Part shown: positions 1-52,231 of the stretch, piece after piece
Layout: each line of letters begins with the position of its first letter
Position numbering within the stretch: the stretch's first letter is position 1
NCBI GenBank assembly: GCA_038061715.1
Contig: JBBTYP010000011.1
Location: forward strand, 1-52,231
Length of the DNA: 52,231 nt
Direction of reading: 5' to 3'
Source: Patescibacteria group bacterium
GTDB lineage: Bacteria; Patescibacteriota; Minisyncoccia; Phycocordibacterales; UBA918
Made by a program: the position numbers and the translations under genes
Notes under the pieces: generated by a model
Databases searched by the model: none
What the model was told of the DNA's origin: nothing
What the model saw: the letters and a program-made list of their open reading frames with translations, nothing else

Positions 1-456
1 GACGAAGATAATGACGACGAAGATAATGACGACGACGATAATGATGACGACGAAGATAATGATGACGAGGAAGATGAAGATGATGACGATAACGCTTCGT
101 CAACTGACGCTACTCGGGGCGACGCTGTAGAAGCTATTGCTGAGGCGCAAAAGGCTATCGATGATCTCAGAGCTGACATCGAAACTATGGAAGATGAAGA
201 TGTTGATCAAGATGAAATCGATGATGCTCGCGATGCTCTTCGATCTGCCCAGAAGAAACTTATCGAAGCCCGACGTAAACTCAATCGCGGACAGTTTGAC
301 AATGCGGTTGAAAAAGCCAATGACTCACTGGAAGAAGCGACTGGAGTAGACGATTCCGATGATAGTGATGACGAAGATGATGATGATGAAGATGAAGATG
401 AAGATGACGATGATGAAGATGACGACGATGACGATGACGAAGAAGATGATGACTAA
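1..456 (+). CDS. C-terminal part of a very acidic Asp/Glu-rich low-complexity protein (5' truncated by window)
   Basis: Frame 1 is open from base 1 (DEDNDDEDND...) through a helical segment to a poly-D/E tail and TAA at 454-456, followed by a terminator. Confidence 0.8.
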   Translation, partial: DEDNDDEDNDDDDNDDDEDNDDEEDEDDDDNASSTDATRGDAVEAIAEAQKAIDDLRADIETMEDEDVDQDEIDDARDALRSAQKKLIEARRKLNRGQFDNAVEKANDSLEEATGVDDSDDSDDEDDDDEDEDEDDDDEDDDDDDDEEDDD

Positions 457-472
457 TAAATAATGTCATTAC

Positions 473-502
473 AAAAAAGCCGGCGCGTAGCGCCGGTTTT
501 TT
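473..502. terminator. Bidirectional intrinsic terminator
   Basis: AAAAAAGCCGGCGC-GTA-GCGCCGGTTTTTT. Confidence 0.8.
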
Positions 503-519
503 GTGATAGTATGATCGGA

Positions 520-921
520 ATGTTTTTTCGGAAGCGAATAAGAATAGTTAGAAAACGGGCTGCGACGGTTACTAAACATTACGTATCACACAAAGAAGAG
601 GCGCGCGCTTTCGTCTTGGCGCGCCTTTTGCATTTCAATCAGCACTATCAGCTCTCTTGGAATCGGGTTGCAATCCGAAATCAACGCCGGTGTTGGGGGA
701 GTTGCTCGGCCAAAGGGAATCTGAATTTCAACTACAAGATTCTCTTTCTTCCAGCCCAGCTAGCTGACTACATTATCGTCCACGAACTCTGTCATCTCAC
801 TCATCTTCATCATGGAAAAGTATTTTGGGACTTAGTTGCTGAACAAATTCCTGATTATAGAAAATCTCTTTTAGAGCTTCGAGAAATCGACAAGCGCGGA
901 CACGGAGCTCTATTAAAATAA
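520..921 (+). CDS. M48/YgjP (SprT-like) zinc metallo-hydrolase
   Basis: RNQRRCWGSCS and DYIIVHELCHL (HExxH) motifs; start placed downstream of the terminator (ORF track starts at 463). Confidence 0.85.
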   Translation: MFFRKRIRIVRKRAATVTKHYVSHKEEARAFVLARLLHFNQHYQLSWNRVAIRNQRRCWGSCSAKGNLNFNYKILFLPAQLADYIIVHELCHLTHLHHGKVFWDLVAEQIPDYRKSLLELREIDKRGHGALLK

Positions 922-1533
922 TCAGTTGTCTCTTGTGTGCCACAAAGCAAGAGAAGCGACTGTCTTATGAGGCGACCATGAATTTATAGTGTTTTCAATT
1001 TTACGTTTAAAGCGAGGCTGATAGTTGTAGTTTGAGTACAGGCTTTGCATCAGACCTAGATCGCCATAAGAAAATACATCTGGTCGAGCCAATGAAAACA
1101 TCAAAAACATTTCAGCAGTCCAACGACCAATGCCGTAGAGTTTGGTTAGTTCAGCAATAATTTGATCATCTGACATCAGGGTAAAATTTTTGTAGGGAAT
1201 TTCGGGCCACACTTTTGCATTATGTTTCAAGTACTGCGTTTTCTTAGCTGATAGCCCACAATTTTTGAGCTCTAAGAAATCCGCCGCTAGGACAGTTTCT
1301 GGAGTCAGTTTTCCAAGGAGGACAATCACGCGAGCTTTAATCGAACGGGCAGCGGCGGTACTGATTTGTTGGCTGATAATTGAGGTGACTATACTTCCGA
1401 AGTATTCAGTCTTTCGTTTGGGGGTAGGAAGGGTAAGTGGCTCGGTACCTTTAAGAGAAGTTTCAAGCAAATGAGCCATCACCGGGTCGTGCTGTTTGAA
1501 ATGTTTTAAAGCGGCTTTCGTATCAAGAGGCAT
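922..1533 (-). CDS. alkA: DNA-3-methyladenine glycosylase II (HhH-GPD family)
   Basis: IISQQIS, LYGIGRWTAEMFLMFSLARPDVFSYGDLG HhH-GPD motif. Confidence 0.9.
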   Translation of the reverse strand: MPLDTKAALKHFKQHDPVMAHLLETSLKGTEPLTLPTPKRKTEYFGSIVTSIISQQISTAAARSIKARVIVLLGKLTPETVLAADFLELKNCGLSAKKTQYLKHNAKVWPEIPYKNFTLMSDDQIIAELTKLYGIGRWTAEMFLMFSLARPDVFSYGDLGLMQSLYSNYNYQPRFKRKIENTINSWSPHKTVASLALWHTRDN

Positions 1534-1574
1534 AGTTTTGAATTAATGAGAATACTACATCATTTTGTGGTAGC

Positions 1575-2801
1575 ATGTCAGACATGAAGAAAATAAGTAT
1601 CGTCTTAGCTGTCTTTTGCCTAGTTTTAAGTCCTTTTAATCCAGTTTTGGCGGAGGAAGCCATCTTAACCGCAGAGCCGACGGTTTACATGTTTGGTCGG
1701 GATGACTGCGGCTTTTGTAAGGCACAATTCAAATACCTATTTGATGAAGATATTAAATATGAATATCTAAATATTACTAAAGATGACAAGGCCAAGCAGC
1801 TCTACGACCAAATCACCGCTAAACACGAAGTCTCGAAAGTCACTCCTGTCACTGTCATCGGCGAGACTGTGCTGGCTGGTTTCAATGGACCGCAGACAAC
1901 TGGTGTTGCTATCAAAGAAGCTTTGGAGCGAGCTAAGTATACAGATATCAATACGCTAGAGGATCATCTAGCTAGAGCAGCAAAGCAAGAGGTGGTACTG
2001 GGAGGCGGCTGCACCGGTCTTTCCTGTGAGACAACCGGCGGTAGTCAGTACGTGTTTGATTTACCATTTTTGGGAGTAGTAGATTTGCAAACCTTTTCGC
2101 TGTTTACACTCTCGGCCGTGCTTGGTGTGGTTGACGGTTTCAACCCTTGTGCCATGTGGGTATTGATCACCTTCCTCACTTTACTGTCACAAGCTGGTAG
2201 TAAGCGTAAAATGATTTTCTTGGCTGGCGTCTTTATCGTTGCCGAAGCAGTTATGTACAACCTTATTTTGAATGTTTGGTACAAAACGTGGGACTTTGTG
2301 GCGCTCGACCAATACGTCACACCGCTGGTCGGTGTACTCGCCTTAGGCGGTGGAGCGTTCTTTTTATGGCGCTGGCATAAAAATAAAGACGCGACTTTAG
2401 TGTGCGACATAACTAACCTTGATACTCAAACAAAAACCATCAATAAATTGCAGGCTGTGATCAATCAACCTATTACCATTGCATCAATCCTCGCCATTCT
2501 AGTGATTGCTTTTTCGGTCAATATAATTGAGTTTGCTTGTTCAGTCGGTATTCCTCAGGCCTACACCAAGATTCTTGAAATCAATATGCTGAGTGCGCTT
2601 GAGCGACAGTGGTACATACTTATTTACACAGCGGGCTATATGGTGGACGATTTTATTGTGTTTGGTCTTGCTATCTGGGGTTACTCCAAGCTCCAAGCAC
2701 ACGGTGGCAAATATGCCCAACTATCACTCCTAATCGGTGGAGTTCTAATGCTGCTTCTTGGTGCCATCCTCGTATTCAACCCGACACTCCTTATTCTTTA
2801 A
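1575..2801 (+). CDS. Glutaredoxin-like domain fused to CcdA/DsbD-like transmembrane domain
   Basis: Signal peptide, CGFC motif, DGFNPCAMWVL and IEFACSVGIP TM cysteines, about 6 TM helices. Confidence 0.8.
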   Translation: MSDMKKISIVLAVFCLVLSPFNPVLAEEAILTAEPTVYMFGRDDCGFCKAQFKYLFDEDIKYEYLNITKDDKAKQLYDQITAKHEVSKVTPVTVIGETVLAGFNGPQTTGVAIKEALERAKYTDINTLEDHLARAAKQEVVLGGGCTGLSCETTGGSQYVFDLPFLGVVDLQTFSLFTLSAVLGVVDGFNPCAMWVLITFLTLLSQAGSKRKMIFLAGVFIVAEAVMYNLILNVWYKTWDFVALDQYVTPLVGVLALGGGAFFLWRWHKNKDATLVCDITNLDTQTKTINKLQAVINQPITIASILAILVIAFSVNIIEFACSVGIPQAYTKILEINMLSALERQWYILIYTAGYMVDDFIVFGLAIWGYSKLQAHGGKYAQLSLLIGGVLMLLLGAILVFNPTLLIL

Positions 2802-2804
2802 ACT

Positions 2805-3593
2805 ATGTCCGAAGTTCCAGAATTATTGCTGATTGATAAACCGAAAGGAATCACATCCTTTGATGTAATTCGTGTTTTGAGAAAACAGTACAGAGAAGGC
2901 AGAGGGATTTCTTTAGATGAGATGCGAGGAGCAAGGGAGTCAGCGGAAGAAAGTGTACTGTCAGGTACAGTGCCTGACGATGCGACCGCCGCGACAAAGC
3001 AAAGCGCTAAAAAAATTCCTCGGATGGGGCATGCTGGGACATTGGATCCATTGGCAACTGGCTTGATGATAATTGGCGTTGGCCCAGGTACCAAAAAGTT
3101 GGCTGATCTAGTGAAACTTGATAAGGAGTACATTGCCGAAATTAGAATTGGTGAGAGTCGCACGACTGGAGATATGGAAGGTGAGATAGTAAAAACTAAA
3201 AAAGTCGAAGGATTAAAGTTGGAAGAAGTGGAGAGTGCTTTAGCTAAAATGCTGGGAACTTTGGAATTACCCGTCTCGGCTTACAGTGCAATCAAAGTCG
3301 ATGGTGTCCCGATGTATAAGCGTGCACGTCAAGCGGAAGAGACAGGGGAAGTAGTGCTTACAGTTCCCGTGCGACAGATGCGGGTCGATGAGGCTCTTTG
3401 TGTAGCATTGATGATACACAAAGAGCTAGCGGTAGCGACAGTGCGCTTTACGGTTGGTTCGGGCACTTACATCCGCTCGCTGGCTGAAGAACTCGGTCGG
3501 CGCCTTGGCTATCCCGCCACTCTTCAAGACCTTCGTCGCATTAAGGTAGGGAGGTTTGATATTAAAGATGCCACCCCATTGGATTTTGTATAA
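2805..3593 (+). CDS. truB: tRNA pseudouridine(55) synthase, carrying a ~40-aa in-frame insertion
   Basis: IDKPKGITSFDV, GHAGTLDPLATG, YSAIKVDG, GTYIRSLAE motifs. Confidence 0.95.
   Translation: MSEVPELLLIDKPKGITSFDVIRVLRKQYREGRGISLDEMRGARESAEESVLSGTVPDDATAATKQSAKKIPRMGHAGTLDPLATGLMIIGVGPGTKKLADLVKLDKEYIAEIRIGESRTTGDMEGEIVKTKKVEGLKLEEVESALAKMLGTLELPVSAYSAIKVDGVPMYKRARQAEETGEVVLTVPVRQMRVDEALCVALMIHKELAVATVRFTVGSGTYIRSLAEELGRRLGYPATLQDLRRIKVGRFDIKDATPLDFV
2902..3021 (+). repeat. ERIC-like palindromic element, copy A (inside truB, in frame, 120 bp)
   Basis: Terminal IR AGGGATTTCTTTAG/CTAAAAAAATTCCT (12/14), central TGTAC-N6-GTACA hairpin, shared layout with copies B-D. Confidence 0.65.
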
Positions 3594-3622
3594 AAAAGTG
3601 GCGCGCGGTTAAGCCGCGCGCC
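3592..3622 (-). terminator. Intrinsic terminator between truB and the convergent orphan gene
   Basis: AAAAAAGT GGCGCGCGG TTAAG CCGCGCGCC. Confidence 0.7.
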
Positions 3623-3642
3623 GTGAATGGGTTCGTCGATAT

Positions 3643-3912
3643 TCAGCAAAGCCGAGTTCGATCGATGAGCCTGGGGGAGGTTTCGAGAAAATCCGCCAGA
3701 TGTAAGGTCGCTTCAATGAGGTCTTCCTTCGTAAAGGTGTCGGGGAGGCAAATGATGAAGCCTCCGTCTTTACGAAACAAGATCTCCAGTTCGTTGTCGT
3801 ATCCCTTCTGGATACGCTCGAACTCCTCAATAATTGAGAGCCGAGCACCCTGTTGCCCAAGCATTTCAGGCTTGAGAACAAAAGCTCTCGTGGTTTCAAA
3901 AATTTTGCACAT
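3643..3912 (-). CDS. Hypothetical (orphan) protein
   Basis: ORF with SD-like GAGGGG before ATG 3912 (ORF track extends to 3966) and own terminator. Confidence 0.55.
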   Translation of the reverse strand: MCKIFETTRAFVLKPEMLGQQGARLSIIEEFERIQKGYDNELEILFRKDGGFIICLPDTFTKEDLIEATLHLADFLETSPRLIDRTRLC

Positions 3913-4039
3913 ACCTAACCCCTCTTTGTCCAAAATGACAAGCATTATTAAAGCATACTTAGTCAATTATGTAAAGAAAAGCCGCACTGGTTAAAGTGCG
4001 ACTTAAGTCTGAGGCTGCCGATTCTGCTCAAATTCAGGC

Positions 4040-4552
4040 TTAGCTTCCTGAAAGAATGGAGTAGACAACCTCGGTACCCTTGTTTTGGTGCATTTCAATA
4101 TGATGCTGGTTTCGACAGGGACGACCTTCCACTGTCACCGAACCAAGCTGAAAGCCCTGGCTACTGAAAAATGATTCGGACTTGGTTTGGGTCGGGTGGT
4201 GGAAAAGGGTAACCTCCCTGGTATTTTCCTCCACCGATACCAGCCAGTGTTTGTCGAGGAGAGGTTTAGTAACCAAGGCCTCCTTCACTTGCTTGAAATA
4301 CTCCGAAGCAAGGGCACGAATGACTGTCCACTCTGATTCGGGCACCTTAAGCTGTTTAAGGGCAAAGGTAGCCGCCTCTGAGTAGTCCTGTCTGTGGGCT
4401 CTTGCGCCTCCCGATTTCAAAAATATTATTGTTTGTGACAAATTAGAATAATCGAAATCGCGACGCTCGTGGTCGTATTCTTTCCAACAGATCTTACTCA
4501 AAATTGGCTCGACAATGAGAGGACCACTGTCGTGTCGATACTGTGTAGCCAC
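4040..4552 (-). CDS. Hypothetical (orphan) protein
   Basis: 170-aa ORF, AAAGGA before GTG, downstream hairpin at ~3977-4004. Confidence 0.6.
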   Translation of the reverse strand: MATQYRHDSGPLIVEPILSKICWKEYDHERRDFDYSNLSQTIIFLKSGGARAHRQDYSEAATFALKQLKVPESEWTVIRALASEYFKQVKEALVTKPLLDKHWLVSVEENTREVTLFHHPTQTKSESFFSSQGFQLGSVTVEGRPCRNQHHIEMHQNKGTEVVYSILSGS

Positions 4553-4612
4553 GCCAAATTTCCTTTCACCATGAGCGGAACTGCTCTAAGTATTTTATAC
4601 AACGGAACGAAA

Positions 4613-4792
4613 TTAATGTCTAGTCTCCAATTCACGTAGCTCTGCCTCACGCAGCTCGATTTCTTCTTGTATCTCAGCAGCAAACTTTGCATCGGAAGTG
4701 TTAGCTATTTTGTTATTTTGTAAGGCTTTAATATCAGAACGTAGGATGTCCGCTCTTGAAAGGTCGCTTTGGTTAGACTCAAATTTTTGCAT
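4613..4792 (-). CDS. Small 59-aa coiled-coil protein (below ORF-track cutoff)
   Basis: MQKFESNQSDLSRADILRSDIKALQNNKIANTSDAKFAAEIQEEIELREAELRELETRH; ATG lies 2 nt after the yqeY stop. Confidence 0.6.
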   Translation of the reverse strand: MQKFESNQSDLSRADILRSDIKALQNNKIANTSDAKFAAEIQEEIELREAELRELETRH

Positions 4793-4794
4793 AA

Positions 4795-5244
4795 TTAAAA
4801 CAGTGATTCGACAACAGACTTCACATCCGCGCCATCGGCCTGGCCGGCTAGCTCTTTAATAATGGCACCCATCAGCATACCCATTTTACTCTTATCCTCA
4901 ATTCCGAGTTCGGCTTTTTTGGCTTCAGCAATCGGGCGTATTTCGTCTAGGCTCATCATCTGGGGGAGATAACTCTCAAGTACCACCAATTCGTCTTTTT
5001 CTGGCGCAGCTAGTTCAGGGCGATTGGCGGCCTCGTACTGCACGATTGATTCTTTGCGCTGTTTGGCTAGTCGCTTAATGACAGCGAGCACTTGCTCATC
5101 GTTCAATATAGTTTGCGGCGTACCGCCTGAAGCAACTGCTTCATTAGTAAAAGCAGTGAGCATGCTGCGGATAGTCCGCAGGCGCACTTCTTCGCGGGCT
5201 TTCATGGCGTCCTTAAGCGACGCCCTTATTTCTTCTTGTAACAT
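4795..5244 (-). CDS. yqeY: GatB/YqeY domain protein
   Basis: LKDAMKARE...KQRKESIVQYEAANRPELA...ELVVLESYLPQ...MGMLMG...GQADG. Confidence 0.9.
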   Translation of the reverse strand: MLQEEIRASLKDAMKAREEVRLRTIRSMLTAFTNEAVASGGTPQTILNDEQVLAVIKRLAKQRKESIVQYEAANRPELAAPEKDELVVLESYLPQMMSLDEIRPIAEAKKAELGIEDKSKMGMLMGAIIKELAGQADGADVKSVVESLF

Positions 5245-5283
5245 AATGGGCCCATTTTAACACATAATGTTATTATATTTGGC

Positions 5284-6363
5284 ATGGAACCGATACTCAT
5301 TATCCTCATTATTTTACTAGTTGCCGTCAATGCCTTGGTGGTGTGGCAACTCCTGAAGCCAAAGGAGCAAAAACAGGAAAATACTGAAGGGATGGTTTTG
5401 CTGCAAAAACAGCTACAAGATCTTACCCGTACTATGGACGCTCGTATGGGACAAACCGCCGACAAAATGTATGAGTCAATGCGTGATCAAAGTAGTCAGA
5501 GTCAGAAACTGATTCAGGAGGTAAATCGTCAAGTCAATGAACAGCTACGCGACGTAGTGCAACGCACGACCGAAGTGGGGGAGAGTTCTAAGCAAGTGTT
5601 TGCTGTCGCCGACCAACTTAAAGAACTGCAAAATATTTTGAAGAACCCAAAGCAGCGGGGTATCTTAGGCGAATACTATCTAGAGACAGTCTTACAAAAT
5701 GTCCTGCCACCAGACAGCTTCCAAATGCAATACGCCTTTAATGATGGGGAGATTGTCGACGCGGTAGTGTTTGTAAAAGGAAAGATCATTCCGATTGACT
5801 CCAAGTTTTCACTCGATAACTACAACCGTTTTGCTGAAGCAGCTGATGGCGCCGATAAAGTGCAGTTTGAAAAAGTATTTGTGAATGACCTAAAGTTGCG
5901 TATCTCTGAAACAGCTAAGTACATTCGCCCCACCGAGAAGACGACCGACTTCGCCTTTATGTTTATTCCGCACGAGGGAATCTACTATGACTTACTTTCC
6001 AATAAAGTGGGGGCGGGAGAAGACAATTTAATCCAACGAGCGGCTGGCAAGTACAAGGTGATTATTGTGTCACCAACTTCATTTTTGGCTTATCTCCAGA
6101 CAGTCTTGCAAGGGCTTAAGGCGATGGAAATTGAAGAAAAAGCGCAAGACATCATCAAGAATGTTGAGAAGCTATCAGGGCATATTGCACGCTATGAGGA
6201 TTACTACAACAAGCTGGGTAAGACACTTGAAACAACCGTCAATCACTACAACACCGGCTATAAGGAGCTAGGGAAAATTGATAAGGATATTTTACGTATC
6301 ACTGGCGAATCCGCCGCAGTAGAAGTTATGTCGCTAGAAAAACCAAAAGAAAAAGATGAATAA
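5284..6363 (+). CDS. rmuC: DNA recombination protein RmuC
   Basis: N-terminal TM plus coiled coil, KQRGILGE, IPIDSKF, TTDFAFMFIPHEG, IVSPTS. Confidence 0.9.
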   Translation: MEPILIILIILLVAVNALVVWQLLKPKEQKQENTEGMVLLQKQLQDLTRTMDARMGQTADKMYESMRDQSSQSQKLIQEVNRQVNEQLRDVVQRTTEVGESSKQVFAVADQLKELQNILKNPKQRGILGEYYLETVLQNVLPPDSFQMQYAFNDGEIVDAVVFVKGKIIPIDSKFSLDNYNRFAEAADGADKVQFEKVFVNDLKLRISETAKYIRPTEKTTDFAFMFIPHEGIYYDLLSNKVGAGEDNLIQRAAGKYKVIIVSPTSFLAYLQTVLQGLKAMEIEEKAQDIIKNVEKLSGHIARYEDYYNKLGKTLETTVNHYNTGYKELGKIDKDILRITGESAAVEVMSLEKPKEKDE

Positions 6364-6383
6364 ACTAAACTAAAAAGGCGATC

Positions 6384-6476
6384 AAAAACTAGCGATTAAT
6401 CGCTAGTTTTTATAAAACTTTTGGCTGACATCCAGTGTTAGTTAAAGTGTCAAACACCCTATGTTTGACACTTTAA
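6384..6476. repeat. Cluster of perfect palindromes/hairpins (terminator and REP-like)
   Basis: 28-bp loopless palindrome 6384-6411 AAAAACTAGCGATTAATCGCTAGTTTTT; 15-bp-arm hairpin 6442-6476 TTAAAGTGTCAAACA-CCCTA-TGTTTGACACTTTAA. Confidence 0.7.
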
Positions 6477-6533
6477 TAAGTGAGGGTGGATTTAAGAAAC
6501 GGCCGCGGCACCAGGGGTGCGCGGCCGTCGCCG

Positions 6534-6755
6534 TTAGGGCAGGAACAGGGTGTTTAGTTTCTGGACGATGTAGTCCATGACGGACCCCACCAAATCGTAA
6601 ACACTAAGGAATGTCATTACCATTCCTATCCAAAAACAGGCACCAGCGGCCATCAAGAGGCCTTGGTCGTTGGTGATAAAACCCTGAACAGCTACCGTCG
6701 CCAGGGAAAGAAAAGTTAGCCCGAGGCTAACCAGAAGAACTTTAAAGTCTTTCAT
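6534..6755 (-). CDS. Small orphan membrane protein (2 TM)
   Basis: 73-aa hydrophobic ORF, SD GGAG, GC-rich terminator ~6495-6530. Confidence 0.6.
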   Translation of the reverse strand: MKDFKVLLVSLGLTFLSLATVAVQGFITNDQGLLMAAGACFWIGMVMTFLSVYDLVGSVMDYIVQKLNTLFLP

Positions 6756-6767
6756 AGCTAACTCCAG

Positions 6768-6956
6768 TCATGCTACGTAGAGAATAGGATTGTGTTCCGA
6801 AAGTGGAATTTCGACATAGACCTTGATACTGCGTCCAGCGACTTCTATATCGAGCCGTTCCCCTTGGCGGTACTCAGAAGCGGACTTTTGCAGCTGCACC
6901 AGGACATCCTTGCAGTGGCGGCCAGAGCGCTGACGGATGGTCGTTTTTTCAGGCAT
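6768..6956 (-). CDS. Small orphan protein
   Basis: SD GAGGAG before ATG 6956; upstream of and co-oriented with 6534..6755. Confidence 0.55.
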   Translation of the reverse strand: MPEKTTIRQRSGRHCKDVLVQLQKSASEYRQGERLDIEVAGRSIKVYVEIPLSEHNPILYVA

Positions 6957-7271
6957 AAATCTTCTCCTCGTTACCAAATTGGCATTTTTACTCTATACAA
7001 CGAACCTTAAATTTGTCCAGAGCTAGTATATTAGAAATGTTTGCAAAAGGCAATGTTTTATTATTCCGTCCGATCGTCCAATATTTGATGTTGGGCATAG
7101 AAATACCAGGGTAACCCTCCGCATTTTTTAAAAATTTGAGAACTTTGAGAAATCCTTGCTTGCACACTATTTTTCAGAAAGAACTTCGTCCACTGGTCTA
7201 AAGACCAGTATTCTGAAAATTAGTAGTGCGAGCTTGCAAAAAAGCTGATTTCTTGTATTATACTGCCCATC

Positions 7272-7604
7272 ATGGCAACAGATACAGTAAAAAAGGCATT
7301 TGCGGTTATCGCTACGGGCGGTAAGCAATATGTCGTTCGCGAAGGACAGACTATAGAAGTCGAGCTACTTGGTAATCATAGCGAAGGTGACAAGATTGAA
7401 TTTGACACCGTACTTATGACTGACAACGGTACATCAGCCAAGGTAGGAACTCCGCATACTGGCACTAAGGTAACGGCAACTTACCTAGGAGAAGTTAAGG
7501 GCCCGAAGCTTACCATCGTGCGTTACAAAGCAAAGAGTAACCGCGATAGACGAATTGGACACCGACAACACTACGCTTCTATCAAGATCGAAAAGATTGT
7601 TTAA
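7272..7604 (+). CDS. rplU: 50S ribosomal protein L21
   Basis: FAVIATGGKQY, GHRQHY. Confidence 0.97.
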   Translation: MATDTVKKAFAVIATGGKQYVVREGQTIEVELLGNHSEGDKIEFDTVLMTDNGTSAKVGTPHTGTKVTATYLGEVKGPKLTIVRYKAKSNRDRRIGHRQHYASIKIEKIV

Positions 7605-7610
7605 AGAATG

Positions 7611-7641
7611 AAAAAGGCCGGTCCCGAATGGGCCGGCCTTT
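7611..7641. terminator. Bidirectional terminator rplU/orphan
   Basis: AAAAAGGCCGGTCC-CGAAT-GGGCCGGCCTTT. Confidence 0.75.
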
Positions 7642-7646
7642 CGCTA

Positions 7647-7850
7647 TTACAGTGTTTGTTCAAGACGGGTGGCGGCAGTGTTCGCCCAGTGTTTGAACAG
7701 GGTTGGATCTACTTCTTCTGCAATCTGCAGTTTTCGATCGGAATAGCGAAGCTTCGCCATTTTTGGATCGAGTTTTTCTTCCCGAGCGAAATGAGTTCTG
7801 ATCATTTCGTATACGCTCGGGTCGGAGCAAGGAACTGGCATTTCTTTCAT
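7647..7850 (-). CDS. Small orphan protein
   Basis: 67 aa; TGCTATAAT -10 and SD GAGGAG upstream. Confidence 0.6.
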   Translation of the reverse strand: MKEMPVPCSDPSVYEMIRTHFAREEKLDPKMAKLRYSDRKLQIAEEVDPTLFKHWANTAATRLEQTL

Positions 7851-7937
7851 AACGTCTCCTCTACGTATAAGAATATTATAGCATAATATATATAAAAAAC
7901 AATGCCCGGCGTTTGTGATAACGCCGGGCGGTTTGAT

Positions 7938-8147
7938 TCATGGGGCCACTATTGCGCGTGAATCGTGACGATGTAGCTCCAGTAACACCAGACCAAACGA
8001 ACGAATCATGTCGTCGGAAATTTCTCTACGCGCTTCTTCAGGGCAGAGAATACCGCGCTGTTGGGCAATCTTGATTCGAGCTTGATCGTATTTTTCGGCT
8101 GACAGTATTGGCACTGAAATTCTCCGTTCTACTAAGTCGGCTAGCAC
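7938..8147 (-). CDS. Small orphan ORF, possibly a 5'-truncated remnant
   Basis: Protein-like ORF directly after recR with downstream terminator 7894-7930; frame open 12 codons upstream of GTG without SD. Confidence 0.35.
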   Translation of the reverse strand: MLADLVERRISVPILSAEKYDQARIKIAQQRGILCPEEARREISDDMIRSFGLVLLELHRHDSRAIVAP

Positions 8148-8169
8148 GATATCACGTAAGTCTAAAATC

Positions 8170-8787
8170 TCAAAATCGGTTTTTCAATGCATTTTTAATA
8201 GTTTCAGCGTCGGCGTACTCAAGCTCACTACCGGTGGAGAGGCCGCGACCGAGGTGTGATAGCTTTATGGGAGTTTCTTTTAAAATAGGTTCAAGTACGG
8301 TTTCTATAAAGCGACCAGTATTTTCACCATCGGGATTAATTGAGAAGCCGAGAATGACTTCAGTAAGACCTTCGGGAATGCGAGCTTGTACGGTGGCCTT
8401 AAGCGCGCCAGCGCGGAGTTTCTCATTGTCAGTGGAGCGCAGGAGTGGCACTGTACCTCCCAGTACGAAGTACAAGCCATTGTATACTGAAGCTCGCTCG
8501 ATGGCTTGGATGTCAGAATCACGTTCGACCACTAACAGGCGGTCGTGCTCGCGATTTTGTGAACCGCAAATTGAACAAAGATTCGAAGTGCCGCCGTTTT
8601 TAGAAAAGAAACGATGACAGCTATCACACTCGACTACACTACCTTTAATCTCAGCGATGAGTTTGGACAGCTCGGTCACGTCGGCAGCGTTCATAGTAAG
8701 GACATGAAAAGCAAACCGCTTGGCTTGTCGTGCGCCCACACCAGGAAAGGATTCAAATAAGGTTATTAATTTATCTAGATTGTTCAT
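8170..8787 (-). CDS. recR: Recombination mediator RecR
   Basis: FPGVGARQAKR HhH, C4 zinc finger, Toprim, GRGLSTGSELEYAD. Confidence 0.95.
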   Translation of the reverse strand: MNNLDKLITLFESFPGVGARQAKRFAFHVLTMNAADVTELSKLIAEIKGSVVECDSCHRFFSKNGGTSNLCSICGSQNREHDRLLVVERDSDIQAIERASVYNGLYFVLGGTVPLLRSTDNEKLRAGALKATVQARIPEGLTEVILGFSINPDGENTGRFIETVLEPILKETPIKLSHLGRGLSTGSELEYADAETIKNALKNRF

Positions 8788-8837
8788 ATCAAGTAATATC
8801 TAACGCTCAAAGCTGTTGTTGCATAAAAAGTGCGAGC

Positions 8838-10226
8838 TTAAAAATTATCGTCACCTCCAACCGCACTATGATGGGTATCAAGATTAAGGAAACGAACATG
8901 CTTACCGTCGAAGTAGAGTTCGGCGTGGCCGGTCGGGCCGTTACGGTGCTTTTCGACTAGTATCTCGGCGATGTTTGGTCGCTCTGACTCTTTGTCCTTA
9001 TTCATCTTATCCTCACGGTGAATAAACATCACGACGTCGGCATCTTGTTCGATAGAACCGGAGTCACGTAGGTCAGACAGTCGTGGCTTGCCACCACGTT
9101 GCTCCACAGCCCGAGAGAGCTGCGAGAGCGCAATAACTGGAATCTCAAGTTCCTTAGCGAGAATTTTGAGTGAACGAGAAATCTCAGTAATCTGCTGCAC
9201 CATGCTGTCACTACCTTTACTAAGGGTAGGGGACATAAGCTGGAGGTAATCGACAATGAGCATATCAAGACCGTATTCATTCTTAAGCCGCCGAGCCGCT
9301 GAACGCATCTTCACGATGTTCATCGCGGCCTCATCAATGATGTGTATCGGAGCTTTGTGAAGTTTGTTCATGGCGCTTTGAAGGGCCTCATACTCATGGT
9401 CATTGGTAAGTCGACCAGTCCGTAGTTTCCAAGAGTCGACCCCTGACTCCGCCGCCAACATACGATCTACTAGTTGTTGGGCACTCATTTCGAGCGAAAA
9501 AATTCCCACTGAAGAACCGTACTGCAAAGCGGCATTACGGGCGATATCAAGGGCAAAAGTGGTTTTACCCATTGAAGGCCGAGCGGCCAGAATTACTAAG
9601 TCGGATTTCTGAAAGCCCGAGAGAACATTATCAAGAGCTGTGAAGCCGGACGGTACACCCCGTTTCATTTCTGGGTTAGCACTAAGGTGCTCGAAACGTT
9701 CCCAGGCTTCCTTAAGAGCACTACCGATTGGACGGAACTTTTGTGAAGAGGGAGCTTGGGTAGCTTGGAAGATTTTTTTCTCGGCTTGGTCAAGCGCTTC
9801 ATCGACACTTTCAGGATCGGAGAAACCGATTTCAGCGATGTCATCTGCCGCGTGGATGAGATTGCGTAAAGTAGATTTGTTGAGAACCTGTTCGGCATAG
9901 TATGAAGCATTGCCCGCCGCCGGAACGGTTTCGATGAGTTCGGTAATATACGCGGCACCACCAGAGCGGTCGAGCGCATTCATATCTTTGAGTTTGGTTA
10001 CTACGGAAATGAGGTCAATCGGGTCACCTTTAGAGAAAATATGAGAAATCGCTTGATAGATGTTGCGGTGTTTGTCGGCGTAAAAACTCTCAGGAAAAAC
10101 TGTAACTGAGACATCGTGCATAACGTCAGGCTTCAGGATAATTGCCCCGAGCAAAGCTTTTTCCGCTTCAACGTTTTGTGGTGGTTTTCGGAGTGAGCGA
10201 TTGAGAGTTGGGTCAGCCATAGTCAT
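8838..10226 (-). CDS. dnaB: Replicative DNA helicase DnaB
   Basis: PPQNVEAE, AARPSMGKT, IVDYLQLM, DLRDSGSIEQDAD, KHRNGPTG; no intein. Confidence 0.97.
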   Translation of the reverse strand: MTMADPTLNRSLRKPPQNVEAEKALLGAIILKPDVMHDVSVTVFPESFYADKHRNIYQAISHIFSKGDPIDLISVVTKLKDMNALDRSGGAAYITELIETVPAAGNASYYAEQVLNKSTLRNLIHAADDIAEIGFSDPESVDEALDQAEKKIFQATQAPSSQKFRPIGSALKEAWERFEHLSANPEMKRGVPSGFTALDNVLSGFQKSDLVILAARPSMGKTTFALDIARNAALQYGSSVGIFSLEMSAQQLVDRMLAAESGVDSWKLRTGRLTNDHEYEALQSAMNKLHKAPIHIIDEAAMNIVKMRSAARRLKNEYGLDMLIVDYLQLMSPTLSKGSDSMVQQITEISRSLKILAKELEIPVIALSQLSRAVEQRGGKPRLSDLRDSGSIEQDADVVMFIHREDKMNKDKESERPNIAEILVEKHRNGPTGHAELYFDGKHVRFLNLDTHHSAVGGDDNF

Positions 10227-10295
10227 TTGATTCTAACATTTTGCTGATGGATATACTCTTGACGGCATAGTTGGGGACAGTGTGAGTTGTGTGGA

Positions 10296-10421
10296 TATGA
10301 CCTACAAAAAGGGCACAATTCTTCGTTACTCTACGCAAAATATTCCTCACTGTACCAATGGGCACTTCGTCGTATTTTACTGTCTTCTCAACGTGAACAG
10401 TTCAGTTTGGCGTAGGTCATA
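10296..10421 (-). repeat. ERIC-like palindromic element, copy B (126 bp, includes cysS stop codon)
   Basis: Perfect 10-bp TIR TATGACCTAC/GTAGGTCATA with TA ends; internal GAAGTGCCC..GTACAGTGAGGA..TAACGAAG on minus strand. Confidence 0.65.
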
Positions 10422-11868
10422 GTTTAGTCAGTTTGGGGCCTTGAGGAGTGTCTTCGACTAGATAGCCTTTACGAGCAATGGCATCGCGCAGGAAATCAGC
10501 CTCGGCCCAATTGTGGGCGATGCGAGCTACCTCACGTTTGTCTATTAGTTCTTGAATTTCCGCTGGCAGTTCTGTGCTACCCACCACCCCTAAGAGCCGC
10601 TTACCCTCAGCCACATCTTCCGATAGGCCAATATCTAATACATCGTCCATCGCCATTAGAGTACCGCACTTGGTTTTTTCTTCGAGCCTAGGGTCTTTTA
10701 TCATGTCCCACAAGACGGCGATGGCACCTGGAGTATCAAGGTCGTTGCGCAAACAAGCATCAAATTTTTCCATGTAAGTTGCATCGGGGATATTGGAACG
10801 TTGCTTGAACTCTTCGTACATATAGCGTTTAAGACGATAAAGAGCTTGCTTGGAAGCTTTAAGGGCCTCCCAGGAGAAGTTTACTGGTGAGCGATAGTGA
10901 GCGGTGAGAAGCCAGTAGCGATAGTCATCGCCCGTAAAGCCCCGCTCGCGCAGGTGTCGGAGTGTGACTGAATTACCCAATGACTTGCCAATGCGCTGGT
11001 TGTCGATACGCAAGTGTTGTCCATGCATCCAGTATTGTACAAATTTCTTACCGGTAATACTTTCAGATTGAGCAATTTCACCGTTGTGATGAGTTGGCAT
11101 ATTGTCGATACCGCCAGTGTGGATATCAATTTGTTTACCCAGGGTAGCAAAAGCCATCGCCGAACACTCGATATGCCAGCCAGGAAATCCGGCACCAAAG
11201 CGACTGGGCCAACCTAATTCATTTTTTTTCCAAACAGCAAAATCAGCTGGGTGTTTTTTTTCGCTATTAACTTCTACTCGAGCCCCTTCTTGCAATTTAT
11301 TAATGTTAATTTTGCCTAAGCGGCCATAGGTAGGGAATTTGCTAATATCAAAGTAAGCACCATCAGAAGTTTCATAAACATAACCTTTGTCATCGAGAGT
11401 TTTAATCAAACTGACTTGCTTACCAACATAATCACTGGCCCTTGCCCAGGTAGTGGGTGGCATGATTTGAAGTTCTTCGGTGTCGTCCACAAAAGCTTTG
11501 ATGTAGATATCACCGAGTCTACGCATACCTTCGAGAGTGATAGGTAAGTCTTCGCGTTTGAGACCTTTCATCATCTTGTCTTCACCAGCATCTGCGTCGT
11601 CTGAGAGGTGTCCGAAATCTGTGAAGTTAATTGTGTGCTTTACCAAATAGCCATTTTTGATGAGAACTCGTTTTAAAATATCGGGGAAGAGATATGAGCG
11701 TAAATTACCAATATGTACATAGTCGTATACGGTTGGACCACAACTGTACATGGTGACATGAGAGTCGTTTAAAGATTGAAAAGTCTCTAACGAGTTGCTT
11801 TCCGAATTGTACAGCTTAATTTCAGGGTGAGAAATTGGGGTTTTTTTACCAAAGATATTGCCAAACAT
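10417..11868 (-). CDS. cysS: Cysteine--tRNA ligase
   Basis: YSCGPTVYDYVHIGN, GFPGWHIECSAM, HHNGEIAQSE; start at MFGNIF (TACACT -10 7 nt upstream). Confidence 0.95.
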   Translation of the reverse strand: MFGNIFGKKTPISHPEIKLYNSESNSLETFQSLNDSHVTMYSCGPTVYDYVHIGNLRSYLFPDILKRVLIKNGYLVKHTINFTDFGHLSDDADAGEDKMMKGLKREDLPITLEGMRRLGDIYIKAFVDDTEELQIMPPTTWARASDYVGKQVSLIKTLDDKGYVYETSDGAYFDISKFPTYGRLGKININKLQEGARVEVNSEKKHPADFAVWKKNELGWPSRFGAGFPGWHIECSAMAFATLGKQIDIHTGGIDNMPTHHNGEIAQSESITGKKFVQYWMHGQHLRIDNQRIGKSLGNSVTLRHLRERGFTGDDYRYWLLTAHYRSPVNFSWEALKASKQALYRLKRYMYEEFKQRSNIPDATYMEKFDACLRNDLDTPGAIAVLWDMIKDPRLEEKTKCGTLMAMDDVLDIGLSEDVAEGKRLLGVVGSTELPAEIQELIDKREVARIAHNWAEADFLRDAIARKGYLVEDTPQGPKLTKL

Positions 11869-11958
11869 TCCATCTAGTGTAGCAAATTGGTAACTTATAT
11901 CCAAAAAATAGGGGTGATTCACGTTAATCGCTTTGGTAGCTAGACAGAACATGCGATA

Positions 11959-13287
11959 ATGCATTTCATGAATGAAGAACATAATGGCTCGATTGTGAGC
12001 GGAAAGCCCAACAAAAACCTTATCGGTTACACTTTATTTGCGGTTTTGGCGATCGGTCTGTTTATTTCGGGTATTTATATCGGCCAGGCTGGCACGATTT
12101 TGGGCCAACCATTGAACTTTAAAACTTACCTACCTGGTATTGAAAAAGTCGCTCCTAAAGAAGGGGTTAGTTTAAATGAGTTCTGGAAAGTTTGGACACT
12201 ATTGGAAGAAAAATTTAGTTCAGCTAGCAGTACAGCCAGCGTGGCCGAGGAGACAAAAATCTACGGAGCAATTAAAGGCCTAGTAGACTCCTATGGAGAT
12301 CCCTACACAATCTTCTTGCCACCATCTGAGGCGGAGCAATTTGAAGATGATATCTCAGGTAACTTCAGTGGGGTTGGTATGGAAGTCGGACTACGCGACG
12401 GACTCATTACTGTCATTTCTCCGCTCGGAGGCACTCCAGCTGAGAGTGCTGGCATTCTTTCTGGAGATATCTTGGTTAAGATTGACGATAACAGCACCGA
12501 AGGTATGCGTATTGATGAAGCGGTTAAATTGATTCGAGGCGAAAAGGGAACCGTGGTAAAGTTTTCCATTTACCGTGAAGGCCAATCGGAATTCATCGAG
12601 AAATCTGTGACTAGAGACAATATTGACATTCCGACCGTGAAAACCGAAAAGATAGGAGACATTTTTGTGATTTCTTTATACAGTTTTAACGCTGTTTCTG
12701 AATCAAAAATGCAAGCAGCGATGAACGAATTTGTCTCCAGTAAATCAGAAAAACTTATCATCGACGTACGTGGCAATCCGGGCGGCTTCTTGCAAAGTGC
12801 GGTTGATATTGCCAGCTTCGTTTTGCCGTCAGGTAAGGTGGTCGTAAAGGAGCAGGGCGGTTTGACTGGTGAAGACAAGGTTTTCCGTACCCGTAACCGC
12901 CAGGTAAAAGATTTTACTTCTAAAAATCTAGTGGTGTTGGTTGATAACGGCTCAGCTTCTGCTTCCGAGATTCTAGCTGGTGCCCTCAAGGACCACGGCG
13001 TGGCAACCATAATTGGTTTACCCACCTTCGGTAAGGGTTCAGTGCAAGAGCTGGTTCGCTTAGAAGACGGTTCTTCCCTTAAGGTCACAGTAGCTAGATG
13101 GTTTACTCCAAATGGCGTTTCAATTTCTGATGGTGGTTTGAGTCCAGATTATGTTATCAAGCGTACACCAGAAGATCGGGAGGCAGGGATTGATCCTCAA
13201 AAAGACGCCGCTCTACGCTTTCTTAGAGGCGAGACGATCGAAAGCCAGAGTTTGTCAGCTGATTTTGGAGAGCCAGTTGGTGGCTAG
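11959..13287 (+). CDS. ctpA: Carboxy-terminal processing protease (S41, PDZ)
   Basis: TM anchor, GDPYT, GVGMEV, DVRGNPGG, SASASEILAGAL, TFGKGSVQ; start may be 11968. Confidence 0.92.
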   Translation: MHFMNEEHNGSIVSGKPNKNLIGYTLFAVLAIGLFISGIYIGQAGTILGQPLNFKTYLPGIEKVAPKEGVSLNEFWKVWTLLEEKFSSASSTASVAEETKIYGAIKGLVDSYGDPYTIFLPPSEAEQFEDDISGNFSGVGMEVGLRDGLITVISPLGGTPAESAGILSGDILVKIDDNSTEGMRIDEAVKLIRGEKGTVVKFSIYREGQSEFIEKSVTRDNIDIPTVKTEKIGDIFVISLYSFNAVSESKMQAAMNEFVSSKSEKLIIDVRGNPGGFLQSAVDIASFVLPSGKVVVKEQGGLTGEDKVFRTRNRQVKDFTSKNLVVLVDNGSASASEILAGALKDHGVATIIGLPTFGKGSVQELVRLEDGSSLKVTVARWFTPNGVSISDGGLSPDYVIKRTPEDREAGIDPQKDAALRFLRGETIESQSLSADFGEPVGG

Positions 13288-13336
13288 GTCATAATTTTGT
13301 AGAATAGACGTATTAGCTTAGTAAATGTATTTCTGT

Positions 13337-13777
13337 ATGAAAGTAATTCTAGTCCGTGATGTGGCCAAAATCGGCCGCAGAAATCAAATCGTAGAGGTAC
13401 CTGATGGCTACGCCCAAAACCAACTCATTCCAAAGAAATGGGCGCTGCCAGCGACGCCACAAAATCTTAAAAGAATTGAGTCGCTTAACGCTGGGGCAGC
13501 TGCCTCCAAAGATGCTAAAGCCGAAGCCTTCCTCGAGGCGGCTGAGGCACTGAAAAAAATTCAGCTCAATATCGCCACCGAGGCCAACGAGCAAGGACAC
13601 TTATTTAAAGCTGTCCATGCTACCGACGTAGTGTTGGCGGCGAGGGCAGCAAGCGTGCAATTAGAGGCTTCCTCGGTAGTGATAGCTGAGCAGATTAAGT
13701 CACTTGGTGCCCATGAGATTGAGTTGATTCATCTTGATCACAAAATCCCTTACATTATTAATATTGTTAAGAAGTAA
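13337..13777 (+). CDS. rplI: 50S ribosomal protein L9
   Basis: MKVILVRDVAKIG...VPDGYAQNQLIP, IKSLG. Confidence 0.95.
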   Translation: MKVILVRDVAKIGRRNQIVEVPDGYAQNQLIPKKWALPATPQNLKRIESLNAGAAASKDAKAEAFLEAAEALKKIQLNIATEANEQGHLFKAVHATDVVLAARAASVQLEASSVVIAEQIKSLGAHEIELIHLDHKIPYIINIVKK

Positions 13778-13782
13778 CCTAT

Positions 13783-14505
13783 ATGCAAAACAACGACATG
13801 TTCAAACGCGCTTTACCAACCATCGCTGTTTTGGTGCTCTGTGGAGCGCTGATTACCGCGATTGCGATGTGGCTTGGTCCTGATTCACCAAATGAAGCGC
13901 AAGTGGATGTCTCAGAGAAAACCACAGAAACCCTTCCTGCACCACTTACGGCGGATCAACTTACTGCGTATGATGTAGAGATGACAAATAATGATAATCC
14001 AGTAGCCGTTTTGACTACTAGTATGGGAGTCGTCGAGATTGAGCTGTTTGAAGACACAATGCCGATTACCGCCGGTAATTTTAAGAAGCTTGTCAGTGAG
14101 GGTTTTTATGACGGGACTAAGTTCCATCGTGTGATTGAAGGTTTTATGATTCAAGGCGGCGATCCGATTAGTAAGACCGATGAAGTAATGCGCTACGGCA
14201 CTGGTAATCCTGGTTACAGTATTCAAGATGAGCATATTAAGGGAGAGTATCTGAGTAATGTACGAGGTACCATTTCTATGGCCAACAGTGGTCCGAATAG
14301 CGGCGGCAGTCAGTTCTTTATCAATCTAGTCGACAATGTAAATCTCGACTTTGATAAAGAGCCCCTGACTTCAAAACATCCAGTGTTCGGAAGAGTGCTC
14401 AGTGGTATGGAGGTAATCGATGCGATTGCTCAAGTAGAAACCAACCCTCGTGATGTGCCGTTAGAGCCGATTATTGTAGAGAAAGTAGAAGTTAGAGAAA
14501 AGTAG
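13783..14505 (+). CDS. Membrane-anchored cyclophilin-type peptidyl-prolyl isomerase
   Basis: FYDGTKFHRVIEGFMIQGGDP, SMANSGPNSGGSQFFIN, HPVFGRV. Confidence 0.95.
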   Translation: MQNNDMFKRALPTIAVLVLCGALITAIAMWLGPDSPNEAQVDVSEKTTETLPAPLTADQLTAYDVEMTNNDNPVAVLTTSMGVVEIELFEDTMPITAGNFKKLVSEGFYDGTKFHRVIEGFMIQGGDPISKTDEVMRYGTGNPGYSIQDEHIKGEYLSNVRGTISMANSGPNSGGSQFFINLVDNVNLDFDKEPLTSKHPVFGRVLSGMEVIDAIAQVETNPRDVPLEPIIVEKVEVREK

Positions 14506-14524
14506 GAAGTAAGAGTAAGTAAAG

Positions 14525-14558
14525 AAAAGGCCCGGCAGTATATCGCCAGGCCTTTTTT
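14525..14558. terminator. Bidirectional terminator
   Basis: AAAAGGCCCGGC...GCCAGGCCTTTTTT. Confidence 0.7.
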
Positions 14559-14576
14559 GTCCTAAGCAGCTAAGAG

Positions 14577-15110
14577 TCAATTTGCCATAGGCTCAAGCTG
14601 CCACTGCTTCCGCTCTCGCACGTAGGCCGAGGTGAGTTGCATGTCGTCATAACAACGAAGCGTAGCAGCTGTGCTCAGCATGCCCGGACTGCGAAGAAGG
14701 TTGGCAGCTTCGGCAATAGAGTCGGTAATACACACCAGATAGGGCCTGAACTCCTTGCTGAAGTAACCAGCAGTATTTGCCCTAATGAGATGGGAAGTTA
14801 GCTTTTGCCAAAAGCGCTGGCCCGCCTCTGTCTCAAGAAAGCTCAAATCTGCTCGAATATGTTGGACTAAGTCAATGGCCGCCCGTTCAAGCGTACGCCG
14901 ATAAAGTTGCTGCAGTATTGGTGTATCAAGCGTAGTTAGGAGTATTTTAGTGTTGCTAAGCATTGCCAGCATTTCCTCCGGTCGGTTGGCCTCTTTTTTG
15001 AGAAGCACACCGCTACACCTAGTGGCGACCCAATCAAACTCTTCGCGCAGCAGTAGCATGAGCTCGCATACTTCGCTCGGTGAATGATGCATAATATTTA
15101 CTTCAGACAT
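14577..15110 (-). CDS. Hypothetical (orphan) helical protein
   Basis: AAAGGA before ATG 15110; own TTGACT promoter and terminator. Confidence 0.6.
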   Translation of the reverse strand: MSEVNIMHHSPSEVCELMLLLREEFDWVATRCSGVLLKKEANRPEEMLAMLSNTKILLTTLDTPILQQLYRRTLERAAIDLVQHIRADLSFLETEAGQRFWQKLTSHLIRANTAGYFSKEFRPYLVCITDSIAEAANLLRSPGMLSTAATLRCYDDMQLTSAYVRERKQWQLEPMAN

Positions 15111-15169
15111 CGCTAATCCTTTCAATTGTGCGGTCTGGCAGAATAGTAGACAAAACATTGACATAAGTC

Positions 15170-15207
15170 AAAGAAACCGGCCAGTCCTAGGACTGGCCGG
15201 TTTCTTT
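15170..15207. terminator. 38-bp perfect palindrome acting as rpmA terminator
   Basis: AAAGAAACCGGCCAGTCCT|AGGACTGGCCGGTTTCTTT. Confidence 0.75.
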
Positions 15208-15212
15208 AAGCT

Positions 15213-15491
15213 TTACTTTCCAACTACATCAACTGCCTTCTTGGTTACGCGCTGACCGTTGAAACGAATCTTACGCATGTCGCGAAAAGCGACCTTTCCT
15301 TCGGTAACGGCGTAGATAGTGTGATCTTTGCCGATACGGACCCCTTTACCGCCTTCAATTTTTGTACCTCGTTGGCGAACGATAATTTCGCCAGCTTTGA
15401 CTGCTTGTCCATCTCCACGCTTCACACCAAGCATTTTTGGTTGCGAATCGCGGAGGTTTTTACTGGTCCCACCAGCTTTCTTATGTGCCAT
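15213..15491 (-). CDS. rpmA: 50S ribosomal protein L27
   Basis: [33 protein letters not shown]. Confidence 0.97.
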
Positions 15492-15513
15492 ACGATTACT
15501 GTATAATTAGTTA

Positions 15514-15942
15514 GTGCCGACGAGTATACGACATTTGTGCGAAAAACTCAAGTCCTTAGTAGGAGATGATAGCCTTTATTTTGCGGCGTTGCTTTTACTT
15601 ATCGCTATCGCTTCGTTTGGTTTGGGCAGACAATCAGTCATGCAGAAAGCCGCTAGCAATAGTCTTAAAAACAACGCCTCCGCAGTCCTCGTAACCCCAT
15701 CACAAATAGTGAAGTCTACCAGTATTACTCCCACCCCCATCACCACCAATTCGACTGTGACAAAGGAATCATCCAGTGTGAGTGGGGAAGTCGTCGCCTC
15801 CAAATCCGGCACCAAATATCATCTACCGACCTGCTCAGGCGCCAAAAGTATCAAACCAGAGAATCTAATAACTTTCGCCACCATCGCCGAAGCTAAAGCT
15901 GCTGGCTATACGCCTGCCGCCAACTGCAAGGGTTTGCAATAA
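15514..15942 (+). CDS. Membrane-anchored protein with Ser/Thr linker and C-terminal Ada-type metal-binding domain
   Basis: TM helix; VASKSGTKYHLPTC...EAKAAGYTPAANC. Confidence 0.8.
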   Translation: MPTSIRHLCEKLKSLVGDDSLYFAALLLLIAIASFGLGRQSVMQKAASNSLKNNASAVLVTPSQIVKSTSITPTPITTNSTVTKESSSVSGEVVASKSGTKYHLPTCSGAKSIKPENLITFATIAEAKAAGYTPAANCKGLQ

Positions 15943-16062
15943 AGGCAGAAAAGCACTCATCTGCGTTGTTGTCTTCAACCAAATAATCTTCAATGCACAT
16001 AAAGTACACCTTAGCTTATTTAGTCTCGACGCCTAGCATCTAAGCACTTTTCTGCCTTTATT
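15938..16062 (-). repeat. ERIC-like palindromic element, copy C (125 bp, includes upstream gene's TAA)
   Basis: Perfect 16-bp TIR AATAAAGGCAGAAAAG/CTTTTCTGCCTTTATT; minus strand AGGCG..GGTGTAC-N4-GTGCATTGAAG..CAACGCAG. Confidence 0.75.
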
Positions 16063-16131
16063 AAGTTGTGGATTAATAAAAAAAGCGCGCGAAGCCGAAG
16101 CTCCGCGCACCCATAGACCAATCTTGGTCTC

Positions 16132-16881
16132 TTATCCCTTCGACTTTTTTCGCGACGGCTTTTTGGCTCGCACAGCATTCAGTCCCGCAACGATAGCCAG
16201 TACCTTTATCCCAGTGCTAGCGAGATACGAAATTGGCGTGTAATAAGAGCGGTCGGCTCCACCCTGTAGTGCAGCTGCCCAGGGCCAGCCAGCAACAGGG
16301 GGCACGACTGGAAAATCACTCCAACTGTAAGGAACTCTTCGGCTTTGAGATTTTAATGCTTCGACCAGTCCTGCTTTCTGCATACCATCAAAAAGCAAAC
16401 GCACGGAGTCCTCGATAGTATCGCTCGCTGCACACAGTTCTCCCTGTTCAGGAGGCTGGCCAGCTTCGTATTTCGGGGCGTCGAAGCCGCGGAACGCTGC
16501 TTTGATTTCATCCCACGCACGACGAAAGTCGTCACGGATGATGTATTCATTGATACTGTGGCGCCAGAGCGCGTTGACAACTTCGCATAGTGCATCACTA
16601 GCCGTATTATCGTGATGACTTATCGCTCCTGGATTGTTGCCCATGCGACGTAAAGCCGTTCGAGCCTCTTCTCCTCTGAAGGTTTTTCGATTGAGATGGA
16701 GACAGAGTTCAGCACAATGCTCTGAGCTGGTGAGACGCTTGATGAGTTCCTCGAGAGGAATTCGGTGGTACAACTCATTAACTGCTTTCTTCAGAACGTC
16801 GACATTCTCGACGGCTTCAAAAGCACGCTGATCTTCAAGAGCACAATCAACGATAGCGCGAAATTCTTCAATGCAAATCAT
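16132..16881 (-). CDS. Hypothetical (orphan) protein
   Basis: SD AGGAGG before ATG 16881; terminator ~16078-16110. Confidence 0.65.
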   Translation of the reverse strand: MICIEEFRAIVDCALEDQRAFEAVENVDVLKKAVNELYHRIPLEELIKRLTSSEHCAELCLHLNRKTFRGEEARTALRRMGNNPGAISHHDNTASDALCEVVNALWRHSINEYIIRDDFRRAWDEIKAAFRGFDAPKYEAGQPPEQGELCAASDTIEDSVRLLFDGMQKAGLVEALKSQSRRVPYSWSDFPVVPPVAGWPWAAALQGGADRSYYTPISYLASTGIKVLAIVAGLNAVRAKKPSRKKSKG

Positions 16882-17008
16882 CAGTACCTCCTGACCCAAA
16901 AGGGGCCATTAGTGTTGGGCAAAGGATGTGGAAGATCATCCGTCGATTACAATGTCACGAAATAGTGTCTTTGTAAAGCCTTCAGTGAGATGCTAGAATG
17001 TTCTTCAT

Positions 17009-17599
17009 ATGCTAATTCTTGATATCGAAGCCTCTGGACTTAATCGGGAGAAACATTCGATTGTTTCTTTGGGGGCGTTGGACTTGGAGAATCCCACCAA
17101 CCGTTTTTACGCTGAGTGTCGGGTGTGGGAGGGGGCACATATCGAAGACGATGCCCTTGAGGTTAACGGCTTCACCCGCGAAGAGATTCTCGATCCCAAC
17201 AAAATGACTGAAGCCGAATTGATTCGCAATTTCATTGATTGGTCGAAAGATCTCCATAATCGCACCATGGGCGGACAAAATGTCTCCTTCGACCGAGACA
17301 TGGCGCGCGAAGCCGCTTTGCGGGCTCACCTTGATTGGAACTTTGCTCACCGCACTATTGATGTGCATTCACTGTGCTGGATGCATATGGTTAAAAGGGG
17401 AGTCGTGCCACCGCTTGACGAGGAGCATCGTCGCAGTGCGCTTAATCTCGACTTGGTCCTCAACTACTGCGGCATTCCCGACGAACCAGAACCGCACAAT
17501 GCTCTGACTGGCGCCATGTGCCACGCCGAGACCATCTCCCGGCTTCTCTACAACAAAAAACTCCTACCAGAGTTCACACAATACGAAATTCCCTGGTAG
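17009..17599 (+). CDS. DEDDh 3'-5' exonuclease (DnaQ/oligoribonuclease-like)
   Basis: LDIEASG, QNVSFD, PHNALTGA. Confidence 0.85.
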   Translation: MLILDIEASGLNREKHSIVSLGALDLENPTNRFYAECRVWEGAHIEDDALEVNGFTREEILDPNKMTEAELIRNFIDWSKDLHNRTMGGQNVSFDRDMAREAALRAHLDWNFAHRTIDVHSLCWMHMVKRGVVPPLDEEHRRSALNLDLVLNYCGIPDEPEPHNALTGAMCHAETISRLLYNKKLLPEFTQYEIPW

Positions 17600-17620
17600 T
17601 GACAATGCTACAATGTAGCC

Positions 17621-18361
17621 ATGTTTCCAAGGAAAAAGAAAGTTACCATCAAGTCGGTCACACCATATGTTTGCCGGCTTGAAAACGAATTACTAAACCC
17701 GAAAGGTACTGACGGTGACGCAGTGCAATCTTGGCGTGTCTTCCGCATTATGTCGGAATTTGTGCAAGGCTTTGAACTTTTGCGTGATACTGGCCTGGCG
17801 GTCACATTTTGGGGAAGTGCTCGTCTTCGTCCCGACAACAAATATTACAAAGCGGCTGAAGAGCTAGCTTCAAAGCTGGCTAGGAAAGGGTTTGCGATTG
17901 TCTCTGGCGGCGGCCCGGGTATCATGGAAGCTTCTAATGTCGGTGCTTTCAAAGTCGGTGGCAAATCTGTCGGGCTCAATATTCAGCTACCTTATGAGCA
18001 AAAACTCAATCCGTACACTACCCATTCCCTTAGTTTTGACTTTTTCTTTTCTCGTAAAGTAATGCTTACCTTTGCTTCTGAAGCGTATATCTATTTCCCG
18101 GGAGGCTTCGGCACAATGGATGAATTTTTTGAAATTATCACTCTTATCCAGACTAAAAAAATTGAACAGATTCCAATCATTCTTTACGGCAAGGAATTTT
18201 GGGAACCACTAATTCGCTTTTTTGAAAAAGACATGATGAAGAAGTTTGGCACCATTGGTCCCGAAGATTTGGCTTTGTTTGAGCTAGTGGACTCAGTCGA
18301 TGACGCCTATAAGTACCTCATAAAACACGTTGATACTAAAAATAACACTAGACAACTTTAA
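17621..18361 (+). CDS. LOG family nucleotide phosphoribohydrolase (TIGR00730-like)
   Basis: WGSAR, SGGGPGIMEA, FPGGFGTMDEFFE. Confidence 0.9.
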   Translation: MFPRKKKVTIKSVTPYVCRLENELLNPKGTDGDAVQSWRVFRIMSEFVQGFELLRDTGLAVTFWGSARLRPDNKYYKAAEELASKLARKGFAIVSGGGPGIMEASNVGAFKVGGKSVGLNIQLPYEQKLNPYTTHSLSFDFFFSRKVMLTFASEAYIYFPGGFGTMDEFFEIITLIQTKKIEQIPIILYGKEFWEPLIRFFEKDMMKKFGTIGPEDLALFELVDSVDDAYKYLIKHVDTKNNTRQL

Positions 18362-18363
18362 CC

Positions 18364-19617
18364 ATGCGCCTTTCATTTGCTGATTACAACCAAATTGCTC
18401 CAACTGCACTTAAAAAAGAGGTTAAAAAGCTAAGCCTATATCGAGAAGCTGTCCTGCAAAGGGTGAGCGATTTTGACGATACAGTATCGGAGTATTCGCT
18501 AGCCTACATTGCTCATCCAGAAGTGAAGGACACACTAGCTTTTGTTAAGCGGGAGTTTAAATCGATTAAACACCTATTACTTATCGGAATCGGAGGTTCT
18601 AGTCTTGGTGTCGAAGCTGTGCATAGTGTACTTGATGAAGGAAAAGTGAAGCTCACGGTGCTCGACACCATCGCAGCTAATGAAATTGCCACCACTCTCA
18701 CTGAGTTTCTTAAATATAAAAAAGTCTCCGATATCGCAGTTTGCGTAATTAGTAAGTCTGGGAGCACCACCGAAACACAAGTAAACGCAGCCGTTGTGCT
18801 TGATGCTTTGAAGCAGAAGTTTGGCGTTAGTATTTATAAACAAACTATCTTCATTGGTAACCAGGGAACTGAACTTGCAAAGTTAGGTAAGAAACTAGGC
18901 GCCCACACTATTGCTCTACCAGAAATTATTGGCGGACGTTACTCGGTCGGGACTGCTGTTGGCTTAATACCACTCACACTATTACGGCATGATACAGAGG
19001 CTTTTATTGAAGGTTTTCTTGCGGTTCATGAAGAAGACATCGAAAAAGTAGTAGCTGAGTCAGCGGCACGTTTATCCCTGCTTATGCAAAAGAAGTTCAG
19101 CCACTATAACTTTTTTGCTTTTGAAAAACGCTTAGCAAAACTCGGTGCTTGGTACCGCCAACTCTTTGCCGAGAGTATTGGTAAAGAACTCGATAGAAAC
19201 AAGAAACCCGTCACCAAAGGCTTTCTACCTACTATTTCCACACCTGTTGAACTTCACTCTATTGGCCAGCTCTATCTGGCGGGTTTCCCTGGTGTCTATA
19301 CTGATTTTGTAACTTTCGACGATGAAACCGTTGATTTCAAAATCCCTAAACAGGGTCTTGGTAAGCAATTCTCAAAGTTCACCGCTCAAGAAGTCACCAC
19401 TGCAATTTATGGAGGAGTGGTTAGTGCTTACCACAAAGAACAACTACCACACCGCACCACTATTTTTGATGATGAACTGGCCTACGAGCTTGGCCTTTTT
19501 ATGGCTATGCGTTTGCGTGAGACCATGTATGTCGCCGAACTTCTAAATTTAAATGCTTTTGACCAACCAAATGTTGAACTTTATAAAACATACACTAAAA
19601 AGATTCTTAGTCTCTAA
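18364..19617 (+). CDS. pgi: Glucose-6-phosphate isomerase
   Basis: IGIGGSSLG, ISKSGSTTET, GGRYSV, QLFAESIGK, AFDQPNVELYK. Confidence 0.9.
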   Translation: MRLSFADYNQIAPTALKKEVKKLSLYREAVLQRVSDFDDTVSEYSLAYIAHPEVKDTLAFVKREFKSIKHLLLIGIGGSSLGVEAVHSVLDEGKVKLTVLDTIAANEIATTLTEFLKYKKVSDIAVCVISKSGSTTETQVNAAVVLDALKQKFGVSIYKQTIFIGNQGTELAKLGKKLGAHTIALPEIIGGRYSVGTAVGLIPLTLLRHDTEAFIEGFLAVHEEDIEKVVAESAARLSLLMQKKFSHYNFFAFEKRLAKLGAWYRQLFAESIGKELDRNKKPVTKGFLPTISTPVELHSIGQLYLAGFPGVYTDFVTFDDETVDFKIPKQGLGKQFSKFTAQEVTTAIYGGVVSAYHKEQLPHRTTIFDDELAYELGLFMAMRLRETMYVAELLNLNAFDQPNVELYKTYTKKILSL

Positions 19618-20125
19618 GAAACCTGCCCATAACAAAATAATCGTCGTTGATGAAAACGATACCGTTATCGGGGCACTGGATTTGTTTGCTGCTATCAAAA
19701 AAGGCCTTATCCGTCGAGTAGTCAGAATACTTGTTTTTAATGATAAAGACGAAATTTTGATACAGCGGCGGGGTTCTAAAGTCCTCACCCCCTTAAAATT
19801 TGACCAATCGGCGGCTGGTCATGTCGATGAGGGAGAATCTTATGAAATTGCGGCCGCTCGAGAACTTGAGGAAGAGTTGGGTATTAAGGGACACCCACTA
19901 ATCTTAGTAATGCCGCCATTTAGAACTAAACACTTTTTTAATGGTGTATACCGGGTCGATGTTTCTTCCAAATTAGAAATTAAGTTTAATCGAGAAGAAG
20001 TAGACTCAATTGAATGGATAAAATTTTCTGATTTTACTAAAATAATTAAAACCAACCCTGAGGAGTTTACCGCCTCTTTTGTGGAAGCTTGGCACATCGT
20101 GTGTGATAAGATAAAAATGATATGA
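19571..20125 (+). CDS. NUDIX hydrolase (IDI-like)
   Basis: VVDENDTVIG, AGHVDEGESYEIAAARELEEELG Nudix box; start uncertain, overlaps pgi end. Confidence 0.85.
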   Translation: MLNFIKHTLKRFLVSKKPAHNKIIVVDENDTVIGALDLFAAIKKGLIRRVVRILVFNDKDEILIQRRGSKVLTPLKFDQSAAGHVDEGESYEIAAARELEEELGIKGHPLILVMPPFRTKHFFNGVYRVDVSSKLEIKFNREEVDSIEWIKFSDFTKIIKTNPEEFTASFVEAWHIVCDKIKMI

Positions 20126-20982
20126 CATATATAGTTTTTGATATTGGCGGCACAAAAACTCGAGTCGGTGTCACAACTGATTTAAAAACGCTTGATAAGG
20201 TCGAAAGTTTTAAGACCCCTACAGCCTTTGCCGACGGTATGAAGAAATTCCTTGAGACCGTAGACAGGTTAGCTGCGCAACAACCGAAGGCTTTTGCGGG
20301 TGGAGTACGTGGTCTCTTGAACGAACAAAGAGATGGTATCCAAAATGACGGACCGCTCAGCAAATGGGTGGGGAAGTCGATTGTTAGTGAGATTAAAAAG
20401 GCCTACCCTGTACCAGTTTTTCTCGAAAATGACGCCGCGGTAGCTGGTCTCGGTGAGGCGATGTTTGGGGCAGGTAAGGGACTGGAAATCATTGCTTACC
20501 ATACGGTTAGTACTGGTGTTGGTGGAGTGAAGATTGAAAATGGTGAAATCGATCACGCTAGCGTTGGTTTTGAACCAGGTAAGCAGATTATTGATGTTGA
20601 TCGGACTGTGCTTGGTAGTGAAATCGAACCGACGCTTGAAAATCTGGTTTCAGGCACTGCCATTGAAGAACGCTTTGGTATGAAGCCGTATGAGATTCCC
20701 CAAAGTGATGTTCTTTGGGATGAGCTAGCCGAATATCTAGCTCAAGGTTTACGCAATACCATAGTGTATTGGTCGCCAGATGCGATTATTCTTGGCGGCT
20801 CTATGATTACTGGCGATCCAAAAATCGAAGTGGACATCATCCGCAAATACACAGTAGAATTGGTTCAAAGTTTCGAAGTTGCTCCATTAATCACTGTCGC
20901 CAAGCTAGGTGACGAGGCTGGTCTCTACGGCGGAATGGCAATCTTAAAAAATCGTCTTGAGAACAAAAAACCTTTGAAATAG
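20122..20982 (+). CDS. ROK family sugar kinase (glucokinase-like)
   Basis: DIGGTKT, ENDAAVAGLGEA, STGVGG; in operon with pgi. Confidence 0.9.
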   Translation: MTYIVFDIGGTKTRVGVTTDLKTLDKVESFKTPTAFADGMKKFLETVDRLAAQQPKAFAGGVRGLLNEQRDGIQNDGPLSKWVGKSIVSEIKKAYPVPVFLENDAAVAGLGEAMFGAGKGLEIIAYHTVSTGVGGVKIENGEIDHASVGFEPGKQIIDVDRTVLGSEIEPTLENLVSGTAIEERFGMKPYEIPQSDVLWDELAEYLAQGLRNTIVYWSPDAIILGGSMITGDPKIEVDIIRKYTVELVQSFEVAPLITVAKLGDEAGLYGGMAILKNRLENKKPLK

Positions 20983-21013
20983 GCCTATAAATATGAAGGA
21001 GTAGACTAAAAAA

Positions 21014-21042
21014 TTGACGGTAAGTCCAAAGTATGATATAAT
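21014..21042 (+). promoter_or_regulatory. Sigma70-type promoter
   Basis: TTGACG-17 nt-TATAAT with extended TG. Confidence 0.75.
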
Positions 21043-21135
21043 ATTAAAAATCCGTAAATTATGATACTATTTTGCGGTCATCGGTACTCCACACCGATGT
21101 TTGACAGTTAAGACCATTGGCTTATTTTATCGACT

Positions 21136-21651
21136 GTGATTCTCGCGTTGTTCACGGCTGGTGTCGTTTCGACCGCAGCAGTACCAGAGACAGCGTACGG
21201 ACACATTGCGATGACGAAGGGGGAGACCTCTATGGCCGCTTTGGAATCTGCTAAGCTAACCGTTGCTGTAAAGACTTCCGCACCTGCGAGAAAGACTTAC
21301 ACAACCACAAAAGCATACAGTACACCTGGAGCTAGTGCCGAAACCGAATCTATCGTCCGATCATACTTCAGTGACATTCCGGTCATGATTGAGATCGCAC
21401 GCTGCGAATCGGGCTTCCGTCACACGTTAAGTGACGGCTCGACCCTGTCGGGGCGAGTCGACTCCGCTGACACTGGGGTAATGCAAATCAATAGGCGTTA
21501 CCACCAAGCAACAGCAAACGCAATGGATTTGAATCTAGATACTATTAGCGGCAATATGGCTTATGCCAGGCACCTCTACGAGGAGCAGGGGGTACAGCCA
21601 TGGAGATCATCATCTTCATGTTGGAATAGAACTCTAGCTGCAAATATCTAA
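21136..21651 (+). CDS. Secreted lysozyme-like/SLT (Rpf-like) lytic transglycosylase
   Basis: Signal peptide, IARCESG catalytic Glu, GVMQIN, GVQPW..S..CW. Confidence 0.8.
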   Translation: MILALFTAGVVSTAAVPETAYGHIAMTKGETSMAALESAKLTVAVKTSAPARKTYTTTKAYSTPGASAETESIVRSYFSDIPVMIEIARCESGFRHTLSDGSTLSGRVDSADTGVMQINRRYHQATANAMDLNLDTISGNMAYARHLYEEQGVQPWRSSSSCWNRTLAANI

Positions 21652-21685
21652 TAAAAAGCGCGCCCGTAAGGGCGCGCTTTTTATT
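21650..21685. terminator. Bidirectional terminator
   Basis: AATAAAAAGCGCGCCC-GTAA-GGGCGCGCTTTTTATT. Confidence 0.85.
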
Positions 21686-21699
21686 AATCTAGAGCTTGA

Positions 21700-22149
21700 T
21701 TAGCTAGCCTGATTAGTCTTTTCCCAAGGGTCATCTCCGATAACATTCATTCCATGAGGACCAAATGCCATAAGATAAAGAAGACCACCAACAATCGCAA
21801 GATTCTTCAAGAGTCCAATCGGGAAGGTTGGGTCTACTTCGGCACTCAGGTGGCCAAGTAGGGTAGCGATCAGAGTAAAGACGATAAGCCCAGCGGCCGC
21901 TTCGGTAGTGCGCTTGCCGATAACAACCGCTCCACCGGCGACAATCTTAAAGATAATCACTACCCAAGCTACAACACCAGCCAGAGGAATACCCAAGGAG
22001 GCAAAATAACCTCCAATTGCTGCAGGACCCTGAACGGTCAACATAAGGAGACCTGACACTAGAAAGAGTAGTCCAAGCAAAACTCGACCAAATTTCGAGC
22101 CGTGAGTACGGACAAGTTCAAGATGAGATTCTTTGATCATAATAAACAA
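21700..22149 (-). CDS. DoxX family membrane protein
   Basis: GRVLLGLLFLVSG, KNLAIVGGLLYL. Confidence 0.85.
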   Translation of the reverse strand: MFIMIKESHLELVRTHGSKFGRVLLGLLFLVSGLLMLTVQGPAAIGGYFASLGIPLAGVVAWVVIIFKIVAGGAVVIGKRTTEAAAGLIVFTLIATLLGHLSAEVDPTFPIGLLKNLAIVGGLLYLMAFGPHGMNVIGDDPWEKTNQAS

Positions 22150-22208
22150 ATATAAAATTACACGATAAGCAACAATACTATTATACCACTAGGGTATAAT
22201 AGGGCCAT

Positions 22209-22667
22209 ATGCAGTATTGGTTAGTAAAAAGTGAGCCTAGTTGTTACTCGATTGAGGATTTGAAGCGGGAGAAAATCGGGTCTTGGACTGATGTGCGGAA
22301 TTACCAGGCGCGGAATTTTTTGCGGGCAATGAAAGTAGGGGACTTGCTCCTATTTCATCATTCTAGCTGCGCTGTGCCAGCAATTGTGGGAGTGGCTAAG
22401 GTGGTAAGGGAAGCTTATCCTGACCCAACTCAGTTTGATAAGAATAACGAAGGTTTCGATTCTAAAGCAACTAAAGATAACCCACGTTGGTCGGCTGTCG
22501 ATGTCGCTTTGGTGGAGGCTTTTGAGCAACCGCTCACTTTAGCCGAGCTAAAGGCCGATAAAGTGTTTACTGGTATGGAGCTCGTAAAGCAGGGAAGTAG
22601 ATTATCGGTGCAACCAGTGTCAGAGCCGCACTTTAAGCGAGTGCTTAAACTACGTAGCAAAAGATAG
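22209..22667 (+). CDS. EVE domain protein
   Basis: YWLVKSEP, VRNYQARNFL, SRLSVQPV. Confidence 0.92.
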   Translation: MQYWLVKSEPSCYSIEDLKREKIGSWTDVRNYQARNFLRAMKVGDLLLFHHSSCAVPAIVGVAKVVREAYPDPTQFDKNNEGFDSKATKDNPRWSAVDVALVEAFEQPLTLAELKADKVFTGMELVKQGSRLSVQPVSEPHFKRVLKLRSKR

Positions 22668-22668
22668 T

Positions 22669-23451
22669 ATGAATATTGGCTTTTTTGATTCTGGTCTGGG
22701 AGGACTTTTGATACTTAAGGCGGTTGCTAAAACATTGCCACAGTATGATTATTTGTACTATGGCGACACAGCCAATCTCCCCTTCGGTGACAAAACAGAA
22801 ACTGAAATCTACGAATACACTAAACGGGCGATTGAAGAACTCTTTAAGCAAAATTGTCTGTTGGTAGTGGTGGCTTGTAATACCGCTTCAGCGGAGACAA
22901 TTCGGCGTTTGCAAGACACCTATCTTAAAGAAGAACATCCAGACCGAAGAATTCTCGGTGTGATTGTGCCGACAGTAGAGGAGGTGATAAAGAAGGACTA
23001 TAAGCGAGCAGTTTTGTTGGCGACAAAAAGAACCGTCGAGTCTGGAAAATACGCCCGTGAACTAGCCAAGTTAAATCCAGCTCTCGAACTTATTTCTGTT
23101 GCAACTCCAGAGCTGGTGCCCCTGATAGAGACGCACCAGGTCGAAGCAGCAGCCAAGCTGGCGGTTTCTGTAATAGAGGGGGTCGCAAAGGCAGGGGATG
23201 TGGTTCTACTAGGTTGTACACATTACATCCTTTTAAAAGATAAGCTACGCGAGCATTTTGGCTCAGAACTAACAATAATTTCGCAAGACGAAGTGATACC
23301 TAAAAAACTAGAAGATTACTTAAGTCGACACCCTGAAATAAATTCTCGTTTAAGTAATACTGGAAAGAGACAGATACATTTAACCGAGCACCGACCTGAC
23401 TACGATCGTCTCACTGCCGAATTCCTTGGCGGAGCATACATTGTTGACTAA
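22669..23451 (+). CDS. murI: Glutamate racemase
   Basis: FDSGLGGL, ACNTAS, LGCTHY. Confidence 0.95.
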   Translation: MNIGFFDSGLGGLLILKAVAKTLPQYDYLYYGDTANLPFGDKTETEIYEYTKRAIEELFKQNCLLVVVACNTASAETIRRLQDTYLKEEHPDRRILGVIVPTVEEVIKKDYKRAVLLATKRTVESGKYARELAKLNPALELISVATPELVPLIETHQVEAAAKLAVSVIEGVAKAGDVVLLGCTHYILLKDKLREHFGSELTIISQDEVIPKKLEDYLSRHPEINSRLSNTGKRQIHLTEHRPDYDRLTAEFLGGAYIVD

Positions 23452-23458
23452 AAGCCAG

Positions 23459-24451
23459 CTACTTCTTTAATGGGTGGAACTTCTTGTGAGTATCTTCGGC
23501 ATATTTATCTGAAGCGTGAACGTAGCGAGTAGTGGTATCAAGTGATTCGTGTCCAAGAAGGATTTGAATAGCGGCAGGGTTGGCACCTTGTTCGGCTAGG
23601 TAGGTGGCAAAGCCGTGACGCAGGGAGTGAGCGCTAGTGGGTACATTAATACCAAGTAACTCGCGATACCATTTGATTTTCATTTGCAGATAATTGGGTG
23701 AAAGATGTTTTTCCTTTTTGCCCATGTTAAGTCCGCTCTTGGGAATAAAAAGATAGGGAAGTGAATCGTCGCGGGCGGCGAGGTAGGTGTAGAGGTGCTG
23801 CTGGGCCCGCTCAGTCAGGTAGATAAATCGTTGCTTCCTGCCTTTACCTTGAATAAAGATACGGCCGGATTTATCGAGCTGATTGCGACGCAGGGTGATA
23901 AGCTCAGAGATACGCATACCGCTCGCGAATAGGGTTTCCAGGGCAGCGCGGTTGCGTAGCTGCACAAACTTGTTCTTTTCAAACTTCATCGGTGACTCAA
24001 TGAGTTTTATAAGTTCATCGAGCTCCGCGACTTGGCCATGTTTCTTTTCAGCGCGGACGAGCTTAACTGAGCCAGGAGCAATCGGACAAGGATAGTCCAT
24101 ATCGATAAGATAAGACAAGTAACGCCTGAGGGAAGAAAGCATGCGGTTAATGGAGCCACTGTGAAGGAACTGAAAAGTTGCGTTGTCGCGGGCCGTCTTG
24201 CGGTCACGGGAATTTAAGTAGGCTTTAAACTGGTCGATGGTTTTCTTGGATACCTGGGAGAAGGGGAGGCGACTCAGTTCATGGATTAAAAATGAGTCAA
24301 AAGTAAGTAAGTCCCTCTCGTAACTCTTGCGCGTTTTTTCTGAGTAGTTGTTAGCCTGAATATGCAATAGAAAGTCCTCCACCTGGGGCAGACACTCAAA
24401 GGACATTTTCTGTTTGGATAGTGGTGTTGAAGAGGGGGGTTTCTTAATCAT
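23459..24451 (-). CDS. Xer-family tyrosine recombinase
   Basis: SAM-like N-domain; catalytic R (GMRISE), K (GKGRKQR), HSLRH, LGH, TTRY. Confidence 0.92.
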   Translation of the reverse strand: MIKKPPSSTPLSKQKMSFECLPQVEDFLLHIQANNYSEKTRKSYERDLLTFDSFLIHELSRLPFSQVSKKTIDQFKAYLNSRDRKTARDNATFQFLHSGSINRMLSSLRRYLSYLIDMDYPCPIAPGSVKLVRAEKKHGQVAELDELIKLIESPMKFEKNKFVQLRNRAALETLFASGMRISELITLRRNQLDKSGRIFIQGKGRKQRFIYLTERAQQHLYTYLAARDDSLPYLFIPKSGLNMGKKEKHLSPNYLQMKIKWYRELLGINVPTSAHSLRHGFATYLAEQGANPAAIQILLGHESLDTTTRYVHASDKYAEDTHKKFHPLKK

Positions 24452-24545
24452 AAATTTTTACTGCCAGTTAGAGTGTGGGAGAGGGGCTTCTTAATTGTAC
24501 GTCACTCCGCACTCCCATCTGAGGCCTAAAACATATATATTCGGA

Positions 24546-24573
24546 ACTGAGTATAATATCTCTAATACTCAGT
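24546..24573. other. Candidate dif-like recombination site (11-6-11)
   Basis: ACTGAGTATAA-TATCTC-TAATACTCAGT, arms 10/11 inverted, 95 bp upstream of xer start. Confidence 0.55.
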
Positions 24574-25127
24574 TATATTGTATTAAATATATAGAAATAA
24601 GGCTATCCTAGTTTTCCCCACACTGAGTAATTTCGTTAGCTCTAATCCTACTAGTCAACGCTGTTCCAGGTACAAAGGGGTCTTATTTGTTTCTAATTCT
24701 AGCTTTTTAAATCTTTATTCAGTTTGCCAAGATTTCTGCGGATTATCTGTTTGGTTCCGACTAAGTCTTAGGCTGACTCAACCTACGTCTTAAAACGCCC
24801 TCTAGGCTCATTAAGTACATGCACTCGACTCAAGACTAGCCCCCACAATCAATTCTAAGCCCGCCGAGACTTTTTAAGAGGATCTAACCTACGTCTCACT
24901 TTGCTCCTTGAGCCAATCGAATTTTGACTTGAGGGTCAAATCAACGGCGAGTGGTTTTGGTGTAAGTAAATTTGTAAAAAATAAAAAAATTTTAAACAGG
25001 GAATTTGCGTAGGTTAAATTTTTTTGCGAATTTAGAATCGACATAAACTAAACTAAATTTTACTATTTAGTTTCTGTCTAAAAGTAGCGGCTGCGTAAAA
25101 GCTATTAATTGAAGATAAGGAGATTTC

Positions 25128-25157
25128 ATAAATGTACCTGTTAACAGGTACATTTAT
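25128..25157. repeat. 30-bp perfect palindrome
   Basis: ATAAATGTACCTGTT|AACAGGTACATTTAT. Confidence 0.8.
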
Positions 25158-25232
25158 CTGAATTTGGTCTCACCTCTCCCCCGCTTCTCTCTAAAGTTTG
25201 GACATTGTGCGATATTCGGTTTGATAACATTT

Positions 25233-25820
25233 CTACAACGCGATATTTTCAACTATGGCCTTAAACATTTTTTGGTATCCAGTTGAATTCGGATGCAGAC
25301 CATCCGCTAAGTCACTTGTTGTGTTTAGCACATCACGCATTTTGATATATAGAAGACCATAATTTTCCGCTATGACTCTAACTTGCCTATCATATTTATC
25401 TATCTCTTCATTAATAAGTCGACTACCTCGTGACGATTCCCAATTAGAATCGACTTGGGTAAGTCCAACCAAGGTTATATCGGACGTATGAGTCTTAGCT
25501 ATATCAATAAGTAGCCTTAAATTTGTTTCAAAAATATCGATCCCAACACAGTTATCAGACGACCCATGTGGTAGTTTTGAATCATTTATACCGATTGCTA
25601 GAATAATCTTATTTGGTTCTATTGCAGAGGCTTCGATTGCAAAACGTTTGAGTAAATCTTGTGTTGTTTCACCACAGATACCAAAGTTATATAGTTGAAA
25701 GTTGTCATTAATAGGAAGCGTACTACGTAGCCTACCTGCCCATCCAAGGCACTCTTGGTCACATGAACCAAAGGTGATGCTATCTCCCCAAATTCCTATT
25801 GTCATATTTAGATTATACAT
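25233..25820 (-). CDS. SGNH/GDSL hydrolase
   Basis: WGDSITFG, NFGICG, IGIND, DGLHPN; AT-rich. Confidence 0.9.
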   Translation of the reverse strand: MYNLNMTIGIWGDSITFGSCDQECLGWAGRLRSTLPINDNFQLYNFGICGETTQDLLKRFAIEASAIEPNKIILAIGINDSKLPHGSSDNCVGIDIFETNLRLLIDIAKTHTSDITLVGLTQVDSNWESSRGSRLINEEIDKYDRQVRVIAENYGLLYIKMRDVLNTTSDLADGLHPNSTGYQKMFKAIVENIAL

Positions 25821-25982
25821 GTAGGGCCCTGGAAGCCCGCTTGTGGCGGGCTTCTGTGAGGGTAAGTTCCTACGATGCTTTACATCGCATCCTTATAATA
25901 TCACCTTTTCCCCAGTTTTTTCCACAAGAAAAGCGGGTTTATCCCCAGCTTTTTAATATATCTTAGTAAATTCTGTGCGCTT

Positions 25983-26108
25983 TAGGGGATTTGGATAGTG
26001 AATCAAATCCGAGGCGGCCAGAACAAAATCTGTGAGGTGTATCTGGCATACATTGAACAGATTTTGTTCGCAGACAACGAAGGAGTTGATCGCTAGGCGA
26101 ATCTCCTA
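25983..26108 (+). repeat. ERIC-like palindromic element, copy D (126 bp, ends in M23 gene stop)
   Basis: TA-ended imperfect TIR TAGGGGATT/AATCTCCTA; GAGGCGGC..GAACAAAATCTGT-GAGGTGTAT-N5-ATACATTGA-ACAGATTTTGTTC..GCAGACAACGAAG. Confidence 0.75.
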
Positions 26109-27410
26109 CTGGGGTAGGTAGAGCATTGGATCCAGATAAGCGTCAGTAGCGGCGACGGGGGTTGAGGCGGGTCCGCAGCTGGTAGAGGTTTTGATTTCGT
26201 TAAATTTACGGACACTCACGCCGTCTTTGGCATAAACTGTGAAGTGTAGGTGGGGGCCAGTCGAGTAGCCAGTGCTACCAGAGTAGCCAATAATCTCCCC
26301 TGTCCCGACACTTTGACCTGGCGAAACGCTAACTACGTCTTGGTGAGCGTAGAGAGTGGAGAGGCCGTTGGCGTGGTCAATCAGGGTCCACTTGCCCCAG
26401 GAGTAACAACCAGGCACGATGTCGGTGTTGCCAGTAGCGCGTACAGTACCTGATAGGGGTGCGTAAATGGCACTACCGCGTGGCGTACCGAAGTCGACGC
26501 CAGGGTGGTAGGCTCGGCCACCGTAGACAGCAGCATTGCGGGCAGCAAACTCGGTACCACCAAAGTACTGAGTAATAATAATATTAGCTAAAGGCCACTT
26601 GAAAACCGCCGTACCAGCAGTTGGTATTGTGGTTGGATCAAGAATAAATTGTAACTTTGACTCAAAGTCACGCATCTCTTTGATAATTTGCTCTCGCACT
26701 TCTTGCTTGGAAGCGAGTAGCTGTTGATAATTTTTTTCCTCGCTTTTGGTTACTTCAAGTAGTTTTGCTTGTTCACTTTTATTGTTGGCTAGCACTTCAG
26801 TCTGACCAGTGTACTGATCTTTAAGGGTTGAAAGTTCATTGCGTTTATCCTCACTGTTATCACGCTTGCCAGTTATGATTTCTTGATAAGTGTTTAGTTC
26901 TTCAACTTTTCCAGACAGAGTCTCGCGTACATTTTGGTGTGCATCAAGCCGAGACCAAAATTGTGAAAGGTGCTCTTGCCCTAGTAGAAGCTCAACTAGG
27001 TTGCTCTGACCAGATTGGTATTCCTGTCTTATTATTGCAGATACGGCGGCTTGAGTATTGTCGATATCGGTTTCAGTTCGTGAAATTTCCAATGCCAACT
27101 TGCTAATTTCAAGATCAGTTGAGGAGATAAGGGTTTCGGTTTTGGAGATCTCGGAATTTACCTTTTTGCGCTCCAACTCGAGCTTAGCGATTGCCGACTG
27201 TAAAGTTCTCTTCTCTCCACCGACTTCGGCTAGATCAGCTTCGTAAGCTGCAATCTCAGCGTCAATTTCAGCAATGCGGTTACTTCGATTATCAATCTCG
27301 TTCTGTAGACGATCAATTTCGGAAGATTGAGCGGACACAGGAGAAGACGTTACCAAAAGAGTTGGCAGTATTAATCCACACAAAAAGGCTACGAACGGTC
27401 TTTTAGGCAT
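26106..27410 (-). CDS. Coiled-coil M23 peptidase (EnvC/CwlO-like murein hydrolase)
   Basis: Signal peptide, long coiled coil, HPGVDF, YAHQ, STGPHLHF. Confidence 0.9.
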   Translation of the reverse strand: MPKRPFVAFLCGLILPTLLVTSSPVSAQSSEIDRLQNEIDNRSNRIAEIDAEIAAYEADLAEVGGEKRTLQSAIAKLELERKKVNSEISKTETLISSTDLEISKLALEISRTETDIDNTQAAVSAIIRQEYQSGQSNLVELLLGQEHLSQFWSRLDAHQNVRETLSGKVEELNTYQEIITGKRDNSEDKRNELSTLKDQYTGQTEVLANNKSEQAKLLEVTKSEEKNYQQLLASKQEVREQIIKEMRDFESKLQFILDPTTIPTAGTAVFKWPLANIIITQYFGGTEFAARNAAVYGGRAYHPGVDFGTPRGSAIYAPLSGTVRATGNTDIVPGCYSWGKWTLIDHANGLSTLYAHQDVVSVSPGQSVGTGEIIGYSGSTGYSTGPHLHFTVYAKDGVSVRKFNEIKTSTSCGPASTPVAATDAYLDPMLYLPQ

Positions 27411-28756
27411 TACACCTTTATTTTATCACAAGCAATTTTAATGCGAAGTAGAGTTTCCTCTGAGCCGAGGATAAAAGCTAAGGTGAAGGGATCAGGCGAA
27501 CGTTCTTGACCCGAAAGAGCAACTCGTAGGGGCCACAATAACTCCCCTTTCCCTAGTTCTTCAGCCAAAGGCCAAAGTAGTGATTTAAGACCCTCCTTAG
27601 CCGTAAAATCGGCAGTTTTAAGCATTTCTAGGGCTTTTTCCAGTCTAGGTAGCACGGCAGTCAAAGAGTCATCGTTTTTCCACTTTAAAATAGGCGTTTC
27701 GTAAGTTGGGTTAGAAAAAAAGTAGTCGTACTCCCCTGCTACGGCTAATTCGTGAAATTCTTGACGGGTGCTTATTCTCTCGCGAATAGTTGGGATAGCT
27801 CGCGTCAGACGATCTTCATTGTATTGTGGTAATGCTGACAGTTGAGGAGGAAAATTTTCTGAAATGTAGGCGGTAAAATCTTTCAACGAAAGTCGGTCCA
27901 GATATTCTTTATTGAACCAACTGAATTTTTTGATGTCAAAAACGGCACCCGCTTTGTGTATATGTCGCTCATCAAAAGCTTCAACCAGTTCGTTTAAAGT
28001 AAATAACTCTTGGTCAGTGCCCGGGTTCCAGCCTAGTAACGCTAGGTAATTAATAATTGCCTCTTTGGTATAACCCGCTTCGCGGTATTCATTTAATGAG
28101 ACGGCACCGTGCCGTTTAGACATCTTAGAACGATCGGTGGCGAGAATAAGTGGCAGGTGCGCATAAATGGGCCGAGGGACACCAATCGCTTCTTGAATTA
28201 AGATTTGTCTTGGTGTGTTTGAAATGTGGTCATCACCACGTAAGACGTGGGTAACCCCCATTTCGAAGTCGTCTACGACAACCGTAAGGTGATAGAGTGC
28301 GTCATCAATACTACGAGCAATTACAACATCGCCGAGTTCAGTGGTGTCAAAAGTAATGTCACCACGAATAAGGTCACTGAAAGTTATAACTTTATTAGGA
28401 TTTTTCAGTCGAACTATGGTCACAGTTTCTCCTGGATTATTTTTACTTTCTTCCTCACTAAGGTAAGCTGTCCCGTCCGCAATCATTTTTTCTAAATAAG
28501 TACGGTAAAGTGGAGCTCGCTCCGACTGTCGGATTATAGTGTCGTTGTCCCAACTTAGGCCAAGCCAGTTTAAGCCTTCGATAATTTCAGCCTCAAACTT
28601 CTTAGTGCTTCTAGTTTTGTCGGTGTCCTCACTGCGAAAAACTAATTTGCCGCCATAGCGTTTGGCAAATAAATAATTAAAAAGAGCTGTCCTGGCTGTG
28701 CCGATATGTAAGTGTCCGGTTGGGCTGGGTGGAATACGAGTGACGATATTAGGCAT
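27410..28756 (-). CDS. gltX: Glutamate--tRNA ligase
   Basis: RIPPSPTGHLHIG, THVLRGDDHISNT, KMSKR; start MPNIV at 28756. Confidence 0.95.
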   Translation of the reverse strand: MPNIVTRIPPSPTGHLHIGTARTALFNYLFAKRYGGKLVFRSEDTDKTRSTKKFEAEIIEGLNWLGLSWDNDTIIRQSERAPLYRTYLEKMIADGTAYLSEEESKNNPGETVTIVRLKNPNKVITFSDLIRGDITFDTTELGDVVIARSIDDALYHLTVVVDDFEMGVTHVLRGDDHISNTPRQILIQEAIGVPRPIYAHLPLILATDRSKMSKRHGAVSLNEYREAGYTKEAIINYLALLGWNPGTDQELFTLNELVEAFDERHIHKAGAVFDIKKFSWFNKEYLDRLSLKDFTAYISENFPPQLSALPQYNEDRLTRAIPTIRERISTRQEFHELAVAGEYDYFFSNPTYETPILKWKNDDSLTAVLPRLEKALEMLKTADFTAKEGLKSLLWPLAEELGKGELLWPLRVALSGQERSPDPFTLAFILGSEETLLRIKIACDKIKV

Positions 28757-29858
28757 GGTCTTTGGCAATAGTAAGCAGTAAGTTAGCGATTTTTTCGGCT
28801 GCCCCTGGGAGTGCGGCCGCTTTAGCGGCCGCACTCATAGTCGCGAAGCGGGCCGGGTCGCCTATAATAGTGTCAATCTCCTCTATGAGCAAGTTGGTGG
28901 TGAGGTTTTTTTCTTCGATAACAGAAGCTGCGCCATTTCGAGCGTAGGCGAAAGCGTTGGTGCGTTGGTCGTGACTGATTTCTTCTGGGATGGGAATAAT
29001 TATGGCTGGCTTGCCGTGGGCAGCGATTTCAAAAAGTGTGGTACTGCCCGCTCTGGTAATAACTACCGCTGCCGCATCAAGTAAAGCTGCTACCGTATGG
29101 CTCGGTACTGAACCAACAATATAGTAATTTGCTAAATACGGAGATTCTTGCAACAACGCTTTAGCGGCTAGGCTTAGATCTGTTACATTCGCATCCCCTA
29201 CCTGATGAAAAATTCGGTAACGGGTCAGAAGTTGTCCTAGTGACCGCAAAATAATATTGTTGATACGTTCTGCCCCTTGTGAACCACCAGTAACATAGAT
29301 GAATGGTTTATCGTTTGGAATACCAAGTTCACCAAACGGATCGCTGTGAGTAACGAGGATTTCTTTACGGAGCGGAATACCGATAAGCGCCGTTTTTTCC
29401 TTTGGGAAAAAGGGTGCGACATCATCGTAGGCAATTGCAATATACTTAGCAAAACCCTTCGTCAACTTGCTCGCTCGTCCGGGTCTTGAATCTGACTCGT
29501 GCATAACAACCGGTATTCGCAAAAAGCGGGCGGCGAATAAAATCGGCACGGCGGTGTAACTTCCCTTACTAAAAATCACGTCGGGGTAAATAACGTAAAG
29601 TTTCCAAATCGCTATAAAAACACCAAAGAAACTACGGAAGATATCAAATAAATTCTGTATAGAAAAATAGCGTCGTAATTTACCAGCTGGGCAGTAGATG
29701 TATTCAATGCCGTATTCTTCCAATAGTTGTCTCTGGTACGGTGAGGGTCCAAAATAGTAAAGCTTTGTCTCAGGAGACGAAGCATGCAACACTTCACCCA
29801 CTGCAATCAGTGGGTAGAAATGTCCGCCAGAAGCTCCTCCAACAAAGGCAATTCTCAT
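28749..29858 (-). CDS. murG: Lipid II N-acetylglucosamine transferase
   Basis: GGASGGHFYP, HESD, GGSQGA, RAGSTT, DQRTNA. Confidence 0.95.
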   Translation of the reverse strand: MRIAFVGGASGGHFYPLIAVGEVLHASSPETKLYYFGPSPYQRQLLEEYGIEYIYCPAGKLRRYFSIQNLFDIFRSFFGVFIAIWKLYVIYPDVIFSKGSYTAVPILFAARFLRIPVVMHESDSRPGRASKLTKGFAKYIAIAYDDVAPFFPKEKTALIGIPLRKEILVTHSDPFGELGIPNDKPFIYVTGGSQGAERINNIILRSLGQLLTRYRIFHQVGDANVTDLSLAAKALLQESPYLANYYIVGSVPSHTVAALLDAAAVVITRAGSTTLFEIAAHGKPAIIIPIPEEISHDQRTNAFAYARNGAASVIEEKNLTTNLLIEEIDTIIGDPARFATMSAAAKAAALPGAAEKIANLLLTIAKDHA

Positions 29859-29874
29859 ACGTAGTAATAGTGTA

Positions 29875-30993
29875 TCACGCGATTTTCTTAAAGGTTCGAT
29901 ACTTGGATACATTTAAGACAATCCCTAGCGCAGCTAAAGTCGACATCAGTGCCGTACCACCATGGCTGATAAATGGCAGCGGCAACCCTGAAAGAGGCGC
30001 CATGCCGGTCATGGCGGCAATATTAAGAAAAGCTTGGGAAATAATCACGGTAATGAAACCAGTAACCAGCAGTGTGCCAAAAATATCATCGGACTGAGCC
30101 GCTGTTTTGTAACCACGCAAGGCCAGAGACACCAAGGTAATAATCAAAATTGAGGTACCCAAGAAACCAAACTCTTCAGCGTAAACAGCAAAGATTGAGT
30201 CACCGATAGGCTCGGGCAAGTATTCAAACTTTTGGATACTCTGACCAAAACCACGCCCCACTGCCCCACCAGAACCAATCGCAATCAATGACTGTTGAAT
30301 CTGATAACCACTCCCCAGTGGATCCGCTTCAGGATCAAGAAAGGTAGTAAGACGATCCATTACATAGGGTCGAAACAGCGCGATAATAAGAATCATCAGT
30401 AGTCCGCTAACAATAATCCCGCAGATGTGTTGCCACTTAGCCCCAGCTGCAATAAACATTGCCATACCAGCGGCCGCCATAATGACAAAAGTATCGGTGT
30501 CTGGTTGGGCAAGCATGATGCTGCCCACCAAACCTAAACTACCCAAAAAAGGCAGGAGTCCATAACGCCAATCGTCTATTTTTCGATGTAAGCCAGAAAA
30601 CCAGGTGGCCAAGTAAATTACAAAACAAATTTTCAAAAACTCGGAAGGCTGGACAGAAGTAAAACCAAGATTAAGCCAACGAGTAGCGCCGCCGTGACTC
30701 ATACCAAGACCAGGAATAAAAACAGCCGCCGTAAGAAGCAATGATGCCGTAAAGATATAAAAAGCAAACCGACGCCAATGACGGTAGTAGATATTGCTAG
30801 TAACGAACAGAGCAATGGCTCCACCGATAATACCAAAAGCGAATTGACTGAAGGCCACCGAGCCGAAGCTGGCGCCATCGCGAGCCAAGAGTCCCAACGA
30901 GGCTGAAGAAAAAATTAGAAAACCAGCTGCCACTAAAATAACGACAATTGTAAGAAGAATTGCATCAACAGATTTTGGTTTGGCTGTCCTCAT
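29875..30993 (-). CDS. ftsW: SEDS peptidoglycan polymerase FtsW
   Basis: GATRW, QPSEFLK, GYQIQQS, LPFISHGGT; between mraY and murG. Confidence 0.9.
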   Translation of the reverse strand: MRTAKPKSVDAILLTIVVILVAAGFLIFSSASLGLLARDGASFGSVAFSQFAFGIIGGAIALFVTSNIYYRHWRRFAFYIFTASLLLTAAVFIPGLGMSHGGATRWLNLGFTSVQPSEFLKICFVIYLATWFSGLHRKIDDWRYGLLPFLGSLGLVGSIMLAQPDTDTFVIMAAAGMAMFIAAGAKWQHICGIIVSGLLMILIIALFRPYVMDRLTTFLDPEADPLGSGYQIQQSLIAIGSGGAVGRGFGQSIQKFEYLPEPIGDSIFAVYAEEFGFLGTSILIITLVSLALRGYKTAAQSDDIFGTLLVTGFITVIISQAFLNIAAMTGMAPLSGLPLPFISHGGTALMSTLAALGIVLNVSKYRTFKKIA

Positions 30994-32048
30994 GCAACAG
31001 TTGCTAGTGCGACACTAAGTAGTGCGCAGACAATACTTATAATCCAGTAACGCATTGTGACTTTGTATGACGGCCAGCCAATAGCTTCAAAGTGATGATG
31101 TAGCGGCGCAATCCTAAAAAATTTACGGCCAGCTATCTTCCGGTATGTCATTTGGATAATGTTTGAAAAAACTGTCATTACTAGTGGTAATCCAGCTACC
31201 AATAGCAGCGAAACACCATGGCCGTCGCCGAGCGAATCGGTCATGAAAGCAATCGTGGCTAGGGCTAGAGTGAGGGCCATTGAGCCGGTTTCTGTCATCC
31301 AGAAACGAGCTGGTGGAATGTTGTACCAAAGGAAAGCCAAAATTGCTCCCGCAATAGTGGCAGAAAAAGCGGCTAGGTGAAATTGTCCTTGTACAAAAGC
31401 AATGCCAACATAAGCAGTGAAAACTGAAGCAAATACTCCACCTGAGAGACCGTCAATGCCGTCTATTACCCCACTGGCGTAGAGTGACCAAGTAAGTAGT
31501 ACAAAGAAAGGAATAATTAAGACACCGAGGTAAAAAGATCCATCGAATGGAATATTGATACTAACGACATCCAGCTTGTCATAAAACCACCAACCAGCGA
31601 CTACAGAAAGAGCAGTAATAAGCAATAGTCGTACCCGAAGATTAAGCCCCCCGCCTTCGTGGGTCACGTCGTAGAAATCGTTTAGAAAACCAATAACAGC
31701 ACCAACCAGTAAAGCTGTAAACGGAATAAGTGTTTGTGACCGACTTAGAAAATCAAATTGAACAAAGAACGACTTCGGATAGACGTTGGCTAGGACATAC
31801 ATAAGAAGTACAGTAAGAAGAACGCTTCCCCAAATCACAATCCCTCCCATACGTGGAGTCTTGGTCTCATCATTTCCTTTTAGCTGGTTAAAAACTTCGG
31901 CGGTCTGACCATTAAGAGCGGTTTTGCCGCCCTGCTTCTTCCAGACTTTATGTTTGTATAAAAAATGAGTAACGATGGGTGTGAGGAGAACACCGATAAC
32001 GAAAGCCGTAAGGGCAGGAGCAAAAATTGTGAGAAGATTTGGGTGCAT
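30990..32048 (-). CDS. mraY: Phospho-MurNAc-pentapeptide transferase
   Basis: KTPRMGG, DGIDGL, APLHHHFEAIGW. Confidence 0.92.
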   Translation of the reverse strand: MHPNLLTIFAPALTAFVIGVLLTPIVTHFLYKHKVWKKQGGKTALNGQTAEVFNQLKGNDETKTPRMGGIVIWGSVLLTVLLMYVLANVYPKSFFVQFDFLSRSQTLIPFTALLVGAVIGFLNDFYDVTHEGGGLNLRVRLLLITALSVVAGWWFYDKLDVVSINIPFDGSFYLGVLIIPFFVLLTWSLYASGVIDGIDGLSGGVFASVFTAYVGIAFVQGQFHLAAFSATIAGAILAFLWYNIPPARFWMTETGSMALTLALATIAFMTDSLGDGHGVSLLLVAGLPLVMTVFSNIIQMTYRKIAGRKFFRIAPLHHHFEAIGWPSYKVTMRYWIISIVCALLSVALATVA

Positions 32049-32053
32049 GATAA

Positions 32054-33022
32054 TTATAGATCGCTGATATGACTTTGGGTGGCTCGGACCAGTCTAAGAA
32101 CATCGGAAAAGCGTTCCTCGCGTGTTGAACCAAGAACGGTGATGATGACTGTTCGATTCATTCCAGCGTCAAAAGCGATAGTGAGATTACCGCCAGCCAG
32201 GTCCGTGTAGCCAGTTTTAGAACCAATTAAATTGGGAACGGCATAAAGTATTTCGTTGGTGTTTTCAACATCGTGATATTCCCCCTGACTGTTATAGATG
32301 CGGGCTCCACCGCGGGTAGTGGCTTCTAAAAGTTCTGGATGCTCCTTTAGAATGTAATCCATCAAAAGCGATACGTCCTTAGCCGAACCAACTGCTCCTG
32401 GCTCCGTTGGTGAAATATCAAGACCAGTTGGATTTTTAAAAGCTAAGCTTTCAAGTTTTAACTCGGCAGCCTTAATGTTCATACCTTCAACAAATTGGGC
32501 GGTTGGATCTCGGTCGCCTAGCAAGCTGCCGACACTGGCGCTTAGTTCATAGGCGGCACTATTAGAAGATGAAACAAGGGCTAGACGGTTTAATTCATCT
32601 AGGGTAAATTTTTCACCCGCCACTAAATTACTCCCCTCTTGTCTGGCAGCACGACTCGATAGCTCAGTTGTAGTGTCAACCGCAGCCAGTTCATACGCAA
32701 GAAGTGAAGTCATAAGTTTCGTGATAGAAGCTAGCGGAAGCACCGACTCTTCATTTTTGGAATAAAGAGCCTCTTTACGGGTAACATCAAATACATAAGC
32801 GGCCTTGGCTCTGACTTCAACCTCACTTAATTCGGCCAGGGTCTCCTTGTTTAGTTCACTAAGAGGAGCTTCGTTTAATGGTACTGCCTCCGTAACATTG
32901 GCCGACTGCCTCTTATCAAGAAGAAAGGTGCCGAAAAGACCGCTCAAAATAACCAAAAGTAATAATAATTGAAAAACAATTACCACTCGCCGGTTGCCTA
33001 GGATGTGATTGTTGTCATTCAT
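32054..33022 (-). CDS. D-alanyl-D-alanine carboxypeptidase (peptidase S11)
   Basis: LASITKLMT (SxxK), SSN, KTGYT. Confidence 0.9.
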   Translation of the reverse strand: MNDNNHILGNRRVVIVFQLLLLLVILSGLFGTFLLDKRQSANVTEAVPLNEAPLSELNKETLAELSEVEVRAKAAYVFDVTRKEALYSKNEESVLPLASITKLMTSLLAYELAAVDTTTELSSRAARQEGSNLVAGEKFTLDELNRLALVSSSNSAAYELSASVGSLLGDRDPTAQFVEGMNIKAAELKLESLAFKNPTGLDISPTEPGAVGSAKDVSLLMDYILKEHPELLEATTRGGARIYNSQGEYHDVENTNEILYAVPNLIGSKTGYTDLAGGNLTIAFDAGMNRTVIITVLGSTREERFSDVLRLVRATQSHISDL

Positions 33023-33540
33023 GCTGTCTCTGGATTAAAAGAATCAACTGCCGTCATAAATTCAGAGAAACGCGGAAGTTCTTGCTTGGTCGTGACTCCT
33101 AGATGTCGCAATAACTCTGGAGTAATTCTAAACTGATAAGAATTTCCGACGGAATCGCGCTCTACCAAACCTTTGACCAGTAAGTTTCGAAGAATAAATG
33201 AAGAGTTAACACCGCGAATCCGGTCAATTTCTGCGCGCGAGATAGGCTCACGATAAAGAATAATTGCTAGTGTTTCGGCACCAGCCTTACCAATATCACC
33301 CTTAAGCTCAGCTTTGCGAAGTGATTCGATAAATTCTGAAAGTTCGGGTGCGGTGGTGAGACTGATTTCTAGGTCGGTTTCGACCACTCGAGTGGCACCA
33401 AACTCCAATCTTGAGCGAAGTTGCTCAATGGCGTGAGTAAAATCAGCTTCACTCACATCAAAAAGTTTCCGCAAAGAGGCTTTTTTAAGCGGAGTCGACT
33501 GATAGAACAGCATAGCTTCTATTAAGACATCAAGTGGCAT
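33019..33540 (-). CDS. scpB: SMC-Scp complex subunit ScpB
   Basis: ETLAIILYREPISRAEIDRIRGVNS; TACAAT 7 nt before ATG 33540. Confidence 0.93.
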   Translation of the reverse strand: MPLDVLIEAMLFYQSTPLKKASLRKLFDVSEADFTHAIEQLRSRLEFGATRVVETDLEISLTTAPELSEFIESLRKAELKGDIGKAGAETLAIILYREPISRAEIDRIRGVNSSFILRNLLVKGLVERDSVGNSYQFRITPELLRHLGVTTKQELPRFSEFMTAVDSFNPETA

Positions 33541-33614
33541 TCTTGAGATTGTAGCACGAAAAACCATAGGTTTTTCGTGCTTTTTACCCATTTTGACAAA
33601 TCCGTGGAAAAGTG

Positions 33615-33872
33615 TTGACAGGCGGAATTGGCTATGCTACCCTTTAGGTACCCAACTGAAAAGGAGAAACCTATGGGTAATCGGAAAACTGATCTTTATG
33701 TATTCGGCTCTTTGATCTCGACGACTGCTGCCGGCGCATCCGCGGCCGCGGCCGCCGGCTGACACGCCTACGGCCTGGATCCCCTCTAGCCCTGTGCCGC
33801 TCTGCTCTTTTGAGCTAGAGCGGCCAGACCCCTCCAAGTCCCCGACTACATATGTGAGTGGGGTCTTTTTTT
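33615..33872 (+). other. Small transcription unit 1: promoter, SD, 13-aa ORF (33673-33714), GC-rich hairpins, terminator
   Basis: TTGACA-17-TACCCT; AAGGAG-6-ATG MGNRKLIFMYSAL*; hairpin + T7 at 33840-33872. Confidence 0.5.
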
Positions 33873-33914
33873 ATCTAGGCTGCTTGACTTTCATCATAAT
33901 TCGTGCCAAGCTCA

Positions 33915-34128
33915 TAGCAGAGGAAGTTTCCTACGGTAAAAGTGGTGGCGGGCCACCGAGGCAGATACTAATTGCTTCCCGTAGTAGTCCCCTGAAACTA
34001 TTTCCTTCCGGAGGAAATGGTGTGTGTGGGCCGCGACGCCGCGCGCAAACTGGCAAAGGCCGGAACCAACGCTAGATATTGTCTCTTTACTCAAGAGTAC
34101 ATTTCAGCCGGTTCCGGCCTTTATTTTT
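33915..34128 (+). ncRNA. Candidate ~200-nt structured ncRNA (unit 2)
   Basis: TTGACT-17-CAAGCT promoter; nested stems AGTTTC/GAAACT, CTACGG/CCGTAG; 13-bp closing stem 34055-34067/34110-34122 plus U-tract; no credible ORF. Confidence 0.45.
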
Positions 34129-34204
34129 ACCCTAAAGTTGACATAATAAGAAAAATACTTTATAAAAATATTTTACTTGCTCTTTATCTTTTTTCTGGTA
34201 ATCT

Positions 34205-34311
34205 CGTCCAGCGACCCAAGTCAGCTGCTAGGTTCGCTTGGCAGCTGCCAAACTTTTAACCTGAAGGGAGTCCTGCTTTTAGCAGACGACGGCTCCCTTC
34301 AGGTTTTTTTT
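34205..34311 (+). ncRNA. Candidate ~100-nt ncRNA (unit 3)
   Basis: TTGCTC-16-TAATCT promoter; CAGCTGCTAGG-TTCG-CTTGGCAGCTG hairpin; 15-bp terminator plus T8. Confidence 0.45.
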
Positions 34312-34325
34312 ATACTCGAGTCCTC

Positions 34326-35063
34326 TTAGTAGTAACGAGGCGTGGCTGCCCGGTCAGCTTCGATTTGGATATCTTCAAAGCGAGTTATTTGAGTAATAAT
34401 TAGGTTACCTTGCTTAAAAAGTTCAAGTATGGCCAGAAAGCCGACTATGACATTTTTACGCTCTGGTTCTTCAGCTTTCATTTTGAAAAAACTAGTTTTG
34501 ATTTGCCGCTCAATCCGCTGCCGAAGAGAGTCCATCATTTCTTCGAGTGAGATGGCTTGCTTGACTGTCGCTACCTGTCTCACGTTTGGTTTTGGCAGAT
34601 TGGTGATAATGCGCTCCATACCCTCAACTAAAGTAGGTATAGTGCAAAGAGAATCCGGTAAAAAAAGCGGCTCGCGCGGTGGAGTGTAGACCGGTTCATA
34701 CATCATGCAGCTGCCGAACTCAGCTTGTAGTGACTGCGCAAAGTCGCGATAAATCTGATAAAGGCGTAACCGGTCTTCAAGATCATGAATCGTGGTTTCT
34801 TCTTCATCGGAAAGCTCGAGGACTGGCAACAGTGATTTTGACTTAATCAGAAGCAACGTCGCGGCCAGAGTAATGAATTGAGCGGTATTAGGGAGTGACT
34901 GTTCTTGCATCTCGCTCACTTTGGCAATGTATTCATCGGTCACTTCAGCCAAGCTGATGTTGTTGATGAGGAGCTTACGCTTCTCGACCAGTTCAATTAA
35001 AAGCTCCAAGGGTCCCTCGAAGTACTCAGTCTTTATTGAAAATGGCGATACAGTTGACGTCAC
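34326..35063 (-). CDS. scpA: Segregation/condensation protein A (kleisin)
   Basis: FEGPLELLIEL, LLLIKSKSLLP, FLAILEL. Confidence 0.93.
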   Translation of the reverse strand: MTSTVSPFSIKTEYFEGPLELLIELVEKRKLLINNISLAEVTDEYIAKVSEMQEQSLPNTAQFITLAATLLLIKSKSLLPVLELSDEEETTIHDLEDRLRLYQIYRDFAQSLQAEFGSCMMYEPVYTPPREPLFLPDSLCTIPTLVEGMERIITNLPKPNVRQVATVKQAISLEEMMDSLRQRIERQIKTSFFKMKAEEPERKNVIVGFLAILELFKQGNLIITQITRFEDIQIEADRAATPRYY

Positions 35064-35082
35064 AAACAAATTTTAGCACGCC

Positions 35083-35703
35083 CTACTCCCCCTCTTTCCA
35101 ATAATAGCCACCGTCAGTTAGTACTTGGTGAAGAGTGAGGGCAAATTTTTTAATGTATGGAAAGTGCTCAATGTACTTGGATTTAATTCTTAGGGAATCG
35201 TCAGCTGTGCATTTATTACGGTGACAGATAACCCGGCCTTTCTCATTGTAGACTTGTAGGAGTGGCTCAATCTTATCAATGGCTTTTACAAACCTGGCCT
35301 CAGGTGTTTCTTGAAGTTCGTATTCGTCTATTAATGAAGTCACAGTAGCTTTGATATGCTCTGGCAATTGCTCTAATACTTTCGGCAACGCCGCTTGAGA
35401 CTCCATTTTATGAGTTTCGTCCTTGATATAACTTAGATAATCACCTGTCTCAATCTCATCAAAATCATGAACTGTTATTATTTGGTATATCTTTGACTGA
35501 TTGAGTAAATTTTCAGGGTCTTCAAGAGGTAAGAAATACTGTGCCAACAATTGCATGCCATAAAGATGTTCTGCGACAGATTCTGTATCGTCCTCCATTT
35601 CCCGCGGCGTATTATAACGAGTAACGCTTTTCAGTTTGAAAAAGTACTGTAATTTTTTTACGTCTTCTAAAATATGTTTTTTTGTAAACTCCTCTAAACT
35701 CAT
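35083..35703 (-). CDS. HD-domain hydrolase (YfbR/HDDC2-like)
   Basis: ESVAEH, VHDFDEIETGD, AIDKIEP. Confidence 0.88.
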   Translation of the reverse strand: MSLEEFTKKHILEDVKKLQYFFKLKSVTRYNTPREMEDDTESVAEHLYGMQLLAQYFLPLEDPENLLNQSKIYQIITVHDFDEIETGDYLSYIKDETHKMESQAALPKVLEQLPEHIKATVTSLIDEYELQETPEARFVKAIDKIEPLLQVYNEKGRVICHRNKCTADDSLRIKSKYIEHFPYIKKFALTLHQVLTDGGYYWKEGE

Positions 35704-37130
35704 GATTGTTTAATCAGTTGCACTAAGAGGCGGACTGGTTCGCCGGTGGCGCCTTTAGCTAGTTTATCACTCGCGATACTATCCATGCGGGGAGCGATGT
35801 CGATGTGTACCCAGGGGATGTTTTTCTCAACAAAATGTGAGAGAAAGGCACCACCCTCAATACAGCCACCAAAGCGACTGAAGTTGGTCGCGATGTTGGA
35901 GATATCAGCCCGGTGACTCTTTAAACTGCTTTTGTATTCGTCCCAAAGCGGCAGCGGCCACACTAAATCTCCACTTTCTTCGCTAAGTTTCATCAATTTA
36001 GCTTGTAGAGACTCGTCTTTGGTCATGATGGCGCTGGCTTGTTGACCAAGCGCCACCAGAGCGGCGCCAGTGAGGGTGGCGATATCGACCATTAGCACTG
36101 GCTGATAGTGCTTTTGAGCGTAGGTGAGCGCATCGGCGAGCACCAGGCGACCTTCAGCATCAGTGTGAAGAATTTCCACTGTCTGGCCTGAAAGCGAGGT
36201 GGCAATATCTCCAGCGCGCATGCTGGTAGCAGAAACTGAGTTTTCGGCGGCCGGAATCAGACCAATCACATTTTTCTTTAGACCAAGTTCGGCGCTGGCA
36301 CTGATGGCACCAATCACAGAAGCTCCACCTGACATATCAAGGTGCATGTCGTGCATCGAGCCGCTCGGCTTTACATTGAGTCCGCCTGTATCATACGTGA
36401 TGCCTTTACCGACCAAAATAATTGGCTTGTTTTTCTTATCAGATTTACTCTTTGGCTTACCTGCTCCCCAATACTCAATCACGATAAAGCGCGGCGCATC
36501 GTCGGCCCCCTTTCCAACCGCGTGGAGCAGTCCCAGGCCTTGTTTTATTATTTCCTTTTCATTAAGTACCTTCACTAGCACTTTTGTACCCTTAAAAGCG
36601 ATTCTGGTTGCCTCGGCTAAGCCTTCGGGTGTCATGTCGTCGCCAGTGGCGTTGGCGATATCACGAGTGAGGTTGGCGCTTTCGGCGATTATAAGACCCT
36701 CGTTAAAAGCTTTCTTTTCCGATATTGAAAAGCTACCGCAAACTAAAATTTCCTTCAAAGTTTTTTCTTTCTTTTCTTTAGTTTTGTATTTTCGGTATTC
36801 GTAGCTGGCGAGGGAAAGGTTTTCGGCGATGGTTCGAACTACCCAGTCATCCCCAAATTCCCTAAGCTTCGGAAACGGTGAATTAGATAGTTGAAGAGCG
36901 ATATATTCAAGTTGATGTGACTTAGCCGCTTGAACTATTGATCGCACCAAAGTGCGAAAGCTGCGACGATTGACCTGGTTCCATTTACCTGCCCCCATAC
37001 GGTATTCCAGACCACCGTCAATAGTCTCGACTAGTCTATGCCAATTTGGGGCCTCTTCAGTTAGGACAATTCGACAGTATTTTTTAGGTGCTTCAGCCAA
37101 GTTTTTTGGCGAAGTGGTGATATTTGGCAT
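35700..37130 (-). CDS. pepA: Leucyl aminopeptidase (M17)
   Basis: VGKGITYDTGG, DMSGGA, HTDAEGRLVLAD, DIATLTGA. Confidence 0.93.
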   Translation of the reverse strand: MPNITTSPKNLAEAPKKYCRIVLTEEAPNWHRLVETIDGGLEYRMGAGKWNQVNRRSFRTLVRSIVQAAKSHQLEYIALQLSNSPFPKLREFGDDWVVRTIAENLSLASYEYRKYKTKEKKEKTLKEILVCGSFSISEKKAFNEGLIIAESANLTRDIANATGDDMTPEGLAEATRIAFKGTKVLVKVLNEKEIIKQGLGLLHAVGKGADDAPRFIVIEYWGAGKPKSKSDKKNKPIILVGKGITYDTGGLNVKPSGSMHDMHLDMSGGASVIGAISASAELGLKKNVIGLIPAAENSVSATSMRAGDIATSLSGQTVEILHTDAEGRLVLADALTYAQKHYQPVLMVDIATLTGAALVALGQQASAIMTKDESLQAKLMKLSEESGDLVWPLPLWDEYKSSLKSHRADISNIATNFSRFGGCIEGGAFLSHFVEKNIPWVHIDIAPRMDSIASDKLAKGATGEPVRLLVQLIKQS

Positions 37131-37224
37131 AGTAGAAATTATAGCAGATTATAAAATCAGCAGGTTTTGCCTAGGACAGGCATTCATCTCCCTAGGCAAG
37201 ACCTAGGGAAGTTATGGGTTGCTG

Positions 37225-38565
37225 CTATTCGTCTAGTTGTGAAAGCAGGGTGTCGATTCGATTGATATCCCGTGGGAATGGCACAGCTTCTTTGACATTC
37301 GGAAGCTCAAGCATTCGAGAGGTAAATCGCTCCAGGCCGGTTGAACAGCCGCCGTGTGGCGCTACGCCGTATTTGTGGTGCATTAAGTAGAAGCCAAATT
37401 TATCAGGGTCAAGGTTGCGACGTTTCATCTTGGCTACCATCGAGTCATATTCGTGATAGCGCTGAGCTCCACTATTTATTTCAAGACCGCGGAATAGAAG
37501 GTCGAAACTGCGACATAGTTCAGGTTTTTCTGGTATCTCAAGCGAGTAGAAGGCTCTCTTGTCGGTTGGAAACTCAGTAATAAATACAAAATCTGAATTA
37601 TGTTTTGCTTTGGCCCATTCACAAATCTTTCGTTCATGCTCCGGTTCCATATCAAGTTCTCCAATAGCGTCGATTCCGTATTCTTCTTTAAGAATTGTTT
37701 GTGTCTCAAGTAGAGTCAGTCGCGGGTATGGTCCTTCTGGCAATGCTGGTGCTGTGGTGTTAAAGCGACTAAATACTTCACTGTGTTTAGCTACAACAGA
37801 ATTAACCACCTCCCTAGTCACTGCCTCAAGTTCATTCATCACGTCATTATGGTCTTTGATGAAGCCCATTTCGAAGTCCATTTGGGTAATTTCTGCTAAG
37901 TGCCTTGTGGTAGCTGATTTCTCAGCGCGGAAAATTTTAGCAATAGTGAAAACGCGCTCAAAGGCACCGGTCATAATTTCTTTGTAAAGCTGGGGGCTGG
38001 TAGCGAGATTAGCGGTGCGACCGTTGAAGTATTCAACTTTGAAAACTTCAGCACCACCTTCAGCATCACTTCCAACCAGTGATGGTGACTGAAATTCTAC
38101 AAAGTCCCGCTTAATTAATGCATCCCGGTAGGCTTGCACGATAGTAGCTGACACTTTGAAGATGTCTTGTGCTCTTTGCATTTTTAGCGTCAGTGGTCTG
38201 TTATCCAAAACGGTTTCTAGTGAAAGTTCACCGTCTAGGTCAAATGGCATTGGGGCTGAAGCATTAAGTACTTCGATACTTGTGATTTCTAGTTCGATGT
38301 CGCCATTTAGCACGTTTACGTTGATCATTTTCTCTGGACGTTGATTAATTATTCCCTTCACTGCCACGGAATACTCAGCTCCAATATCCTTGGCTATTTC
38401 AAGTACTTCCGGTTTACCAAAAACCACACCTTGAATGAGCGAGCTGCGGTCGCGAAAATCAAAGAAGGCCATCTTGCCTTGGTGGCGGGCGACATTCACT
38501 ACGCCATTAATCAGCACCTCGGTACCGACGTAGTTTTTTAAGTCTTTTATTAGTGTTCTTTCCAT
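37225..38565 (-). CDS. aspS: Aspartate--tRNA(Asp/Asn) ligase, short non-discriminating (archaeal-like) type
   Basis: 446 aa, no GAD insert; LATSPQLYKE, FRAEKSATTRH, EINSGAQR, PHGG..GLER, PFPRD. Confidence 0.9.
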   Translation of the reverse strand: MERTLIKDLKNYVGTEVLINGVVNVARHQGKMAFFDFRDRSSLIQGVVFGKPEVLEIAKDIGAEYSVAVKGIINQRPEKMINVNVLNGDIELEITSIEVLNASAPMPFDLDGELSLETVLDNRPLTLKMQRAQDIFKVSATIVQAYRDALIKRDFVEFQSPSLVGSDAEGGAEVFKVEYFNGRTANLATSPQLYKEIMTGAFERVFTIAKIFRAEKSATTRHLAEITQMDFEMGFIKDHNDVMNELEAVTREVVNSVVAKHSEVFSRFNTTAPALPEGPYPRLTLLETQTILKEEYGIDAIGELDMEPEHERKICEWAKAKHNSDFVFITEFPTDKRAFYSLEIPEKPELCRSFDLLFRGLEINSGAQRYHEYDSMVAKMKRRNLDPDKFGFYLMHHKYGVAPHGGCSTGLERFTSRMLELPNVKEAVPFPRDINRIDTLLSQLDE

Positions 38566-38662
38566 ATATTTTTATCGTAGAAACGTCCAGCAATTTCGGG
38601 CGGGCTAAAGCCCGAAACTGGGACATAAATTAGCAATAGTCGCTTGCGCTCGTTTGCTCATT

Positions 38663-38820
38663 CAAATCGTTCCTACATACATATTAGATTAATAATACGA
38701 ATGCAGGGGCGATTACAATCTTGTGATTGCTCGCGGTGCCACCCTACTTCCCGACTGGTGTGCCAGTGCGGCTTGGTTTACTCATTTAACCTCCACAGTG
38801 TCAGCTGTTTCTTCGGTATC
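38663..38820 (-). promoter_or_regulatory. T-box riboswitch (Asp specifier) in aspS leader
   Basis: AGGGUGGCACCGCG...UCGCCCCU antiterminator (38705-38745); K-turn Stem I 38789-38817 with apical GAC (38800-38802); competing hairpin 38666-38713. Confidence 0.8.
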
Positions 38821-38825
38821 TATAT

Positions 38826-38854
38826 AGATTAGTATTGATTATTGGTCTGGTCAA
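38826..38854 (-). promoter_or_regulatory. Sigma70 promoter of T-box/aspS
   Basis: TTGACC-17 nt-TAATCT placing TSS just before Stem I. Confidence 0.6.
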
Positions 38855-38857
38855 GCA

Positions 38858-39190
38858 CTACTCTACTACAGTCATACGTAAATACGGCCGCCCATCACGC
38901 CAGTAATCAAGAGCAAAATCCTTATTTGAAAAAGGGTCGTGCGGCGCTCTATCTAGTTGAAATTTATTTAAAAAGTTCTCGTAGGCAGTCTCAGTTTCTG
39001 CGTCCTCTCCTGCATCGTTAATTAAAAAAATGGCGATATCAGTATCAGAATTTGGGACACGCTCTACTCTAGCCTTCGAACCAAGTTTCTCGCAGGTTTG
39101 TGAAAAGTAATCTAAAGCACTTCTAACCAAACCATTTTTAATAGTATCTTGTCGCTTCCCTACTTCAAATGGAGAATGGTTATACTGCAC
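38858..39190 (-). CDS. Hypothetical protein
   Basis: 110-aa ORF directly downstream of trpS. Confidence 0.6.
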   Translation of the reverse strand: MQYNHSPFEVGKRQDTIKNGLVRSALDYFSQTCEKLGSKARVERVPNSDTDIAIFLINDAGEDAETETAYENFLNKFQLDRAPHDPFSNKDFALDYWRDGRPYLRMTVVE

Positions 39191-39198
39191 TATCTTAA

Positions 39199-40152
39199 TT
39201 ATAGCGCAATTCCAATGGCTTGACGCACTTTTAGAAGAGTTGCGCCTGAAACTGTCTTGGCTCGAATTGCCCCGTCAGCAAGAACGGACTTCACTTCGGT
39301 ATCAGTGATCTCATTTCTCTTTTTGCGCAAAGGGGCAATAAAAGCTTCAAGATCGGAAATGAGAAGTTTTTTAAGGTCACCATAACGACCTTTATGTGCC
39401 TCATAGATGGGGTCAAGCTCTTCGGTTGGCTTTAGCAGCCGGTGTATAGCGTACACATTTTCTGGTCGTTCACCTGAAGAGTCGGTCACAATACTCATTA
39501 CCGCCTTCTCAATTTCCTCTTTACTACCAAAGAGTGGAATAGTATTACCATAACTCTTACTCATCTTTTGGCCGTCAGTGCCAGGGACTACACCCACACC
39601 ATTTAATATCATTTCAGTTGGCTCCTTAAGATAGTCGCCATAAGCACGATTAAATTTGCTTACAGCCTCACGCGCATACTCGATGTGCTGCCGCTGGTCT
39701 TCACCAACCGGTACGATGTCTGTGTCGTAGAGCGCAATATCAGCCGCCTGCAGAATCGGATAGGTAAACAAGCCCGCATTGGCATCAAGTCCCTTGGCCA
39801 CTTTATCTTTGTATGAGTGAGCCTGCATCAAAAACGGTACAGTCACCATACAGTTGAGCACCCAACCTAGCTCCAGATGGTCCTGATTGTCTGATTGACG
39901 AAAGATGACTGCTTTTGCTGGGTCTACGCCCACAGCCAGATAGTCCTTTACCACGCTAATGATGTTGTTGTGAAGTGCTTGTGGGTCACGGAGCGAGGTG
40001 AGAGCATGGTAGTCCGCTACCATAAGGAAACTGTCGTATTCTTCGTAGGTATCGACAAATGGCTTCAACGCCCCAAAGTAATTACCAATATGAAGAGTGC
40101 CAGATGATTGTAAACCAGTAAGGAGCCGTTTTTTGCTGTTAGACATAGCCAT
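39199..40152 (-). CDS. trpS: Tryptophan--tRNA ligase
   Basis: TGLQSSGTLHIGNYFGA, YPILQAADI, VPVGEDQRQH, KMSKSYGN. Confidence 0.97.
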   Translation of the reverse strand: MAMSNSKKRLLTGLQSSGTLHIGNYFGALKPFVDTYEEYDSFLMVADYHALTSLRDPQALHNNIISVVKDYLAVGVDPAKAVIFRQSDNQDHLELGWVLNCMVTVPFLMQAHSYKDKVAKGLDANAGLFTYPILQAADIALYDTDIVPVGEDQRQHIEYAREAVSKFNRAYGDYLKEPTEMILNGVGVVPGTDGQKMSKSYGNTIPLFGSKEEIEKAVMSIVTDSSGERPENVYAIHRLLKPTEELDPIYEAHKGRYGDLKKLLISDLEAFIAPLRKKRNEITDTEVKSVLADGAIRAKTVSGATLLKVRQAIGIAL

Positions 40153-40193
40153 ATACTACCAAAAAATCACTATTTTTTCACTAAATCTTACAC

Positions 40194-40231
40194 AAAAAAA
40201 GGGCCTGCGGAATGTGTATTGCGCAGGCCCT
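40194..40231 (-). terminator. Terminator of GNAT gene
   Basis: AAAAAAAGGGCCTGCG...CGCAGGCCCT. Confidence 0.75.
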
Positions 40232-40236
40232 CGATC

Positions 40237-40821
40237 CTAAAACAAAAGATTGTCTTGGTGCTGTTCACAGAAAATCTTCCAAATCGGAAGCCAGTCCTCT
40301 TTAAAAACGGCTAATTGAATAACGTCCCAGTAATCTCCTTTGGCAAAATGTTCTTGTTTTTTCCTGCCTTCTATTTTGTAGCCGCATTTTAAGCTGTAGC
40401 TAGTGCTACGTTCATTAAATGCGATTACTTGAGAGCAGATTTTGCGCAGGTTGAGCGTGTTAAAGGCATATTCAAGCAAAAGCATCTTTGCTTCACTGCC
40501 ATAGCCTTTATTCCAATATTCAGGCTCGCCGATCAATGCTCCAGTTGTGGCGACACGATGTCGCATATTGATGCCGTGTATACCCATGGTCCCAATTGGT
40601 GTACCATCAACAACTAACATTACTACTATGTTATTGTCTTTTCTTGTCGACAGATCATTAATCCACACTACCTCTTCGCTTTCGATGGTCGGTAGATAAG
40701 CACTAACATATTGTGTGACACGCGGATCGTTTATCCATCTCGTTAGATGCGGAGCGTCGCTCAGTTGTAGCGGCCTAAGTACAACCCGGTTACTACGACG
40801 AAAAATCACTTCATTTTCCAT
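40237..40821 (-). CDS. RimJ/RimL-family GNAT N-acetyltransferase
   Basis: VVLRPL, YWNKGYGSEA, AFNTLNLRKI, N..S..Y..KCGY..EG; SD AAGGAG. Confidence 0.88.
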   Translation of the reverse strand: MENEVIFRRSNRVVLRPLQLSDAPHLTRWINDPRVTQYVSAYLPTIESEEVVWINDLSTRKDNNIVVMLVVDGTPIGTMGIHGINMRHRVATTGALIGEPEYWNKGYGSEAKMLLLEYAFNTLNLRKICSQVIAFNERSTSYSLKCGYKIEGRKKQEHFAKGDYWDVIQLAVFKEDWLPIWKIFCEQHQDNLLF

Positions 40822-40853
40822 TGTCAACTCCTTTTGTTTTGTAAAGAACTGCC

Positions 40854-41043
40854 AAACAAAAACCTCAGCTTCTGTTCAGCTGAGGAATTCCCTTTGGTTG
40901 GGTTGTAAGAAGTTAGATTAAGAAGATAGACAAACTCCACAGCTGGACATAAACAAGCGCTTGCGCTCGATATCTTTAACGGCAAATAGCCCACAAGTCG
41001 TGGACACGTACCATCTATTCAGCTGCGGTATATGCATGTGCAT
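40854..41043 (-). promoter_or_regulatory. Leader-peptide transcription attenuator (41-aa uORF 40918-41043 plus terminator 40854-40885)
   Basis: uORF MHMHIPQLNRWYVSTTCGLFAVKDIERKRLFMSSCGVCLSS; mutually exclusive CAGCTG-based 1:2, 2:3, 3:4 pairings. Confidence 0.6.
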
Positions 41044-41047
41044 AATT

Positions 41048-41082
41048 AAAAGTTAACACAATATTGCATTGTGTCAACTTTT
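41048..41082. promoter_or_regulatory. Inverted repeat coinciding with the GNAT-leader promoter and the HK operon terminator position
   Basis: AAAAGTTAACACAAT-ATTGC-ATTGTGTCAACTTTT (14/15); minus strand TTGACA-16-TAACTT. Confidence 0.55.
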
Positions 41083-41098
41083 TTCATCCGATATACAT

Positions 41099-42757
41099 TT
41101 ACATCACCATCGGTAGTTCAAAGGTGAAGGTGGAGCCTTTGCCGTCGCCTTGCGAGGTGCAGGTGATGCTGCCGCCCATTTGCTCGGCCATCTTTAGAGC
41201 GACGTAAAGGCCGAGGCCAGTGCCCGATGTGTTTACTGAGTTGGCGTTGTCGGCTCGACTGAATTTGCTGAAGAGTTTAGAGATAGTCTCTTGGCTCATG
41301 CCGATGCCAGTGTCGGTGATATCGATGTAGATTCGCTTGGTTTTCAAGTCATCGCGGATAAAGACGCTGATTGAGCCTTTTTGCGTGTATTTAATCGAGT
41401 TATTGACGAGATTGTGGATGATTTGGTTGGTCTTGCCAATGTCGGCGTTCACAATTCCCTTTCCTTTCAGGTCTGAACGGAAAAGAAGGATGAGACTACG
41501 CTTCAGTGCCTCGGGGCGTAAGTCGTCACAGAGCTTACTGGTCATTTCAAGAAGGTTGAAATCACTGAGGTTGTACTTCATATTCCCGCTCTCAATCCGT
41601 GAGACATTCAGGTAATCCTCAATCGACATAGCCATGAGGGCGGTTGCTTCTTGTACTCGTTTTGCAGCGTCAAGCGCTTTCGCTGGTAACTGACCAAAAC
41701 TACCTTCCGCTAGCATGGAAGAGTAACCGCGAATAGCTGTAAGCGGACTGCGGAGCTGATGGGAAGCAATCGATACAAACTCCGATTTGGCTTTGTCGAG
41801 CTCCTTGAGCCGGACGTTTGCGGCTTCCAAATCTTTTGCCAAAAACTCAATTTTTTCACGTTGCATTGCTTCTCGCTTTGCGCCGCGGAGTAAAAGCACA
41901 CCAAAACCCAGAGTCACAACTGTGCTTGCAGAAGTAACACCGAATTCATATAAATCGTCGGTAAGTACTAAGTTAAAAATTGCAACAAGGACGAAAATCA
42001 GAAACAAAAATTTCGCCAGTACGAAACTACTCTGCTTAAAAGTGAAAGTACCTTGCTCAACGATATTAAAGGTTAGGATCAAAAGAAAAATAGGCAGGGT
42101 GAAAAGAGCGTAAAGATTTATCTCGTAGACTTCTGTTTGAGTTGCCACGTACTCTGATCCGGAAAATATCAAGAGAAAGGCCATCGTAGCGATTGTTAAA
42201 ACTAAAACCTGATTACGGTGCCGCTTGTCGCCCCAGTACTTTATTGTGCTAAGAATACCGGTTCCAAATATTATGGCTGTCGAAATAGTCTCGATAATGA
42301 CTTTGTAAATTGCTAAAAAATCATTGCCAGCCATTTCGCAATTTGGTTCGTTAAACTCTCCCACAGAGAGCCCCGAAACTGTTATCAGAAAAGGTATGAT
42401 AGCCACAATAACGGATAAGACACCCGCATAACTTGGCAACGTTGCGTTTCTTGTTGCTCTAGTAATAAAAAAGCATACAAGAGCCAGGTAAAAAAGAATA
42501 TTTATGTAATCTAATATCGACCAAGAGGCCGCTACTAAGTAATAATTATTTGAATGCCAAGCTATAAGGTCGGAGACAAGCCAGGCTGCAAGTAGTCCCG
42601 AAAAAAGAAAAAAAGTGTTCTCTGTCGCAGTGCGAACGTAGGTATTTTTTTTAATAAATATAACCAATACAAGAATCAGAAGTGCAGGAAGCAGGTGCGA
42701 ATAAAGAGCAAGTGATCGTAGTGAGTTTGTGGTTTCAAAACAGGTATTTAGATCCAT
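41099..42757 (-). CDS. Sensor histidine kinase with multi-TM N-terminal sensor
   Basis: About 8-9 hydrophobic segments, H-box SIASHQLRSPL, N-box NLVNNSIKYT, DTGIGM, GTGLGL. Confidence 0.92.
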   Translation of the reverse strand: MDLNTCFETTNSLRSLALYSHLLPALLILVLVIFIKKNTYVRTATENTFFLFSGLLAAWLVSDLIAWHSNNYYLVAASWSILDYINILFYLALVCFFITRATRNATLPSYAGVLSVIVAIIPFLITVSGLSVGEFNEPNCEMAGNDFLAIYKVIIETISTAIIFGTGILSTIKYWGDKRHRNQVLVLTIATMAFLLIFSGSEYVATQTEVYEINLYALFTLPIFLLILTFNIVEQGTFTFKQSSFVLAKFLFLIFVLVAIFNLVLTDDLYEFGVTSASTVVTLGFGVLLLRGAKREAMQREKIEFLAKDLEAANVRLKELDKAKSEFVSIASHQLRSPLTAIRGYSSMLAEGSFGQLPAKALDAAKRVQEATALMAMSIEDYLNVSRIESGNMKYNLSDFNLLEMTSKLCDDLRPEALKRSLILLFRSDLKGKGIVNADIGKTNQIIHNLVNNSIKYTQKGSISVFIRDDLKTKRIYIDITDTGIGMSQETISKLFSKFSRADNANSVNTSGTGLGLYVALKMAEQMGGSITCTSQGDGKGSTFTFELPMVM

Positions 42758-42766
42758 GGATACTGA

Positions 42767-43570
42767 TTAATTATAGCCCTTTTCCAAAAGTATTTCGCCT
42801 ATGGCGTTTGGATAACAATCCCAGTATATCCTCTTCTCTTCTTCCTTTGGTATTATGCGAATCACGAGAGGGTCAAGGCCGTAGGTCTCACATACTTTTT
42901 TAAATGAAGGCCTTGCAACTTTTGTAAAGAAATCTTCTTCTGTGGAGGAAGTGACAAAATTTTCGCATAGTACTGCGTCACGAAGAAACAAAGTCATCAA
43001 AGCTTCGTAGTATCTTGAAGCGTTATCTTCGTAATGTTTGAACCAGTCAGATAAGTCGATTGTGATTGAATCTGCCGAAAACAAAAAATATTTCTTAAAT
43101 AGTTCGTGGTGAAGAGAAAATAAAAGTTCTCCACTGGTAGTTCTCACATCAGCTAGAGGCTTACCAGTGTACATATTAAAATTAACAACTGTTTTGTAGG
43201 TGTAAGCGTCTACTCCCGTAGGGGATGTAAATTTAAAAATCGGCAGCTTCCCCAGTCCTCGCTTAAATAGGTTACTAGCACTTACAAATTTATCGGCCTG
43301 GTATTCAAAAATCAAAGGTTCGAAGGAGAGCTGTTTAGCTAGCTTCAAAAAACGCTCAGTTTCTGTAAGGGGTGAAGCGATTTGACGAAAAAGAACAAGC
43401 CGCGGTTTTTCAAAAACCTTTTCCAATTCTTCAGTCACTAGTATATTTTCACGTATACGCCTAAGAAGAGCCTGATTTTCTCGACGCTGCAGAAGTTCTT
43501 TTTTGGCACGCTCTATACTAGAATAACAGACATCGTACTCTTGATCGTAGGAGAAAAGAATGTCCTTCAT
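42767..43570 (-). CDS. Hypothetical soluble protein (enzyme-like, unknown family)
   Basis: 267 aa from MKDILF; 9 nt from the HK start and 8 nt from the upstream gene's stop. Confidence 0.75.
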   Translation of the reverse strand: MKDILFSYDQEYDVCYSSIERAKKELLQRRENQALLRRIRENILVTEELEKVFEKPRLVLFRQIASPLTETERFLKLAKQLSFEPLIFEYQADKFVSASNLFKRGLGKLPIFKFTSPTGVDAYTYKTVVNFNMYTGKPLADVRTTSGELLFSLHHELFKKYFLFSADSITIDLSDWFKHYEDNASRYYEALMTLFLRDAVLCENFVTSSTEEDFFTKVARPSFKKVCETYGLDPLVIRIIPKEEEKRIYWDCYPNAIGEILLEKGYN

Positions 43571-43578
43571 TTTATTTT

Positions 43579-43935
43579 TTATTCCGTGCAGACGTCTTCT
43601 TCGGACGCACCACATTCAATTCTTTCACAAACGCTCCCCTCCTCACATATATTTGAACAACTATTATCGCTGCATTGCTCGAATGCGGCAGCCGGAATGG
43701 TGAAAGCTTTGTAGTGTTCAAGTTCGTTAGGGGGGCAATATTCTTCACAATCCCTCAAAAAACAAATCTCAGAAGAAGGATCGCAAGCAGCTTCAATATA
43801 AAAGCTATAGTCCTTGGCAAAAATGAAACGAGTGTATGCTGAAAGGGTGATCAAGAAGATCGATATAATAATAAAACGTGTAAAAAGTCCTGTACCTGCA
43901 TTTTTGGAAAGAGAGCTATCGGTAATTTCAGTCAT
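43579..43935 (-). CDS. Small membrane-anchored Cys-rich protein (10 Cys)
   Basis: N-terminal TM; ACDPSSEICFLRDCEEYCP...CSDNSCSNICEEGSVCERIECGASEEDVC. Confidence 0.8.
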   Translation of the reverse strand: MTEITDSSLSKNAGTGLFTRFIIISIFLITLSAYTRFIFAKDYSFYIEAACDPSSEICFLRDCEEYCPPNELEHYKAFTIPAAAFEQCSDNSCSNICEEGSVCERIECGASEEDVCTE

Positions 43936-43988
43936 ATTAGTACCTATAGTGCCACGAATCGAGTCATTTTTCCAGCTTCAAGTGGGGT

Positions 43989-44885
43989 CTAAAGAACAAG
44001 AATTGCACTACCTATAAGGACACATGTGATACCCATAATTTTTCTCACCAGAGTTGATTTAGAATAGTCCTCTTCGATAGTTTCGAACCCAATCTGTGAT
44101 AAGACAAAGCCAATTATAATTATAAAGATAGGCTGATATGCTTCCGTGGTCTGGACCAGTGCAATCGGTGCCAGAAGAACAGCGAATCCAAAAAAAGTAT
44201 CACCAATTAGGGTCAGACTTTCGTTTGTAGCGTTTAGCGTGGTGCTTTTAAAAAAGTGTTCCTTTATAAATTGGTAAAATCGATGTCTAATACTTGGTAT
44301 TAAGACACAAAGCGCCAAACCAGTAAGAGCCATTCCTACTGATCTCCAGAACATTGAGTTCCAAAACTCATTTTCTAGGCTAGAGAACTTAAAAATTGTG
44401 TAAAGTAATCCGGTAATCGCGCTAGCTGAGATGGCGTAGAAGATGAGTTTAAAATTGAAGCCAGTTCCACCGCTATAACTCACTATCAAAGATCCTAGAA
44501 TTAAAAAAGCACCAGCTAATAGTTGTGCTGCGGTGAGTGATTCTCCTAAAATAAAATTACTAAAAAGAAGAGAGAAGAGAGGCGCCAACACCAGTAGGGT
44601 CATTACCACTGAGGCTTCGTCCTCAGTAAGAGCTTTTAAATAGAGAAAAACCCAGGCACTCATAAGAAGACCAGTGAACATTAGAAGAGTAGTTGTGGGT
44701 AGTTCAAAGGTTATAGGAGATAAGGTCACTGCAATTGGAAGCAGTATCAAAGGAAAGACAGTCGATGCAATGACCAGACCCCAGACATTACCGTCTTCAG
44801 CATGCTTATTAGTAAGATACTTATCTATTATATTAGTCAATGACCAGAAAAAAGCTGCCGCAATTCCATACAAAAAACCAACCAT
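43989..44885 (-). CDS. EamA/DMT family transporter
   Basis: 10 TM helices, NIIDKYL, FILGESLT, QPIF. Confidence 0.88.
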   Translation of the reverse strand: MVGFLYGIAAAFFWSLTNIIDKYLTNKHAEDGNVWGLVIASTVFPLILLPIAVTLSPITFELPTTTLLMFTGLLMSAWVFLYLKALTEDEASVVMTLLVLAPLFSLLFSNFILGESLTAAQLLAGAFLILGSLIVSYSGGTGFNFKLIFYAISASAITGLLYTIFKFSSLENEFWNSMFWRSVGMALTGLALCVLIPSIRHRFYQFIKEHFFKSTTLNATNESLTLIGDTFFGFAVLLAPIALVQTTEAYQPIFIIIIGFVLSQIGFETIEEDYSKSTLVRKIMGITCVLIGSAILVL

Positions 44886-44954
44886 GTTTTCAATTATAGC
44901 ATCACTAATTTGTAATCTTGCCCGCAGTATACAGTTTTTAGCTGACTATCGATC

Positions 44955-45440
44955 TCAAAGAATAAACAGTGCTACAAGAGGCAAAATTAGCCACCAGAAG
45001 AAGTATTCAGCGGGGGCGAAGAGGGATTGGATGGGGGTGCCGGGGGTGAGGAACTCAGTCACTGGTAGGACATGGAAGCTAAATACCATCACCAAAATAG
45101 TGGCGCAAAGTGAGAGGGTGAACTTCTTGGAAAAGGATTCTAGTTTCATCTCACGGAATTCATCGGGCATAATACGGAAACATAAAATTGTGGCTAGGAC
45201 GGTAAAGGCGAGGAAGACAATCAGCTTTGCCATCGAGACAGACACCGCGCCGCTGAGGCTGCCCAAGACAGCTTCGTAAAATGGAAATTCGACAGAAACA
45301 AGAAGTGCAAGGTAAAGACCAAAAATGATATTTATAACCGCTTGGCGGCCCTTAAAGATAGAAATAGAAAAAATAAAGCCAAGTACAATGAGGAGGTAGG
45401 CAATTTCTGATATAAAGTTGAGGAAAAAAGATGTGTCCAT
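44955..45440 (-). CDS. Hypothetical membrane protein
   Basis: 161 aa, about 5 TM helices. Confidence 0.75.
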   Translation of the reverse strand: MDTSFFLNFISEIAYLLIVLGFIFSISIFKGRQAVINIIFGLYLALLVSVEFPFYEAVLGSLSGAVSVSMAKLIVFLAFTVLATILCFRIMPDEFREMKLESFSKKFTLSLCATILVMVFSFHVLPVTEFLTPGTPIQSLFAPAEYFFWWLILPLVALFIL

Positions 45441-45708
45441 TTATTCCATTATATATCTATTATTTGATAATACTATACTAGCTGTGATTGAACTGAACTA
45501 TTATAGGGTCAAGTTTCTAACTATAATTATTCGCTACGCTTCAATTCTAGTAAGAACTTCCTCCGCGGGCTCGCAATCCACCACAAGGGTATTTCCGTTT
45601 TTATAGTTGGCAGGCCTCCTTAAAAACTAGGTCCGTCGCGCTAGGAATTGCGCTCCTCATATAGCTCCGCCTCATTTAGATTAAAAATCTTTCAGATTTT
45701 CTGAACGC

Positions 45709-46782
45709 CTAAATGCCTTCTTCCTTAAGTTCTTCTATGAGCTTCTGAGCTTTGCGGGAGAGTTTTTTTGGGATTTCAATTGAGACTTTGACCATAAAAT
45801 CGCCGCGGCCACGTTCACTGGGGACACCCTTCTCCTTGATACGGATGAGTTCACCGTGAGCAATACCAGCTGGAATTTTAACTTCAAGGCTACCGTCTAA
45901 TGTCTCGACCCGATATGCACTGCCTAGTATGGCATCAGTGAGCTTAATCGGAAGATTTGTAGACAAAGTAGTGCCTTCACGGCGGATAGTCTTATGTGCC
46001 TCGACATGCACTTTGATATAGAGATCACCTGGCTGGCCAGCGCTTTGGGCCTCACCGCGTCCAGTCATGCGTATAACTTCGCCATTTTGGATGCCAGCTG
46101 GCACTTTGATGGAAATTTCTTCTTGAGTGCGAGCAACCCCTGCCCCACGGCAGTGTTCACATTTTTCTTTGGGAATCTTACCGGTACCATTACAGTCGGA
46201 GCATTCACGTACGGTTGAAAAACTGCCCATGACGCTTTGACGAGTTTCGCGCACTTTGCCATTACCGCCACAAGTATTACAAGAGATTTTTTCTGAGCCA
46301 GCTTTCGCTCCCGATCCGTTGCACTGTGCACAAGTGTTATTTTTGGTAAGAAGTACTTTACGGGTAATACCGAAGATAGATTCACTGAAGCTCAGGTTGA
46401 TGTCGATAGAAACATCGCGACCGCGCTCCTGCCTACGACCACCACCAAAGCCGAAGTTCTCGAAGATATCATTGAGATCAAACTCAAATCCGCCAGCACT
46501 AAAGCCGCCACCTTGTTGCGCAAAGTCGCCCCAATTAAAGCCGCCAAAACCACCAGCTCCTCCCCCACTATTGTTAAAGGCGTGTCCGTAGCTATCGTAT
46601 TCGGCCTTCTTTTTATCATCACTAAGAATAGCGTAGGCCTCGGTTACTTCCTTGTATTTCTCCTCATCACCACCTTGTTTGTCAGGATGGTATTTAGCCG
46701 CCATTTTACGAAAAGCTTTCTTGACCTCATCTTTCGATGAGCCCTTCTGAAGGCCTAGAATTTGATAGTAATCCTTATTCAT
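45709..46782 (-). CDS. dnaJ: Chaperone DnaJ
   Basis: J-domain HPD, G/F region, four CxxCxGxG repeats. Confidence 0.97.
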   Translation of the reverse strand: MNKDYYQILGLQKGSSKDEVKKAFRKMAAKYHPDKQGGDEEKYKEVTEAYAILSDDKKKAEYDSYGHAFNNSGGGAGGFGGFNWGDFAQQGGGFSAGGFEFDLNDIFENFGFGGGRRQERGRDVSIDINLSFSESIFGITRKVLLTKNNTCAQCNGSGAKAGSEKISCNTCGGNGKVRETRQSVMGSFSTVRECSDCNGTGKIPKEKCEHCRGAGVARTQEEISIKVPAGIQNGEVIRMTGRGEAQSAGQPGDLYIKVHVEAHKTIRREGTTLSTNLPIKLTDAILGSAYRVETLDGSLEVKIPAGIAHGELIRIKEKGVPSERGRGDFMVKVSIEIPKKLSRKAQKLIEELKEEGI

Positions 46783-46860
46783 GCTTAGTTATTTGTGCGT
46801 ATCATGGCATAAAGTAAGAAGTGGCGCAAACATGTGGTTTGCATCGCTTCCACCTTGCTA

Positions 46861-48726
46861 CTAGGCCTCGTGGACAGTCGGTTCGTCGTCTGACTTGGCT
46901 TCTTCTGGTTTAGCTTCAGCTGCTGCCGCCTGACTCATAATTTCTCCAATTTTTTGCATTGCGGTTGAGAGAGCCTCACTAGCAGATTCAATCGCCGCCT
47001 TATCTTCCCCATCCTTAGCTTCACGCACGGCTTTGATTTTTTCTTCTATCTCAGTTTTTACCTCAGCTGGGATGGCCGCCTCGTGTTCTTTCAAAGCTTT
47101 CTCAGCCGTGTAGGCTAATTGTTCTGCTAAGTTACGTGTTTCGATTAGTTCTTTTTTCTTTGCATCTTCTCCCGCATGATCTTCGGCGTCTTTTTTCATG
47201 CGTTCAATGTCGCTTTCAGAAAGACCCGAACTGGCCTCAATGCGGATCGATTGCTCTTTACCGGTAGTTTTGTCCTTAGCGGTTACTTTAAGCACACCGT
47301 TACTATCAACATCGAAGGTTACTTCTACTTGCGGAACACCGCGAGGGGCTGGGGGTATGCCGTCGAGGTTAAATTCTCCCAGGACTTTATTATCGCCAAA
47401 CATCGGCCGCTCACCTTGAGCAACACGAATCATGGTCGAGGTTTGGTTATCAGACGCGGTTGAAAAAACTTGGGATTTTTTGGTTGGAATGTGGGTGTTT
47501 TTTTCAATTAGTTTAGTGTTTACACCGCCCATAGTTTCGATACCGAGGGAAAGGGGTATGACATCAACCAGAGTGATGTCCTTGACGTCGCCTTGAAAGA
47601 TACCAGCTTGGATAGCAGCACCAAGAGCTACCACCTCGTCAGGATTAATGGTGCGATTGGGTTCTTTACCAAAGAGAGCTTTCACCGCGTTTTGAATAGC
47701 TGGCATGCGGGTTTGGCCACCGACAAGAATGATCTCGTCAATTTCTTCTTTTTTAAGTCCAGAAGCTTCTAGGGCGCGTTTGGTAATTTCGATAGATTTA
47801 TCGACGTACTCGTGAGAAATTTCCTCGAGTTTAGCCCTTGTGAGCTTTACATCCATATGGAGTGGTCCGTCAGAGCCTTGCGAAATAAACGGAATGTTGA
47901 TACCTGTTTCTGGGGTGCTGGAAAGTTCGTGCTTGGCTTTTTCGGCGGCCTCGTCAAGACGTTGCAATGCCAACTTATCCTTACCAAGATCAACACCATT
48001 ACTTTTCTTAAATTCTTCGATCAAAAAACGTACAATACCTTGGTCGATATCACGACCGCCCATGTGTGCATCGCCGTCGGTTGACATCACTTCAATCACA
48101 TCATCACCGACTTCAAGAACAGATATGTCAAAGGTTCCTCCACCAAAGTCAAAGACTACTATCTTCTCGTCCTTTTTCTTGTTAAAGCCGTAGGCCAAGG
48201 CGGCCGCAGTCGGCTCATTGATAATGCGCTTTACTTCTAAGCCGGCAATTTTACCAGCATCTTGAGTCGCCTTACGCTGTGCGTCATTAAAGTACGCCGG
48301 TACAGTAATAACAGCTTCGGTGATTTTCTCACCTAACTTAGCTTCTGCGTCGGCTTTAAGTTTTGAAAGTATCATCGCTGATGCTTCCTCGGGACGATAA
48401 TCCTTGCCGTCCATAGTGACCAAAACACCACCATCAGGGCCTTTTTTAATTTCGTAAGGCACAATTGCTTTGTCCTTCTGTACCACTTCTTCATCAAAAG
48501 TGTGACCCATGAAGCGTTTTATACCGTAGATAGTATTGGTCGGGTTGGTTACCGCTTGTCGTTTGGCGATTTGTCCTACCAGCCGCTCGTTGGTCTTTGA
48601 GATCGCCACAATCGATGGCGTTGTGCGGTTACCTTCGGTATTTTCAATAATAGTTGGTTCCCCTGCTTCGATAACTGCCATTGCAGAGTTAGTGGTTCCT
48701 AAATCGATTCCTAGAATTTTTGCCAT
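46861..48726 (-). CDS. dnaK: Chaperone DnaK
   Basis: [33 protein letters not shown]. Confidence 0.98.
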
Positions 48727-48766
48727 GGTTATAAAATTAAAATTTAAAGTAAAAAGTGGGAAGTCA

Positions 48767-49363
48767 TTATTCGGTATATTCTCCTACTATTACGCGTGCG
48801 GGACGAATTACTTCCACTGTTCCATCAACATCCATCTCGTAGCCTTTTTGCAAAACTGCCGTGACCGTATCGTGCAACTTTTTTTCGTCGACAGGGGTCA
48901 AGCTGATTGCTTCGTGCTTGTGTGGGTCGAAGGTTGCTCCGTTGGGATTGATTGCTACAACCTTGTACGATTCTATTAATTTTTGTAGTTGGGTATGGAT
49001 TCCTTCAATTCCCTTGCGCCAATTATCGTCAGCTTTTTCCCACGTCTCTTTATCAGAGCGGGCCATTTCGAAGCTGTCGGCTAGAGGTAGAAGGGCCTCG
49101 ACGTGCTTTTTTGTAGAGCGGATTTTATCTTGGGCTCGCTCGTTTTCTAAACGCCGTTTGGCATTGAGGAAGTCCGCTCGCTCGCGAGCTGCTTCCTCCA
49201 TCACTTGTTGTTTCTCTTCAGTAATGCGAGCAATTTTTTCACGGAGCCGCTTCATTTTACTGGCTCCCAATGCCTCCTCGTCTGATAATTCAAGATCTTC
49301 TGATTCATGGTGGTCATCCTGTGTCATTTCAATTTCGTCTTCAAAATCATTTTCGTTCACCAT
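48767..49363 (-). CDS. grpE: Nucleotide exchange factor GrpE
   Basis: [26 protein letters not shown]. Confidence 0.95.
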
Positions 49364-49371
49364 ACTAAGTC

Positions 49372-49400
49372 ATTATAAATCTAAAAGAGGGTGATGTCAA
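49372..49400 (-). promoter_or_regulatory. Perfect consensus sigma70 promoter of grpE-dnaK-dnaJ (leaderless)
   Basis: TTGACA-17 nt-TATAAT, 8 nt before ATG. Confidence 0.85.
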
Positions 49401-49476
49401 AATTGTGCAAATCTGGCAACTACAGATTAATTTTAAATTTTGTAAAGGTGGCAGGAATTTACAAAGGAGTAAAATA

Positions 49477-49665
49477 ATTAAGCACGATGAAAACCTCTAC
49501 GTTGTAGTTGTGCACGACCGCGAAGTCTATACGCAAGTAGTGACGACGGGTCAGTTCCTTGAGGCGTATGGCCTAGCCTACCGAAGAAGATTGTCAGTCG
49601 GTTCTTCAGGTACACATCGGTTTGTTCTGGATTACCCCAGTCAAACTGCATCAGAGCTGCAATAG
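49477..49665 (+). CDS. Small orphan protein, possible AUU start
   Basis: SD AAGGAG (49464-49469) 7 nt before in-frame ATT; terminator at 49707. Confidence 0.4.
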   Translation: MKHDENLYVVVVHDREVYTQVVTTGQFLEAYGLAYRRRLSVGSSGTHRFVLDYPSQTASELQ

Positions 49666-49706
49666 TGCTCTGTGCACAATGTGTATCGCTTCAACCACTG
49701 AACACA

Positions 49707-49736
49707 AAAGCCCGGTTAATACCGGGCTTTTGTTGT
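49707..49736. repeat. 30-bp direct repeat copy 1 (hairpin terminator)
   Basis: AAAGCCCGGTTAATACCGGGCTTTTGTTGT. Confidence 0.85.
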
Positions 49737-49799
49737 ATAAATTATATAAAAGAAATCGCCACGGGGGTCGTGGCGACCTCTGTGGCGGTTAGTTGTGTC

Positions 49800-50456
49800 T
49801 CAGAAACCAAATTCCTTTCTGAGACCAGTATTGTAAGACTCCAATTTGTTCATAACACTTATTGCAGTCTGTTGAATCTTGCTTGATCCAACGTGTAGGT
49901 GTGACATCAAGGTAAATAAAATGTCACGAGTTGTTTCAGGGTAGATGTCGTTATCAAGAATTCGTCTTATATCAGGCGGAAAGACAGAATCAGGTTTATT
50001 CCGTTGAGAAAATGACGGTTTCAAAATCTTGAACGACCAGGAATGCTCCACTGGTACATCATCCACAGTGTGCATAGCGATGGTTAGGTTCGCGTGAAGC
50101 TTGTGTGAGGTTCCGGTGTGACAGTACAGCGCAAGCTTTTTGATAATGAATGCAACATTGTTACTGCCGACAAGTACCACAGCCCTGCCACCGGCCGATG
50201 CCGAAAGTTTACCTTCATGCTTAGCTAGTACATCCGCAAGAAAAGGTATCATCACACCCCACATAACTTTTCCATACGCACAACCCCAACAGCGATGATT
50301 CTTGCCTCCAGCAAGTGCATTAGTGATCCAGTCCAATCCATCTCTCGCTAAAGAGGTAGGATCGGCGTTCGTGGCTGTAATTGATTGAATCTTTTCATCA
50401 TGCAATATTCTTTGCATGATCCAAACAGTTTCTGGCATGAGATCTTTTGATTTCAT
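49800..50456 (-). CDS. Hypothetical (orphan) protein
   Basis: 218 aa, SD GGGAG, own terminator ~49748-49780. Confidence 0.65.
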   Translation of the reverse strand: MKSKDLMPETVWIMQRILHDEKIQSITATNADPTSLARDGLDWITNALAGGKNHRCWGCAYGKVMWGVMIPFLADVLAKHEGKLSASAGGRAVVLVGSNNVAFIIKKLALYCHTGTSHKLHANLTIAMHTVDDVPVEHSWSFKILKPSFSQRNKPDSVFPPDIRRILDNDIYPETTRDILFTLMSHLHVGSSKIQQTAISVMNKLESYNTGLRKEFGF

Positions 50457-50592
50457 CGAACTTCTCCCGCTGGGATTTAGCCTCTATCTGCGTACATAAG
50501 AGCATATAACTTCTTACTGCACAACCTATTTAGTAATATCATTTTTTATTTGTCGAATATCGAATATTCAACAAATAAGGCTATTGAATATG

Positions 50593-50622
50593 AAAGCCCG
50601 GTTAATACCGGGCTTTTGTTGT
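50593..50622. repeat. 30-bp direct repeat copy 2
   Basis: Identical to 49707-49736. Confidence 0.85.
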
Positions 50623-50661
50623 GGTTGGTAATGAAACTGGCGCGGCTAAGCCGCGCCAGGT

Positions 50662-51042
50662 TTAGTTCTTGAGCGAATCAAGAAATTCCTTGATGTAGTA
50701 AGGTTCGACGTCTCGCCTTTTCAAATGAAAGGTGACGAAGGGAAATTTCTCATGAACCCTTTCCAGATCTATCCATTCGTGTCCGGTGGAATATCTAGAC
50801 TCACTACTGTGTAAAAGACAGGGTAGGTCTAGCTTAAATGCCCAGATACGATACACGATTTCATATCCCGAAACATAGGGCATCTGCACATCAGAAATAA
50901 CTGCGTCGAATTTCTCCTCACCAAGCAAGTCCTCAGCTAATCGACTATCATCAACCGCCTCAACCTGGTGTCCTAAGTCCTTGATTACCTTTTGGTACTT
51001 ACGGACTTGGTCGGGAATATCGTCAATTAGTAAAACTCGCAT
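50662..51042 (-). CDS. Single-domain response regulator (REC)
   Basis: VLLIDD, ISDVQMP phospho-Asp, conserved S and K; SD GAAGGA. Confidence 0.85.
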   Translation of the reverse strand: MRVLLIDDIPDQVRKYQKVIKDLGHQVEAVDDSRLAEDLLGEEKFDAVISDVQMPYVSGYEIVYRIWAFKLDLPCLLHSSESRYSTGHEWIDLERVHEKFPFVTFHLKRRDVEPYYIKEFLDSLKN

Positions 51043-51265
51043 AATATTTTCCTTCCGTGCCTAGTAAAGCATTTAAAATCAGAAAGTAAAAGACTATTTG
51101 TCCAACACCGAGTGTTGGACAAAAATATCAGGACATAGAATTAAGAAAAGTATTTTCCTGTCAATATCTCTGCCCATTTACGAAGTGTAAGTATATAAAA
51201 GAGAAAGGACTCGACCGTTTTATTGATCAAGTCCTTTTTTCGCTGTGGCGGGGTGGTTTCCTTGG

Positions 51266-51424
51266 TTAGCTCTGGCCTCTTACCATAAGGAATCCCATGT
51301 CGATGGTAAATAAAACAAGAGCTATCGCTGGAAGTTTGAAAAAGAAAATTTCCATCCAATCAATCGGCGGCTTCAGGCGAAATGTCACTGTTTCGAAGCG
51401 CCGCCTTCTAAAGAACTTCTTCAT
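51266..51424 (-). CDS. Small orphan membrane protein
   Basis: SD GGAG before ATG 51424, basic N-terminus plus one TM, terminator ~51235-51260. Confidence 0.5.
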   Translation of the reverse strand: MKKFFRRRRFETVTFRLKPPIDWMEIFFFKLPAIALVLFTIDMGFLMVRGQS

Positions 51425-51673
51425 GTGAATCTCCACTAAAATTTCTGAATGGGACAAGAATCGCTATGCAATAATAGGATGGATATCTGCAAAAGTCAAG
51501 TTTTACAAATGTAAAAAGAGCCACCTTGAGAGTATTTCTTTTCTTTAGTCACTTTGATATCAAAACGTTAGATATTGAATGTTGCGCGAGGCGCAGAACA
51601 AAAAAACCGCGACTCGGACAAATTGTCCAGAGAGCGGCCTTTTTGTTAACGCAGCGATGCGCAGCGCCAATAG

Positions 51674-52084
51674 CTATCGTTTAGACCAGGCCGGTCGTTT
51701 GCGGGCCTTCCTAAGTCCAAACTTCTTTCTCTCAACTGAACGTGGATCACGCTTGAGGAATCCAAGGAGCTTAAGTGGAGAGCGGCGTTCCGCCTTTTCT
51801 TTCACGAGCGCTCGAGCGATACCAAGTCGGATAGCTTCAGCTTGAGACGAGATACCACCACCGTTTACATGAGCGGTAATGGTGTAGTCTTCTATACCAG
51901 CATCTTGTGTTCCTAGTACTGAGGTGACGTCATTCTGGAGTGCAATAGCGGTGAAGTATTCCTTCAAAGGCTTATCGTTTACTACAATAGTCGTCTCCTT
52001 GGCTGGAGTAAGGCGCACGCGAGCGGTAGCGGTCTTTCTACGTCCGATACCTTCTACGTATACTCCTGTTTTTGTGGCTGCCAT
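51674..52084 (-). CDS. rpsI: 30S ribosomal protein S9
   Basis: GRRKTATARV, GGGISSQAEAIRLGIARAL, ERKKFGLRKARKRPAWSKR. Confidence 0.97.
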   Translation of the reverse strand: MAATKTGVYVEGIGRRKTATARVRLTPAKETTIVVNDKPLKEYFTAIALQNDVTSVLGTQDAGIEDYTITAHVNGGGISSQAEAIRLGIARALVKEKAERRSPLKLLGFLKRDPRSVERKKFGLRKARKRPAWSKR

Positions 52085-52088
52085 ACGC

Positions 52089-52231
52089 TTATTCGGTGAT
52101 TACTAATTTGAGTAAAAGAGGCTTCTTGTGCTTGTTGGTTGGAAGCATACCGCCGATGGTGCGCTTCAAAACCTCAGCATAACCAAGACGCTTTCCTAGG
52201 TGATCTAAAGTTTCAGTGCGTCGTCCGCCTG
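52089..52231 (-). CDS. rplM: 50S ribosomal protein L13, C-terminal part (5' truncated by window)
   Basis: GGRRTETL...EVLKRTIGGMLPTNK...LVITE*, immediately upstream of rpsI. Confidence 0.9.
   Translation of the reverse strand, partial: GGRRTETLDHLGKRLGYAEVLKRTIGGMLPTNKHKKPLLLKLVITE

Follow-up and report, generated by a model that had tools for sequence, protein, structure and literature searches.

Actinobacterial ileS T-boxes with an ultrashort Stem I, for which Sherwood et al. 2015 is said to be the primary paper, and the T-box of Clostridium acetobutylicum, which reportedly (Saad et al. 2012) responds to Asn and controls ND-AspRS/GatCAB (AspRS, aspartyl-tRNA synthetase; ND, non-discriminating), are points of reference for the leader described here. 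Two ways in which a T-box holds its tRNA are set out in the passages of PMC7583486 and PMC11297988 that concern tRNA binding: a long Stem I resting on the tRNA elbow, or a Stem II and IIA/B clamping the codon-anticodon helix. According to the same passages, the second way is essential for T-boxes with a truncated Stem I, in which removal of Stem II or of the pseudoknot costs them their tRNA binding (PMC7583486, PMC11297988). As far as the TBDB description goes, the short-Stem-I model of that database was searched in Actinobacteria only, and sequences shorter than 100 nt were removed. In the open literature, a body of work that most subscription journals lie outside, we found no paper linking T-boxes to Patescibacteria, Saccharibacteria or the candidate phyla radiation.

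We analysed a stretch of 52,231 nt (the window) from a Patescibacteria group bacterium whose genome (781 kb, 97.5% complete, 45% G+C) contains two T-box-like leaders, one upstream of aspS in the window and one upstream of thrS. Of the first, an initial annotation had proposed that it is a T-box of compact build, whose Stem I is ultrashort, contains a kink-turn and bears an Asp codon at its apex, and the elements it described are all found in the minus-strand sequence where it had placed them. We consider it likely, from sequence comparison, that this leader is a genuine tRNA-Asp-responsive T-box of reduced architecture that, through an overlapping terminator, would control the transcription of aspS.

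Stem I is a hairpin of 29 nt (38817-38789; this and all other features of the leader lie on the minus strand) that reads ACC / 3-nt bulge GAA / GA / A / ACAG / loop CUGACA / CUGU / G / GA / GGU, that is, a 3-bp C-stem, a 3-nt bulge, a tandem G.A/A.G, a 4-bp helix and an apical loop. The tandem is the GA motif of a kink-turn, present at the base of Stem I as a sequence signature; a search of the 97.5% complete genome for an L7Ae-family kink-turn-binding protein gave no match. At this length, it is not the long kind of Stem I, and a distal platform for the tRNA elbow is missing. The apical loop presents the specifier codon GAC (Asp, 38802-38800), followed by A38799, and the codon matches the anticodon GUC of the genome's tRNA-Asp. 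Stem I is followed by an A-rich linker of 17 nt (38788-38772) with no predicted helix, at which the Rfam T-box model RF00230 deletes 40 positions. Stem II and IIA/B, of which the initial annotation had already seen no obvious sign here, are absent: folding of the region from Stem I to the core yields only Stem III. By eye, an S-turn-like AGUA occurs in the linkers of only some minimal leaders, and no hidden Stem II motif is evident. The Stem III hairpin (38771-38751, -10.9 kcal/mol) is present and is flanked by purines, with AAG on its 5′ side and, 3′ of it, GAAGUA (38750-38745).

The T-box core GGGUGGCACCGCG (38744-38732) is an exact match, as is the conserved T-box sequence AGGGUGGNACCGCG over 38745-38732. 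The core opens an antiterminator (38744-38706) composed of helix A1 (GGG/CCC), a 7-nt bulge UGGCACC (38741-38735), and helix A2 (GCG.../...CGC) with an upper helix; its partner strand is CGCCCC (38711-38706). A terminator hairpin (38713-38666) shares AUCGCCCC with the antiterminator and is weakened by a CC/AA internal loop. It is followed by UUUG (38663-38666), the remnant of a U-tract that in relatives reads, at the same place, for example CGAUUUUCGUU or CGAUUUUUUGUU. A copy of a dispersed structured repeat of ~78 nt (38584-38662; 85.2 bits with our repeat model R2) then separates the terminator from the start region, where segment c (CGUUUCUAC, 38585-38577) is complementary to the 3′ arm of the terminator (GUAGGAACG, 38676-38668). 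The gene itself, aspS (38565-37225), encodes an archaeal-type AspRS of 446 aa, probably an ND-AspRS, and is assigned to aspartate--tRNA(Asn) ligase (NCBIfam NF003483, 435.6 bits, cut-off 353).

A possible, weak promoter read by eye (38826-38854) consists of TTGACC (38854-38849), a 17-nt spacer and TAATCT (38831-38826), and ends 9 nt before Stem I. A consensus scan of 38500-38950 found neither a promoter nor a terminator. In the relative L052, the scan gives the promoter GTGACA-16-TACACT, ending 8 nt before Stem I, and again calls no terminator; the terminator scan is therefore non-discriminating, as it cannot handle such long interrupted hairpins. An upstream ORF of 110 aa (38858-39190) was set aside: it belongs to no NCBIfam family, has no relative among the aspS loci collected, and is unrelated to the small ORF between T-box and aspS in five relatives. 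In L043, L048, L056, L065 and L071, the T-box lies 395-479 nt upstream of aspS, with space for a small ORF between the two.

The leader stretch also occurs in metagenomic DNA contigs, from groundwater, freshwater, biofilm and drinking water; there is no RNA run among the listed matches. In contigs from four runs, several fragments match the repeat core only, and a contig joint from 38567 to 38732 (side 21) was disregarded as too weak.

The Rfam search proposed in the initial annotation had a divided outcome. RF00230 aligns with the leader end to end, deleting 74 model positions of distal Stem I in addition to the 40 of Stem II/IIA-B, at a score of 19.9 bits (E 0.021 on 401 nt) that lies well below the cut-off of 93, and the whole window has no Rfam match at gathering score. 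The T-box core motif with at most one mismatch occurs once in the 52-kb window, against an expectation of 0.08, and at least one match is found in 8/100 shuffles. The case that the leader is more than a chance match is carried mainly by its relatives, through conservation and covariation.

In a sample of 30 aspS loci from 41 genomes, 18 carry a T-box core upstream, and 17 of these 18 leaders share the short Stem I, its loop reading CUGACA or nearly so. Two forms can be told apart: a minimal form (6/17), in which Stem I begins 59-74 nt before the core, and a form with Stem II and IIA/B (11/17), in which it begins 109-207 nt before the core. In one sibling of the latter kind (L015), RF00230 aligns Stem II and IIA/B at 51.6 bits. 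The covariance model of related leaders that had been suggested was built from the six minimal leaders (model R1). It scores 102.1 bits on the aspS leader, with the thrS leader as the next match in the source genome at 13.3 bits, and matches 87/128 genomes of the genus (E<=0.01) and 68/97 high-quality genomes. Among the best 30 R1 matches, 29 are minimal, spanning 97-140 nt when measured from Stem I through the antiterminator; the 30th, L071, is a misaligned Stem II form. The gene downstream is aspS in 29/30 of these loci, and the remaining locus reaches a contig end 179 nt after the core.

Conservation and covariation in related aspS leaders, whose absence would have counted heavily against a T-box, are both found. 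The compact pattern of Stem I (3-bp stem / 3-nt bulge / GA / N / helix / NU-GAC-A / helix / N / GA / 3-bp stem) fits 29 of the 30 aligned leaders; the bulge takes 13 different triplets, and GAC-A is invariant in 29/29 minimal leaders. In the alignment, which is fitted to R1 and so favours the structure, and which contains the one misaligned row (L071), 97.4% of cells are paired and 11/18 pairs have changed on both sides, a level reached by 0/500 shuffles; slid controls pair 39-50%. Compensatory changes occur in both Stem I helices and in 5/5 upper A2 pairs, with A1 and the base of A2 (GGG/CCC, GCG/CGC) invariant. A hairpin of -5.0 kcal/mol or stronger stands at the place of Stem III in 23/29 minimal leaders, with differing sequences, and the 5′ linkers of minimal leaders are 50% A. 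Six aspS T-boxes of 97-103 nt (L057, L058, L059, L061, L063 and L067) have no stable Stem III (-1.0 kcal/mol or weaker), and in these a purine-rich stretch of 24-28 nt links Stem I to the core.

Beyond the genus, R1 matches 40/151 genomes of the order (34/131 genera) and 16/151 genomes of the phylum. We read the leader loops by eye and checked the downstream proteins with NCBIfam, and found that, as the initial annotation had thought worth checking, loop codon and bulge nucleotide both follow the downstream gene, with codons for Asp/Asn, Thr, Ile and Val. Loop GAC with bulge UGGC or UGGU precedes AspRS in 10/10 cases, with L202 also before AspRS; loop ACC with bulge UGGA precedes ThrRS in 5/5 cases and, in addition, the source genome's own thrS; loop AUC with UGGU precedes ORFs, partial in both cases, whose best match is IleRS (2/2); and loop GUC with UGGU precedes ValRS (1/1). 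Loop AAC with UGGC or UGGU is found in nine cases, all before AspRS and none before AsnRS. These AAC-loop T-boxes, in other families of the order, stand before both bacterial-type and ND-type AspRS genes (L153, L157, L169-L172, L178, L189, L192) and, judging by the codon, would sense tRNA-Asn, not tRNA-Asp. Three further R1 matches (L182, L185, L186) have a UGGC core, a different upstream structure and ORFs of 237-264 aa downstream.

RF00230 exceeds its cut-off in 0/151 genomes of the order, with a best score of 60.8 bits. The earlier impression that the lineage is poor in T-boxes is thus to be reversed: T-boxes are widespread there, and lie below the Rfam cut-off. The thrS leader of the source genome (C10:18817-19075, plus strand, locus L006) is such a second T-box, with 30.5 bits for RF00230 and bulge UGGA; what Rfam put under Stem IIA/B, a short hairpin with ACC in its apical loop, appears to be the true Stem I.

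The tRNA genes of the source genome agree with what the bulges would read. Its tRNA-Asp(GUC) has discriminator G, so the bulge UGGC fits G73-C-C-A, as had been expected of a bulge ending in C; UGGA likewise fits U73 of the genome's tRNA-Thr(GGU). The tRNA-Asp(GUC) gene (C6:16006-16314, minus strand, locus L246) was missed by a default tRNA scan and recovered with introns allowed. It is the sole gene for this tRNA and is split in the anticodon loop by a 234-nt insert, a group I intron (RF00028, 52.6 bits, cut-off 50). In the same intron-tolerant mode, aragorn lists further tRNA genes as interrupted candidates, Thr(UGU) and Ile(GAU) among them. The genome further encodes tRNA-Asn, with G73, and gatB (483.6 bits), and a search of the genome for asnS returned nothing at the cut-off, the only match being aspS itself (244.8 vs 342.6). 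From this combination we infer that AspRS also serves tRNA-Asn, and the enzyme is probably non-discriminating, in line with the initial reading.

The mechanism that we propose starts from the 29-nt kink-turn hairpin, whose loop GAC would pair with the anticodon of tRNA-Asp. In the bulge, UGGC would pair with the 3′ end GCCA of the uncharged tRNA and so sense charging. This 3′-end pairing would stabilise the antiterminator, together with Stem III, against the overlapping terminator hairpin, and in the presence of uncharged tRNA-Asp aspS would be transcribed. The decoding hairpin would in this arrangement be joined to the discriminator by the short A-rich linker, with neither an elbow platform nor Stem II/IIA-B. 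Given the published loss of binding in truncated-Stem-I T-boxes deprived of Stem II or the pseudoknot, binding by the minimal form is not a given.

The expression platform can be seen in relatives. Where it is the sole predicted structure, their antiterminator-overlapping hairpin folds at about -20 to -31 kcal/mol, and it is followed by U-runs such as UUUUCGUU. Across 21 relatives, 94.0% of terminator-helix cells are paired and 6/19 pairs have changed on both sides; in 21/29 loci with aspS, the core is followed by the start codon at a distance of 100-121 nt. The strong terminator with its U-run suggests that the family acts by transcription attenuation, and the transcriptional action that the initial annotation thought probable is thereby supported, on anatomical grounds. 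The same annotation had noted the bare UUUG and a start codon about 100 nt away. Neither belongs to the family: both are explained by the ~78-nt repeat, which has been inserted in the U-tract and splits it. Removing the repeat in silico gives CGAUUUG followed by UUUCUAC, much like the relatives, and in the close relatives L052, L053 and L047 the repeat is missing at this place.

The consensus fold of the repeat, from six copies, has two hairpin domains and 12/23 compensated pairs, and it matches no Rfam family. In the source genome, R2 gives 15 matches at E<=1, five of them below 1e-5, with copies at C4:25068-25146, C22:10588-10666, C25:3936-4012 and C3:12226-12292; in the genus it occurs in 46/61 genomes, a single genome holding as many as 47 copies, and some copies are arranged in tandem. 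The repeat inserts in leaders, both after terminators (L060, L064) and inside T-box Stem II regions (L032, L014).

In the source genome, the platform differs from this family pattern. The window's terminator hairpin, at -17.7 kcal/mol, is more stable than any of 200 shuffles (z = -5.9, 0/200 fold as well) and weaker than those of relatives; in the minimum-energy fold of 38744-38666 (-27.2), helix A2 is retained next to the upper hairpin; and the hairpin is followed by no more than UUU. With two G-to-A changes at the terminator base and a repeat insertion that leaves three U, the switch is probably leakier here than in relatives. These same features, together with the fact that 11/30 sampled aspS loci have no T-box and the gene can thus do without one, would also be expected if the T-box were in decay, inherited from a working ancestor and no longer regulating in this genome, its terminator base mismatched and its U-tract interrupted. 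We regard such decay as unlikely, since no part of Stem I, GAC, Stem III, the T-box core or the antiterminator is damaged, and segment c has UU opposite the GG-to-AA change of the 3′ arm, which suggests that the RNA is still under selection. Moreover, L060 and L064 have intact terminators although the repeat sits at a site of the same kind, L043 and L047 have perfect hairpins and also only three U, and contigs from two other studies are identical to the leader over the parts that they cover (38300-38763 and 38495-38826).

The pairing of the 3′ arm bears on a further alternative, which we find somewhat less likely still. In it, the platform would be partly or wholly translational or mRNA-structural: the 3′ arm would pair either with the 5′ arm or with segment c, and a tRNA-dependent choice between the two would set access to the start region. 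The 3′ arm of the terminator indeed has its complement in a segment that precedes the aspS start codon by 9-20 nt (columns 39-47 with 67-83 of alignment A4). Conservation of this helix extends over 21 leaders (pairing in 95.2% of cells, many of them G-U; slid controls 44-67%), with a covariation of 0.465 vs 0.325 in shuffles (0/500 as high), and being rich in G-U is sensible only on the sense RNA. A cruder complementarity test gives a mean longest complement of 8.4 nt, vs 7.3 with arms swapped between species. In the window, the helix is kept across the repeat insertion, the two A that weaken the terminator being matched by U in segment c (GUAGGAACG with CGUUUCUAC). The ultrashort-Stem-I T-boxes of Actinobacteria are, moreover, translational, as PMC11297988 describes them where it treats their regulation. 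However, the relatives' long hairpin, built on G+C, is directly followed by U-runs, the hallmark of intrinsic termination, and near the aspS start the hairpin sequesters no sequence resembling a Shine-Dalgarno. As for the AGGA in the 3′ arm, the one ORF that it precedes has 18 codons, belongs to the repeat and is not found in repeat-less relatives; noticed by eye after the hairpin, this ORF was discarded as a target of regulation on account of its place within the repeat.

Chance resemblance to a T-box, which might be read from the RF00230 score (19.9 vs a cut-off of 93) and from one-mismatch copies of the bare 13-mer in 8/100 shuffled windows, is refuted by the comparative data, as the leader is conserved in 87/128 genus genomes at a fixed position before aspS, covaries in five helices, and matches the tRNA in both codon and bulge, and we give it virtually no weight. 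Our overall reading is that the leader is a real T-box, conserved and logically consistent in its parts, that probably responds to tRNA-Asp by attenuation and is probably weakened in the source genome.

Our confidence is evenly balanced on a bolder proposal, that leaders of ~100 nt read tRNA with only the 29-nt kink-turn hairpin and the discriminator, and, in six species, also without the Stem III hairpin. If true, a T-box could do without both accessory modules, each of which is at present regarded as necessary in its turn, with the A-rich linker perhaps taking their place, and these leaders would be the smallest working tRNA-sensing riboswitch. A conserved natural class of T-box that is devoid of both tRNA-holding modules, found beside Stem II siblings before the same gene, offers a comparison for minimal tRNA recognition, and the minimal leader is a very small scaffold for engineering. 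Furthermore, leader sequences indicate that Patescibacteria may regulate at least aspS, thrS, ileS and valS via T-boxes that are absent from current Rfam-based annotation. In a quick gene tree of AspRS, for which minimal forms were over-represented in the sample, leaders of the minimal and the Stem II kind are interleaved: parsimony requires 12 changes, starred branches force at least 6, and the clade of the window's AspRS (L008, L048, L053, L009) is minimal throughout. This gives only a hint of repeated Stem II loss.

Like the T-box of Clostridium acetobutylicum, the leader would govern a probable ND-AspRS; the clostridial element, however, reportedly reads tRNA-Asn and has a classical long architecture (Saad et al. 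2012), whereas the aspS leader reads GAC. It shares with glyQS T-boxes, in the account given in parts of PMC7583486, the absence of Stem II/IIA-B, a short flexible linker between Stem I and Stem III after the kink-turn and, as proposed for the aspS family, transcriptional control. By that same account (PMC7583486), glyQS has a long Stem I, a distal platform on the tRNA elbow and a strong GGC:GCC pairing, and the aspS leader has neither the platform with its long stem nor that pairing. With the class II T-boxes of actinobacterial ileS (e.g., Mycobacterium ileS), it has in common a short Stem I, a basal kink-turn, an apical-loop specifier, a canonical discriminator (Stem III and T-box bulge) and the lack of an elbow platform. 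The actinobacterial specifier, however, is for Ile where the leader has Asp, and, in the structural descriptions of PMC7583486 and PMC11297988, those T-boxes keep Stem II and the IIA/B pseudoknot where the aspS leader has a 17-nt linker. They also sequester the ribosome-binding site, whereas the minimal aspS family ends in a terminator and U-run; as to class II membership, Stem I thus fits, Stem II/IIA-B are absent, and a terminator with U-run stands in place of ribosome-binding-site sequestration. Also close are the Patescibacteria siblings before aspS (including L015, L152, L156, L197 and L203), thrS, ileS and valS, which have the same Stem I design, core and terminator; these siblings keep a Stem II with the GAA/AGUAGA motif and IIA/B, whereas the form found in the window has lost both.

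Follow-up and report, generated by a model that had tools for sequence, protein, structure and literature searches.

In comQXP of Bacillus and agrBDCA of Staphylococcus a multi-transmembrane (multi-TM) histidine kinase adjoins signal-making genes, and in the pherotype loci of these systems a conserved kinase core is combined with signal genes and a kinase sensor half that change together as one block. LuxM/LuxN and CqsA/CqsS likewise have a synthase beside a multi-TM kinase, there a hybrid one, and we know of no comparable block exchange in them. The GraSR/ApsSR systems with VraFG, MprF and Dlt act in cationic peptide sensing and envelope charge, and the cyclodipeptide synthases (CDPS) are small stand-alone proteins resembling class I synthetases, without HIGH and KMSKS motifs, whose products are diffusible. 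The locus described here lies in a 52,231-nt stretch of DNA (the window) from a Patescibacteria genome of 781 kb and comprises a carrier (EamA), a cysteine-rich protein (CYS), a soluble protein (UNK) and a histidine kinase. Like comQXP and agr it shows block variation with a breakpoint at the kinase core; it differs from them in that the alternatives at its site are non-homologous gene sets rather than allelic variants, and in that its operon has no response regulator. Pfam matches revealed no homologue of ComQ, ComX, AgrB or AgrD in UNK or CYS. The features are as follows.

50662..51042, minus strand: lone REC protein (Pfam Response_reg)
44955..45440, minus strand: TM161, 161 aa, 5-TM, the conserved left flank, assigned by identity to the proteins of related genomes G012 and G024
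43989..44885, minus strand: EamA/DMT-family carrier, 298 aa (Pfam EamA), first gene of the putative exchangeable block
43579..43935, minus strand: CYS, 10-Cys membrane-anchored protein, 118 aa, without a Pfam or NCBIfam family
42767..43570, minus strand: UNK, soluble HUP/Rossmann-like protein, 267 aa, of an uncharacterised family
41099..42757, minus strand: histidine kinase, whole gene, 552 aa, HisKA and HATPase_c (Pfam)
41858..42757, minus strand: sensor half of the kinase, residues 1-300 (hydropathy and alignments), within the putative exchangeable block
41099..41857, minus strand: kinase core (DHp and catalytic domain; HisKA, HATPase_c), apparently co-inherited with the flanking genes
41828..44958, no strand assigned: replaced block of about 3.1 kb, with no counterpart at the DNA level in the syntenic G012 locus
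40863..40885, minus strand: terminator-like hairpin and T run downstream of the kinase (pattern match only)

The four genes run on the minus strand in the order EamA, CYS, UNK, histidine kinase, and re-measurement on the sequence gave intergenic distances of 53, 8 and 9 nt, in agreement with the co-orientation and tight spacing described in the initial annotation; junctions between cassette genes are tight or overlapping in the window and in related loci. The reading frame of UNK could also start at 43615, which would make it longer, but the family alignment favours 43570. The hairpin 3' of the kinase has a stem of 8 bp, 5 of them GC pairs, and then TTTTTGTTTG, and it probably marks the end of the operon. 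At the other end, a 69-nt gap separates EamA from TM161, a protein that adjoins cassettes of different types, shows 93% identity in G012 and 57.5% in G024, and is possibly encoded by the first gene of the transcription unit; by consensus match only, a promoter-like site lies by TM161 at 45488-45459 on the minus strand.

G012 is a close relative, with flanking proteins (S9, DnaK, DnaJ and TM161) 86-94% identical to those of the window, but where the window has the cassette, G012 has another membrane protein, an unrelated sensor and a SET methyltransferase. The kinase cores of the two genomes are 82% identical, the sensors 22%, and around residues 295-310 the identity climbs from 0.2-0.3 to 0.8-0.95. 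At the DNA level, the kinase core (41100-41827) is 75% identical to that of G012, on a par with the flanks, whereas blastn found no similarity across 41828-44958 to the syntenic G012 locus; when 38001-50000 was compared with that locus, L138, alignments were confined to 41100-41827, 44959-45440, 45709-49400 and 49464-49515. The replaced block reaches from where the kinase core begins to where the TM161 gene stops.

Trees of the sensor and of the core, each comparing 31 kinases, are strongly discordant. CYS-linked sensors form one clade (support 100/100), whereas in the core tree the CYS-linked kinases are scattered and the window kinase is sister to the SET-type kinase of L043 (100/100); by the AU test a CYS-type clade is rejected for the core (p 1e-46), as is a clade of the window and L043 for the sensor (p 1.7e-42). 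In comparisons within the genus, the window kinase is 57-68% identical in its core to every kinase tested, and identities to CYS-type loci reach 46-49% for the sensor, 38-59% for UNK and 45-52% for EamA, compared with at most 26%, 25-30% and 31-32% for the other loci. The comparison with G012, the breakpoint and the discordant trees support the earlier suggestion, made by analogy with comQXP and agr, of a swappable cassette in which sensor and upstream genes are exchanged together while the kinase core is conserved. It is very probable from these comparisons that 41828-44958 constitutes an exchangeable sensory input cassette, fused in frame to a kinase core inherited with the flank and containing, with the same high confidence, an EamA carrier, an acidic 10-Cys ectoprotein, a cytoplasmic enzyme-like UNK of HUP fold and a 9-TM sensor half. 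The combination of transporter, cysteine-rich protein, UNK and sensor half appears to be a new signalling module.

The base composition changes at the same junction of sensor and core. The spot GC counts of the initial annotation were about right, the values being 0.587 at kinase codons 501-552 and 0.535 in the 200-nt interval 41100-41299, against 0.345-0.41 over 41900-44900, and the step is kept, and is even larger, at third codon positions (GC3), where the sensor has 0.37 and the core 0.595 (up to 0.72). GC3 is 0.358 for UNK, 0.361 for CYS and 0.344 for EamA, the gene mean of the genome being 0.441 (sd 0.061). A GC3 of 0.595 is reached in 1.1% of 795 segments of 250 codons each, and the kinase step of +0.225 ranks first among the 99 genes of the genome with at least 500 aa, the runner-up having +0.093. 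Since a positive step is found in 22 of 24 loci of the kinase family, and is thus a family-wide trait, the step alone cannot date a transfer; it may reflect differing evolutionary regimes of the two kinase halves rather than recent import.

The kinase is the next gene after UNK in 12/15 genome loci and in 38 of the 59 non-redundant metagenome clusters having a downstream ORF (at most two genes away in 42/59), although the metagenome loci were chosen via the single motif [HN]GILFENF and sample only part of the family. The homologues co-occur far beyond chance, in support of the initial interpretation, and judging from these sequences the order (EamA)-CYS-UNK-kinase is common across Patescibacteria. 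The corresponding site of related genomes is occupied by non-homologous gene sets, each paired with a sensor type of its own: one set consists of a membrane protein and a SET methyltransferase, another of an AdoMet decarboxylase, an LPG_synthase_C-type aminoacyl transferase and a membrane protein. M28-peptidase-like genes adjoin UNK in L013 and L028.

UNK belongs to a family with 819 representatives at E<=1e-3 and gave no match by sequence in Pfam, NCBIfam or PDB. Its AF2 model (pLDDT 94.9, pTM 0.91) has a Rossmann-like sheet with an inserted hairpin, and nearly all top structural neighbours are of the HUP class. VIA-align placed BshC first (Z 7.3-7.6, with 222 residues aligned and an rmsd of 5.1 at Z 7.3) and class I LysRS next (Z 7.1-7.2), followed by TyrRS (Z 5.1-5.7) and by ATP sulfurylases, NMNAT and PPAT at Z about 5-5.6; the best values are below the level that VIA-align calls safe, and such weak matches to a model name no reaction. 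R29, R62, E70, E89, D93, N100, K103, H154, Y188, E203 and E211 are nearly invariant in the alignment, and the conserved polar residues fall mostly at or just past the strand ends of the model. With this fold and these residues UNK looks like an enzyme, which agrees with what was first proposed for it. BshC (bacillithiol synthesis, PF10079) and class I aminoacyl-tRNA synthetase (aaRS) domains, its best structural neighbours, gave no sequence-profile match, and UNK differs from them in being a single domain of 267 aa in which neither HIGH nor KMSKS was found in sequence, alignment or model; R62..P67..E70 occupies the position expected for HIGH, and a KMSKS-like loop is absent. Because both motifs are absent, ATP-dependent activation by UNK is unsupported by motif. 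CDPS are also among the structural matches (Z 4.2-4.5), outranked by many HUP proteins, and the CDPS profile (PF16715) had zero matches in UNK or elsewhere in the genome; the Ser/Tyr/Glu catalytic pattern of CDPS could not be placed on UNK. As in LuxM/LuxN and CqsA/CqsS, the enzyme gene adjoins a kinase whose sensor consists of TM helices only, but the enzyme families of those systems are unrelated to UNK and their kinases are hybrid.

For CYS no family was found in Pfam or NCBIfam, and a profile search retrieved 41 proteins, four of them named, as hypothetical proteins only, and the rest without a name. All 10 cysteines lie in conserved columns of the alignment (n=22), which includes a CPPN motif, and hydropathy indicates a single N-terminal hydrophobic segment as membrane anchor or signal. 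CYS is encoded directly 5' of UNK in 29/61 metagenome clusters. The sensor subtype follows the presence of CYS, not that of UNK, and this fits a putative CYS-sensor partnership. EamA has a Pfam score of 48.5 bits (cut-off 28.2) and 10 hydrophobic segments; its NCBIfam matches, to a carboxylate/amino acid/amine transporter and an O-acetylserine/cysteine exporter, are weak and far below cut-off. EamA homologues occur near UNK in 7/15 genome loci by phmmer, to which Pfam EamA adds L026 (below cut-off) and L027, and among 48 metagenome clusters 12 have the EamA-CYS pair 5' of UNK. In L025 and L009 the EamA position is filled by an unrelated 4-TM protein, and an unrelated multi-TM protein of 213 aa is among the upstream genes of L139. 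By these comparisons EamA is the most variable and replaceable part of the cassette.

The kinase has its HisKA domain at residues 323-391 and HATPase_c at 443-550 (Pfam). In the sensor, hydropathy resolves 8 hydrophobic segments clearly and a ninth more weakly, giving 9 predicted TM segments, and the alternating loop charges put the N-terminus outside. With this topology the family-invariant C6 and C140 fall in outside segments, so that the multi-TM sensor with extracytoplasmic cysteines stands as a prediction; as a CYS-specific trait it does not, because both cysteines are also conserved in kinases without a CYS partner. By inspection of the ORFs alone, no evident gene was seen upstream of the kinase in L044, L045, L048 and L049.

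The best explanation of the locus, held at somewhat less than even confidence, joins the exchangeable cassette to a function as a make-export-and-sense unit for a small amine-type compound; the latter function, taken by itself, is a tentative proposal. The roles first suggested, UNK as signal synthase, EamA as exporter and CYS as co-receptor, would fit the following scheme. UNK would build or modify a small amine-type compound whose precursor is an amino acid, SAM or a polyamine, EamA would take this compound across the membrane, and the acidic CYS ectodomain and acidic outer sensor loops, which would suit a cationic ligand, would detect it. The conserved kinase core would then phosphorylate a stand-alone REC protein, and exchanging only the input while the resident core stays would keep the kinase tied to its resident regulator, as in the comQXP and agr pherotype loci. 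The gene neighbourhood suggests amine or polyamine chemistry: L026, L057 and L139 encode an AdoMet decarboxylase within the cassette or next to it (Pfam), L060/L062, L095 and L131 have one by phmmer match to the L026 protein, and L122 has a pyruvoyl arginine decarboxylase. Several observations count against a make-export-and-sense unit, among them that 17/59 metagenome clusters have UNK without a kinase within two genes, that UNK adjoins M28-peptidase-like genes in L013 and L028, that the kinase family is commoner than UNK in related genomes (25/61 vs 7/61) and in four loci has no evident gene upstream, that EamA is replaceable, that the operon has no response regulator, and that the fold matches of UNK are weak.

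The recurrent polyamine-gene neighbours would also suit an envelope-charge or cationic-stress module comparable to GraSR/ApsSR-VraFG with MprF and Dlt, a possibility we regard as rather unlikely. There UNK, or the LPG_synthase_C protein, would decorate a lipid of the membrane or a polymer of the envelope with an amino acid or amine, EamA or another small membrane protein would flip the product outward, and acidic CYS and sensor loops would read cationic peptides, polyamines or surface charge for the kinase to adjust the system. In G024 an LPG_synthase_C protein (PF09924, E 3e-27) stands in the position of UNK, directly before CYS and the kinase, and in L106 one is encoded two genes from UNK; the single positional replacement, that of G024, is, however, thin evidence of equivalent function. 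The nearest folds to the UNK model are aminoacyl-activating or ligase-type enzymes, the enzyme always has a membrane protein with it, from one family or another, the net charge of the CYS ectodomain is -14 in the window protein and negative in 22/22 homologues, and the short outer sensor loops have 3-4 acidic and zero basic residues. Shared with GraSR/ApsSR are thus the acidic outer sensor surface, the accessory membrane protein and, through G024, the link to aminoacyl transfer; GraS, in contrast, has 2 TM segments against 9 in the window kinase, the cassette has no ABC transporter, and UNK is neither MprF nor DltA. Moreover, the known substrates of EamA-family carriers are small solutes, and lipid flipping is not known for them, and an account by lipid aminoacylation does not suit the SET-type cassettes.

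It is unlikely that the locus senses an outside, e.g. host-derived, metabolite with transporter and enzyme as co-sensors, in the manner of the trigger-transporter or flux sensing exemplified by DctA-DcuS and LysP-CadC. EamA would then import or expel a compound that UNK converts, CYS would be the outer binding partner, and the 9-TM sensor would read the carrier state or ligand. The conserved carrier-CYS-UNK-kinase order and the short outer sensor loops, as expected of a partner-reliant kinase, agree with this, as does the small genome, Saccharibacteria being episymbionts with small genomes that depend on host metabolites. Most cassettes, however, are without EamA, and joint exchange with a junction exactly at the kinase core, albeit compatible with catabolism or uptake, is unexplained by them.

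Protein modification, in which UNK, SET, GNAT and PrmA-like proteins would tune signalling proteins or CYS as CheR and CheB tune chemoreceptors, seems improbable. SET, GNAT and PrmA-like proteins are best known as protein-modifying enzymes, and as neighbours they fit protein modification better than a small-molecule signal. The SET gene lies directly 5' of the kinase, at times with a 4-nt overlap, and SET was confirmed by Pfam in 6/6 proteins scanned (those of L009, L011, L033, L035, L040 and L138), those of L034, L036, L039, L047 and L056 being SET-like by eye only; UNK is fused to SET domains and to GNAT domains in some proteins (UNK-SET, GNAT-UNK), and in L050 a PrmA-like methyltransferase gene overlaps the kinase start. 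On the other hand, the conserved part of CYS is extracellular, beyond a cytoplasmic enzyme once exported, and the carrier and polyamine genes would be left without a role. That the four genes are functionally unrelated neighbours and the GC step a composition artefact is very hard to credit: small, gene-dense genomes do pack unrelated genes together and housekeeping tRNA synthetase genes flank many such loci, but the adjacency is kept across families of the phylum and in most of the metagenome clusters, the genes are exchanged as a block, and the GC3 step exceeds that of every other long gene of the genome.

A survey of ORFs and Pfam domains found no response regulator inside the window operon. 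The lone REC protein at 50662, named in the initial annotation as the nearest regulator, is a poor match to the REC proteins that other loci encode after this kinase: the REC encoded just after this kinase type in L026 gives 4.5e-5 and that of L124 no hit at E<=1e-3. On these matches it is not the best candidate partner, since another REC of the genome, on contig C1 (C1:8490-8858), is matched much better by those of L124 and L026 (1.5e-30 and 1.1e-21).

The four genes EamA, CYS, UNK and kinase, described in the initial annotation as co-oriented and tightly spaced, are confirmed as ORFs on the minus strand with spacings of 53, 8 and 9 nt. The assembly of the source genome (G000) comprises 781 kb in 26 contigs. 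The features of the locus are as follows.

Features of the locus and its borders
44955-45440: TM161, a 161-aa protein with 5 TM segments, upstream of EamA
43989-44885, minus strand: EamA carrier, 298 aa (ORF and Pfam EamA)
43579-43935, minus strand: CYS, 118 aa with 10 Cys (ORF; no Pfam or NCBIfam match)
42767-43570, minus strand: UNK, 267 aa, soluble (ORF; no Pfam or NCBIfam match)
41099-42757, minus strand: histidine kinase, 552 aa (ORF and Pfam HisKA, HATPase_c)
40863-40885: terminator-like hairpin, downstream of the kinase

Beyond TM161 the upstream order is DnaJ, DnaK, GrpE, and on the other side a GNAT gene and TrpRS lie downstream of the kinase in addition to the hairpin. The assignments to the EamA exporter family and to the histidine kinases, made earlier by eye, hold at the Pfam cut-offs. 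The kinase is of the class I HisKA type, with matches to PF00512 at residues 323-391 (50.4 bits, cut-off 26.9) and to PF02518 (HATPase_c) at residues 443-550 (92.7 bits, cut-off 26.4), and H333, N449, D482, G484 and G486 are invariant among 32 aligned kinases. The carrier matches PF00892 over a single stretch, residues 2-136 (48.5 bits, cut-off 28.2), and its 10 hydrophobic segments fit the EamA/drug-metabolite transporter family; all substrate-specific NCBIfam models score far below cut-off on this protein. Elsewhere in the window, a 218-aa ORF at 49800-50456 has no family match, and a 110-aa ORF at 38858-39190 shows weak matches only, to minimal nucleotidyltransferases (MntA-like, E 0.007).

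As judged from sequence comparison, EamA, CYS, UNK and the sensor half of the kinase (residues 1-300) have been inherited as a unit and exchanged as a unit, which was joined to an already resident kinase core (DHp and catalytic domains). Accessory genes and sensor half co-vary on a conserved core, the pattern of agr- and comQXP-type loci, and this is seen in protein identities, incongruent trees, AU tests, the breakpoint within the kinase and blastn. Within the genus, kinase cores are 57-68% identical to that of the window regardless of the genes upstream. The sensor half, in contrast, is 46-49% identical in loci of the CYS type (types are named after the genes upstream of the kinase) and at most 26% in other loci, with corresponding values of 38-59% and 25-30% for UNK and of 45-52% and 31-32% for EamA. 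The nearest core (82%) is found in a SET-type kinase from the genome G012; the sensor of this kinase is just 22% identical. This locus is syntenic with the window, with the gene order DnaJ-TM161-(227-aa membrane protein)-SET-kinase, and the flanking proteins are closely similar (S9 94%, DnaK 90%, DnaJ 86% and TM161 93% identical). Along the alignment of the two kinases, an identity of 0.2-0.3 gives way to one of 0.8-0.95 at residues about 295-310, just past the last TM helix. At the DNA level the G012 locus aligns to 41100-41827 (75%), 44959-45440 (77%), 45709-49400 (74%) and one 52-nt stretch, and blastn returned no alignment within 41828-44958. A search for repeats at the block borders gave short chance-like matches only, and no mobile-element signature was seen there.

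Trees were calculated for 31 kinases, with the cassette groups set beforehand by gene neighbourhood; the truncated loci L046 and L053, the weak match L051, the tandem copy L055, the other-family loci L025-L027 and all metagenome kinases were left out. In the sensor tree the CYS-linked sensors form one clade (100/100). In the core tree the CYS-type cores are scattered, and the window kinase pairs with L043 of G012 at 100/100. On the core, the AU test rejects a CYS-type clade (p 1e-46); on the sensor, it rejects a clade of window plus L043 (p 1.7e-42). The conflict between the separate sensor and kinase phylogenies supports the swappable block that had been proposed.

The step in GC content noticed at first along the kinase gene is also present at third codon positions, with GC3 of 0.37 in the sensor half and 0.595 in the core (41099-41857), rising to as much as 0.72 at the 3' end (last 50 codons). 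UNK (0.358), CYS (0.361) and EamA (0.344) have GC3 values close to that of the sensor half, and the mean for all G000 genes is 0.441 (sd 0.061). The step of +0.225 is the largest within any of the 99 G000 genes of at least 500 aa (second +0.093), and a GC3 of 0.595 is reached by 1.1% of 795 windows of 250 codons in this genome. A positive step was found in 22 of 24 same-family kinases, with a size of at least 0.1 in 11 of the 24. Because it thus occurs across the kinase family and not in G000 alone, the step reflects kinase halves that evolve under different regimes and, taken alone, gives no date for an import. The orthologous core of G012 has a GC3 of 0.464, below that of the window core. 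One idea for the high GC3 of the latter is gene conversion among kinase paralogues. Hydrophobic codon bias was discarded as the cause of the step, the correlation of hydrophobic fraction with GC3 in G000 being weakly positive (r 0.14).

The block is also recognizable from its gene order. Homologues of the four genes co-occur, as the initial annotation had anticipated: a kinase adjoins UNK in 12 of 15 genome loci (L022, a duplicate of L008, is excluded from this count), CYS-like genes are found in 9/15, and EamA in 7/15 by phmmer with two more by Pfam. A scan of metagenomes, started from the motif [HN]GILFENF and thus covering only part of the UNK family, gave 80 loci, the UNK proteins of which collapse to 71 clusters at 90% identity. 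Here the kinase is the next gene downstream of UNK in 38 of 59 clusters and lies at most two genes downstream in 42/59; CYS is immediately upstream of UNK in 29/61, and EamA followed by CYS occupies the two upstream positions in 12/48. Variant orders in the metagenomes are UNK-CYS-kinase, UNK-UNK-kinase, SET-UNK-kinase, UNK-SET-kinase and AdoMetDC-UNK, and in L122 the gene before UNK encodes a pyruvoyl arginine decarboxylase. Side-by-side UNK paralogues before the kinase were observed in L100, L103, L069 and L091, in some of these with CYS between them. UNK also occurs without a neighbouring kinase; in two genomes (L013:5753-6700 and L028:8873-9805) a Peptidase_M28-like gene comes after it instead. 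The place of EamA is taken in L025 and L009 by a 4-TM protein unrelated to it, from a 24-member family without a Pfam model. These proteins (L025:6934-7539, L009:7875-8447 and 24 metagenome ORFs, e.g. L063:6953-7450) are about 120-210 aa long with the motif YDWxKxDWLGIE, are encoded upstream of CYS or beside UNK, and are absent from G000. In two loci that are not related to each other (L138:11387-11986 and L100:414-1001), CYTH-domain proteins are encoded next to UNK or a kinase of this type.

Homologues of CYS have an N-terminal hydrophobic anchor followed by a domain of roughly 70-95 residues, in which 10 Cys are conserved and a CPPN motif is found. This domain has a net negative charge in 22 of 22 sequences, and the 41 relatives in the database are without exception unnamed or annotated as hypothetical. 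The subtype of the sensor tracks CYS and not UNK: genome G024 has CYS and kinase without UNK, with a sensor 48% identical to that of the window, and G006 and G009 have UNK without CYS, with sensors that are at most 26% identical or undetected. The multi-TM sensor with extracytoplasmic Cys, as first described, is predicted to have 9 TM segments, and loop charges place its N-terminus outside. The outer loops are acidic, and the invariant C6 and C140 both fall on the predicted outer side. These two Cys were considered as a CYS-specific feature, which is ruled out; since they are also conserved in kinases without a CYS neighbour, they seem to belong to the basic structure of the sensors in this family.

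UNK is a member of a large family that word-based searching largely misses (10 relatives), with 819 representatives at E<=1e-3 in an exhaustive profile search and 355 at E<=1e-30. Its members have no match among Pfam, NCBIfam or PDB sequences: Pfam is negative at E<=1 for UNK and 10 family members, a PDB profile search with 118 UNK sequences gave a single chance-level match (E 1.8), and NCBIfam gave scattered single weak matches on 118 members. Few genomes of the phylum encode a member: the count is 7 among 61 related genomes and 6 among the 401 sampled phylum-wide. The family is probably also present outside Patescibacteria, in outer-membrane bacteria, because a TonB-dependent receptor gene adjoins the UNK locus in L082/L086 (9800-11818). 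Fusions to an N-terminal GNAT domain and to a C-terminal SET domain were found in three proteins each; a separate search for fused forms of 525-2000 aa found none, which the tool itself calls weak evidence.

The structure prediction suggested at the outset gave a confident AlphaFold model from the 118-sequence alignment (pLDDT 94.9, pTM 0.91) with neighbours of HUP-class enzyme type; the Foldseek part of that suggestion yielded nothing at E<=0.001 against the PDB with either of the two UNK models. The ESM Atlas has a low-quality UNK model of its own (pLDDT 0.31), and every match was under 0.9. With an exhaustive structural aligner, both UNK models retrieve almost purely HUP-class Rossmann-like proteins, headed in each case by BshC (4wbd_A; Z 7.6, 223 aligned, rmsd 5.9, and Z 7.3, 222 aligned, rmsd 5.1), with class I LysRS at Z 7.2 and ATP sulfurylases, TyrRS, NMNAT and PPAT at about 5-5.6. 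The CDPS structures rank 36-50 (5mlq Z 4.5 and 4.2, 5ocd Z 4.4; about 148-150 residues aligned). Since all of these values lie below the aligner's safe threshold of Z 8, UNK is assigned on its models to the HUP/Rossmann-like fold class and to nothing finer. By profile it is outside the CDPS and BshC families, with which it may share no more than the broad fold: a six-frame search of the whole G000 genome with PF16715 (CDPS) and a genome-wide search with PF10079 (BshC) found nothing, the controls being positive in Bacillus subtilis and in three genomes, respectively. The HIGH (or H/TxGH) and KMSKS-type motifs are absent from alignment and model. At the positions where they would be expected, as placed by secondary structure, the family has R62..A-T/S-P67..E70 after strand 57-61 and E203-N-F...E211..F214, without a conserved His or Lys, after strand 199-202. 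The near-invariant polar residues are R29, R62, E70, E89, D93, N100, K103, H154, Y188, E203 and E211. Most near-invariant residues are located at or just past modelled strand ends, which would correspond to the usual place of a Rossmann-type active site. A predicted complex of UNK with kinase residues 285-552, both supplied as alignments, was not supported (score 0.00, mark 0.32), a result that counts neither for nor against an interaction.

Sensors of this family are present in 25 of the 61 related genomes, mostly adjoining TrpRS, and the gene found upstream most often encodes a small SET-domain protein, confirmed by Pfam in all six scanned (L009, L011, L033, L035, L040 and L138) and recognized by eye only in five more (L034, L036, L039, L047 and L056). 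Other genes upstream of the kinase encode an EamA-like protein (L037), a PrmA-like methyltransferase (L050) and AdoMet decarboxylase (L057), and in G024 they encode AdoMet decarboxylase, a 213-aa membrane protein, an LPG_synthase_C protein (E 3e-27) and CYS. The recurring theme is of enzymes acting on amines, amino acids or SAM, each with a membrane protein. A 225-240-aa multi-TM protein without Pfam family regularly precedes the SET gene (L033:3133-3810, L138:8276-8959 and similar); in L033 and several relatives it contains the repeat WWPEDWWPED. The G024 locus (L139, contig C32) has an IS200-like transposase between DnaJ and TM161 (3490-4239) and a second same-family kinase in tandem (9536-11233); tandem kinase pairs are also present in G018 and G001.

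In architecture the cassette resembles the comQXP and agr pherotype loci. Unlike these, it has no regulator in the operon, and its alternative blocks are distinct sets of genes rather than alleles. Because, in addition, no homologues of AgrD/AgrB or ComX/ComQ were found with the Pfam and NCBIfam models, the cassette is not a member of comQXP or agr. It is a two-component input module with matched accessory genes, two of which represent protein families without a model in the searched libraries. Full-text literature searches turned up no account of this cassette. Portions of two papers deal with Cys-rich proteins other than CYS (10.1101/335083 and PMC4736985).

The product of UNK would most likely end at or beyond the membrane, within reach of the sensor, because the unit that moves comprises a putative cytoplasmic enzyme, a carrier, a protein on the outer face and a sensor in the membrane. 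Tentatively, we rank first the possibility that the cassette makes, exports and senses a small, probably cationic amine-type compound. An envelope-charge module, by analogy with Gra/Aps and MprF, ranks second as a rather unlikely reading and would bear on episymbiont survival on hosts. Co-sensing of an outside metabolite is unlikely and stands third, and modification of proteins of the signalling pathway, in fourth place, is improbable. If the block makes its own signal, this would be cell-cell signalling in Saccharibacteria, perhaps with pherotype-like diversification. A fuller and rather unlikely version is that Patescibacteria possess horizontally exchangeable make-and-sense cassettes in which UNK, shaped like a class I tRNA synthetase, would be a new type of signal synthase; its amine-derived diffusible signal would be exported by the small carrier and read by the 9-TM kinase together with a disulfide-rich acidic ectoprotein, and the CYS/UNK, SET and AdoMetDC/LPG_synthase_C types at one chromosomal site would act like pherotypes. 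If true, cell-cell signalling would thereby be described for the first time in Patescibacteria episymbionts.

To our knowledge, very little is known of how the tiny, host-dependent Patescibacteria sense their surroundings. Testable handles are provided by UNK, as a large uncharacterised family with an enzyme-type fold and a fixed kinase partnership, and by the 10-Cys ectoprotein family that co-varies with one sensor subtype. The locus is also a clean natural swap of the input domain on a two-component kinase, and its junction, which is narrowed down to about ten residues where the last TM helix ends, may guide the design of sensor chimeras.

The output of the kinase is probably a stand-alone REC protein. 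ORF and Pfam searches found no REC gene between 40800 and 45700, i.e. no cognate response regulator in the operon, and G000 encodes about eight REC proteins, six of them 123-135 aa long and the others 169 and 269 aa, in which no output domain is evident. A REC gene directly follows the kinase in L026, L077 and L124 only. The REC proteins of L124 and L026 have their best match in the G000 genome at C1:8490-8858 (1.5e-30 and 1.1e-21), whereas the REC at 50662-51042, regarded in the initial annotation as the nearest regulator, is matched by that of L026 at 4.5e-5 and not by that of L124 at E<=1e-3, and is thus the poorer candidate. The C-terminal half of the REC at 50662-51042 is divergent.
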